The notes under the pieces: model-generated | What the model was told of the DNA's origin: nothing | Databases searched by the model: none | What the model saw: only the letters and a program-made list of their open reading frames with translations | Shown: positions 1 through 64,000 of the stretch, piece by piece | Layout: every line of letters begins with the position of its first letter | How positions within the stretch are numbered: the stretch's first letter is position 1 | Program-made: the position numbers and the translations under genes | Assembly (NCBI GenBank): GCA_002269645.1 | Contig: NIVC01001200.1 | Location: forward strand, 186,001-250,000 | DNA length: 64,000 nt | From: Macrostomum lignano | Taxonomy: Eukaryota | Reading direction: 5' to 3'

Positions 1-20456: not shown

Positions 20457-20915
20457 ATGCCCAACCTGAATAGGAAAGTTCCTGAATATCTGATCTCACT
20501 TAAAACAACCGAACTCATGGGTATGTACATGGTCTTAACCGGCCATGGATTCTTCCAGAGACATATCTCGTTGCAAACCGGTTGCCCTTATAGGCGAGGA
20601 GAGGAGACCGCGGAGCATCACGTCACCTTTTGCCCTTACTTCAATAAGGCGCGCAACAAACGTTCCGCCACCCCCAGCGGATGGACGAGCTGACCACCCC
20701 GGACAACATCCGTGACCTCGTCCGAGAATTCGTCTGAGATACGAGACGAATGAGGGTCGCCGATGCTTTCCTTGCGAACCTGCTGACTACTGGCGGGGGC
20801 TGGGCGCACCTACGGGATAAACATCGGCTTGTTTTACCTAATTGGGTTTGCGATTAAACCCTCGCGGCCTAATCGTGGCGTCTGTGCCCCCCGCCGGTAG
20901 TAAGAAAGTAGGTAG
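20457..20915 (+). mobile_element. 3' fragment of a non-LTR retrotransposon (I/R1/LOA-like C-terminal Cys/His region)
   Basis: [10 protein letters not shown]...CP...[11 protein letters not shown], typical of the post-RNase H zinc knuckle; degenerate. Confidence 0.7.
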
Positions 20916-21990
20916 ATATTCTTTAGGTAATGGTAGAATGGAACTGCTTAAGTATAAAACCAATTAGTTCTAGCATTGAACCCGGATGATTTGGACGCGA
21001 GAGTCGGACGCGCAATCGCTGAAATACGCTGAGTGGGCAGCTTGATTTGAGTATATGAGTATATGAAGAAACAATACTTAAAGTTGTGATAGATAGTTTT
21101 TAAGAGCGAACCAACTAGATTGTAAACCCACGCCGTCAGTCCCAGATCCGCGTCCAGCCGGTTGCTGGCTTTGGAATTGGAAATAAGCGCTTGAAAATTT
21201 CTTGAAATATAATATTCTTTTGTCTAGCGGCATCGGTATGCCTTGAAGCGCAAAGCGACTCCTCTGGTCCGGATTTCTCATTCTGAGACCACAGAAAAAA
21301 TGTATTGAGTCTCGCTGTCCGAGGAAGAAAATACAAAGCGTAAGATCTGCACCTATGCACAACTTAAGATTTTCTTTTAAAAGATACGTCAGATGTCTTT
21401 GAATGCTGAGTGCTGAGTATGGCTATTTTTATGAATGCGAGACTGGAAAATTAAAAGAAGTCGATGGCGCATTGTCTTCCCCGGACACCGCCAGAACAGC
21501 GGGACCTCCGACAAGATCTTTTTTATTTCCTGTAAATCCTGCAGACTATAGGAGATCGGAAATATTCTTTACTCAACTGATACTGAGCTCACGTGTTTTT
21601 ACTTGATGGAATTCATATTCTATTGTATTTTTGTGCTCATTCCCATCCTTGAACTCTATTTAAAAAAAACACAAACTCATTGTTCTGAAGATGTCACCCA
21701 AGCTGCTAGGCCGCATGAAAAAAGAAATGAAGAACTTCTATACATTCCCTAAGATGATAAAAATATCTCAGCTCAAGCAAAAGCAACATACGGACGAGTA
21801 TCTGTAGCTATGGCTTCATGCTTTACTACATAGCAACCACAAAGCCTGTCACTAATGCCAGAATTTCTCCACCAATCGCATGCGACACAAAATTTCATTG
21901 TCTCCCACAAGCATCTTTCCAATAAGATAAAGTCTGAATAAATTCCTAAGAGCGTCACTGCAATTCCTGCAATTCTAAAACAGATCCAAA

Positions 21991-23155
21991 ATGAAGTCAC
22001 CCGTCATTTGGCTTACAGCCTGTTCTTTTTTGCTGGTGCTGTGCCAGTCGGTGGCACTCGAGCACGGCTCCGCAGTGTTTGAGTTGCTGACCAGCGACTG
22101 CCCCACCGAGCCTGTGAATGCTGAGGCTGTGGCCGCGCCGAGTGAGCCCGAGTGCTCGCTGCTCTGCACTCTCAGCAGCGAGTGTCGCCTGTCTGTGTAC
22201 CTGACAGACAGGGCCGTCTGCTACAGGCTGTCCGCGATGCCGTCATCGACCGGGAGCTGCGGGTCCCGGATGGTCGCTAGGAGAAAACTGCTTTCTTCTG
22301 AAACAACGCCGTCGAATGCAGTCACCGTAGGTCCGAGCGCGCCAACTTCTGCCACTCCTGCGAGCTCGCTGTCGGAATCTTCGGTCATCCAGAACTTGTC
22401 CTCGAATTTCGTGCTGTGGTACAACTTCAAGAAGAGCTTCAACAACTTCGTCAACCAATCAGTTTACCAGGCGGAACCAGTGAACGTCACCGAGCAGAGT
22501 CCAGTCGACGGAGTTCGTCTGCAGGGCTCGAGCGGCTCCTACGTGAAAGTCTCGACTGCCGGATTCAGCAAATACTTTGCATTTGGGAAGCAGTACAGCA
22601 TGTTCTTTCAGGGAAAGTTTTCCTGCAACTCCGTGTGAGTGTTTATGTACGAGTATATGACTGAATAATTGCGCTCAAGTCCAAGCAAGAATTTAATTTA
22701 TCAAACTTCGACCACCTGTACAATGTTTCAGCGACAAGTGCATCAGCTCTTTTCTCGATGTCAACAACCCAACAAATCCGACTGATTTGTACATTAAGAG
22801 CGACGGCAACATCAAAGCTAGGGTCCAGTTTGCTTCTGGAACTTACATTAGCAAGACCTGGTCAAGTGGCTGTGCTGGAGACTCAGTCGAGCGGCTGATG
22901 AGCTTTGGAATCAACTTCGGAGGCACGGACTTCGTATTCAACGCCTACTACAATGGGTCCATGATAAATTCCATCGATACATCGACCAGTGTGTTTGGAG
23001 GCAATTTTATCAACGTCCACAACAACCTTCTGATTGGCAGCTGCATGTCAGCCGCAATCCAACCGTTCGACGGCTGGCTGCAGTGCTGGGCTCTGCTGAC
23101 TGGCAACCTCGATGCGGCCCAGTTCGACCAGCTGCGGAATGTGTGCAGCCTGTGA
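21991..23155 (+). CDS. Secreted PAN/apple-like + LamG-like protein, paralog 2; exons 21991-22634 and 22732-23155
   Basis: Direct duplicate of 15159-16308 with the same intron position and phase; homology extends into both flanks (about 14975-16390 vs 21805-23240). Confidence 0.8.
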
Positions 23156-24521
23156 TGGAAGAATTGAAGACGAAACAGCGCGGAAATGACATCGAAAACA
23201 AACTTACTAAAAACGAACTTTTTATTCCTAAACTATGGAGCAAGAGTTTAAACATTCAAACCGAAATAAATTTTCTAACTACTTAATTAAGATTCAAGCT
23301 CTTAACCTTGCCCAAGCATCTTCAAAAGAATATTTTTTATTTTGGGGTCGTTTTTTTACTTAGCTGCAGTTGCTATTCCAGAACGAGCATTAAAAACATA
23401 AAAAGCTCTGGTACGAGTAAAACTGTGAAATATAAAATTCATTTTACTGCATAAACTATCACTGCCTTTACCGGAAGCCAAATGTACTTAAATATTGGAT
23501 ATGTCGCTGGATTAAAACTGAGTGTGCAATCTGAAAATACGAGCCGTATGTAAGAGAAATACAACGTATTTCTGCATCATCCATGCAGGCTATGAATAAA
23601 TAAAGTTGCTCATACTCGTAGAAACGGATACATTTTTGCTCTCTGGGGTTGTGGGACCAACAACGTACGGACCTGGGCCATGGGGTTTTGTGCAATGGTA
23701 CCTGAGTTTTTAACCTATTGTCTGTGTTTGATGAAATTAATAAGTATGGAAAAATAGCTTATTGTATTTAATCAATATCTGATGCTTGAAACCTCAATAT
23801 AAAATAGATTTTTTTTGCGTGCAAAACTGTAATTTATGATTCATTAGCTCTATTCCAACATGCTTCAAGATTTTTATTGAGTTGACAGGCTGTCAGTCTT
23901 ATTATCCACCGAAAAAGCTCTCAAAAGAGCTGGAGCTCTAGGAAAATTCACACGCTATGACATGGTTTGCTACGGGGCTGGTTTTTTACAGGCCTTTTAC
24001 GAGCGTAGTTAAAGGAATCCAGCAGGTGAGGAATTTCTGCGGCTCATCGAGACTCGGCTTCAGTGTTGAGCGACAAATGTAACCTTCAGATGTTTCCTTC
24101 CAGATTGGCGACAGACACACGTGTACTGAGTTATTTGACAGTGGGAACCTGCTTGAGCGTTGGCCATTGTGCCAATCCGAAGTCATCTATAAGTCAATCG
24201 GGAATTGTCTGCAGCAAAACTATGAACAGGCATGAAAAAATTCAGGAATCAACTGTCAATTATACAATAGATTTCTGATTTGAGACATTGCTACTGCTAA
24301 AGGCTCATTTGTGATTTAGCTTGTAATAAATAGAATTGGAAATCTTGATGGCGTAAGCAAGGGACGGACTACTCCGAACATAGCTGTTGTCGGAATAATA
24401 GCCACATACGCTCGTATTTGTTTCTATGGTTAAGCGTCTGTATCTAATAGAGGAAATATTCGAGCACTGAGCTTACATTATACGCTCGTGTTCAACATGA
24501 TTTTTGTTCAAGTTTTCCAAA

Positions 24522-24922
24522 TTTCGGAACGATGGAGCCTGTGACGCACTAAAAGTCGTGGTGGAATCTCGCGCAGGCAGACCGAGTTTTCCTTCGCCAG
24601 TAGCCTCTGCAGCCACATGCTGTCCTCTCACACGGCTCTAAGGGTGCAAAGCGTTTATTTTATGGCGAAACTTATTCGGCCTGTGCGAGAGATTTTACGA
24701 TTTAAATCTTTATTCGTCTACTTCTCTCAGTCAGTAGTAGAAATTAAATCTTTCACAAGACCTATAACTGTTTGCAGTGACTTGGACCGCTTCGTGGGAC
24801 TTTACTCTTTAATCAGCTGGAATTAATAATCCAGCCCAGGGCCTCATCCCTGAAGATGAAAAATGGAATCTGTTTTCAAGCTAAATAACACAGCTCCCGA
24901 ATGCTCGGATAGGTATTTTATT
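24522..24922 (+). repeat. Dispersed repeat of about 400 bp, copy 1
   Basis: Colinear with 34423-34812, e.g. AATCTTTATTCGTCTACTT...CCCTGAAGATGAAAAATGG...GGATAGGTATTTTAT. Confidence 0.85.
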
Positions 24923-26087
24923 GATTCGTTCCTCATGAAAGGAGTGTAAGTCCCTCTTGATCTCACTAGCACTGCTGTTAGTTGTTTGACTCAGAACCAA
25001 AACCGAGATCGCGGTTGGCCGTTTATAATTCGTTATCTTCTTGTAATTCAAACAAACTATGGGACACAAGTTTTAACGGTTCTGAGACCACACTCTTCCA
25101 AAATTCAGAGTTAACGCCGCTCGGGACCGAGGCATCTTCTATTCATAATATTTGAATATTTAATCATAGAATTCTATGAGCTAGGGAAGGGGATAAGGCA
25201 AGAAGCCTCGAGGAAGGACTGTACGTCCAGGGGTGAAAAGAGACAGCACGTCTCTAATTGTGCGAAACGTTCTTGTGGAAACGGGAAGAGGCAGCAACGC
25301 CCCTATTGAACAGCACATTCTACGGATGGAAAGGCTACATGTATAACTATAAATGAGGGATTCTGATTCAGTTGATATTTTAAGAACGGGATAGGCGCTC
25401 AGCAGAGGCCGAATAGCAATTATGCCAGGACGCAAGTTGTGTCGTTTATCGTATATTCTGCTGGTACGAGCGTATATATAGGTTTTTAATGCTAAATGGC
25501 GTACAGTTTAAAGCAAAAATTTCTTTATTAAGGCAGAAGCAAAAGGCAAAATAAAAGTTTTTTTAGCAAGAGGACTAACTAATCAGAGCAAAAACACCTT
25601 CAAAATAGAATGCGTAATTTTCGCGGTTCATTACGAGAAAAATGTGGGGAAATATTGGTGCCCCCCGTCAGTAAGTAAGTAAGTGGGGAAATATTTGTGG
25701 CGGGGGTAGATCGCGAATTTCGGGCTTCCAAATAAGTGAAGAGCAGTTGTGCTCTCGGGAAAGAAACCTCCATGCCGCGTAGCTCAACCTCAGAAATTTA
25801 AGAAAGTTTAAGGCAAGGGGGAATAGGGAAATAAAACTTAGAACCGCACTAAGAGGAGCCTTGCCTCTAAAACTGGGAGTTTGGCCCAAGCACTTAAAAA
25901 AGAGGAATTTAATGTAAAGAAACCACTTTTGTGCAATAACATTTTTTCAATTGTCATATTTTATAAATTTCTGTTAAGCTTAAGAATATTACATTGGTTT
26001 CCTGGAATCGGTTCTTTACTACATACTAGGATTAGGGAACATCAGGAGCCGGGTGGCAGCAACCTACCAAGATAATCCAGTAAAATA

Positions 26088-26517
26088 TTAAGAATAGACA
26101 AACCGGTGGCCTAAGTCGCGAGGTTTCACTGACAGCCGCTTAAACTCCTGCCTGTCTGCATCGAACAGCTTCGTCTGTTGACCGATGAGCAGCTTGAGAG
26201 TTTCCAGATCGCAGGACTCCAAAGCACCGTCTAGAATTCTGAGCTCGATTGGCCCCATCTGTTCGGAGCAGCCCGGGTATCCTTTCTTGAGCAGCAGCTT
26301 GACAATATCACTCATGCCTTCCTCAACAGCAAGCAGAAGCAGAGAGAACTTGACATCGGTGTCGATGGATTCCGCGGTTGAACACCCGAGAAGCTCTCTT
26401 ACCCTTTCCAGTTCCCCAGCCAGAATGGCCTCCCAAAATTCTTCTCGGAATAAGAAATCAGCATCTTCACGTTTGCCTTTGGAGTCTTGTTGACTGCCGG
26501 CAGGAATGCTGGTCTGT
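26088..26517 (-). CDS. Ankyrin-repeat exon of an incompletely resolved gene
   Basis: TTTACAG acceptor, then FWEAILAGELERVRELL / LLLAVEEGMSDIVKLLLKKG / GALESCDLETLKLLI. Confidence 0.6.
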
Positions 26518-26795
26518 AAATGAAAAAAATATTTCAATAATGAGATAACATGAGCTCAAGGTCAAGAAAACATGCGACTTTCGAAAATATCAACATCTGC
26601 ATGGTCAGTGGGTAAGAATGTACTAGCTCGTGACATAAGCACTGACCAGATTTAGAGAAAATTTGGTCGCAGATTTGACAGTGGTTACTGCAGATTTTTC
26701 GGTCCTAAAATTAGTGTGGAGAGTCTCGTCCATATCTTGTCTTAGACTCAATAAAGCTTGAGTGAATTGTGAAATACTAAAATAAAACAATGAAC

Positions 26796-27908
26796 CTACT
26801 TCTCATGGCGACGCAATGAGTCCAGCACGTGTAGCGTGGAGCGACAAGGTACGAACACGCAGTCAAGCCGAAAATTTGCATCAACCTTCTTCCGTGATGA
26901 AGCATCGCAAAGCCTTATGACTGCAGAGAGAAACTGATCATCCTTGTACACATCGAGACCTCCATCCCACATGACGCCAGTGCCCTCTACCGTGCCATCC
27001 AGCTGGCTATAATAGTTTCTCATACTCGTACCACGACGACCACAATCAAAGCCCTCGACTTGAATTCGCATTTTGGAACCTTCATAGTGGATGGACAGAC
27101 AGCAAGTGCTGTGATTCGGTAGCCTCCGACGCTGCATTTCGAGACCGATTTTGTTCAGGTACCAGTTGCAGAGCTCTAACTCGTTGTACATGATGCAAAG
27201 TATTTTTTTGCTGTCGCCTGTATCCAAAGCGCGCTTGAATTCCTCTTCAAATTGGAGGCTGTCTGGCTCGTAATTCATTAAATATAACGGAGTTATTGAT
27301 CCTTGATTTACAGTGAGGCTGCATGATCGCTGGTCAATTGTATCCAGTGTTGCCCCCACCTCGGAGACTCCCGGAACTCTCGAGAAGTGACAGAACATAA
27401 ACCCGCAGGCAAGAAAATACTCACAGTCTTCTGGCTTCAGCTTCAAGCCGAGTAGTCTCTCGCCGGTCACCGGATCACACTGAATCGCCAGACTTTTGAT
27501 GCTGCATGCGCAGACGCACTCGGATGCGAATTTGCACAAATCATAGAAAAGCAATTCGAGCGTCAATTCCAATTCCTGGAATTCCTCGGTATGACAGGCG
27601 AATCCATTTATCTCTACTGTGATCGGAAATTGTGCCGGATTCCACAGCAGCGAGTGATCCCTTGTTTGCAAACTTGGTCGACTTGGCGAGCTCTGATTAG
27701 CGTCTCTTCTACGAAAAAATAGGTGGAAAGATTCTTTGCTCTGATGCACTGCTCTCTGAGAATCGTCTTCTTTTATAGACAGCTTCAGCGACGGCCCGTC
27801 ATGATTTTTGACCGGTTGCCTCAGCTCTGGGGACAACTCTCCTAAAATGATTTTACATGATTCGAGAACTTTGGTAAATCCTTCGCTGTATAATGGCTGT
27901 AGTGCCAT
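26796..27908 (-). CDS. Intronless 370-aa ORF, unknown function
   Basis: Non-repetitive ATG-initiated ORF; no domain recognised. Confidence 0.6.
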   Translation of the reverse strand: MALQPLYSEGFTKVLESCKIILGELSPELRQPVKNHDGPSLKLSIKEDDSQRAVHQSKESFHLFFRRRDANQSSPSRPSLQTRDHSLLWNPAQFPITVEINGFACHTEEFQELELTLELLFYDLCKFASECVCACSIKSLAIQCDPVTGERLLGLKLKPEDCEYFLACGFMFCHFSRVPGVSEVGATLDTIDQRSCSLTVNQGSITPLYLMNYEPDSLQFEEEFKRALDTGDSKKILCIMYNELELCNWYLNKIGLEMQRRRLPNHSTCCLSIHYEGSKMRIQVEGFDCGRRGTSMRNYYSQLDGTVEGTGVMWDGGLDVYKDDQFLSAVIRLCDASSRKKVDANFRLDCVFVPCRSTLHVLDSLRRHEK

Positions 27909-28427
27909 CCCTAAATTCTCTGTAGCCTTGTCGCTTCAATGCTTTTTTGAATATGATTTTTTCTACGTTATGTAATTGCTGTAACTGTTGTAAGTTTAAG
28001 CTCTCAAATTCTCAGCAGCTAACTAGGGACTATCAGCTCAGCACTGTCCTGCCAATAAAAGCTACGCGGGTATGCGCGAAGTTTTTCCGATCCAGAATGT
28101 GAAACGCTCACTGGCCAGGGGATAGAGGCGCATGAAATCGCTGTATCGCCATTTCATTGGATCCAAAATTTCCGCCTATTACGTCCTCTATAGATAGCTT
28201 TAGCATTAGGCAGTGAAAAGTTGCAAAAGAACATTGCACATGCCATGGCTAACTGTACAGAGTTTAGTTGTGTACATTGAAGCACCCAAGCAAGGCACTG
28301 AATTAGAGTTCGAAATGTTGTATACCGACAAACTGCTTACTAAGATTTTCATAGGTTGAACTGCAACTTTGCTGCGACGTCTACTGAATTTTAGGACCGA
28401 GTTCATCTGTCTATTGTCAAAGCCCAG

Positions 28428-29864
28428 ATGAATTTAGCACAGGCTTCTAGTATTCCACGGCAAATTCAAGCCGAGTTAGATTTAAAAACAATTTCAGAGC
28501 TGAAAAAATTAAACTTTGAGCCAGAGAACTTTACTGATCGATTATACTTCACTAGACGCGTCGCCATTGAAGTACTTCTCTATGCTTGCCTCAAAGATTC
28601 TCAACAGGCTATTTACAATAGACTGGTAAACCTGTTTGACAGGTTCACGAGAGCCTGCGAAGGTGATTGTAAGGAACTGAGCAAGCAAAACTTCGGCCGA
28701 CCACTGCTGCGATGCCTGCAGACGGTAGATTCAAATTTACTTTTGAAGGGACAAAATGGAACCCACGATTCCGTGCGTCTGTGGTTGATGCATTCCCAGA
28801 CTGGCAAGGCCGGCCAGCAGCAGTCAGAGCACACGGTGGAGTCGCATGCAGAGCAGAGCCAGCAGCAGTCAGAGCACACGGAGGAGTCGCATGCAGAGCA
28901 GAGCCTGCAGCAGTCAGAGCACACGGAGGAGTCGCATGAAGAGCAGAGCCTGCAGCAGTCAGAGCACACGGTGGAGTCGCATGCAGAGCAGAGCCAGCAG
29001 CAGTCAGAGCACACGGTGGAGCCGCATGAAGAGCAGAGGCAGCGAAAGCCAGACGAAGAGAATGAAACTCATTCGGCTATTTTGGAAGTCCCAGACGGCT
29101 ACAGGGATTGCAGAATCTCAGCCCTACTGTACCTCATCATCAGTGAAATGACTGATGCATTCCTAGAGTCCAAACGCCTGGCAGTCGAGATCCCCTGTTT
29201 CGTTGAAATGTTCCTCAATAGTAGCAAAAATAACCGAGATAACCTTCCCGCGCTTCTCGGTGAGTTTTTTGCTCTAAGCCGACTGTGCTTTCACGAAGAA
29301 TACTACTTTGATAAGAAATTCCGGTATCGCTGTGTTACAAAACAATTCGACTTCAGTATTGAGGACAGCAGTCGCAAGTCTGTAGCAAAAGTCAGCGTAA
29401 AGAGCGTCTGCTTTTGCTGCCCAAAGTTCTTCGACACGGCTGGAAAGAATCAGAGTTCTTTGTGGAATGCGGAGAAAAAGGCGATGAGATTCGAATCAAA
29501 ATCAAAATCAGCCAACATCCTGCTGCACAACTGCAACTGCGATTTCTGCATTGACAATCCAGTTCAAAAAGTGCAGGTCAGAGGTAGATTTAGCTCTGAT
29601 GAAAATTGCGAGCGACACAAAGAGTTTTCAGAGATTGTAAAAGATCTGAAGAAGGGCACCGTGTACTTAATGCGCACCGAGATGGTGTTCGAACTCCGGT
29701 ATGCTTTGGACAATGCAGAGGCTGAGAAATATGGACGATCAAAGCAGAGGAAGCTCCAGATGCGGGATCTTCTACGCAAAATTTTGAATCCAGAAGGAAT
29801 TGACGGGCAGAAGGAAATCTCGGATCCAATAAATGTACTGGTTGACCGGTCATCTACCGAGTGA
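28428..29864 (+). CDS. Intronless 478-aa ORF with 5 x 15-aa Q/E/H-rich repeats
   Basis: Long ATG ORF; 45-bp repeats at 28815-29039 (QQQSEHTVESHAEQS); no domain recognised. Confidence 0.65.
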   Translation: MNLAQASSIPRQIQAELDLKTISELKKLNFEPENFTDRLYFTRRVAIEVLLYACLKDSQQAIYNRLVNLFDRFTRACEGDCKELSKQNFGRPLLRCLQTVDSNLLLKGQNGTHDSVRLWLMHSQTGKAGQQQSEHTVESHAEQSQQQSEHTEESHAEQSLQQSEHTEESHEEQSLQQSEHTVESHAEQSQQQSEHTVEPHEEQRQRKPDEENETHSAILEVPDGYRDCRISALLYLIISEMTDAFLESKRLAVEIPCFVEMFLNSSKNNRDNLPALLGEFFALSRLCFHEEYYFDKKFRYRCVTKQFDFSIEDSSRKSVAKVSVKSVCFCCPKFFDTAGKNQSSLWNAEKKAMRFESKSKSANILLHNCNCDFCIDNPVQKVQVRGRFSSDENCERHKEFSEIVKDLKKGTVYLMRTEMVFELRYALDNAEAEKYGRSKQRKLQMRDLLRKILNPEGIDGQKEISDPINVLVDRSSTE

Positions 29865-31519
29865 GGGAATTTGGACTCATCCGAACTTAGATGAGCCTAG
29901 TGGTGATATGAAATGACCAAAACTTTGTATTTTTATTTCGTAGTTCAGAGAACAGGCAAGCCTAATTGCGATTTCGTATGAGCTAAGATTGTGTTCTTAT
30001 TCAAAGCTTTATAACTCACTTGGATTAGGAATATTTTGAGAGCGAACTACCGTTTTGTTTTATTTATCAAGCTGACTGTACAGACAGGGAGTAATTGTTC
30101 GCTTCTGTTGGATTTTTTGGAGAAAATATGATTCGTTTGAATTCCCACTGTTAATTTTAGATGGGTTGCATTATTTTCTGCGATAGCTTTTGCCAAAGAG
30201 GCTGGAGGTATCAATTTACGCTCGCAAGTGTCTTTTTCGGTTTTGTGCGTGAGTGTCCCAGATTCTTTGGCTACAGCCGTACAAGCTAAAACTACTTAGC
30301 ATTATAACAATTATTTCTAGAAATTAAATATTATATTTTCGCATAATCTCGATGATTCTGCACTTCGAAAAATCCAGCTACCGTTTTAGTAACTTTATGA
30401 TTCTCGGTGGATTTGCTTTCAGTACTGCAGCATTGAGTGAACTGCAGTTTCGAAGCGTCTACTTGCTACCCCTCAAACTAACGCATGCTGTGTTCAGTTC
30501 AAATTCAAATACACAGTAGTTTGATTAACAAATTTTCCTATTTCAGTAGTGAGAAAAAGCAAAAGTCCGCGTGTTATGTCAACTTATATTTTTGGCATGC
30601 ATTCCATCGGTACATGTTTTAGCCAAAGCCTTTTTGGACAAAAAAATTTAAAGCAAAATTGGGACTCTAAATTTTCAAATACTCGTAGATTTCCGCGCAA
30701 CGCTTTTCCCGTAAAGGAAACTTGATTGCTGACCAGAGAAGCCAGGGCAGGCACTACAAGATGCATTGGACTCGCTGCTAACATCCTGCTGCAGCATATC
30801 AAGTGCAGAAGTACCGAACAGTGTAATGAGTAATACGTGAGGGCGTCACAGGTAGCATTCTGTTTGCCATTTGCACCTGAATTCTCTCGTTCCCTTTCGG
30901 CCGACTTGTACTGTGCTCGCGCTTAGATGGAGGCTTTTATTTTACTGTAAAATTGATGCTCTTCTTGAAACTAGAATAGGTGCCTCTATCTACTCAATTC
31001 TAAGGCTGGAGTCCAAAGAAACGACTCTACAATTGACGAGCTCTCGGCGGCTTCAAACTTCGCTTTCAACGCTTAAAAAAGGCAGCGTAAACAGCTGAAG
31101 AAGAGCAATGAGCGCGGCACGTGCCTGGGCTGGAGACGGGCACACAAAAATCTGGCAATCAACCCCGAAGAGCGTGGGAACTGAAGAGTGGACGCGCGAG
31201 CCGATGTGTGCGAAAGAGCATGGTAACGATGTAACAATTCAATTACTTTTGTATTCTGAGCCTCACTTAAAACGGTCTCGTTTTAGCGGAATTGCTTTCT
31301 AATTCTTTCTACAATACTTTTTGCGTCGTGACTGCTGCTTTCTGTTGCTTTTGCGCACCTGTCTCTAAATCAGTTTCTGATATTGCAAAAAGTTCTACAT
31401 CTTCCTTCAGCGGTTATCTACTACATCTACTACTACATCTACTACATCTATTCTACATCTTCCTTCTGCGCAACTATCTCATCCTTATGAATCGTCTGAG
31501 CCTCTTCTGTCAGGTTCAT

Positions 31520-33952
31520 CAGTCTAACGTAAGGCTTCACCAGATTCGTCTAATCTAGTAATAGATTTAGCTTGTAAGCACTGGAATTTTGCTGACATCG
31601 AAGCGAAAAAAAACAACGGCCTCCTCTCGCTATCCAGCCAGACCAGCTCTACACTAAAGGACAGATAACAAAAGCTGAAGTTCGAAGGCCAAGCCAGCAG
31701 ATTGCGAACGCGTGACACAGTGGACTCGCAGCAATTCTTGGGGGTGATATGGTTGCCTAACAAAAGGACAGAGAAAAATGCTCGAGCGATAACCCTGCCC
31801 CACTCAAACTATGCATTGCTCTTCATTTTGTCAACTAAACCAGTTTGTTTGCTTGACTATAAAATACACTGTCTTGAATAATTTTCGGCAGAGAGAGAGA
31901 TTCGGAGATGTGAGCCTCACACTCATAACAGGGCCCTTAGAGGCCAGTGTGTTAGAAAGTCTTTCTGGCTTGTGGGCAGAAGATAACAGAAAAATCTGGT
32001 AGCTACATAACAGTAGCTACCAGTGGCTCATCTTTCTCGCCAAATTGATGACGGCCTGAGATGAAGCCGAGTTCTGCAGCGTCTGGGTCCTGGGATATCT
32101 TTACATTTGGCCTTGACATAAATTTCGCTCATCGGTGCTATAGATATCTTCTTGATTACTTCCAGTAGGGACGCAACGCGTTTTATCACTCGATGTTGCA
32201 AGCGAAATTCTTCGGTCACTGAATTCTAAGGATTTTCCCGCAATATCTAATTTAATTTTAACGTTAGTAATCCTTCAGCAACATAGAATGGGTGCGTGAT
32301 CTCGCAGTCCCAAATCTGACGCGCAAGCGCAATGCCACTTGGCCTAATAGGTTTGAAATCTGGCCATTTGCGGATCGCATATTTACAGAGCATGGCTTCA
32401 GACTAGGTTTTCTGGATAGAGGTGCTGATATAATTTATTTTCAATAAGACAATTCGAGGCGCCGGTGTCAACTAAAATCTTTTCGCTTAATCCGTTGATC
32501 TGGCTGTCGAGAAATAATCCGGAATTCACTACTTGACTTGATATTTCTGCTTCTATGCTCTTCTCTGACTCTTGCTTCTCTGTTGCTTTCTTAGCTGCCA
32601 CATCTCGCTGGATGGCTGTCTCTAACTTTCTTAATTCCTGCTTCATTTCCCTAAGTTCAGTTCCAAGTTCAGTTCTTGTTGCACTCTTGTCTGGCTCTTC
32701 TTTCGCTGACTCCGCTTGGACTTTCCCAACCAACCATTGGCGCAAGTCCTGCAATGCGTTTTTAAGATCTGATGGCTCTCTTGCTACTTTTGATTCGTCT
32801 GTCGAAGCGTTCTTTCCTTCGACTTCACTAAGTCTCAAGTCTATGCTGCTCAACGCACATCTCTGGGCTACCGCAGCTTCGCTTCGCTTCTCTAATTCTT
32901 CTGTCGATGGCTCTGACTGTCTAGCTAAGTTCGCTGACTTCTGTCTATCGATTTCTGATAATCTTCGTTCCTCTCTTGAGCAATTTTGACACCGACTGCT
33001 CTCTGCTTCCTACTATGAGTAGTATCGTTGGCGCGGATAAATTTTACTGTTACTCTCTGGCGCAGGAAGTTCATAATTTTGTAGTCGTTTGAAATATCAG
33101 TGTTAGTTGCATGAAAGAAAATACATGTATCTCTATTTTTGCTATCTCGTAGGAATCCGTAGCCTCTATAATAATTATACCAGACTAAATTACCATATTC
33201 TACATTCCCTGATCTGACTTGCTGGTCCTCTACTGCTGCAGCTCTTCTATTGGGAGCGAATCGATTCAGTGGTTGGGGGCGGTTGACCCTCCCTTGGTGC
33301 CGCCCCGTTGGTAGTTTAAAGAGTTCCGTCTAGCTGGGCAGTCTCTGGCCAGGTGCCTTTCGTCGGATTCCCAGGGGATTCCCAGCGATCGGAGATTTTA
33401 AAGCCATTAATTACTATTTGCCTATCGCCGGTCGGTGAGTCCTACCAAGATTTCTCCACCAGTCGCAGGTACGGTACAAGTAAATGAATAACACGGTTGA
33501 ACACACTTCCAGATAGATTTAGATTGAGTGATAAGATAATCCTATTCTGATAGAACGGCTGATGCTTATAATAGGTTTGACTCGTGTACTCACGATTAAC
33601 TTGAAATTCACATATCTAAACAATAAGATTCGCAGATTAGCACCTGATAAATAATAGTAATATAATTAACGCAAATCGATGAGCGGATCTCAGCGCTGGA
33701 AGAAGTGAAACGATGAAACCAGAACACGAGACTAGCGGAGAAGCTCCCTACACACCTGGCCTAACCCCAAGGTCCTACTCTCAGAAGAGGACACTGACGG
33801 CCACTGACAGAGGACACTGACAGTTCAGCGAATCCCTGGTCAAATCCTACCACTTTTGCATTTCAGTGAAACACTGCATGGGGCCCTCGGAATCGAGGTC
33901 GCGTACTGTGTCAAATCGACAGCTCCTGTCCAGACCGCGCTTGCCGGCGACA
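31520..33952 (-). mobile_element. Decayed Ty3/Gypsy-like LTR element (LTR, PBS, coiled-coil gag, protease, RT remnant)
   Basis: ILVDTGASNCLI aspartic protease after a coiled-coil. PBS TGGTGGAGAA (33461-33452) resembles the complement of a tRNA-Ala 3' end. TATA-like CTATATAAG in the candidate LTR (about 33462-33952). No 3' LTR found. Confidence 0.65.
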
Positions 33953-34422
33953 AACTCTGAACGAGGTCGTCGCAAATGTTACGCCGGCAAGGCTACTGCG
34001 GTCGGGCAACGCAATAAAATATCGGCCGGGGTCTCGACTCGATAGGCGCCTCAAAGCGCGGCAGATGGCAAAACGGCCGGGAGATGAGAACAAAACCAGA
34101 ACAAAAAGGAGAAGTGGGATCTGACCGCGCCGTCATATATTGTCTCATATATATGATGATCATATACTCGAGTCTCTCCAAACCCCAATCAAGCCGGGTG
34201 GTGGGTGTCTGGCTGGCCGGTCAGTAATCCCAATTGCTGACCCAATCCCAATCCCAATTTGTTAATTTGTATGGTTTAACGTCTGTATCTAAATAAGTCT
34301 CATTGATGGTGATGAGATCGGGGGGAAAACTATTAAAGTCCAGAGCTTCAAGACTGAGTATTATATCAATAGTTTGATGTACACCACATGCTTATCATGA
34401 ATTTTGTATAAGTGTTCCCTTT

Positions 34423-34812
34423 TTGGAACGATGGACCTGTTGACTAACTAGAAGTCTCGGTGGAACCTCGCCTGTTTGCCATCGTCAGTAGTCGCAGCCA
34501 CACGCCATCCTCTCACACCGCTCTCAGTGTGCAAAAGCGTTTCCTTTATGGCGAATCTTTATTCGACCCTGTGAGAGATTTTACGATTCAAATCTTTATT
34601 CGTCTACTTTTCTCAGTCAGTAGTAGAAATTAAATCTTTCACAGGACCTATACTTGTTTGCAGCGACTTGGACCGCTTCCTGAGGACTTTTACTCTTTTA
34701 GTCTGCTAGATTAATAATCCAGCCCAGGGCTTCATCCCTGAAGATGAAAAATGGCATCTATTTTCCAGCTAAATAACACAGCTCCCAAATGCCCGGATAG
34801 GTATTTTATGGT
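34423..34812 (+). repeat. Dispersed repeat of about 400 bp, copy 2, abutting the DIRS-like element
   Basis: See copy 1 at 24522-24922. Confidence 0.85.
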
Positions 34813-35078
34813 TGCGATTTCAGGGGCCGGTTTTAACCGGCTCTGTAATCGTGTTTAGCCGACGGGGCCGCCCCCTCCGCCCGTCTGTGCGTGCGGCCCG
34901 CGCGTGTGCATCCCTGCCGCAAGGTGGGGTGCTGGGTGCCGGCCGGCAGGCGGGGGTGTTGGGTTGGGGGTGGGCGGCGTCGGCCCCCTTTTATTTGTGC
35001 GCTCACGCTCTCTCGTGCGCGCTGCGAGAGCGCTTTGGCTCGTAAAATTTTTTTTGCGACTATCTGGCTCTGGCTATC

Positions 35079-36095
35079 ATGCATCGTGTGGACCGACTAA
35101 CAGTCAAACAACTCAAGAGTGAGCTGGGTAGCCGAGGCCTCTCAACCGCAGGCAATAAGTCGGCCTTGCAAGCCAGACTGAGACAACACGAGGGGCAGTC
35201 ACAGCTTCAAGACGGCGGGACATCGGCATTGACATCGGCATCGACATCGCCCTGTGCGCAGGAGGAGCTCCAAGACCAAGGCCGGGACCCACGGGAGGCG
35301 GACCTGGACGGCGAGATTCGGCGGGCGCAGAAACGGCTGCAGCTCCTAGAGCTTCAAACACGCGAGCGAGAGCTTCGGGAACGCGCCGTCGTGACTGCTC
35401 GTACAGAATCAGGTGAGCAGCAGAATCTTTTCGCTGAACTTATCAACCCAACAGGCCCCGTCAGCGCTAGAGCCAACCCCCGGCCGGTCGGGCAGCCGTG
35501 TCTACTCGTCAGAGACTTTGTCGATGATCTGTCAGGCCAGGCTGACGAGCTGCTCACCAGGGGCAGCTCTGGCGGCCTCGTGCTCAAGAAGTCGACGACC
35601 AAGCTGGACGGCATGACAATTGGGCAGTGGTTCGCCGGCAGTATGAAGGTCCTGCTTCAGATACTTGAAGACACAGCGCCGCAGGTGACCAGCAAGGGCC
35701 AAGTGTACAGCACAACTGAGCAAGTCAAAGATTACGCCCAGTACAATGTCCAGGTGGCCGAGCTATTCGACAGATTCCCAGCGCACCGGGTGATCAGATT
35801 CGACCATGACTACCGCCAGCACCGCGCAGCTAACAGCCTTCGCTGGGGCAAAGACTGCGCCCAGATGTCGATCAGGCACCTGCTCAGCATTAAGACGGAC
35901 CAGTACAACCAGACAGCCAAGCGAAACCAGCCTAGCAACAAGAGCCGCGTCATGGGTCCGCGGACATCCTCAGGCCGCGAGCTGTGCTTGTCCTTCAACA
36001 GCACCAACGGCTGCATGAGGAGCAACTGCCGATTCCTCCATGCCTGCCGAATCTGTGAGGGCAGCCACTCCGAGCAAAATCACGCAAAAAACTGA
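35079..36095 (+). CDS. gag: DIRS/Ngaro-type gag (N-terminal SAP domain, C-terminal CCCH/CCHx zinc finger)
   Basis: LTVKQLKSELGSRGLSTAGNKSALQARL (SAP) and ELCLSFNSTNGCMRSNCRFLHACRICEGSH; directly upstream of a DIRS-type RT. Confidence 0.85.
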   Translation: MHRVDRLTVKQLKSELGSRGLSTAGNKSALQARLRQHEGQSQLQDGGTSALTSASTSPCAQEELQDQGRDPREADLDGEIRRAQKRLQLLELQTRERELRERAVVTARTESGEQQNLFAELINPTGPVSARANPRPVGQPCLLVRDFVDDLSGQADELLTRGSSGGLVLKKSTTKLDGMTIGQWFAGSMKVLLQILEDTAPQVTSKGQVYSTTEQVKDYAQYNVQVAELFDRFPAHRVIRFDHDYRQHRAANSLRWGKDCAQMSIRHLLSIKTDQYNQTAKRNQPSNKSRVMGPRTSSGRELCLSFNSTNGCMRSNCRFLHACRICEGSHSEQNHAKN

Positions 36096-39000
36096 GCAAG
36101 CGCGCCGACACGGCGCGCGAAACCGATTTTACCCCTCCTGCTTTTAACTGCCTCGCTCAGCCCGCTCCCGTGCCCTGCATCGTCAAGCCTCCAGTGCGGA
36201 TGTCCGATCTGACGCAGCCAGTGGGCGATCTCTGCATCGACGCCTGGCGCTCCGAGCTTGTGGGCGACCCCGACGCTGATTTTATTCTCGACGGCATCGA
36301 GAGCGGCTTCTCCATTGTCGATGACTTCGACTTTACGCCGTGTCTCTGCAGCAACTACCAGTCCGTCAACCGGAATCGCGACCAAGTCCAAGCTGTTATC
36401 GGAGAAGAAATCCGGCTCGGTAGGTACGTCCCAGTCGTGGACAAGCCTGCGATGGTCTGTCCGCTGGGAGCCATTCCGAAAGACAGCTCCGGCATCCGGC
36501 TAATCCATGATTGCTCCGTCCCTCGCGGCTGCAGCCTGAACGATCACTATGCCCAACAACGGCGTCTCCGCTTCACCTCCGTCGACGAGGCCGTCAGGAT
36601 GATGCAGCCCGGCTGGTTTATGGCAAAGGTGGACATCGCGTCAGCCTACCGCAGCGTGCCAATTTCTCCGCAGTGCTACCAAGCCACCGGCACCCACTGG
36701 GACTTCGGCAACGGCTGCTCAACCTTCCTGGTGGATACGCGGTTACCATTCGGCAGCAGAGCCTCCGTCAGCATTTTCCATCGCCTCACGCAAGCGGCCC
36801 GGCGAATGATGTGTCGCAAGGGGTTCCTGGCAACCGTCGTTTTCATCGATGACTTCCTCGTCATGGCCAGGACGAAAGCCGAGTGTGACAGGGCCTACCA
36901 CGAGCTGCGCAACCTGCTCACCCGGCTTGGCTTCACCATCAACAAGAAAAACGACCTCAAGGAGTGCGCCGCCCCGCTGGTTGCGATTCTGCAGCACCAA
37001 GAAGCCTTCAGCGGCTGCTCGGTTTCAGTCTACACTGACAGCACCGCCGCCTGCGGCATCATTAACTCGGGTTCCGCCAAGCACCAAGGTATTGCCGACC
37101 TGCAGAAGCGCGTCGACCTGACCTGCATTCAACGCGACATCATCGTCCGCGCGCACCATGTGCCTGGCCGCTTCCAGCTGCTCGCAGACCCGCTGTCCAG
37201 AGCGCATGACCCCAGCCAGCTTGCCAACTTTCTGTTTCGCTTCTATGGCACCTGCTATGTGCCAACCAGCTTGCTTGCCTCCGCTTGCTTAAGCTCTGCC
37301 GCTGCCTCCCACCTTCTGTTTCAGGCCCGCCTCCTGTGGTCCCGGTTCCCGGCCAAGCAGGAGCACTATCCATTGCCGAGGATCGAGGACCTGTTCGCAC
37401 GGCTGGGCGGCGGCTACAAGTGGAGCAAGCTCGACCTGGCCAAGGCGTTTATGCAGCTGCCGATCTCCGAGGATAGCAAGCAGTTCCTCGTCGTCAACAC
37501 CCAGCGAGGACTGTTTCAAGTCAACCGCTTGCCCTTCGGCATCTGCTCAGCCAGCGCCATCTTCCAGCGCGTGCTCGACACCCTGGCGGGGCACCTCGAC
37601 GGTGTTCAAGTCTACCAGGATGACATCTTGGTGACGGGCTCTACATTGGCTGCGCACAAGGCCAACCTGATGCAAGTGCTGCACAAGCTGCAAGAGGCCG
37701 GTCTGCACATCAACGTGACCAAGTGCGCCTTCTTCAGAGATTCGATCGACTACCTGGGTCACCGGATCGACCGTCACGGTTTGCGGCCACTCGCTGACAA
37801 GATCGAGGCCGTGCAGCGTGCGCCGGCGCCGACCGATGTGAGTCAGGTGCGCTCCTACCTGGGCATGCTGACTCACTATGCAAAGTTCCTGCCCAACTTG
37901 GCGTCGGTTGCAGCACCTCTCAACCACCTGCTTACCAAGGGCGCAACTTGGAAGTGGGGCGATCCCGAGGACCAGGCCTTCCGTGCTTCAAAGCAGCTGT
38001 TGCTGGACTCTGGTGCCCTGATGCACTTCAACCCGGACTTGCCTCTTCGGCTGGAGTGCGACGCGTCAGCATACGGCATTGGCGTCGTGCTCAGCCACCG
38101 CGTGAACGGCCAAGACCAAGCGATCGCGTTCGCCAGCAAGTCTCTGACCTCAGCCCAGCGCAATTACTCCCAGCTGGACAAGGAGGCGCTGGCAATCATC
38201 TACGGCGTGCAGCGCTTTCACCAATTTCTTTACGGTCACCACTTCACCATCGTGACGAATCATCGGCCGCTCCTCGGACTGCTGGGCCCGGACAAGGAAA
38301 TCCCGACGCACGCTGCTGCCAGAATGCAGAGGTGGGCCATCCGACTATCGGGCTACCAGTACTCCATGGAGTTCCGGCCGGCCGAGAAGCACGGAAACTG
38401 CGATTCCCTCTCCCGCCTGCCGCTCAAGGGCAACTTCGTCGAAGAAGCCGCGGTGCACTCGCTCACTCTAGAGGACGATTCGAGCGTCGCAGTGACTGCT
38501 GCTGCCATTGCCAAGGCAACTCAAGCCGACACGGCACTGTCAAAGCTGCTGTGGGCCCTGCGGTCGGGACAGGAGCTGCCAGCTAACGACTTCCCGGACT
38601 TCGCCCATCGTCAAGCAGAGCTTTCAGTCGAAGCCGGTTGTGTGCTGATGGGATCTCGCGTCGTTATCCCGGACACCCTGCGCCAGTCGGTGCTGCGGGA
38701 GCTGCATCTGGCACATCCCGGTGCGAGCCGAATGAAGGCCCTCGCACGGAGCTTCGTCTGGTGGCCTGGGCTAGACAAGGAACTAGAGCAGCTCGGGAGA
38801 GAGTGCGACACCTGCAGAGCTCATCAGGCAGACCCAGCAAAGGCTCCAGTGCATCCCTGGCTGTTCCCCAACGAACCATGGAGCCGCCTACATGTCGACT
38901 TCGCCGGCCCAGTCAACGGTCGAATGTACATAGTCATTGTCGACGCCTACAGCAAATGGCCCGAAGTTCGCCTCATCAGCGACACGTCTGCTGGCGGGAC

Positions 39001-39598
39001 CATCGGGCATCTCCGTGACGTATTCTGCAACTTGGGCCTGCCAAGGATTCTCGTCTCCGACAACGGCCCCAGTTCGCCTCTCATGCGTAGCAACGGGATC
39101 CCGCACGTGACTTCAGCGCCCTACCACCCGGCTACCAACGGACAGTGTGCAGGTAATTTCAAGATGGAGTTTTTCGACATTAAACATATTTTTGATCGAT
39201 TTAAAAAGATATTTTCTTTTTGGAAGAGAAAGCTAGACGCATCAAAGTCCAAGTTCTTCACGGAATTCGATGCGTTCGCGGACAAGTTCTTCAAGAACTT
39301 TTATGCGTGCGCGGAGAAGTTTTTCGAGTCCCACGAGTCCCACGAGAAAATTTCGAAGATGAAGCTCAACAGGAATATTTTTGATATGCTGACCAGTAAG
39401 AAAATGTACGACATCAATCCTTTCCAAACTGCCAATAAAAGCAGCAGAAATATCGACTCTGGCTTTCAAGATAAAAAATCAGCCACAGAGATTCAAAATA
39501 ACGAATTTGAGTTTACCCAAAAAACAAACGCCATCGAAAAAAGACATCGGAGAGCAAATGTGATGAATCAACGAAGTTCTAAACGGAATCTTGGGTGA
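36059..39598 (+). mobile_element. pol: Chimeric pol ORF: DIRS/Ngaro RT + partial RNase H, fused to Gypsy RT-RNase H-integrase (truncated) and an unrelated tail
   Basis: DIRS part: PLGAIPK..RLIHDCS, AKVDIASAYR, LPFG, FIDD, YTDS, HHVPG...ADPLSR. Gypsy part: YPLPRIEDLF, DLAKAF, LPFG, YQDD, CDASAYG, NYSQLDKE, H..H..C..C, DFAGP, SDNG, YHPATNG. Frame open from 36059 with no stop. Confidence 0.9.
36086..36118 (+). promoter_or_regulatory. Candidate -1 programmed ribosomal frameshift signal
   Basis: A_AAA_AAC in gag phase, 7-nt spacer, then hairpin GCGCGCCG-ACA-CGGCGCGC; pol lies in the -1 frame. Confidence 0.75.
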
Positions 39599-39757
39599 TG
39601 AGCAATCTCGAAGTGCTAGTGCGAGTTTATCTGACCAGTGATCGCCTTTGTTTGCTGAAATTTGCTGACAAATTTTCCTACATGCACACAAAGCTCTTAA
39701 AGCATGTCCTACCTTGTTTTTAACAAACTTTTCTGGCACCTCTGTTTGAAGATTATG

Positions 39758-40385
39758 GCACCTCTTAGTGTACGGGATGACAGTGTGCAGACTCTGGCAC
39801 CTCTTAGTGTACGGGATGACAGTGTGCAGACTCTGGCACCTCTTAGTGTACGGGATGACAGTGTGTAGACTCTGGCACCTCTTAGTGTACGGGATGACAG
39901 TGTGTAGACTCTGGCACCTCTTAGTGTACGGGATGACAGTGTGCAGACTCTGGCACCTCTTAGTGTACGGGATGACAGTGTGCAGACTCTGGCACCTCTT
40001 AGTGTACGGGATGACAGTGTGTAGACTCTGGCACCTCTTAGTGTACGGGATGACAGTGTGTAGACTCTGGCACCTCTTAGTGTACGGGATGACAGTGTGT
40101 AGACTCTGGCACCTCTTAGTGTACGGGATGACAGTGTGTAGACTCTGGCACCTCTTAGTGTACGGGATGACAGTGTGCAGACTCTGGCACCTCTTAGTGT
40201 ACGGGATGACAGTGTGTAGACTCTGGCACCTCTTAGTGTACGGGATGACAGTGTGTAGACTCTGGCACCTCTTAGTGTACGGGATGACAGTGTGCAGACT
40301 CTGGCACCTCTTAGTGTACGGGATGACAGTGTGTAGACTCTGGCACCTCTTAGTGTACGGGATGACAGTGTGCAGACTCTGGCAC
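39758..40385. repeat. 39-bp tandem repeat, about 16 copies
   Basis: Unit CTGGCACCTCTTAGTGTACGGGATGACAGTGTG(C/T)AGACT. Confidence 0.95.
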
Positions 40386-41107
40386 ATAGGCGCAGTCTGC
40401 AGACACTTCTAACTCTTGATGAGACGTGCGAGCTCCAAGCGGAATGAGAAATACCTTTTAGAAACTTTCATTTTGATAGGCTTCCCTTGAGACCAAAACA
40501 ACCTTTGAGCTCAAAATCTGTTTTTGAATCTATTTGTCAGTATGGAGATCCCTCTAGTCACAGCTAAAAAATTCAAATATTCAATGTAGACAGAAGTTTC
40601 CATTGCGAGCGAATTTTCGAAACAAACGCGAAGCAAGCGTTTAAACAATTTGTCTTTTTGACGCTTTAGCACTTGACTAAACGTTGGTTTCGACTTGTCG
40701 TTCTTCCAAACCTGTGTTTTGCGTACTTTCGTACGTTCGTACTCAGTGCGAAATCTAATATTTACGCATAGGTAAAGTAATTAATAAAAGTATTTAAACT
40801 ACGCCAGCACCGTACTAACGTTTATTCTATTGTTCTGAATATTTCTTCTAATCGAATTATTAAAAACCCAGTAAAGTACAGTTTCACCTTTACAGTAAGG
40901 CTGAGAACCGAATTTGAAAATAAAAAGGAAGTCTTACTATTTTTGAGGCCGCTGGTCTGGCCCAGTAGATGAGACAAGTCGCCTCCGTTATTCAATATCG
41001 GGCTCAATTCAATTAGCTTATTCAATATCGAGGAGAGCACCTCCAGTCCAGAGCAACGACACATAAGCAGTAGCAGTGACTCTCTTAAAATGGATGCTGT
41101 CTGTCTT

Positions 41108-41532
<425 letters not shown>

Positions 41533-42356
41533 GGTAAGCGGCTGAAGGTGAAAGTTCTGTTGGCAAACTGGAAAAGTCTAACAATGCCAAGCTGCGTACA
41601 AATAAATGCATCCGAAACTCTCAAATAACAGCAGAATGAACGTGTCAGAATACGAAGACAAGATTTTTTCTACTTGAAATATTGTTGAATGAACCCAAGA
41701 GTTCTTGACGGCTTGTGCCTAAGCTATTGTGGGTCAAGTGGTGGATATTTTCTGTTCTGACTGGGAAGATTAACTGCGAGTCAAAGGGCACTCGGACCAA
41801 ACTTTCCCCAATTAGCATTGTAATTGTAATTTATCGTACTGAATTCAGAATTTTAACTTTTTCAGTTCCTAAGCCCGGTTGACACTACTGCTAGTAGCTC
41901 CAAGTGTCCAAAATGCTTAAATCAAGATTAAAATGGGCCAAAACCCGCTGTACATTGACCTAGGCGTTCGTGTGTCGAGAAGCCTTGGATCGGTGAACTG
42001 ACTGCTCAAAAGCTTATCAGTGAAACGCTTATTTCTAAACTGAGATTTCAATGCTCGTTGGAGTTTAAGTAAGTTTGCATGCTTGCATGTAGTTTCTAAG
42101 AAATCAATGTTCGAATGCACTGAATATTTTCTGAGATTCGAAGCTCAGAAGGGCCAGATGTTGAATGTCAAAAGGCTAGGTCAAAGGTCAAATGACATAA
42201 CGAATAATATTGGAACGTACAATAGAGTTTAACCTGCAAAAGACCAGACACTGGAGTTACCCGAATGTCACACGCCTAATTCCCTGCGTTGAGCAGTGAC
42301 GGCAGGGTTTTGCAAACCTTAGCCTGGTTTTGACTTCATGCTGGAGCAAGTGCTGT

Positions 42357-42957
42357 TCATCGGTCTAGCATTCTAATTGTACATCAGAACAGAATCGGTT
42401 TATCGGTCTAGCATTCTAATTGTACATCAGAACAGAATCGGTTTATCGGTCTAGCATTCTAATTGTACATCAGAACAGAATCGGTTTATCGGTCTAGCAT
42501 TCTAATTGTACATCAGAACAGAATCGGTTTATCGGTCTAGCATTCTAATTGTACATCAGAACAGAATCGGTTTATCGGTCTAGCATTCTAATTGTACATC
42601 AGAACAGAATCGGTTTATCGGTCTAGCATTCTAATTGTACATCAGAACAGAATCGGTTTATCGGTCTAGCATTCTAATTGTACATCAGAACAGAATCGGT
42701 TTATCGGTCTAGCATTCTAATTGTACATCAGAACAGAATCGGTTTATCGGTCTAGCATTCTAATTGTACATCAGAACAGAATCGGTTTATCGGTCTAGCA
42801 TTCTAATTGTACATCAGAACAGAATCGGTTTATCGGTCTAGCATTCTAATTGTACATCAGAACAGAATCGGTTTATCGGTCTAGCATTCTAATTGTACAT
42901 CAGAACAGAATCGGTTCATAGGTCTATCATTCTAATTGTACATCAGAACAGGGTCGG
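42357..42957. repeat. 43-bp tandem repeat, about 14 near-identical copies
   Basis: Unit TTATCGGTCTAGCATTCTAATTGTACATCAGAACAGAATCGGT. Confidence 0.95.
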
Positions 42958-43147
42958 TTAATTGTCCTCCTTGGTCTTTGCAACCCTGTCATGTGCTTTC
43001 AAGCAGCGTGCTTGTAGCCAGTCATCAACTTATAATGAGAATCGTTTCAGATTAATACTCATACCGGTAAAACTGCCCAGTGAATAAAAAGTAACTAAGC
43101 AATCAATACCTCAAAAACTCAGCTATATGCTAGGATTGCTCAAGTTT

Positions 43148-45346
43148 TTATAAACAAAGCAGCCGGCTGCATGGCCCTGGCCACCGCTCTCTCCGCAGCG
43201 TGTAGAGCAGGAAGTGGAAGGTGCGCATCTCCTGCGGTGACACGTAGTGGAATGAAATCGAGGAGCTGCTGCAGCACCGCGGGCCCTGCAGCGCAATGGG
43301 AAAGGAAAGTTCGAAAGAACTTTATTCGAAAGAAGGGGTTGAAAAAGTGTTCACGTCTCACCGATCTCACAGGCCGCACGCTGTACTGCCACAGCCAGTG
43401 CGTTGTGGGCGCGGCACCGAAGTCCAGGTGGCTGGCGAAGCCCATCGGATGGAATCGCTCGCCACCCTCGCTGCCGGGGTCGAACGAGTCGACAAACTCA
43501 ACGCCACGGCGTTCCATGCAGATTCCTGAAATTGAGCTGCTGCGGTAACTTGCTGGTGGATTTATTGTCTCTGTCCCTGTGCCTGTGTTTTTGGCTATTG
43601 TTCTAGCGTCTACGTCCTAGCTTCCTTGTGTCATAGTCCTAGTGTCCTGGTGTCATGGTGTCCTAGTGTCATGGTGTCCTGGTGTCATGGTGTCCTAGTG
43701 TCATGGTGTCCTAGTGTCATGGTGTCCTGGTGTCATGGTGTCCTAGTGTCATGGTGTCCTGGTGTCATGGTGTCCTAGTGTCATGGTGTCCTGGTGTCAT
43801 GGTGTCCTAGTGTCATGGTGTCCTGGTGTCATGGTGTCCTAGTGTCATGGTGTCCTAGTGTCATGGTGTCCTAGTGTCATGGTGTCCTGGTGTCATGGTG
43901 TCCTAGTGTCATGGTGTCCTAGTGTCATGGTGTCCTGGTGTCATGGTGTCCTAGTGTCATGGTGTCCTAGTGTCATGGTGTCCTAGTGTCATGGTGTCCT
44001 AGTGTCATGGTGTCCTAGTGTCATGGTGTCCTGGTGTCATGGTGTCCTAGTGTCATGGTGTCCTAGTGTCATGGTGTCCTAGTGTCATGGTGTCCTAGTG
44101 TCATGGTGTCCTGGTGTCATTGTGTCCTAGTGTCATGGTGTCCTAGTGTCATGGTGTCCTAGTGTCATGGTGTCCCAGTGCCCTAGTGTCCCAGTTTCCT
44201 AGTGTCCCAGTGCCTTGGTGTCCTAGAGTCCTAGAGTCCTTGAGTCCTAGTGTCCTAGAGTAATAGAGTCCTTGAGTCCTAGAGTCCTTGAGTCCTAGTG
44301 TCCTAGAGTCCTAGTGTCCTAGAGTCCTAGTGTCCTTGAGTCCTAGTGTCCTAGAGTCCTAGTGTCCTAGAGTCCTAGTGTCCTTGAGTCCTAGTGTCCT
44401 AGAGTCCTTGAGTCCTAGAGTCCTAGTGTCCTAGAGTCCTAGTGTCCTTGAGTCCTAGTGTCCTAGAGTCCTTGAGTCCTAGAGTCCTAGAGTCCTTGAG
44501 TCCTAGTGTCCTAGAGTCCTAGTGTCCTAGAGTCCTAGTGTCCTTGAGTCCTAGAGTACTAGTGTCGGAGCTACTAGCAGTAATGTAAATAGACCTTAGG
44601 TGTCCTAAGTGCCTTGGTGTCTGTGTGCAGCCAACAATAATTGGGAGCATTGTTTTAACACCTGTGTGTACGAATTCGGAGAGATCAGTGGAACAGGCAT
44701 ATTTGATTGGCTGCAGACTGTCGGCTGTCCACAAAAGCTGCGCCAGGCATCCAGGCACAATGTACATGCCGGCCGGCCAGGGCGAGCCACTGCTAGTGAG
44801 CACACTGAGAGCCCCCGATTGAATTCCGAGGGAGAGCGTCTTTTGATATCCGGGCTGTAGGAGTGTCCAGTTTTCAGCAACTAGGAGCTGCCGCCCAGGC
44901 TCACCCATGTTGACGTCTTCCGACGTCACCGCGCCGCAGTCTTTGCCAGCCCCGGCTGCCAGCAGGTTGCGAACGGCGCCTCTGGACAGCGCATAGCCGG
45001 CGCCGCCCGACATGTAGCGCTGCCAGCGCCACCGCTGCGGCGTCCCCAGCCGCAGGCGCAGTAACCGGCCGGTCCACCAGGCGGAGTCCGGGCGCCGGCC
45101 GAGGCTCAGCAGGAAGCTGCGCAGATTCGGCATCAGCACGAAGGTGTCCACGTCAGCCTTGAGGAAGTAGTCGAAGTCGGCGAGCAGGTGCGCGCCAGCA
45201 AACTGGAAGGCGAGGCGGACTTTCCGCCACAGGTGAGCGCGGCCCTCCCGTGCGGCAACTTCTGCTGGTTCAGGAAATTTTCGGATCAGAAGAAAATTAA
45301 TAAGGTCGAAGGGCAAGTCGGCTACGACAGCTTTCTAATCTGCCTG

Positions 45347-45413
<67 letters not shown>

Positions 45414-45422
45414 GTGTGTGTG

Positions 45423-45473
<51 letters not shown>

Positions 45474-45498
45474 GTGTGTGTCTGTCTGTCTGTCTTAG

Positions 45499-45533
<35 letters not shown>

Positions 45534-45538
45534 GTGTG

Positions 45539-45617
<79 letters not shown>

Positions 45618-46389
45618 GCATACTAGCGTATTTGGCAACGGGCCAGGACCGGTTTCTTAATTTTGATTCATTGTCAACAAGGCCTTTAACCGCTGAATCA
45701 GGTTTTCACCTGAGGAAAACAGGTTCAATTTTCTGCTTGTATTTTTTAGCTATTGTACTTGTTGCAAACTCAGTTCAAGGATCCTCTTCAACCAGATTTT
45801 CCTGCTACTCTTCAGAAGGCGATCTCCAATAATGATTCATGCTGAACTTACGCTGTCTGTCAGTCTGAGACCCTCGCCCCGAATTCCTCAGTGCCCTATG
45901 CTGAGCCCAAATCATGCCTAATATCTGTCAGTCTCAGTTTTATCTGCTGCTACATGCTAATGCGGGTCTGCGATACTTGACTGCCGAACCCAACCTAAAC
46001 CTGAACTACCCTTACCCTAACCCTAGTCGTTCTTGAACCAAAACCTAAACCCTAACCTAATCCTAAACCGTAACATAAATGTGTACAGCTGCATGAAGCT
46101 GGGAGCTATGCGCACCCAACAGCGGCAGGAAGCCGGGGCCGCTCCGGACTCTCCGTGCGGCGCCCCGGCCGCTGACCACGAACAGCCAGCCGTCGCAGCC
46201 GGCCGCCCAGGTCTGGTTCACCGCGGCCGCCCGCGTCTCCAGGCTGTCCCGGGCGGCCAGAATCAGGCAGAAGATGCGGCCGGGTGAGGCCGGGCCGGCC
46301 AGCCGTGGCTGCGCAAGGAGGAGCCACGCCAGGGCGGCCGCGGCTGCCAGGGTGACCAGCAGCAGGCGAAGCGGCTGCCGCGGTGTCAT
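43148..46389 (-). CDS. C1GALT1: Core 1 beta-1,3-galactosyltransferase-like (GT31), 311 aa; exons 46389-46116, 45264-44905, 43525-43362, 43285-43148
   Basis: Type II TM anchor; RIFCLIL...[54 protein letters not shown]...SFHYV. Intron phases are consistent. Confidence 0.88.
43640..44555. repeat. Compound 8-16 bp minisatellite (TGTCCTAGTGTCATGG, then GTCCTAGA/GTCCTAGT)
   Basis: Tandem units in C1GALT1 intron 2. Confidence 0.95.
45345..45617. repeat. (GTCT)n microsatellite in C1GALT1 intron 1
   Basis: Includes the TCTTAGTG variant shared with the other two GTCT arrays. Confidence 0.95.
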
Positions 46390-46714
46390 GGGGATCAGGG
46401 AGAGGAAAATTCTTGCTATAAAATCCCAAAATGCCGCGCAGAATATATTGCCCACCTTCACCGGGGACCCCAGAGCGGCTTCGAGGTCTCAGATTTCACA
46501 CTGGCTTAGCCGGAGACGAGCTGACAGCTGGAAGATCCGGGCCTCATTGAGTCTGACCGCACTGTCAGAGCTCCCGTGGCTCAGTTTAAATCCTTGCTGG
46601 CCTTTGAAGAATGCAGAGGATCTCATTTCACGAGTATTTTATGTAGATCGTGGGGTCATTTTTACTATGAAATATAATGCGTAGATAAAAATCTACATTT
46701 CTCAATAGTTTCAA

Positions 46715-48140
46715 GCTAGATTAGCAATCCAATTATATTCCTGCATAATCCATGTAGGCTAGATTAGCAATCCATTCTATTCCTGCATGCAGGCCAGATT
46801 AGCAATCCATTCTGTTCCTGCATCATCCATGCAGGCTAGATTAGCAATCCATTCTGTTCCTGCATCATCCATGCAGGCTAGATTAGCAATCCATTCTGTT
46901 CCTGCATCATCCATGCAGGCCAGATTAGCAATCCATTATATTCCTGCATCATCCATGCAGGCCAGATTAGCAATCCATTCTGTTCCTGCATCATCCATGC
47001 AGGCTAGATTAGCAATCCATTCTATTCCTGCATCATCCATGCAGGCTGGATTAGCAATCCATTCTGTTCCTGCATCATCCATGCAGGCTAGATTAGCAAT
47101 CCATTCTGTTCCTGCATTATCCATGCAGGCCAGATTAGCAATCCATTATATTCCTGCATCATCCATGCAGGCCAGATTAGCAATCCATTCTGTTCCTGCA
47201 TTATCCATGCAGGCTAGATTAGCAATCCATTCTATTCCTGCATCATCCATGCAGGCTAGATTAGCAATCCATTCTGTTCCTGCATCATCCATGCAGGCCA
47301 GATTAGCAATCCATTCTATTCCTGCATCATCCATGCAGGCTAGATTAGCAATCCATTCTGTTCCTGCATCATCCATGCAGGCTAGATTAGCAATCCATTC
47401 TGTTCCTGCATCATCCATGCAGGCTAGATTAGCAATCCATTCTGTTGCTGCATCATCCATGCAGGCTAGATTAGCAATCCATTCTGTTGCTGCATCATCC
47501 ATGCAGGCTAGATTAGCAATCCATTCTGTTCCTGCATCATCCATGCAGGCTAGATTAGCAATCCATTCTGTTCCTGCATCATCCATGCAGGCTAGATTAG
47601 CAATCCATTCTGTTCCTGCATCATCCATGCAGGCTAGATTAGCAATCCATTCTGTTCCTGCATCATCCATGCAGGCTAGATTAGCAATCCATTCTGTTCC
47701 TGCATTATCCATGCAGGCCAGATTAGCAATCCATTCTGTTCCTGCATGCAGGCTAGATTAGCAATCCATTCTGTTTCTGCATTATCCATGCAGGCTAGAT
47801 TAGCAATCCATTCTGTTCCTGCATTATCCATGCAGGCTAGATTAGCAATCCATTCTGTTCCTGCATCATCCATGCAGGCTGGATTAGCAATCCATTCTGT
47901 TCCTGCATTATCCATGCAGGCTAGATTAGCAATCCATTCTATTCCTGCATCATCCATGCAGGCTAGATTAGCAATCCATTCTATTCCTGCATCATCCATG
48001 CCGGCTAGATTAGCAATCCATTCTGTTCCTGCATTATCCATGCAGGCTAGATTAGCAATCCATTCTATTCCTGCATCATCCATGCAGGCTAGATTAGCAA
48101 TCCATTCTATTCCTGCATGCAGGCTAGATTAGCAATCCAA
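46715..48140. repeat. 42-bp tandem repeat, about 34 copies
   Basis: Unit CAGGCTAGATTAGCAATCCATTCTGTTCCTGCATCATCCATG. Confidence 0.95.
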
Positions 48141-49175
48141 ATAGACTAAGCCCGCAGACAGTACTGAAGCTGAAGCAAAGCAGATTTTGATGCCTGCAGA
48201 AAATCAGCGGCCAGTATATAAATAATAATAAACAATTATATTTCTTCATCGAATTGAGACTCGCCCAGGGCGCATTTCACGCATAGAAAACCAGCAGTAG
48301 AGAGTTGGGAATATTACAAACTAAATCAGCCGCGCTGATTGCAAATTAATTTAGCAAAAAATTCAAATTTGAAATCTCAGAGCGGCCGGCAAAATTGAGC
48401 GACAAAAAAGGAGGTTTAAAAAAATAAGAGCCATAAAATCTGCTGTTGAGCACCTGCAAATCCTGCGCACGCAATTCTGAAGGAACATTCAGGAAAATGC
48501 TGAGGATGGAGCCGCTGTACTTGAGCAATAGGTTTTGCAGTGCCAGGCCAGAAATGCGTCAAGAATTAAAACAAAAGTACAAGATGAGCTGATCGAAATA
48601 AAACCAGCTGTAGCGGATCGGGGAGACCGCAGTTTCTAGGAATGAATAGAATTTCGAACAGCCAGACTGCCGCCTGATATAAGAGACGCTGACTACTACT
48701 GACAGTAGGGGGCATTTTTCAATTGAAAATAGTAGGCCATTTTTTCTGACGGTGTGAAATACGTCTGTATTTTTCTTCTAGTGACAGTAAGGAGTTGCTA
48801 TACTGGTACTGTTAGTCCGGGGTATTTTTCTTGGTTATTAATAATGGGTCATGTTTTTCCCAGCTTATAGAAAATTTTTTTATTTACGTATTTTTGAGGT
48901 TACTCGTATTTTTACACTTATCAAAGGGGTATTCTTTCAACTGCCAGTAGGGGAATTAATTTATCTAATGAACTCCAGTAGTATCTCACCAGCACAAGTC
49001 CATAGGATTCGCTACTGTCTGCTCTTATTTAACAAAACAAAAAACTCTAAGAGAGAAAATTTCACCGCCAACGGAAAAAGGGGGGTCACGGAAATCAGGG
49101 GGGTCACGGACATCAGGGGGGGGGTCACGGAAATCAGGGGGGGGTCACGGAAATCAGGAGCTGCGCGGCCCCGCC

Positions 49176-52100
49176 TCACTGGAAGTCGTCGCGCAGGCTC
49201 GCCAGCACCGCGGCGGTTGTGGCGGCCGCCGCCTCCGACTGACGCTGCCGCTGCTGCTGCCGTTGTTGCTGCTGCTGCTGCTGCTGCTGAGAGGGCGACA
49301 CGGCCGCCTCAGCCTGCAGCTGCGAGCCGGACAACAGGTGCGCCCGACGCTCCGCACCCTGCCGGGGTGTCCGCCTGCCGCTGTGCGGCGTGTTGAAGGC
49401 CCGGCCGCTCTTCAGCACCTCCAGCAGGTTGTCCACCAGGCCCAGACTGTCCGAATCTTCGCCGCCGCAACCGCCGTTCTCCTTGCCTCGCTGCTGCTGC
49501 TGCGGCTTCTGCGGCTGCTGCCGCCTCCAGGACGCTGTCGATGAGGCTCCGGCTGTACCGGACGACGCCGCCGCCGCAGCCGCAGCGGCCTCGGCGGCCG
49601 CCGCCCGGCTCCTGCGCTGCTCCTCCGCAGTGGCGGCGGCCTCGAAGGCGTCAATGAAGCTGCGCAGGTCGGCCAGCAGCTGCTCAGGCCGGTACTTGCT
49701 GGCGTCCAGCGCCAGGTAGTCCGCTGTGGCCTGGAACTCCTCGCGCAGCTGACGGCGGGACGCCTCCAGCGAGTCCAGGACCGAGCTGGCGTACTTGTGG
49801 AACGGCTCCATGCAGGACTGCGGGCGGTGGGGATATATGGGGATGCGGTTGGGGTTAGTGGGAAATGCCCCATAAACTGCTACACCCAGAACCTCAGTGC
49901 AACACACAGGCCTTCAGTGCCCCCAAGACCCGTCAGTGCCCCACTCAGACCCTCAGTGTCCCCAGATACTCAGTGCCCCACCCAGACCCTCAGTGCCCCA
50001 CCCAGATACTCAGTGCCCCACCCAGACCCTCAGTGCCCCACCCAGACCCTCAGCGCCCCACCTTGACCCTCAGTGCCCCACCCAGACCCTCAGCGCCCCA
50101 CCCAGACCCTCAGTGCCCCACCCAGATCCATCAGTGCCCCACCCAGACCCTCAGTGCCCTACTCAGACCCTCAGTGCCCCACATAGACCCTCAGTGCCCC
50201 ACATAGACCCTCAGTGCCCCACCCAGACCCTCAGTGCTCCACCCAGACCCTCAGTGCCCTACTCAGACCCTCAGTGCCCCACCCAGACCCTCAGTGCCCT
50301 ACTCAGACCCTCAGTGCCCCACATAGACCCTCAGTGCCCCACATAGACCCTCAGTGCCCCACCCAGACCCTCAGTGCCCCACCCAGACCCTCAGTGCTCC
50401 ACCCAGACCCTCAGTGCCCTACTCAGACCCTCAGTGCCCCACCCAGACCCTCAGTGCCCCACCTTGAAGGCGTCCCTGGGCCCGGCCGGCTTGAACTTGC
50501 GCAGCGCCTCGCCCAGCAGGCGGCAGCGCTCGCGGACCTCCTTGACTGCCTCGTCCACCGCCTCCTCGGTGACGCGGGCCGCCAGGTCCAGCTTGCGGAA
50601 TTCGTCCGGCAGAGCGAGCGAGTCCGGCCACTTCCGCCACAGCTGGTCGGCCAGGGCGCACAGCAGGCTGAGGCCGTTGGAGTCGCGCAGGTCCGCCAGC
50701 TGCGGCAGGCAGGACACGTGGAAGGCGAAGCAGCGGCCGAGGCTGCGCGAGCCGGAGTTGAGGATGTTGCCGAGGGACAGGGTGCCCAGCAACACCTGGG
50801 GATGGAGACAGGTGAGAGAGACTGCTGTCAGATCAACAGTTTCCCAGATCCCTGTGCCACAGATCCAAGCCGGAGTCTCACCTGCCGCAGGCGCTGGCTG
50901 GTCCGCACAGTCCGCAGGCAGTCGATCGCGGCGGCCAGGCCGGGCCGCAGGTCAGCCAGCAGGTCCGGCAGCTGCAGTTTGAACTGCAGACAGGCCGCCC
51001 GCTGCTTGGCGGCCGCTGGCGGCCCGGGCAGCCCGACGGCCAGACGGCTGAGGAACTGCTCAGGCTCGGGCAGCTCGGACAGCTGGTCGGACAGGCCGGC
51101 CAGGCTCTGCATGTCCGAGTCCTCTGGCAGAGATCTGCGAGATTTCGAATATTAATATATGGTGCAATGGGGATCTGGGGATTTGGGAGTCCTTGAACTT
51201 ACCACTGGGACTTGGGAGTCCTTGAACTGGCCCATTGGGATTTGGGAGCCCTTGAACTGACACATTGGGATATAAGAATCCTTGAACTGACCCATTGGGA
51301 TATGGGAGCCCTTGAACTGACCCATTGGGATTTAAGAGTCCTTGAACTGACCCATTGGGATCTAAGAATCCTTGAACTGACCCATTCGGATTTGGGAGTC
51401 CTTGAACTGACCCATTGAGATTTGGGAGCCCTTGAACTGACCCATTGGGATCTAAGAATCATTGAACTGACCCATTGGGATATGGGAGCCCTTGAACTGA
51501 CCTATTGGGATTTAAGAGTCCTTGAACTGACCCATTGGGATCTAAGAATCCTTGAACTGACCCATTGGGATAGGGAGCCCTTGAACTGACCCATTGGGAT
51601 TTGGGAGCCCTTGAACTGACCCATTGGGATTTAAGAGTCCTTGAACTGACCCATTGAGATTTGTGAGCCCTTGAACTGACCCATTGGGATTTGGGAGCCC
51701 TTGAACTGACCCATTGGGATTTAAGAGTCCTTGAACTGACCCATTGGGATTTGGGAGTCCTTGAACTGACCCATTGGGATTTGGGAGTCCTTGAACTGAC
51801 CCATTGAACTGACTGACGCATTTGGATCTGGGACACGACAGCGGTAAAAAGTCCCCAATATCTAAAAAAGAGCAACCGGCTCACCTGAGCAGCAGCTCCA
51901 CAAAGTTGAGGGGCAGCCGCTGCTCGTCGCACTCGATGATCCGCCTGGCGGCCTCCTCGGGCGTCAGCCGCAGCGAGGCCAGCGCGATGCCGAGGTTCTC
52001 GGCGGCCTTCGACTGCAACACCCGGCAGGCACGCCGGCCGCCCGAGGCGTCGTCCGGGTCGATAGCGGAGCCTCTGCGAGAGCCGGGAGCGCCCGGGGCG

Positions 52101-55100
52101 AGGCTGGCCGCCTTCGTGGAGAACAACTGGCTGACCCGCGACACCAGCTGGGGGCTGCTGAACTCCGCCTCCTGGTTGCTCACCAGCACCTGGGGGTGGC
52201 GGGCAAAGGGGGGGAGTTGGGGATGGAAGGAAAGTCTGGATATTCGATTTTTATTATACCTGCCCAAATTGGGCCAGTTGTGCAACCGACAGCTCAGCCG
52301 CAGCTATTGCGCGGCGCATCTGAAGGCTGCTTACGGCTGTTCAGTCCAAGGACTGGGGGGTCGCCACACACCCTCAATCACCCTCAATTACTCCAGCTAA
52401 TGCTGGCACCCATTTTACAGCTGGGTGAACTGAAGAAATGCAGAGTTAACTGTCTTGCTCATTGTTCCAGTGGGATCGGGAGTCGAACCTCCGACCTTCA
52501 AGTCGTGAGTCCGACGCTTTACCACTAGGCAACAACCCCTAGGAGACTCTGAATAGGATTTGAGCGATTCTGAAGAAAACTCGAGAAATCTAAGAAAAGT
52601 CTCTAAAAAGCAGAATTTCCACATCAGCCCGAAGGCCGCACCCAGAGCGACTCCTTCTTCAGCTGGATGGGCGGCACGGGCTGCCAGTTGAGCCGCTTCG
52701 TGGGGTTCGCCAGCTTGTGCTCCGGCTTCGGCCGCAGGCCGTGCGGCGGCGGCGGCGGAGGTGGCGGACAGCCAAGGCCGGGAGGCGGCGGCGGGGGTGG
52801 CGGCGGCGGCGGCGGAGGGGGCGGAGGGGGCGGTGGCGGCGGGGGAGGCGGTGGCGGCGGAGGTGCCGCTGCGGCCGGAGCTGAAATTGAAATAAAATTC
52901 AAATTTTTGCCCAGCAACTGAGGATCTGGGAGGCTGGCATAGCTGAACTGAGGATCTGGGTCGAGGCTGGCCCAGCAACTGAGGATGAGAGGCTGGTCCA
53001 GCAACTGAGGATCTGGGAGGCTGGTCCAGCAACTGAGGATCTGGGAGGCTGGCCCAGCAACTGAGGATGAGAGGCTGGTCCAGCAACTGAGGATCTGAGA
53101 GGCTGGCTCAGCAACTGAGGATATGAGAGGCTGACCCAGCACTGAGGATCTGAGAGGCTGGCCCAGCAACTGAGGATATGAGAGGCTGGCCCAGCAACTG
53201 AGGACTGGGAGGCTGGCCCAGCAACTGAGGATCTGGGAGGCTGGTGGCCCAGAAACTGAGAATCTTGGAAGCTAGCCCGGCCACTGAGGATCTGAGAGGC
53301 TGGCCCAGCAACTGAGGATATGAGAGGCTGGTCCAGCATCTGAGAATTTGAGAGGCTGGCCCAGAAACCGAGGACCTGGGAGGCTGGCCCGGCCACTGAG
53401 GATCTGGGAGGCTGGTGGCCCAGCAACTGAGGATCTTGGAGGCTAGCCCGGCCACTGAGGATCTGAGAGGCTGGCCCAGCAACTGAGGATATGAGAGGCT
53501 GGTCCAGCATCTGAGAATTTGAGAGGCTGGCCCAGAAACCGAGGATCTGGGAGGCTGGCCCGGCCACTGAGGATCTGGGAGGCTGGTGGCCCAGCAACTG
53601 AGGATCTTGGAGGCTAGCCCGGCCACTGAGGATCTGAGAGGCTGGCCCAGCAACTGAGGATATGAGAGGCTGGTCCAGCATCTGAGAATTTGAGAGGCTG
53701 GCCCAGAAACCGAGGATCTGGGAGGCTGGCCCGGCCACTGAGGATCTGGGAGGCTGGTGGCCCAGCAACTGAGGATCTGCGAGGCTAGCCCGGCCACTGA
53801 GGATCTGGGAGGCTAGCCCAGCAACTAATGATTTCAATCCCAAGCAGTGACTTGATTGCCTCACCTGGCGGCGCCCCAGCGGCAGGGGCAGCGGGCGGGC
53901 CACCCCCTCCCAGCTGCAGTCTCCGGTTCGCGTCCTCCAGCCGTCGGTTCGCTTCGGCCAGCTGGGCCTCCAGGGCGGCGGCCCGCTCCCGCAGAGCATC
54001 GGCAGCGGCCCGCCGCTCGCACTCGCCGACCCGCAGTTGCTCCTCGAGCAGGGCTTTCAGCCGCTCCCGCTCCCTGGTCTCCATGGTAACCATGTCTTTC
54101 CTGACCGCATCGAAGTCGAAGTAGGCGCGCAGGTCCCTGGACCGGAAGTCTGGGTAGGTGCCATCCCGGGTCAGCACCAGCTGGGAGACCAGCTCCTCCA
54201 GCAACTTGAAGTACTCTTTGTGCTGCTCATCCACGGGGATGAAGAGCAGGTGCAGCAGCACGCTGCGGAAGTACCACTCGGCCTCCGTGCCCTGCACAGT
54301 GCGGGCCAGCAGCTCGAAAATGCGGTGCGGCTCGCTGAAGCTGGCGAACTCGGTGGCTGCTGACTCGAAGCGGTCGCTGATCTCCAGGGTGTCCTGGTCG
54401 GCTTGCTCCTGGAAGGGAAAACTGGGAATTGCTGCTCCTGGAGAGAAAACCGGGAATTGCTGCTTCTGGAAGGGAAAACCGGAAATTGCTGCTCCTGGAA
54501 GAGAAAACCGGGAATTGCTGCTCCTGGAAGAGAAAACCGGCAATTGCTGCTCCTAGAAGGGAAAACCGGGAATCGCTGCTCCTGGATGGGAAGCCGGGGA
54601 TTGCTGGCTAGACTGGTAGTTGTAAAATGAACCTGAGTCATTGCTCAGGACAGAAGAACAAAGAACAGATCCCTTAAGTTAGCACTCGTACAACCCGCGC
54701 AGGCTCACCTGGAACACATCGTACTGAGTCCTGCACAGCCGGTCGGGGGCGTCCCGCACCAGGCGGCCGAGCAGCTGCCAGCGGGCTCGGAGGCCGCCGA
54801 AGCCCCACAGCTCGGTCCGGACTGCCATGCGGTGGTGAACTCCCTCGCAGGTGTCCAGCAAGGTGTTCACAAACACCAGGCAGTCCTGCAGCAGTTCGTA
54901 GGCTCGAACCCGGGTCTCCGTGCCCACGTCCGGCCGGCTGAGCAGAGCGCAGGCCTTGTCCAGCGTGTTGCGGATCTGGAAAAAGCGGCCGCCGCCAGGG
55001 CCGCCGGAGGCGCAGGCAGCGGCGCCAGTGGCAGGGCCGGCGGGGCCAGAAGGTGCCGCTGAAGTCGCTGAGGCCGAGTCGGAGGCGAAGAGGGTGCGGG

Positions 55101-55290
55101 AGGTGCTGAACGCGCGCAGCACGATGGTGTTGGCGTTCTCCACCTGGGGCGGGGCGGAGGGCAGCGGGAACTTGTGACGTGAGCGTGTACTACTTATAGT
55201 AAATTACAGGAAAACAGACAGACAGACACACAGACAGACACTAAGACAAACAGACACACAGACACATAGACAGACAGACAGACAGACAGG

Positions 55291-55332
<42 letters not shown>

Positions 55333-55333
55333 C

Positions 55334-55364
<31 letters not shown>

Positions 55365-55367
55365 CTA

Positions 55368-55446
<79 letters not shown>

Positions 55447-55485
55447 AACACAGACAGACACTAAGACAAACAGACACACAGACAC

Positions 55486-55552
<67 letters not shown>

Positions 55553-55637
55553 CTAAGACAGACAGACAGACAGACAGGCAAACAGACAGACAGACAGACA
55601 GACAGGCAAACAGACAGACAGACAGACAGACAGACAC

Positions 55638-55668
<31 letters not shown>

Positions 55669-55719
55669 GGCAAACAGACAGACAGACAGACAGACAGGCA
55701 AACAGACAGACACACAGAC

Positions 55720-55776
<57 letters not shown>

Positions 55777-55845
55777 CATAGACAGACAGACAGACAGACA
55801 GACACACAGACAGACAGACAGACAGGCAAACAGACAGACACACAC

Positions 55846-55900
<55 letters not shown>

Positions 55901-55901
55901 C

Positions 55902-55952
<51 letters not shown>

Positions 55953-55953
55953 C

Positions 55954-55992
<39 letters not shown>

Positions 55993-55995
55993 CAA

Positions 55996-56028
<33 letters not shown>

Positions 56029-57835
56029 GGCAAACAGACAGAGAGACAGACAGACACACAGACAGACACTAAGACAAACAGCATCCATTTTAAGAGAGTC
56101 ACTGCTACTGCTACTGTAAACACAAAGACAGACAGACAGACAGACAGACAGACAGGCAGACAGGCAGACAGGCAGACACACACAGACAGACAGACAGACA
56201 GATAGGCAGATAGACAGACAGGCAGGCAGACAGGCAGGCAGATAGGCAGACAGACAGGCAGGCAGACAGGCAGGCAGATAGGCAGACAGACAGGCAGGCA
56301 GATGGGCAGGCAGACAGGCAGGCAGACAGGCAGGCAGACAGGCAGAGCGCACAAACCCGAGCACTGGCGAGCTCCTCCGACTTGCTCTTGTAGTAAAACA
56401 GGAACGAAGACAGAATGTCGAAGATGCAGCTGCCCAGGGGATACTCGCTAGGCGGCAGGAACGGCACGATGCTCAGCGACTCAACGATGGTGGAAACAGC
56501 TCTGGGCTGGTGCCGCAGCAGGTGCGTCATTCCGAAGCTGTTGTCGCAGAACTTGCGCAGACTCAGCAGGGTGTTGTGGCAGGCCTTGCGCCACAGCACC
56601 GCCTGGGGGATCGGAGGGGAATTCAGCTGCTCAAACTCATTTATATCATTGTGAGCTAGTCACTCAGATTCCAAAAACACCAGGATCCCCACACCCTCAG
56701 ATACCCACACCCCCAGATACCCACACCGATTGATGATACCCACACTTCCGATACCCACAGCCCCAGATACCCACACCCCCAGATACACACCCTCAGATAC
56801 CCACACCCCCAGATATCCACACCCCTTGATACCCACACCCCCAGATACCCACACTTCAGATACCCACTTCCCCAGATACCCACTTCCCCAGATACCCACT
56901 TCCCCAGATACCCACTTCCCCAGATACCCACACCCTCAGATACCCACTTCCCCAGATACCCACTTCCCCAGATACCCACACCCTCAGATACCCACACCCC
57001 CTGATACCCACACCCCAGCTACACCCCTCACTCAGCTAAAAAAACCTCAAGATCACAGCCTCATTAGGTCCCAGCCTCATCAGGTCCCAGCCTCATCAGG
57101 TCCCAGCCTTCATCAGGTCCCAGACTCATCAGGTCCCAGCCTCATCAGGTCCCAGCTTTCATCAGGTCCCAGCCTCATCAGGTCCCAGACTCATGACGTC
57201 TCAGCCTCCTCAGGTCCCAGCCTCATCAGGTCCCAGACTCATCAGGTCCCAGCCTCATCAGGTCCCAGTCTTATCAGATCCCAGCCTCATCAGGTCCCAG
57301 CCCGACCCAAACGAACCTCCTTGCCCTGCTCCCCGGCCGCCAGCACCACGGACCTGGCGCAGTGCTCCAACAGCTGCGTCAGCGCCATTAGGCCGCCGGC
57401 ATCGGCGAAGCGCCGCACATCCGAGATGGTCAGCGTGGCCATGTGCATTCGCAGCTGCGAGGCGCCCCGGTCCGCCTCCTCGGCCGAGGGGCCGTCTGGC
57501 CGGCCGGCGAGCCGCTTCAGCAGCGTCAGACAGGTGGCGAAGTCAGACTGGGCGCTCTGCTTGTGCTCCTTGTAGTTGTGCAGCATCACGGCCAGGGCGC
57601 GCCTGTCCTTGTTCTGGAAGGAGCGCTCGTCCAGGTTGAGGTCCTGGATCATATCGGCCAGCGCAGTCTCCAGCTCCTCCGGGCTCATCGGCGCCCGCTG
57701 GTGCAGCATCGACTGCTGCTGTTGCTGGGGCTTCTCCGTGGCAAAGGCCGACTCTGAGGATGAGCTGCCGCGGCGGAACAGCGGGCCGCCACTGACGCCG
57801 CCGCCGCCGCCTTTCTTTCGCTCTTTAATTGACAT
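49176..57835 (-). CDS. DIAPH: Diaphanous-related formin (GBD-FH3-FH1-FH2-DAD), about 1171 aa; exons 57835-57317, 56602-56357, 55143-54709, 54408-53865, 52880-52642, 52189-51885, 51134-50882, 50795-50463, 49817-49176
   Basis: GBD-like [10 protein letters not shown]; FH3-like FVNTLL...HRMAVRTEL; poly-Pro FH1; FH2 [21 protein letters not shown]; [19 protein letters not shown]. All eight introns are GT-AG and phase-compatible. An upstream exon is possible. Confidence 0.88.
49890..50462. repeat. 20-bp minisatellite starting at the formin splice donor
   Basis: Minus-strand unit GTGGGGCACTGAGGGTCTGG. Confidence 0.95.
51170..51805. repeat. 30-bp intronic minisatellite (formin)
   Basis: Unit CCTTGAACTGACCCATTGGGATTTGGGAGT. 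Confidence 0.95.
52345..52540 (-). mobile_element. tRNA-derived CORE-type SINE in a formin intron
   Basis: tRNA head with TTGCCTAGTGG and GGTTCGACTCC boxes, then GAGCAAGACAGTTAACTCTGCATTTCTTCAGTTCACCCAGCTGTAAAATGGG, resembling the MIR CORE domain. Confidence 0.8.
52912..53825. repeat. About 29-bp intronic minisatellite with higher-order structure (formin)
   Basis: Unit CAGCAACTGAGGATCTGGGAGGCTGGCC, with repeating blocks of variants. Confidence 0.95.
54409..54600. repeat. 29-30 bp array of splice-acceptor-like units (formin)
   Basis: Minus-strand unit GAGCAGCAATTCCCGGTTTTCCCTTCCAG; the last unit provides the inferred acceptor. Confidence 0.9.
55215..56345. repeat. (GACA)n/(GGCA)n compound microsatellite in a formin intron
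   Basis: Contains the 34-bp header at 56078-56111. Confidence 0.95.
56680..57300. repeat. Two adjacent 16-bp minisatellites in formin intron 1
   Basis: CCCAGATACCCACACC (about 56680-57010) and CTCATCAGGTCCCAGC (about 57060-57300). Confidence 0.93.
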
Positions 57836-57859
57836 CTGCGACTTCTTGGCTGCGGGGAT

Positions 57860-58790
57860 GGATAGGAAATTCCTGAAGGGAGATGGACGATTCCTGAAGG
57901 GAGATTAACGATTCCTGAAGGGATATTAACGATTCCTGAAGGGATATGGACGATTCTTGAAGAGAGGATGAGCGACTCTTGAAGGGAGGATGGGGCGATT
58001 CTTTTACGGAGGATGGGGCGATTCTTGCAGGGAGAGTGGGCGATTCTTGCAGGGAGAGTGGGCGATTCTTGCAGGGAGAGTGGGCGATTCTTGCAGGGAG
58101 AGTGGGCGATTCTTGCAGGGAGAGTGGGCGATTCTTGCAGGGAGAGTGGGCGATTCTTGCAAGTAGGATGGGCGATTTTTGCAGGGAGGGTGGGCGATTC
58201 TTACAGGGAGGGTGGGCGATTCTTGCAGGGAGAGTGGGCGATTCTTGCAGGGAGGGTGGGCGATTCTTGCAGGGAAAGTGGGCGATTCTTGCAGGGAGGA
58301 TGGGGCGATTCTTGCAGGGAGAGTGGGCGATTCTTGCACGGAGAGTGGGCGATTCTTGCAGGGAGAGTGGGCGATTCTTGCAGGGAGGGTGGGGCGATTC
58401 TTGCAGGGAGAGTTGGCGATTCTTGCAGGGAGAGTGGGCGATTCTTGCAGGGAGGGTGGGCGATTCTTGCAGGGAGAGTGGGCGATTCTTACAGGGAGGG
58501 TGGGCGATTCTTGCAGGGAGAGTGGGCGATTCTTGCAGGGAGAGTGGGCGATTCTTGCAGGGAGGGTGGGCGATTCTTGCAGGGAAAGTGGGCGATTCTT
58601 GCAGGGAGAGTGGGCGATTCTTGCAGGGAGAGTGGGCGATTCTTGCAGGGAGGATGGGGCGATTCTTGCAGGGAGGATGGGGCGATTCTTGCAGGGAGGA
58701 TGGGGCGATTCTTGCAGGGAGGATGGGGCGATTCTTGCAGGGAGAGTGGGCGATTCTTACAGGGAGGATGAGCGATTGTTAGAGGAAGAA
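57860..58790. repeat. 22-bp minisatellite upstream of the formin start exon
   Basis: Unit GATTCTTGCAGGGAGAGTGGGC. Confidence 0.95.
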
Positions 58791-61700
58791 TGGGAGATTC
58801 TTAAAGGTTAGGAGATTAGACTGATAATATTGGGATAAAATACCAGTCATCTTATGCTATCTTACTCTAATCTAAGTACACGACGCAACGCTCCTAGGAA
58901 AATCAACGAAGCCCTGTGCCGTGCAGTAGTAAAATTTCGATAGCTTTGGCTTTTTGTCTCTTCGTCTACTTCCAGTAGCATATTTGCCGTGTGATTTTCA
59001 AACTTCATGTAGCATGAAAAGAAGGGCCAGATCTGCCAGAAGCCAGAGGAACCATGCTAATCTTAGCTACCCACGGCTGGCGAAGCGGAAAATCACGTGG
59101 GGGCCAATTAGACCAGGGAGAGCGAGACCAAGTAGACGCGCTAATTATTATCAGGAGACTCAATTTCCCGAAAAAGGCCTAAGTCTGGGGAGTGTAAGCC
59201 GAAAGAGTATGGAACACCACTCTAAATGAAATATTAATTCAGGAAACCAAGCCACGAATGACGCGATGCAGTCTGACATTTTCTTACACCCCGACGGATC
59301 AATCGATGAGCTGTCAGCTCAGCCTGAGCACACACGAACCCGGGAAGATGGCGGGCTAACAGGGAGCAGGTTGGCAGAGGCGCAGAAATTCAAACTGACA
59401 CTGGGCGTGCATCGATCCCGAGTCGGGAGTAGGCTAGCAAAACTATTTTTACCGAAGCGTCTTCCCGACACTAGCAAGCACAGACGGGCAGAAAGTGGTG
59501 GCCAAGTGGGTGGAGTGGTGGGCCAAGACAGCAGAAACCCGATAGCTACTCCGAAACAGTAAATCAGGAAATTATCACCAAGTAGGCAAGAAGCACGCAA
59601 ACAGCGCTGTGAATTTGATACTAATTCTATTAATGTAGATATTGTTTCGAATGGTGCGTCAAACAGTTGCTTACTAGGAGCGTAGTGTCCTCATTAGTGT
59701 GCTCATCATAGCAGCAGTGGTAAATGGCATAAAATTATTCAATCCCGTGATTACGTCATCAGACGCCGACTGACACAAGAGACTATGTTCTGAGAAAGAT
59801 GAAAATAATATTGTTATTAGTCAGGCCTCAAGCCTAAGAAATAAGCGACCAGACGGCAAAGGAGAGCCGCAAGGCACGGAAGAGGAAACGCAAAGATTCC
59901 GCAGCTGTGGGAGCGGAATTCGGGTCAGCTCGGGCCACGACCCTCGGCTGCAGGGTAGACATGGGAGAAGGCGACGCCAGGCCCAGGGGAACAGGCAGGA
60001 TGAATGTGAGGCCAAGAATGCGCCGCGCAGCGCTTGCGCCAGGGGAGGGCGCACAGCTCGCATGGCACCGACACCGCACCGGCCAGCATCCGCCTGCATC
60101 ACAAGGGGCAGCTATCCTGCTTTCAAATTTGCTTCACTTCTGTCAGGTCCCAACAAAGTTGAAGACAGCACCGCCTTTGATGCGAAAATGTGAAGCCCCG
60201 AAAACTTCGCCTAGCAAAGGCTAGGTAAAGCAGGAAAGTGCATCCAGCCGCTTGAAAAATTACGATCATGGATTGATCACCAGAGGCAGAGTTTTCATCA
60301 AAATTGACAATTCGATGATTTATTTTCGCTGACCGAATCTGAATGAAATGCGCTATGTTGCAGATTGCAGACACGAACTACCTGTCCGTTATGGCTGGCC
60401 AGAAACTAGACTAGCGTTGTAAATCTTTGCGAAATTGCAGCGCAGGCCAGATGCACTTACACAGGACACCCCGCCGGACACGGTCGCGCAGAGTGCCACC
60501 AGCGGACTGATCGGCCATTTTCTAGTCGAACCCTTCCCGGTCTGCGCCCGGTTGCTCCCCTACAGGACGCCAACTAAGATTGATAAAGAACTATTCGTCT
60601 ATCGCTTCGAAAATCTCTTCAATGCTTTAAAATAAAGTCTCCAGGGCTCGCAGGTTTTGCAGCGCAGATCGTCTACTAAGAGAAACGTTGGGCCGAAAAA
60701 AACGCAAGGAAAAAAAGAAACTGATTCGCCAACCCCAGCCGCTAGGGGCCCGCGTGTTTATACAGAAAGCCCGAAGGGGCATTTGCAATTCGAATAAACA
60801 AGGCGCACAGGCGGTCACAGTTAGAGTGAAGGAACCTTCCGCACACCGGGGAACTAAATATAGAGACAAGAAATATGCCAAGTTTAACCTGCAGTACGGA
60901 TTGCCTTAGCAATGGCTCGGTAGCCAGTTTTTCGCAGTTAGCAAGTTTAGGGCAGAATTTTAACTGACACGACACAATGTACTCGTAGCTGTCATCGCAG
61001 CAAAAAACGGTTAATGTGTCGTGATTTAGCCACCACAAATAGTTGTCACTACTGCAACTATGATGCAGCTGAAAGCTACCTTACCTGCTGTAGCATATAT
61101 TTTTTAATGCTTCATACCTGAGCATAGAGACACGTTGCTTACAAAATGATAGCTATAGCACGTATCAAATATTGCAAAATCATCGTATCGTTTTTTATCT
61201 ATAAATGTACATTTCGCTCTATATGTACTTTAACGCTAATAAATATATCGGTTACAGCATACATGTGGTGTCAATAAATGTATAGCCTAAATATTCGACA
61301 ATAAAGGTATAATTTATTAGTCACAGGCCAAAAAATGATAAAACAACTAACAAAACTACTGCAACACAAGGAAACATGGAAACATAATTTATTTGAGATT
61401 GTTACTTAAGAAAAGTTTAGAAATAACTTTTTCTCTAGCAGCTGTTACTCGAAAGAGTAAAGTAAAAGCTGCAAGTACAGGTGCAAAATTAGAAGCAGAA
61501 ACTATACTAGCGATATTTCCGACTCAATGCTCTACTCGCCCGGGGTTAGTTAAAACCAGCAATTTAGCCCTCTCGCATCAAGTCAAGAGGTTGGGATGCG
61601 AGGCGCTGACACGGAGAATAATGAGCGCTAAGCAGGCGGAGCAAACAAACTTGGGCCGGCTTTAAGCACTCGGCACACTACACCGAGGAAGCAAACGTGC

Positions 61701-64000
61701 AGAGACGAGATGAAGAACAGCCAGCAGCATCAGCAGCGGCAGGGTAGCTGTGGGAAAAAGAAGCAGAAGCGAAAGAGGAGGCTGGGCGGGCGAGTGGAGA
61801 CTGCGGACTGCTGGATCGATACCAACTTGCAGTGCACACCTTTCCTTCTAGAGTTGCCGGTGTGGAGGGCCAGCCAAGACAAGAAAAACGCAGATGAAGC
61901 GGCTGTCTGGGAGACTGGCGCAGATAGCAGCTAAAGGGAAATGGAGAGGAGGAGAGCGGGTGCGAGGTCGAGCCGTTAAGACGAAAGCGTTGGGATTTCG
62001 TAGCAGTGCTGGGGACTATGACCCGGCCAGCGTAGCGGATTAGCATTTTTAGATCCCCATCCTAATTGAATCTCGGGCCAGGGGATTTCCAGGAAGAAGG
62101 GTGGCAGGCGAATGGATTATTACTAACGGCCTGGGAAAAGGCCGCTTTTTTGCATGGCTGCCATCCACCGGTTCGCTGGCCTCGCAGCAAAATTTTATGA
62201 GCACGAACCGCTGCAGGCAATGCGGCCTCTCACCTATTCTATCTTGAAAGGGAAACAGGCTGCTGCTGGAAGCGAGTCATCAATTATGAGCCACGAGGCC
62301 GACCCGCTCGCGACCAGAAGTGGCCCTCAGGGCCAGCGGGCCAGCGAAAGTGCGCCTGCGTCTCAAGTTACGGCATAAAGCCGGTTGGATGGCCAACAGC
62401 GCACAAGTGCCCCCCCCCCCCAACAACCCGAAAGGGATGGCTGCTAGCCGCCAGGACGAGAGCCGGTCAGGAGCCAAAATAAAGTCAAACAATGGACTAT
62501 GGCTGCGAACCTGGCTGGGACCATGGAGGATGCTTTGGCAATACAAGCGATTTTTATTCATCATCAAAAGTAGGATTAATAAATAGGCAAAAGTCACGAA
62601 AGCTAAAGTTTTACTTTCTTCCTAAAAGCTGCGCAGCATTAGTAGTTTGAAAAATGGCTGACACGTCTCTTCTTCCATACACAGTTAACACCATATTTTT
62701 CAACTTCAGCGCTTTTGTGTCAGTCAAGCTGGTCAATCTGACATCTCTGTAGTCACAAAAGTTGCAAGATTTTTGTGCCAAGCATATTTTAATATTTTAG
62801 GTAAATAGATGGTCAAGTAAGCTTGGACAATTGAAGACGGCAAAAATTATAAGGCAGGATTAAAAGCCACTATGACTTACAATGGAGTTTAACTTCTTGA
62901 CAATTTCCATAAGTACAGGAAGCTTCAATGAAGAGCAGGTGGACTTGGTACAAAAAGTACACAGTGATTCTTTATAACTGAAGGGAAGCAAAAGTCGATA
63001 GGCCTAAGTTTCCAATTTATCGGAGTTCATTTCACCACTGACCGCTGATTGACCGACGGAAAGCTTTTCAGATCCTAGACCTTGATCGAGTCGATAATAT
63101 GGAAATGGAAATGGTTTTCTCAGTTAGTCTTTCTCATCTGTGTCTGAATCGAACTAAGAGGGCCGGGAGCCAACTATCGCATACGCTAAAAATAGCATAG
63201 CTTTAATGAGTCGGCCGCTGCACTCCACAGTCCAGCCAGCCTTCTGTGAAGGTCAATTTATGCAAGCTAGTAACTGAAAAGTTTGCAGCAAGATGTGGAT
63301 TCAAGGCCAGATGGGCGCAACAGAAACTGATGTTTTCCATCAACAGATTCGAACCATCAAGTGGTTTTCACTATTAAGTGGGCAAAAACAAAGGGAAATG
63401 CAACTTCTGCACATCAACACGAGAGCGTACAGTGCAGTGCAACGGGATTTTTACTGGGTGGGCGATAACTGCATGCACTGCGTACGATCTGCTTCCAATC
63501 TGGTCGGAACGGAGTCGCTTGACCTACACGGCTTGTGCGCACAAATTGAACCGTTGCTGCAATCGATCAAAGCCACTTTTTGCAATACAGAAATGCTTGC
63601 CAGTCGATACACAGAGCTTTTGCATTCATTCTGTGTTGTTCCGAATGCCCGATTCTCCCACGCAAGAACGTGCTGGCCAGCTGCGATGGTGCCCCTCGCC
63701 ATCAGTCAGCAAGATGCACTTCTGTTCGCTACTCGTATTTCACGAGAGAAAAATCTTCAACCCAAAACTGACTGACTTATCGCATTGCGACCAAACGGAA
63801 GATTATCTCAGCAGACGGACGTATCTTTCGTGGGGTTTAGAACTGGATATGGGATCACTTTGGCCTTCAATCCCGCACATTGCTAGCACAAGAAATAGAA
63901 ATCGACCTGGATTTAATAATGAATAATTCATTAACCAACGTGACAAACGCACTGAGATTTCCGACTACATGCTCTAATATTATGTGCGCGGCCATAATCA

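Follow-up and report, generated by a model that had tools for sequence, protein, structure and literature searches.

Organization of the locus

The window, a 64,000-nucleotide stretch of Macrostomum lignano DNA (contig NIVC01001200.1), holds one retroelement copy with the following features.

34810..35055, + strand: likely 5' terminal (A-type) repeat, limits approximate (read depth, contig ends)
35079..36095, + strand: gag ORF, 338 aa
35410..35418, + strand: predicted splice donor within gag, in phase 1, with the cut between 35412 and 35413 (6.4 bits, the best in the window gag)
35985..36083, + strand: Gag C-terminal Cys/His zinc knuckle, CCCH followed by a CCHH-like part (matches relatives)
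36059..37350, + strand: Ngaro-type pol frame (RT, RNase H remnant), −1 relative to gag
36086..36092, + strand: slippery heptamer A_AAA_AAC, in X_XXY_YYZ phase relative to gag
36093..36099, + strand: gag UGA stop and 7-nt spacer; the UGA abuts the heptamer
36100..36118, + strand: predicted stimulator hairpin, lineage-specific (8 bp, G+C, 3-nt loop)
36200..36202, + strand: first pol-frame ATG, a rival start (not conserved)
37305..37325, + strand: predicted splice acceptor where the relatives' recombinase ORF begins, cut between 37324 and 37325 (7.5 bits)
37351..39145, + strand: Ty3/gypsy-type pol fragment, joined in frame in the window copy (Pfam profiles)
39146..39598, + strand: single-copy flank in which the open frame continues by chance (single-copy depth)

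No long repeat was found within 33500–39700 of the window; depth and loose ends suggest that the segment 34810–35055 recurs elsewhere. Its read depth is 2–3 times that of the element interior and, since a contig matching 34810–35054 has a different sequence ahead and loose ends occur past 35055, it occurs in a further context. Gag carries a SAP domain (residues 5–38, Pfam PF02037, E 1.6e-12) and ends with the Cys/His knuckle, in agreement with the SAP/zinc-finger Gag described in an earlier sequence-only reading of this DNA.

The fragment 37351–39145 retains the Ty3/gypsy order of RT, RNase H, and integrase, namely, an RT without its N-terminal part (positions 35–205 of the RVT_1 profile), RT_RNaseH, and a zinc-binding domain (Integrase_H2C2), the integrase core being broken and shortened (rve match under cut-off). 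No LTR, gag, or protease belonging to it was found in the window copy, and read contigs of other copies extend upstream of 37351 with different sequence. The join at 39145 is bridged by contigs of runs X3 and X13; the following segment, 39146–39598, has no Pfam match, and the 149-aa tail has no Atlas match.

Other copies of the window element were assessed through read contigs only. They contain 163 codons that the window pol lacks at 36951/36954 (491 letters lie between these positions in three of four read runs), and alignment of the window pol with that of relative L086 leaves a gap at 253–416. Other copies from the same species depart from the window sequence at the gypsy join and continue for at least 1013 nt. 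Pieces bridging 36951/36954 or 37350/37351 were absent among the read-contig pieces listed, contigs being prone to drop rare variants, and these internal joins may be either genomic or made by the assembly. The sequence-only reading had Gag attached to a dual-RT chimera; as the other copies hold the missing RT/RNase H stretch and leave the window sequence at the gypsy join, we reject a designed dual-RT protein. The chimera is a deletion-joined copy, that is, a case of ordinary damage and not the design of the family. Because the window copy is damaged by an internal deletion and by replacement of the recombinase, the frameshift signal considered below belongs to the parent family, not to the chimera.

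Relatives and classification

The set of loci comprised 91 members, the window and 90 relatives, with metagenome relatives represented by the best 80 of 159. The junction in relatives was located by the Gag zinc knuckle, detected in 77 loci (14 of 91 had none detected); these include 70 intact junctions, used for all class counts, six damaged ones, and one fused. The Gag proteins of L017 and L042 have Pfam zf-CCCH matches. The Gag search gave no matches among 1943 candidates, every Atlas match for Gag was below 0.9, and no relatives were found in viral contigs.

Ngaro elements are described, in the available parts of the sources, as tyrosine-recombinase (YR) retrotransposons of the order DIRS (PMC3783388, PMC9210276, PMC6681497). 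Among our relatives, a third ORF follows pol in the 40 loci whose pol is complete and whose 3' DNA extends far enough, giving the order gag, RT/RNase H, recombinase. This ORF fits one profile with the R...HSxRRGG...Y pattern in all 35 scored loci, and Pfam phage-integrase matches were obtained for four of eight tested, most of them under cut-off. No methyltransferase was found behind RNase H: all four scanned pol ORFs yield RVT_1 and RNase H only, the relatives' pol ends approximately 500–600 residues past the first motif, and the window copy has no Pfam methyltransferase match. Locus L024 has split direct repeats A1...B1-A2-B2, with a 236-nt A at 1 and 4460 and a 104-nt B at 4245 and 4792 (100% identity); this arrangement is clear in one of 11 loci scanned, most contigs ending early. 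Inverted repeats of at least 25 nt were found neither in 33500–39700 of the window nor in L024.

The relatives thus resemble Ngaro elements in the gag, the RT/RNase H without methyltransferase, the YR catalytic pattern of the third ORF, and the split repeats of L024, and a DIRS1-like assignment, which calls for a methyltransferase domain and for inverted terminal repeats plus an internal complementary region, was rejected given the lack of methyltransferase and inverted repeats. In the window copy itself, the tyrosine recombinase ORF is absent, gypsy-type pol following from 37351. Judging by RT kinship, the window copy is a truncated Ngaro-like derivative and not a complete member, since its recombinase is missing and other copies continue beyond 37350.

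The gag–pol junction of the window copy

The pol frame is −1 relative to gag, open from 36059, and overlaps gag by 37 nt. The hairpin arms, 36100–36107 and 36111–36118, are perfectly complementary, every pair being G+C. For the 33-nt piece, the folding energy is −16.7 kcal/mol (z −3.62), and none of 200 shuffles is as stable; longer fold windows give z of −2.07, −0.73, and −2.76. When the 484 slippery-like heptamers of the window, both strands included, were scored for a stem 5–9 nt downstream, the signal ranked first, and rank 2 is the identical hairpin on the opposite strand. Read contigs from all four runs cross the signal, and 35910 to 36402 is invariant among the matches listed. The signal has the canonical −1 features, i.e., an in-phase heptamer within a −1 overlap and a stable structure 5–9 nt downstream. 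The coordinates and anatomy in the sequence-only reading (heptamer, spacer, 8-bp hairpin, −1 pol open from 36059) were reproduced.

According to the model that we favor, the majority of ribosomes would terminate at the gag UGA, while a minority, paused by the hairpin, would slip back one base on A_AAA_AAC and produce a Gag–RT–RNase H fusion.

Three classes of junctions

Classes were assigned from the reading frame only, and motifs were scored afterwards. The 70 intact junctions, all behind the conserved knuckle, fall into the −1 class (24 loci), the +1 class (seven), and the same-frame class (39). An in-phase slippery heptamer is present in 23 of 24 −1 loci and in one of 46 other loci; it is A_AAA_AAC in 20, C_CCA_AAA in two, and A_AAA_AAU in one. 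After merging at 80% RT identity, the counts are 22/23 vs 1/43 (Fisher p 3e-15, the relatives not being independent). The exception is L072, which has no heptamer. Among uncounted loci, L041, with no detected knuckle, has A_AAA_AAC in a −1 overlap, and two of three damaged −1 junctions retain this motif. The expectation of heptamer conservation thus held, with the motif present in 22 of the 23 other −1 loci, whose RT identity to the window is about 35–53%.

As background, 18,974 gag-body codons contain 42 strict heptamers and no A_AAA_AAC. Lys–Asn pairs are encoded by A_AAA_AAC in 20 of 24 cases in −1 tails vs one of 77 within the bodies of gag and pol, and hence the heptamer reflects codon choice, not the protein sequence. 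Within ORF bodies, avoidance of A_AAA_AAC did not reach significance (p 0.08 in both gag and pol). Since the heptamer tracks the −1 class across relatives, −1 frameshifting likely operates at the window's gag–pol junction, as one of three routes to Gag–Pol.

Some viral polymerases are known to slip on runs of A, and the site does contain six of them; polymerase slippage could thus insert a base in some transcripts and bring pol into frame without any ribosomal slip. However, such slippage would be indifferent to codon phase, whereas the tandem-slip phase is seen at 23 of 24 sites; moreover, two loci have C_CCA_AAA, and the final C is retained in 20. We regard this explanation as very unlikely.

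In the +1 class, CGU_UUU_CGU is found in six of seven loci vs none of 63 others, L067 lacking UUU_CG. The same-frame junctions are interrupted by a single in-frame stop, 23 UGA and 16 UAG, with no UAA among 39 loci; as controls, UAA is the terminator of 16 of 47 pol ORFs and, outside the same-frame class, of 11 of 31 gags. The contexts are UGA-C in 19 cases and UAG-G in 12 (31/39). A recoded genetic code was rejected as the source of these stops, as the stop is solitary, is confined to one position, and is flanked by long ORFs free of stops.

The stops and frame offsets could instead be the decay of a former single gag–pol ORF; in its favor, L050 is one continuous ORF and six of 77 junctions are damaged. 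On the other hand, the break is invariably located just past the zinc knuckle with the flanking ORFs still open, UAA is absent from all 39 same-frame cases, the motif agrees with the frame, and L050 is nearly identical to a UAG-G locus (90% cluster). By these comparisons, decay is already largely refuted, and we assign it only a minimal probability.

The sequence-only reading did not note that relatives have a +1 UUU_CGU or an in-frame UGA/UAG at the homologous junction. The motifs suggest that three interchangeable translation routes likely lead to one fused Gag–Pol protein. What the clade conserves would be the Gag–Pol fusion at a low fixed ratio, rather than any one device.

Class switching on the RT tree

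Retroviral genera generally have one recoding device apiece. On the tree of 68 RT/RH proteins (three short proteins were omitted), the junction classes interleave, with 13 class changes; these are quick trees with weak deep branches, and the strongly supported branches require at least four changes for the −1 class and at least five for readthrough. A single −1 clade is rejected (p-AU 1e-74), and both stop types, UGA and UAG, are found inside one clade. The junction would have switched several times among the −1 heptamer, the +1 UUU_CGU, and a leaky-type stop.

Structure downstream of the junction

The window's downstream structure has the strongest z (−3.07) among 22 −1-class representatives. 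Over all 22, the 45 nt downstream have an average z of −0.27 vs 0.06 in control windows (p 0.35), with only five below −1.5. Values slightly better than in controls were obtained for local structure (p 0.045) and with a crude pseudoknot measure (p 0.028), both p values being uncorrected, and neither score differs between the −1 and readthrough classes (p 0.28 and 0.13, respectively). There is almost no covariation in two sub-clade alignments (1/10 and 1/6 pairs), and no conserved 3' structure was found in the same-frame class. Conservation of the hairpin across relatives was thus not found by any of four separate approaches, and the covarying stem that the sequence-only reading named as a check was not supported.

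Alternative starts of pol

The sequence-only reading placed the first pol ATG well downstream; in fact, one occurs at 36200, only 105 nt downstream of the gag stop, and precedes the first conserved pol motif by 11 codons. Pol could be made separately from this ATG, by re-initiation after gag, from an internal promoter, or with a trans-spliced leader, the heptamer and hairpin being incidental. An ATG ahead of the conserved domain occurs in 18 of 66 representatives (seven of 23 in the −1 class), and a cryptic promoter has been reported at the junction of Candida Tca2 (PMC2194720, available part). However, in 40 of 66 representatives, pol lacks an in-frame ATG ahead of the domain and for over 37 residues inside it, and separate synthesis leaves unexplained why the heptamer, UUU_CGU, and leaky-type stops track the frame class. 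We consider it improbable, though the least so of the alternatives.

Gag–Pol could also arise by splicing from a gag donor to an acceptor near 36160, where a pyrimidine-rich tract ends with AG at 36159–36160. At 1.7 bits, this acceptor is weaker than the one at the recombinase (7.5 bits), and its phase does not match that of the sole strong gag donor. In relatives, acceptors at the start of pol show no conservation (median −1.1 bits, three of 66 at 6 bits or more, phases scattered), the search having used a shorter window than at the recombinase. The chance that pol is reached by splicing thus seems slight.

Taken together, the best explanation, which we hold with considerable confidence from these comparisons, is a programmed −1 frameshift signal of the parent family, in a clade that would conserve Gag–Pol fusion by varied devices and express the recombinase via splicing. 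From the sequence-only reading, frameshifting to Gag–Pol in a Ngaro-type element is retained, while the conserved and covarying hairpin, the distant ATG, and the role of the chimera are not.

Expression of the recombinase

The sequence-only reading was silent on how the recombinase is reached. The YR frame relative to pol is −1 in 19, +1 in 17, and the same in four of the 40 loci, and no strict slippery heptamer occurs within the final 200 nt of overlap at the RT/RH–YR junction in any of them (0/40); frameshifting into the recombinase was rejected on this ground. The acceptor at 37305–37325 is the highest-scoring one within 35079–37360, 34 of 35 relatives have a phase-1 acceptor where YR begins, and among 21 full-length gags of relatives, 18 have their best donor in phase 1. 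The conserved phase-1 acceptor points to predicted splicing: the recombinase appears to be reached by this route, and would come from a separate spliced RNA in which the beginning of gag is joined to the ORF of the recombinase.

Poulter and Butler (2015), as quoted in the available part of PMC13003380, proposed frameshifting from RT/RH into YR. In contrast, none of the 40 loci here has a strict heptamer at the RT/RH–YR junction, where a splice acceptor is conserved.

Comparison with known recoding systems

The available parts of PMC3783388, PMC9210276, and PMC6681497 state no gag-to-pol mechanism for Ngaro. According to the portion of PMC5009743 considered here, A_AAA_AAC is among the shiftiest heptamers on mammalian ribosomes, and the −1 junctions resemble gag–pol of retroviruses and animal Ty3/gypsy elements in the X_XXY_YYZ motif, 5–9 nt spacer, 3' stem, and −1 pol. 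They differ in that the element is of the recombinase type, the 3' structure is unconserved, and the gag stop often directly follows the heptamer. The same source gives UCC_UUU_CGU as the +1 site of influenza A PA-X; six of seven +1 loci similarly have UUU_CGU at the end of the first ORF with the next ORF in +1, whereas the preceding codon here is CGU and the host is a retrotransposon. No earlier report of a UUU_CGU site in a retrotransposon was found in a limited literature search.

Among readthrough contexts, UGA-CUA/CGG is type II and UAG-G is type III (PMC3542737, in part). The lone in-frame UAG-G or UGA-C of 31 of 39 same-frame loci is similar to gammaretrovirus UAG-G and type II UGA; in contrast to gammaretrovirus readthrough, no conserved 3' structure was found at these loci, and both stops occur in one clade. 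Calls of recoding based on motifs can fail, since the gag-UGA-pol junction of Candida Tca2 gave no readthrough in a reporter (PMC2194720, available part). Two-ORF Penelope-like elements have a frameshift between ORF1 and RT, drawn with a pseudoknot (PMC8557442, in part), and thus are similar as a non-LTR-group retroelement with an ORF1–RT frameshift; they are of an unrelated class, and no pseudoknot is conserved here.

Implications

Overall, we think it fairly probable, from motif and frame conservation, that one clade of Ngaro retrotransposons follows a one-RNA programme yielding Gag, a recoded Gag–Pol, and a spliced Gag-front/recombinase, with the junction flipped among −1, PA-X-type +1, and UGA/UAG readthrough, mostly without conserved structure. 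For all three products, exact short cassettes are defined. If true, this would provide a natural series in which the three main recoding devices can replace one another at a single homologous position, and such homologous junctions with different mechanisms would allow for direct comparison of efficiency, the need for stimulators, and routes of switching. With UUU_CGU as a +1 site, a motif familiar chiefly from viruses would be extended to a retrotransposon. The programme would also overturn the printed guess of frameshifting into the recombinase, and intact elements of this kind will seem broken to annotation pipelines. More generally, it bears on how start-less enzyme genes are expressed in tyrosine-recombinase retrotransposons.

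Probable Frameshift Site in the Window

The end of gag in the Ngaro-type element has the following organization:

35079–36095, + strand: gag, 338 aa, with the SAP domain at residues 5–38
36086–36092, + strand: slippery heptamer A_AAA_AAC, in phase at the gag end, with UGA next
between heptamer and stem, + strand: spacer of 7 nt
36100–36118, + strand: hairpin, 8-bp stem, fully paired and all G+C, closing a 3-nt loop
from 36059, + strand: open pol frame, -1 relative to gag

This anatomy, described in the sequence-only reading (gag end, in-phase heptamer, 7-nt spacer, 8-bp stem, and -1 pol frame), proved exact on re-examination. The site ranks first among the window's 484 slippery-like heptamers, and the fold of the 33-nt piece is more stable than that of all 200 shuffles (z -3.62). 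The assertion that the pol frame has no ATG until well downstream was too strong, as the first one lies at 36200, upstream of the conserved pol domain. We consider -1 frameshifting at 36086–36092 highly probable.

Relatives of the Element

The first RT (36200–36946) served as the query, yielding 363 proteins at E ≤ 0.001 (most among the matches listed being 500–600 aa long) and 5915 cluster representatives; the window RT aligned with 19 proteins was then the query for contig loci. The relatives are the best 80 of 159 metagenome loci and 10 loci from prokaryote bins. Their architecture is that of Ngaro, that is, RT/RNase H without a methyltransferase, followed by an ORF with the tyrosine-recombinase (YR) pattern; split direct repeats are present in one metagenome locus (L024). 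Of 91 loci (the window counted; best 80 of 159 metagenome loci), 77 show a Cys/His knuckle at the Gag end that is homologous to the one in the window.

The ten bacterial-bin loci (L081–L090) carry a eukaryote-type RT, and the recombinase-bearing ones that were scored (L084–L086) have spliceosomal-type signals; these loci are probably host-animal DNA within bacterial bins. One public protein matching the RT, P0031, an amphioxus gene model named sodium channel, joins the Gag knuckle of the family to RT, and is likely a mis-annotation spanning the recoding junction.

Junction Classes and Their Motifs

Classed by reading frame alone, the 77 knuckle loci comprise 24 with pol in the -1 frame, seven with pol in +1, 39 in which a single stop codon separates gag from a pol in the same frame, one fused, and six damaged. 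Conservation of the heptamer across family copies, proposed earlier as a check, holds across the relatives: a strict in-phase heptamer lies within the overlap in 23 out of 24 -1 loci (20 A_AAA_AAC, two C_CCA_AAA, one A_AAA_AAU) vs. one out of 46 in the +1 and same-frame classes together. With loci merged at 80% RT identity, the counts become 22 out of 23 vs. one out of 43. The Fisher p-values for this link assume independence of related sequences and hence overstate certainty. The heptamer reflects codon choice rather than a protein motif, because Lys–Asn pairs are spelled A_AAA_AAC in 20 out of 24 cases in the -1 tails, vs. one out of 77 in the rest of gag and pol; gag bodies contain no A_AAA_AAC in 18,974 codons.

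In the +1 class, CGU_UUU_CGU occurs in six out of seven loci, vs. none out of 63 in the others; the seventh +1 locus, grouping with the same-frame elements, is probably one of these in damaged form. The 39 stops of the same-frame class are UGA (23) and UAG (16), never UAA, mostly in the contexts UGA-C (19) and UAG-G (12); as a control, UAA terminates 11 out of 31 gags of other classes and 16 out of 47 pol ORFs.

These junction motifs correspond to established recoding signals. A_AAA_AAC is one of the most shift-prone -1 sites, UUU_CGU is shared with the influenza +1 site UCC_UUU_CGU (PMC5009743), and the contexts UGA-CUA/CGG and UAG-G belong to readthrough types II and III, respectively (PMC3542737). 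Pol mostly has no start of its own: of 66 representatives, 40 have their first in-frame ATG more than 37 residues into the conserved domain, eight within the domain's first 37 residues, and 18 upstream of it.

One intact -1 locus alone lacks a strict heptamer: L072, whose gag ends near 1911. It has a seven-A run in another phase, and its tree neighbor is a UGA-C element. In a pair of near twins (one 90% RT cluster), L048 has a UAG-G junction and L050 a single gag-pol ORF with a shorter junction, its stop possibly having been lost recently.

A maximum-likelihood tree of 68 RT/RNase H proteins, built by a quick search, requires 13 changes of class. Branches with support of at least 95 force at least four changes for -1 and at least five for readthrough. 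A single -1 clade is rejected (AU test, simpler model); the +1 class may have one origin. The tree row nearest to the window, with support of only 85, is L002, a -1 locus with A_AAA_AAC.

Downstream RNA Structure

The hairpin, for which conservation and covariation had also been proposed as a check, is peculiar to the window's lineage. With base composition taken into account, the 45-nt downstream stretch in 22 -1 representatives folds like control windows (p 0.35), with five out of 22 below z -1.5 vs. seven out of 88 controls, and covariation is nearly absent in sub-clade alignments. Two further structure scores are weakly positive (p 0.045 and 0.028, uncorrected), and the readthrough class is no different. 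Other -1 members may use the heptamer alone, the adjacent stop codon, or other structures. Among four bin loci, L083–L086, three have a candidate H-type pseudoknot at a similar offset within 9–60 nt past the heptamer, with covariation too weak to call.

Predicted Splice Signals and the Recombinase Junction

A splice supplying pol would be an alternative to frameshifting. At the pol start, no conserved acceptor was found (three out of 66 at ≥6 bits, in a search window shorter than that for YR). In the window itself, the acceptor at 36160|36161 is weak and does not match the phase of the predicted gag donor, 35412|35413.

For Ngaro, the only mechanism encountered in print is a proposed frameshift from RT/RNase H into YR (Poulter and Butler, 2015, as quoted in PMC13003380). 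At this junction, the frames of 40 loci are split (19 -1, 17 +1, and four in frame), and a strict heptamer occurs in none of the 40, against such a frameshift. Scored with approximate matrices, the strongest acceptor around the YR start is in phase 1 in 34 out of 35 loci, usually at a single offset, and the best gag donor is in phase 1 in 18 out of 21 full gags, mostly 186–214 codons upstream of the knuckle end. In the window, the predicted donor 35412|35413 and the predicted acceptor 37324|37325 are each top of their range. In full-length copies, RNA spliced between such sites would encode a Gag-front/YR product.

The Window's Damaged Copy

Contigs from four out of 24 listed sequencing runs were compared with 34300–39700. 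Read depth within the element is about 5x that of the flanks (three deeper runs); the frameshift site is spanned by contigs of all four runs, 35910–36402 being identical among the rows listed. The window copy is damaged: in three out of four runs, 491 letters, a net 163 codons, stand between 36951 and 36954, and the pol of L086, a bin locus, shows a gap of matching size against the window (253 to 416). Ngaro-side contigs stop or depart from the window at 37348–37354, one continuing for 1013 nt, and gypsy-type contigs extend upstream of 37351 into other sequence for 281, 865, and 1224 nt. Relative to other copies, the gypsy-type integrase has short indels near 39066–39080, and it is cut off at 39145, where single-copy DNA starts, this last join being bridged in two runs. 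By these comparisons, the 1179-codon dual-RT frame is two elements joined in one copy, and the two inner joins may be genomic or assembly-made; the suggestion that frameshifting attaches Gag to a dual-RT chimera is not supported.

The gypsy-type part (37351–39145) has DNA depth about equal to that of the Ngaro part (~5x single copy), by coincidence or shared amplification. The single-copy, A+T-rich segment 39146–39598 is open for ~150 codons, contains a 33-nt internal repeat, and has no Pfam or Atlas match. Just 5' of the element, 34570–34617 is a short repeat of very high depth with many different flanks. Large tandem arrays occupy 9015–13400, 39700–40400, 42350–43000, and 46700–48100 (periods of 8, 39, 43, and 42 nt, respectively).

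Proposed Recoding in DIRS-Order Elements

No description of gag-pol recoding in DIRS-order elements was found in the literature covered, which included PMC3783388, PMC8547959, PMC6681497, PMC3266345, PMC13003380, PMC9210276, bioRxiv 2022.06.16.496473, PMC7192593, PMC4157794, PMC3542737, PMC8557442, PMC12440569, and PMC2194720, nor any mention of DIRS/Ngaro in the first 300,000 of 449,034 characters of PMC5009743. Priority is uncertain because the founding Ngaro paper, the 2015 review, and Repbase lie outside this literature; ORF tables in supplements (e.g., of PMC9210276) may also be informative about overlapping frames.

The signals, the frames, their conservation, and the repeated change of class are established here. 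From these, the majority of ribosomes would make Gag, and a few would slip -1 at the window site, or slip +1 or read through in relatives, to make Gag-RT-RNase H. In retroviruses, the Gag-Pol fusion delivers the enzyme to the particle in a fixed proportion; by analogy, the Gag-RT-RNase H fusion would do the same. The -1 mechanism is familiar from other systems, the setting being new; what is surprising is the interchange of three devices at a single junction and the presence of a UUU_CGU site in a retrotransposon.

What the first reader, a model, noticed from the sequence alone, without database searches (positions are those of the whole stretch)
36059..39598. One stop-free ORF fusing two retrotransposon superfamilies (DIRS/Ngaro RT + Gypsy RT-RH-IN) and a foreign tail
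Seen: about 1180 open codons containing two RT cores (FIDD at about 36842, YQDD at about 37613). There are four apparent rearrangements, all in frame. (1) A deletion from DIRS RT into RNase H at about 36950. (2) A DIRS-to-Gypsy switch at about 37345 next to a TCCCGG duplication. (3) A shortened integrase segment after SDNGP at about 39070, where the expected QF is read out of frame and the frame is then restored. (4) Truncation just before the catalytic Glu at about 39145, running into 150 unrelated codons. No tyrosine recombinase ORF is visible. Established: DIRS elements integrate via a YR and Gypsy elements via a DDE integrase; they normally do not share a pol. Inference: four random junctions would all keep frame about 1 time in 81, which hints at a translated chimeric or domesticated gene, or a hybrid element. 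A very recent nested insertion plus chance is also possible.
Basis: partly seen in the sequence, partly recalled or inferred. Interest (0 to 1): 0.82.

Follow-up and report, generated by a model that had tools for sequence, protein, structure and literature searches.

The report
Dead mosaic of two retrotransposon fragments
The long open reading frame is real, but it is a broken patchwork: the front half of a tyrosine-recombinase (Ngaro/DIRS-like) retrotransposon joined to an internal piece of a Gypsy element and an orphan tail, most likely young genomic debris rather than a working hybrid gene or element.

Summary
Window 36059-39598 (+) is 1179 stop-free codons. It holds a DIRS-order (Ngaro-like) RT/RNase H, then a Ty3/Gypsy RT-RNase H-integrase fragment, then about 150 orphan codons. 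All four rearrangements exist and keep the frame:
- a deletion of about 157 aa in the DIRS RT/RH at about 36950;
- the DIRS-to-Gypsy switch at 37345-37349;
- a -1 nt and a -17 nt deletion in the integrase core at 39066-39085;
- truncation after NGQ at 39145.

No tyrosine recombinase, LTR, terminal repeat, Gypsy gag or protease is present. Every enzyme module except the DIRS RT palm is crippled. The Gypsy RNase H also carries a window-specific catalytic Asp-to-Asn change (TDH to TNH). None of the 120 best-scoring database relatives listed spans both parts. The closest relatives of both parts are ordinary Macrostomum lignano elements.

The block lies in a region dense with satellites. The stop-free state is compatible with up to about 2-3% neutral divergence. 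My best reading is a young, non-autonomous mosaic made by template switching or break repair, with the frame kept by chance and by how the finding was selected. I found no positive evidence for a translated or mobile hybrid, and these tools cannot exclude one. Frame continuity in the integrase depends on the length of one C4 run, so raw reads are needed.

The parts
34396..34809 (+). Dispersed repeat forming the left flank. Its homology to a second copy at 24496-24921 stops exactly where the GC-rich block begins.
   Evidence: 84% identity over 432 nt. The alignment ends at 34809.
34810..35078 (+). GC-rich 5' leader of the DIRS-like element, upstream of gag. Its role as a terminal or promoter region is inferred.
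   Evidence: Composition jumps to 54-60% G+C. No matching repeat lies downstream.
35079..36095 (+). Intact gag-like ORF of 338 aa, with an N-terminal SAP domain, a coiled-coil stretch and a C-terminal C/H-rich zinc-knuckle-like motif.
   Evidence: ORF. Pfam SAP E=1.6e-12. Homologous to the gag of DIRS-like locus L002, E=7e-17.
36059..39598 (+). The 1179-codon open frame. It overlaps the end of gag in a different frame. The first ATG is at 36200.
36200..36949 (+). DIRS-order (Ngaro-like) RT, fingers and palm, with FIDD at 36842-36853.
   Evidence: 44-52% identity to DIRS-like RTs; the best hits are M. lignano.
36944..36958 (+). Junction 1: an in-frame internal deletion of about 157 aa that removes the RT thumb and the N-terminal half of RNase H.
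   Evidence: Alignment A1, columns 311-467. Split tblastn hits.
36959..37345 (+). C-terminal half of the DIRS RNase H plus the post-RH linker. It ends where relatives continue into the tyrosine recombinase.
   Evidence: P0003 and P0024 run on into Phage_int_SAM domains.
37340..37352 (+). Junction 2: the DIRS-to-Gypsy switch, TCCCGG-T-TCCCGG.
   Evidence: Sequence. Homology limits, and by eye from the P0001 sequence.
37349..39145 (+). Internal Ty3/Gypsy pol fragment. The RT lacks domain 1 (YQDD at 37613-37624). RNase H lies at about 38033-38356, with TNH at 38255-38263. Integrase HHCC lies at about 38666-38827. The integrase core lies at about 38873-39145 and lacks its Glu.
   Evidence: 64% aa and 67% nt identity to M. 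lignano P0241/L001. Pfam. The TDH-to-TNH change is unique to the window.
39066..39085 (+). Junction 3: paired -1 nt (at a C4 run) and -17 nt deletions. The net loss is 18 nt, and the frame is restored after four codons.
   Evidence: DNA alignment with L001.
39145..39146 (+). Junction 4: the end of Gypsy homology, just before the catalytic Glu.
   Evidence: Apparent extensions into the tail show almost no identities.
39146..39598 (+). Orphan K/F-rich tail with an internal ATG at 39164. It contains a 33-nt repeat (2.3 copies) at 39250-39325.
   Evidence: No family and no convincing homolog. Stop-free with p=5.5e-4 in dinucleotide shuffles. The 3-periodic G+C is confined to the first half. The structure model is low-confidence and helical.

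Best explanation
This is a single-locus, non-autonomous mosaic of retroelement fragments.

What is there. The 5' half of a Ngaro-like tyrosine-recombinase retrotransposon (leader, gag, RT, part of RNase H) is joined on the same strand to an internal pol fragment of a Ty3/Gypsy element (RT minus domain 1, RNase H, integrase up to just before the catalytic Glu). That fragment is joined to unrelated AT-rich sequence.

How it arose (inferred). It formed in one or a few error-prone events. One candidate is RT template jumps between RNAs. These would also explain the internal DIRS deletion, the clustered small indels and the shared orientation. The other candidate is end-joining repair or deletion in a satellite-rich, rearrangement-prone region.

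Why it is open. It is young enough that no stop codon has arisen. The junctions being in frame is chance, made visible because long ORFs attract attention.

What it can do. It cannot transpose on its own. It has no YR, no functional integrase, no LTRs and no 3' terminal repeats. If it is transcribed from the DIRS leader, it could at most yield gag and a catalytically dead pol fusion.

Shown: the anatomy, the missing parts and the absence of relatives with this architecture. Inferred: the mode of formation, the age and the lack of function.
For: Both parents are ordinary.
- The Gypsy part is 64% identical to a normal 1320-aa M. lignano gag-pol. That gene is flanked by two identical 300-nt direct repeats, read as its LTRs.
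- The DIRS part is 44-52% identical to normal 530-670-aa RT/RH(-YR) proteins.
- All 120 top hits to the whole chimera cover only the 60% that is Gypsy.

Parts are missing or dead.
- About 157 aa of the DIRS RT thumb and RNase H N-terminus are gone.
- Gypsy PR and RT domain 1 are absent, and the integrase lacks 6 core residues, its Glu and its C-terminus.
- The RNase H catalytic TDH is TNH in the window only.
- rve scores below the Pfam cutoff.
- There is no YR, gag/PR or integrase C-terminus anywhere in the 64 kb, and there are no flanking direct or inverted repeats.

It looks young.
- Deviations at conserved sites (20 of 177 for Gypsy, 11 of 68 for DIRS) are similar to those of its nearest relatives (15 and 21; 7 and 6).
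- Only 3% of random substitutions would create a stop, so P(no stop) is 0.39 at 1% divergence and 0.15 at 2%.

Context. The block is surrounded by minisatellite and microsatellite arrays. Its G+C and GC3 profile matches the M. lignano element.
Against: - Four frame-preserving rearrangements have a chance of about 1/81.
- The -1 and -17 nt indels lie within 20 nt of each other and cancel, which looks like compensation or a single complex event.
- The tail is stop-free at p=5.5e-4 by shuffling, and its first half has codon-like periodicity and host-like rather than TE-like synonymous codon use. Part of this is explained by a 33-nt repeat, and the second half shows no periodicity.
- All segments are in sense orientation behind an intact gag and leader, so transcription and translation of the fusion are conceivable.
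- Copy number, expression and population data could not be examined.
Confidence: 0.7

Rival explanations
1. The frame is kept because the fusion is, or recently was, translated. It could be a host-exapted or TE-encoded chimeric gag-pol-like protein. Alternatively it could be a chimeric RNA that survived nonsense-mediated decay and was retro-copied, which would enrich for in-frame joins.
For: - Every rearrangement is in frame.
- The -1 and -17 indels cancel within 20 nt.
- The tail is improbably open and partly codon-periodic, with an ATG at 39164.
- An intact gag ORF and leader lie upstream.
- All parts are on one strand.
Against: - No coherent domain set survives.
- The RNase H catalytic Asp is changed to Asn only in this copy.
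- No listed hit shares the architecture, and the tail has only marginal matches in very large databases.
- Tail periodicity is confined to a region that holds a 33-nt repeat.
- The locus was selected for its long ORF, so 1/81 is not a fair p-value.
Confidence: 0.12
2. It is one copy of a multi-copy, non-autonomous hybrid family: a cross-order recombinant mobilised in trans by Ngaro-like or Gypsy machinery.
For: - The 5' end and gag of the DIRS-like element look complete.
- All segments are collinear and in sense orientation, as expected for cDNA made by template switching.
- Complex LTR-retrotransposon insertions made by template switching are described in the literature (PMC1950507, listed; abstract only).
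Against: - No 3' terminal or split direct repeat, no LTR, and no target-site duplication could be recognised.
- There is no second copy in the 64 kb.
- The junction 29-mer is absent from the metagenome contig collection.
- No protein with both parts appears among the listed hits.
Confidence: 0.08
3. It is an assembly or sequencing artefact. One or more junctions could be chimeric joins between multi-copy repeats. Alternatively the frame continuity could be an error in a homopolymer length.
For: - The block lies among long tandem arrays that are hard to assemble.
- Both parents belong to multi-copy TE groups.
- If the C4 run at 39067-39070 were really C5, the frame would read QFASHA and then stop at TAG 39088-39090.
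Against: - The two parents share no long sequence at the junctions that could cause a collapse.
- The deletions have plausible biological signatures, such as the 17-nt loss inside a tandem duplication.
- This cannot be tested without reads.
Confidence: 0.08

Closest known systems
Ngaro-like tyrosine-recombinase retrotransposons (order DIRS)
   Same: It has the gag then RT/RNase H order, and the RT/RH is 44-52% identical to DIRS-like proteins. In those relatives the ORF, or the next ORF, continues into a YR (P0003, P0024, L002). No methyltransferase domain follows the RH.
   Different: The YR is absent and no 3' terminal or split repeats were found. The RT thumb and RNase H N-terminus are deleted. 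The gag carries a SAP domain.
Ty3/Gypsy LTR retrotransposons ('K02A2.6-like' pol); the closest is a Macrostomum lignano element flanked by identical 300-nt repeats (P0241/L001)
   Same: The RT-RNase H-integrase order matches. Identity is 64% at the protein level and 67% at the DNA level. The GC3-rich coding composition (0.75 vs 0.78) is the same.
   Different: Only an internal 1.8-kb pol fragment is present. There are no LTRs, gag, PR or RT domain 1. The integrase is cut before its Glu, has lost 6 aa, and the RNase H has TDH changed to TNH.
Complex or chimeric retroelement insertions made by RT template switching, or cDNA fragments captured at repaired breaks
   Same: The pieces are collinear and in sense orientation. 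The junctions are abrupt, and there is an internal deletion and clustered small indels. The phenomenon is described for LTR retrotransposons (PMC1950507, listed). cDNA capture at breaks is from my own knowledge.
   Different: Published cases mostly join elements of one superfamily or share an LTR. This one joins two orders and an orphan sequence. The mechanism is inferred here, not shown.
Domesticated Gypsy-integrase genes (e.g. GIN1, 'Gypsy retrotransposon integrase-like protein 1', a name carried by several database hits)
   Same: It contains a Gypsy-type HHCC and integrase core sequence in a long ORF with no LTRs.
   Different: Domesticated genes keep a complete fold and have orthologs across species. 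Here the core is truncated and no ortholog or protein of similar architecture was found.

Membership tests
DIRS-order (Ngaro-like) retrotransposon | DIRS-type RT/RNase H | tested here: met
   E=8e-82 to DIRS-like RT/RH proteins, but with an internal deletion of about 157 aa.
DIRS-order (Ngaro-like) retrotransposon | Tyrosine recombinase ORF | tested here: not met
   tblastn with relatives that carry a YR (P0003, P0024, L002 ORFs) finds nothing in the window.
DIRS-order (Ngaro-like) retrotransposon | Terminal repeats (split direct or inverted) with an internal complementary region | tested here: not met
   No direct or inverted repeat of 40 nt or more pairs the 5' leader with downstream sequence in 30-44 kb.
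DIRS-order (Ngaro-like) retrotransposon | gag-like ORF upstream of pol | tested here: met
   A 338-aa ORF homologous to the L002 gag, E=7e-17.
Ty3/Gypsy LTR retrotransposon | Long terminal repeats | tested here: not met
   None flank the block. The M. lignano relative has identical 300-nt flanking repeats.
Ty3/Gypsy LTR retrotransposon | gag and aspartic protease | tested here: not met
   Homology starts inside the RT at 37349/37352. No gag or PR match lies on this strand.
Ty3/Gypsy LTR retrotransposon | RT-RNase H-integrase order with an intact D,D,E integrase | tested here: not met
   The order is kept, but the Glu and the C-terminal domain are missing, 6 aa are deleted, and rve scores 28.1 bits against a cutoff of 32.6.
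Domesticated or chimeric host gene | Orthologs or the same architecture in other genomes | tested here: not met
   All 120 top hits cover only the Gypsy part. The tail has two marginal hits at E about 1e-4. The source genome and its close relatives may be absent from the databases.
Domesticated or chimeric host gene | Purifying selection, transcription and translation across the junctions | not testable with these tools
   No population, RNA or proteome data are available. The only hint is a window-specific loss of the RNase H catalytic Asp.
Mobile hybrid (non-autonomous) family | Several copies sharing the junctions | tested here: inconclusive
   There is no second copy in the 64 kb, and the junction 29-mer is absent from the metagenome contigs. 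The source genome itself could not be searched.

The most novel reading that the evidence does not exclude
The block could be a cross-order recombinant retroelement: a Ngaro-like 5' half with gag, a Ty3/Gypsy pol fragment, and a captured host-like coding tail. On this reading its reading frame has been preserved because the fusion is translated. It would be either a multi-copy non-autonomous family that needs translation in cis, or an exapted gag-pol-derived host protein.
Probability: 0.1. Interest if true: 0.6.

Novelty: new member of a known kind. Interest (0 to 1): 0.25.

Why it matters
As it stands, this is another example of rearranged retroelement debris in a repeat-rich animal genome, probably that of a Macrostomum-like flatworm. 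It mainly serves as a caution. In GC3-rich transposable elements, long composite ORFs can survive several rearrangements by chance. If the junctions turned out to be multi-copy or expressed, it would be a rare documented recombinant between a tyrosine-recombinase retrotransposon and an LTR retrotransposon. It would then inform how retroelement orders exchange modules.

Tried and rejected
- Exact look-ups of the window gag and of M. lignano P0001 and P0003 in the assembly index found nothing on record.
- I asked whether the tail is a diverged integrase C-terminus. tblastn extensions run into it but show almost no identities, so I rejected this.
- I asked whether the tail relates to anything else in the window or in the flanks of L001. 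It does not.
- A single-sequence structure model of the tail had pLDDT 59.9 and was merely helical. It was too weak for a fold search, so none was run.
- I asked whether the copy of the left-flank repeat at 24.5 kb could serve as an 'empty site' to define the right boundary or a target-site duplication. Its continuation matches nothing downstream of the block.
- I tested simple nesting, with one element inserted into the other. No complementary halves of either element exist in the window. The only extra retroelement trace is a weak protease-like fragment on the opposite strand at 32.3-32.6 kb.
- Strong decay as evidence of age is not seen. Conserved-site deviations are close to those of the nearest relatives.
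- Pfam hits such as zf-U11-48K (46787-47761) and DUF4081 (52899-53999) lie on tandem repeats, and I disregarded them.
Full report
**Observation**

Window 36059-39598 on the plus strand is 1179 sense codons followed by two stops. It is the longest open stretch in the 64 kb; the next longest is 489 codons. Pfam finds two reverse-transcriptase stretches, a Gypsy-type RNase H, the integrase HHCC zinc domain and a sub-threshold integrase core (28.1 bits against a cutoff of 32.6). Directly upstream, 35079-36095 is an intact 338-aa gag-like ORF with an N-terminal SAP domain. It is homologous to the gag of a DIRS-like locus from another organism (E=7e-17).

**The DIRS part**

The first 430 residues hit hundreds of 530-670-aa RT/RNase H proteins at 40-52% identity. 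The best two are from the flatworm Macrostomum lignano. Alignment with seven of these proteins shows that about 157 residues are missing between LGFTINKKN and DLKECAA, at about 36944-36958. The missing stretch is the RT thumb/connection and the N-terminal half of RNase H (split hits).

In the relatives, the RT/RH runs on into the N-terminal SAM-like domain of a tyrosine recombinase. This is seen in P0003 and P0024. In L002 the next ORFs carry the HxxR...Y recombinase signature. The order is therefore gag, RT/RH, YR with no methyltransferase, which is Ngaro-like.

In the window, homology to M. lignano P0001 can be followed by eye to LLWS(R) at about 37345, roughly 30 residues after the RNase H. 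That is where the recombinase would begin. No recombinase homolog exists anywhere in the window.

**The Gypsy part**

From AKQEHYPLPRIEDL (37349/37352) to NGQ (39145) the frame is 64% identical to the pol of a 1320-aa M. lignano gag-pol protein (P0241). It is about 50% identical to many 'K02A2.6-like' Gypsy pols. The M. lignano gene lies between two identical 300-nt direct repeats, which I read as LTRs. It has the same compositional signature as the window element: GC3 of 0.78 against 0.75, in flanks of about 40% G+C. The two are 67% identical at the DNA level.

The window fragment lacks gag, protease and RT domain 1 at its 5' end. At its 3' end it lacks the integrase Glu and the C-terminal domain.

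A DNA alignment resolves the 'shortened integrase'. There is a 1-nt loss (GGNCCNCAG to GGCCCCAG) and a 17-nt loss inside a GCCGAGTTC-GCCGAGTT tandem. The net loss is 18 nt, and the QFAS codons are still visible out of frame.

I compared the window with its homologs at sites conserved in at least 90% of them. The window deviates at 20 of 177 sites, against 15 and 21 for its two nearest relatives. Most of the deviations are shared with that lineage. One window-specific change hits the RNase H catalytic motif: TDH is TNH at 38255-38263. Assigning that Asp to the active site rests on established knowledge of Ty3/Gypsy RNase H.

**The tail**

After 39145 the G+C drops to 38%. The 150 codons match no Pfam family, and a search of 1.84 billion cluster representatives gave only two marginal hits at E about 1e-4. 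They match nothing else in the window or in L001. Apparent BLAST extensions of integrase homologs into the tail are noise.

The frame is nevertheless open, where 6.6 stops are expected. That gives p=5.5e-4 in 200,000 dinucleotide shuffles; the other two forward frames have 5 and 11 stops. G+C is 3-periodic (0.34/0.30/0.50, p=5e-4). Synonymous codon use resembles the AT-richer ORFs of the window, not the transposable elements.

Two things temper this. The periodicity is confined to 39146-39349, which holds a 33-nt (11-codon) repeat. The second half shows none (p=0.37). I therefore regard the tail as possibly coding or formerly coding. There is an ATG at 39164. Its origin is unknown. A single-sequence structure model was low-confidence and helical.

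**Surroundings**

The GC-rich block starts at about 34810. That is exactly where a dispersed repeat ends (34396-34809, 84% identical to 24496-24921). The other copy's continuation matches nothing to the right of the block, so no empty site or target-site duplication can be defined. No direct or inverted repeat brackets the block. No further fragments of either parent lie in the window, apart from a weak protease-like trace on the opposite strand at 32.3-32.6 kb.

The neighbourhood is dominated by tandem arrays. They include 39-, 43-, 16- and 42-bp minisatellites, (GTCT)n, and a 4-kb (GTTA)n array.

**Interpretation**

Both parents are ordinary and the product is a wreck. The only module left with an uninterrupted catalytic core is the DIRS RT palm. 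Nothing remains that could integrate the element or define its ends.

A search with the whole chimera returned 120 top hits that all cover just the 60% that is Gypsy. The junction-2 29-mer is absent from the metagenome contigs. There is therefore no sign of this architecture elsewhere, with the caveat that the source genome is evidently not in these collections.

The lack of stops does not need selection. Only 3% of random substitutions in this GC3-rich frame create a stop, so the frame would stay open with probability 0.39 at 1% divergence and 0.15 at 2%. Several large rearrangements alongside so little point decay suggest that the mosaic arose in one or a few error-prone events rather than by slow erosion.

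RT template jumping between RNAs would also explain the shared sense orientation, the internal deletion and the clustered indels. Capture and deletion during break repair in a satellite-rich region is the alternative. That choice of mechanism is inference.

**What still argues for something more**

- Four in-frame outcomes have a chance of about 1/81.
- The -1 and -17 indels cancel within 20 nt.
- The tail is partly codon-like and in frame.
- An intact gag and leader lie upstream.

I weigh these against ascertainment, since the locus was reported because of its ORF, and against the incoherent domain content. I assign about 0.12 to a translated or selected fusion, 0.08 to a mobilised hybrid family and 0.08 to an assembly or homopolymer artefact. 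If the C4 run at 39067-39070 is really C5, the frame stops at TAG 39088.

**Comparison and novelty**

The locus fails the membership tests for a functional DIRS-order element (no YR, no terminal repeats). It also fails those for a Ty3/Gypsy element (no LTRs, gag or PR, and an incomplete D,D,E). It resembles the known class of complex or chimeric retroelement copies (PMC1950507, listed). M. lignano is reported to carry many Ty3/Mdg4 (Gypsy) LTR-retrotransposon families, some of them transcriptionally inducible (PMC12801592), which fits young fragments.

It is a new instance of a known kind. Interest is low to moderate unless copy-number or expression data show otherwise.

Noticed in passing
window 35091-35192 (within gag 35079-36095): The gag-like protein of the DIRS-like element starts with a SAP DNA-binding domain (Pfam E=1.6e-12). 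It ends in a C/H-rich zinc-knuckle-like motif that is also present in the gag of L002. I do not recall a SAP domain being a usual feature of retrotransposon gag proteins.
   Followed up: partly
window 34396-34809 and 24496-24921: A dispersed repeat of about 430 bp, 84% identical between copies. One copy abuts the 5' end of the mosaic exactly. Its nature (SINE, MITE or a TE terminus) is unknown.
   Followed up: partly
window 9166-13299: A 4.1-kb perfect-looking (GTTA)n microsatellite of about 1033 copies at 99% matches. It produces 25% G+C and a GC skew near 1.
   Followed up: no
window 39756-40385, 41118-41533, 42355-42959, 43614-44566, 45347-45615, 46786-48118, 49883-58802: A dense series of minisatellites (39-, 43-, 16/24-, 42-, 20-, 30-, 28-, 22-bp units) and (GTCT)n, (TGTC)n and (ACAG)n arrays. 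They generate many spurious long ORFs and spurious Pfam hits (zf-U11-48K at 46787-47761, DUF4081 at 52899-53999).
   Followed up: partly
window 5757-6482 and 8354-9031 (+): Apparent exons of an Rrp44/Dis3-like exoribonuclease. The RNB domain scores E=2.4e-19; the Rrp44 cold-shock domain hit is weak. So the window contains at least one host gene.
   Followed up: no
window 15138-15785 and 21979-22635 (+): Two similar ORFs of about 215 codons, each with a weak PAN-domain hit (E about 2e-3) at the same residues. This suggests a local duplication.
   Followed up: no
window 32271-32625 (-): A weak retroviral-type aspartic-protease-like fragment on the opposite strand (Pfam E=8e-4, below cutoff; tblastn E about 3e-3). 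It is probably debris from another LTR element.
   Followed up: partly
window 26799-27935 (-) and 28395-29861 (+): Two long ORFs (379 and 489 codons, 48% G+C) with clear codon periodicity and no Pfam match. The second contains a 45-bp repeat at 28813-29043.
   Followed up: no
window 49179-49913 (-): A GC-rich ORF with a sub-threshold match to the end of the formin FH2 domain (E=1.1e-5, 25.3 bits against a cutoff of 34.8).
   Followed up: no
window 39146-39157: The Gypsy-to-tail junction reads CAG TGTGCAG GTAATT. It contains a repeated CAG and a splice-donor-like CAG|GTAAT. This may be chance.
   Followed up: no
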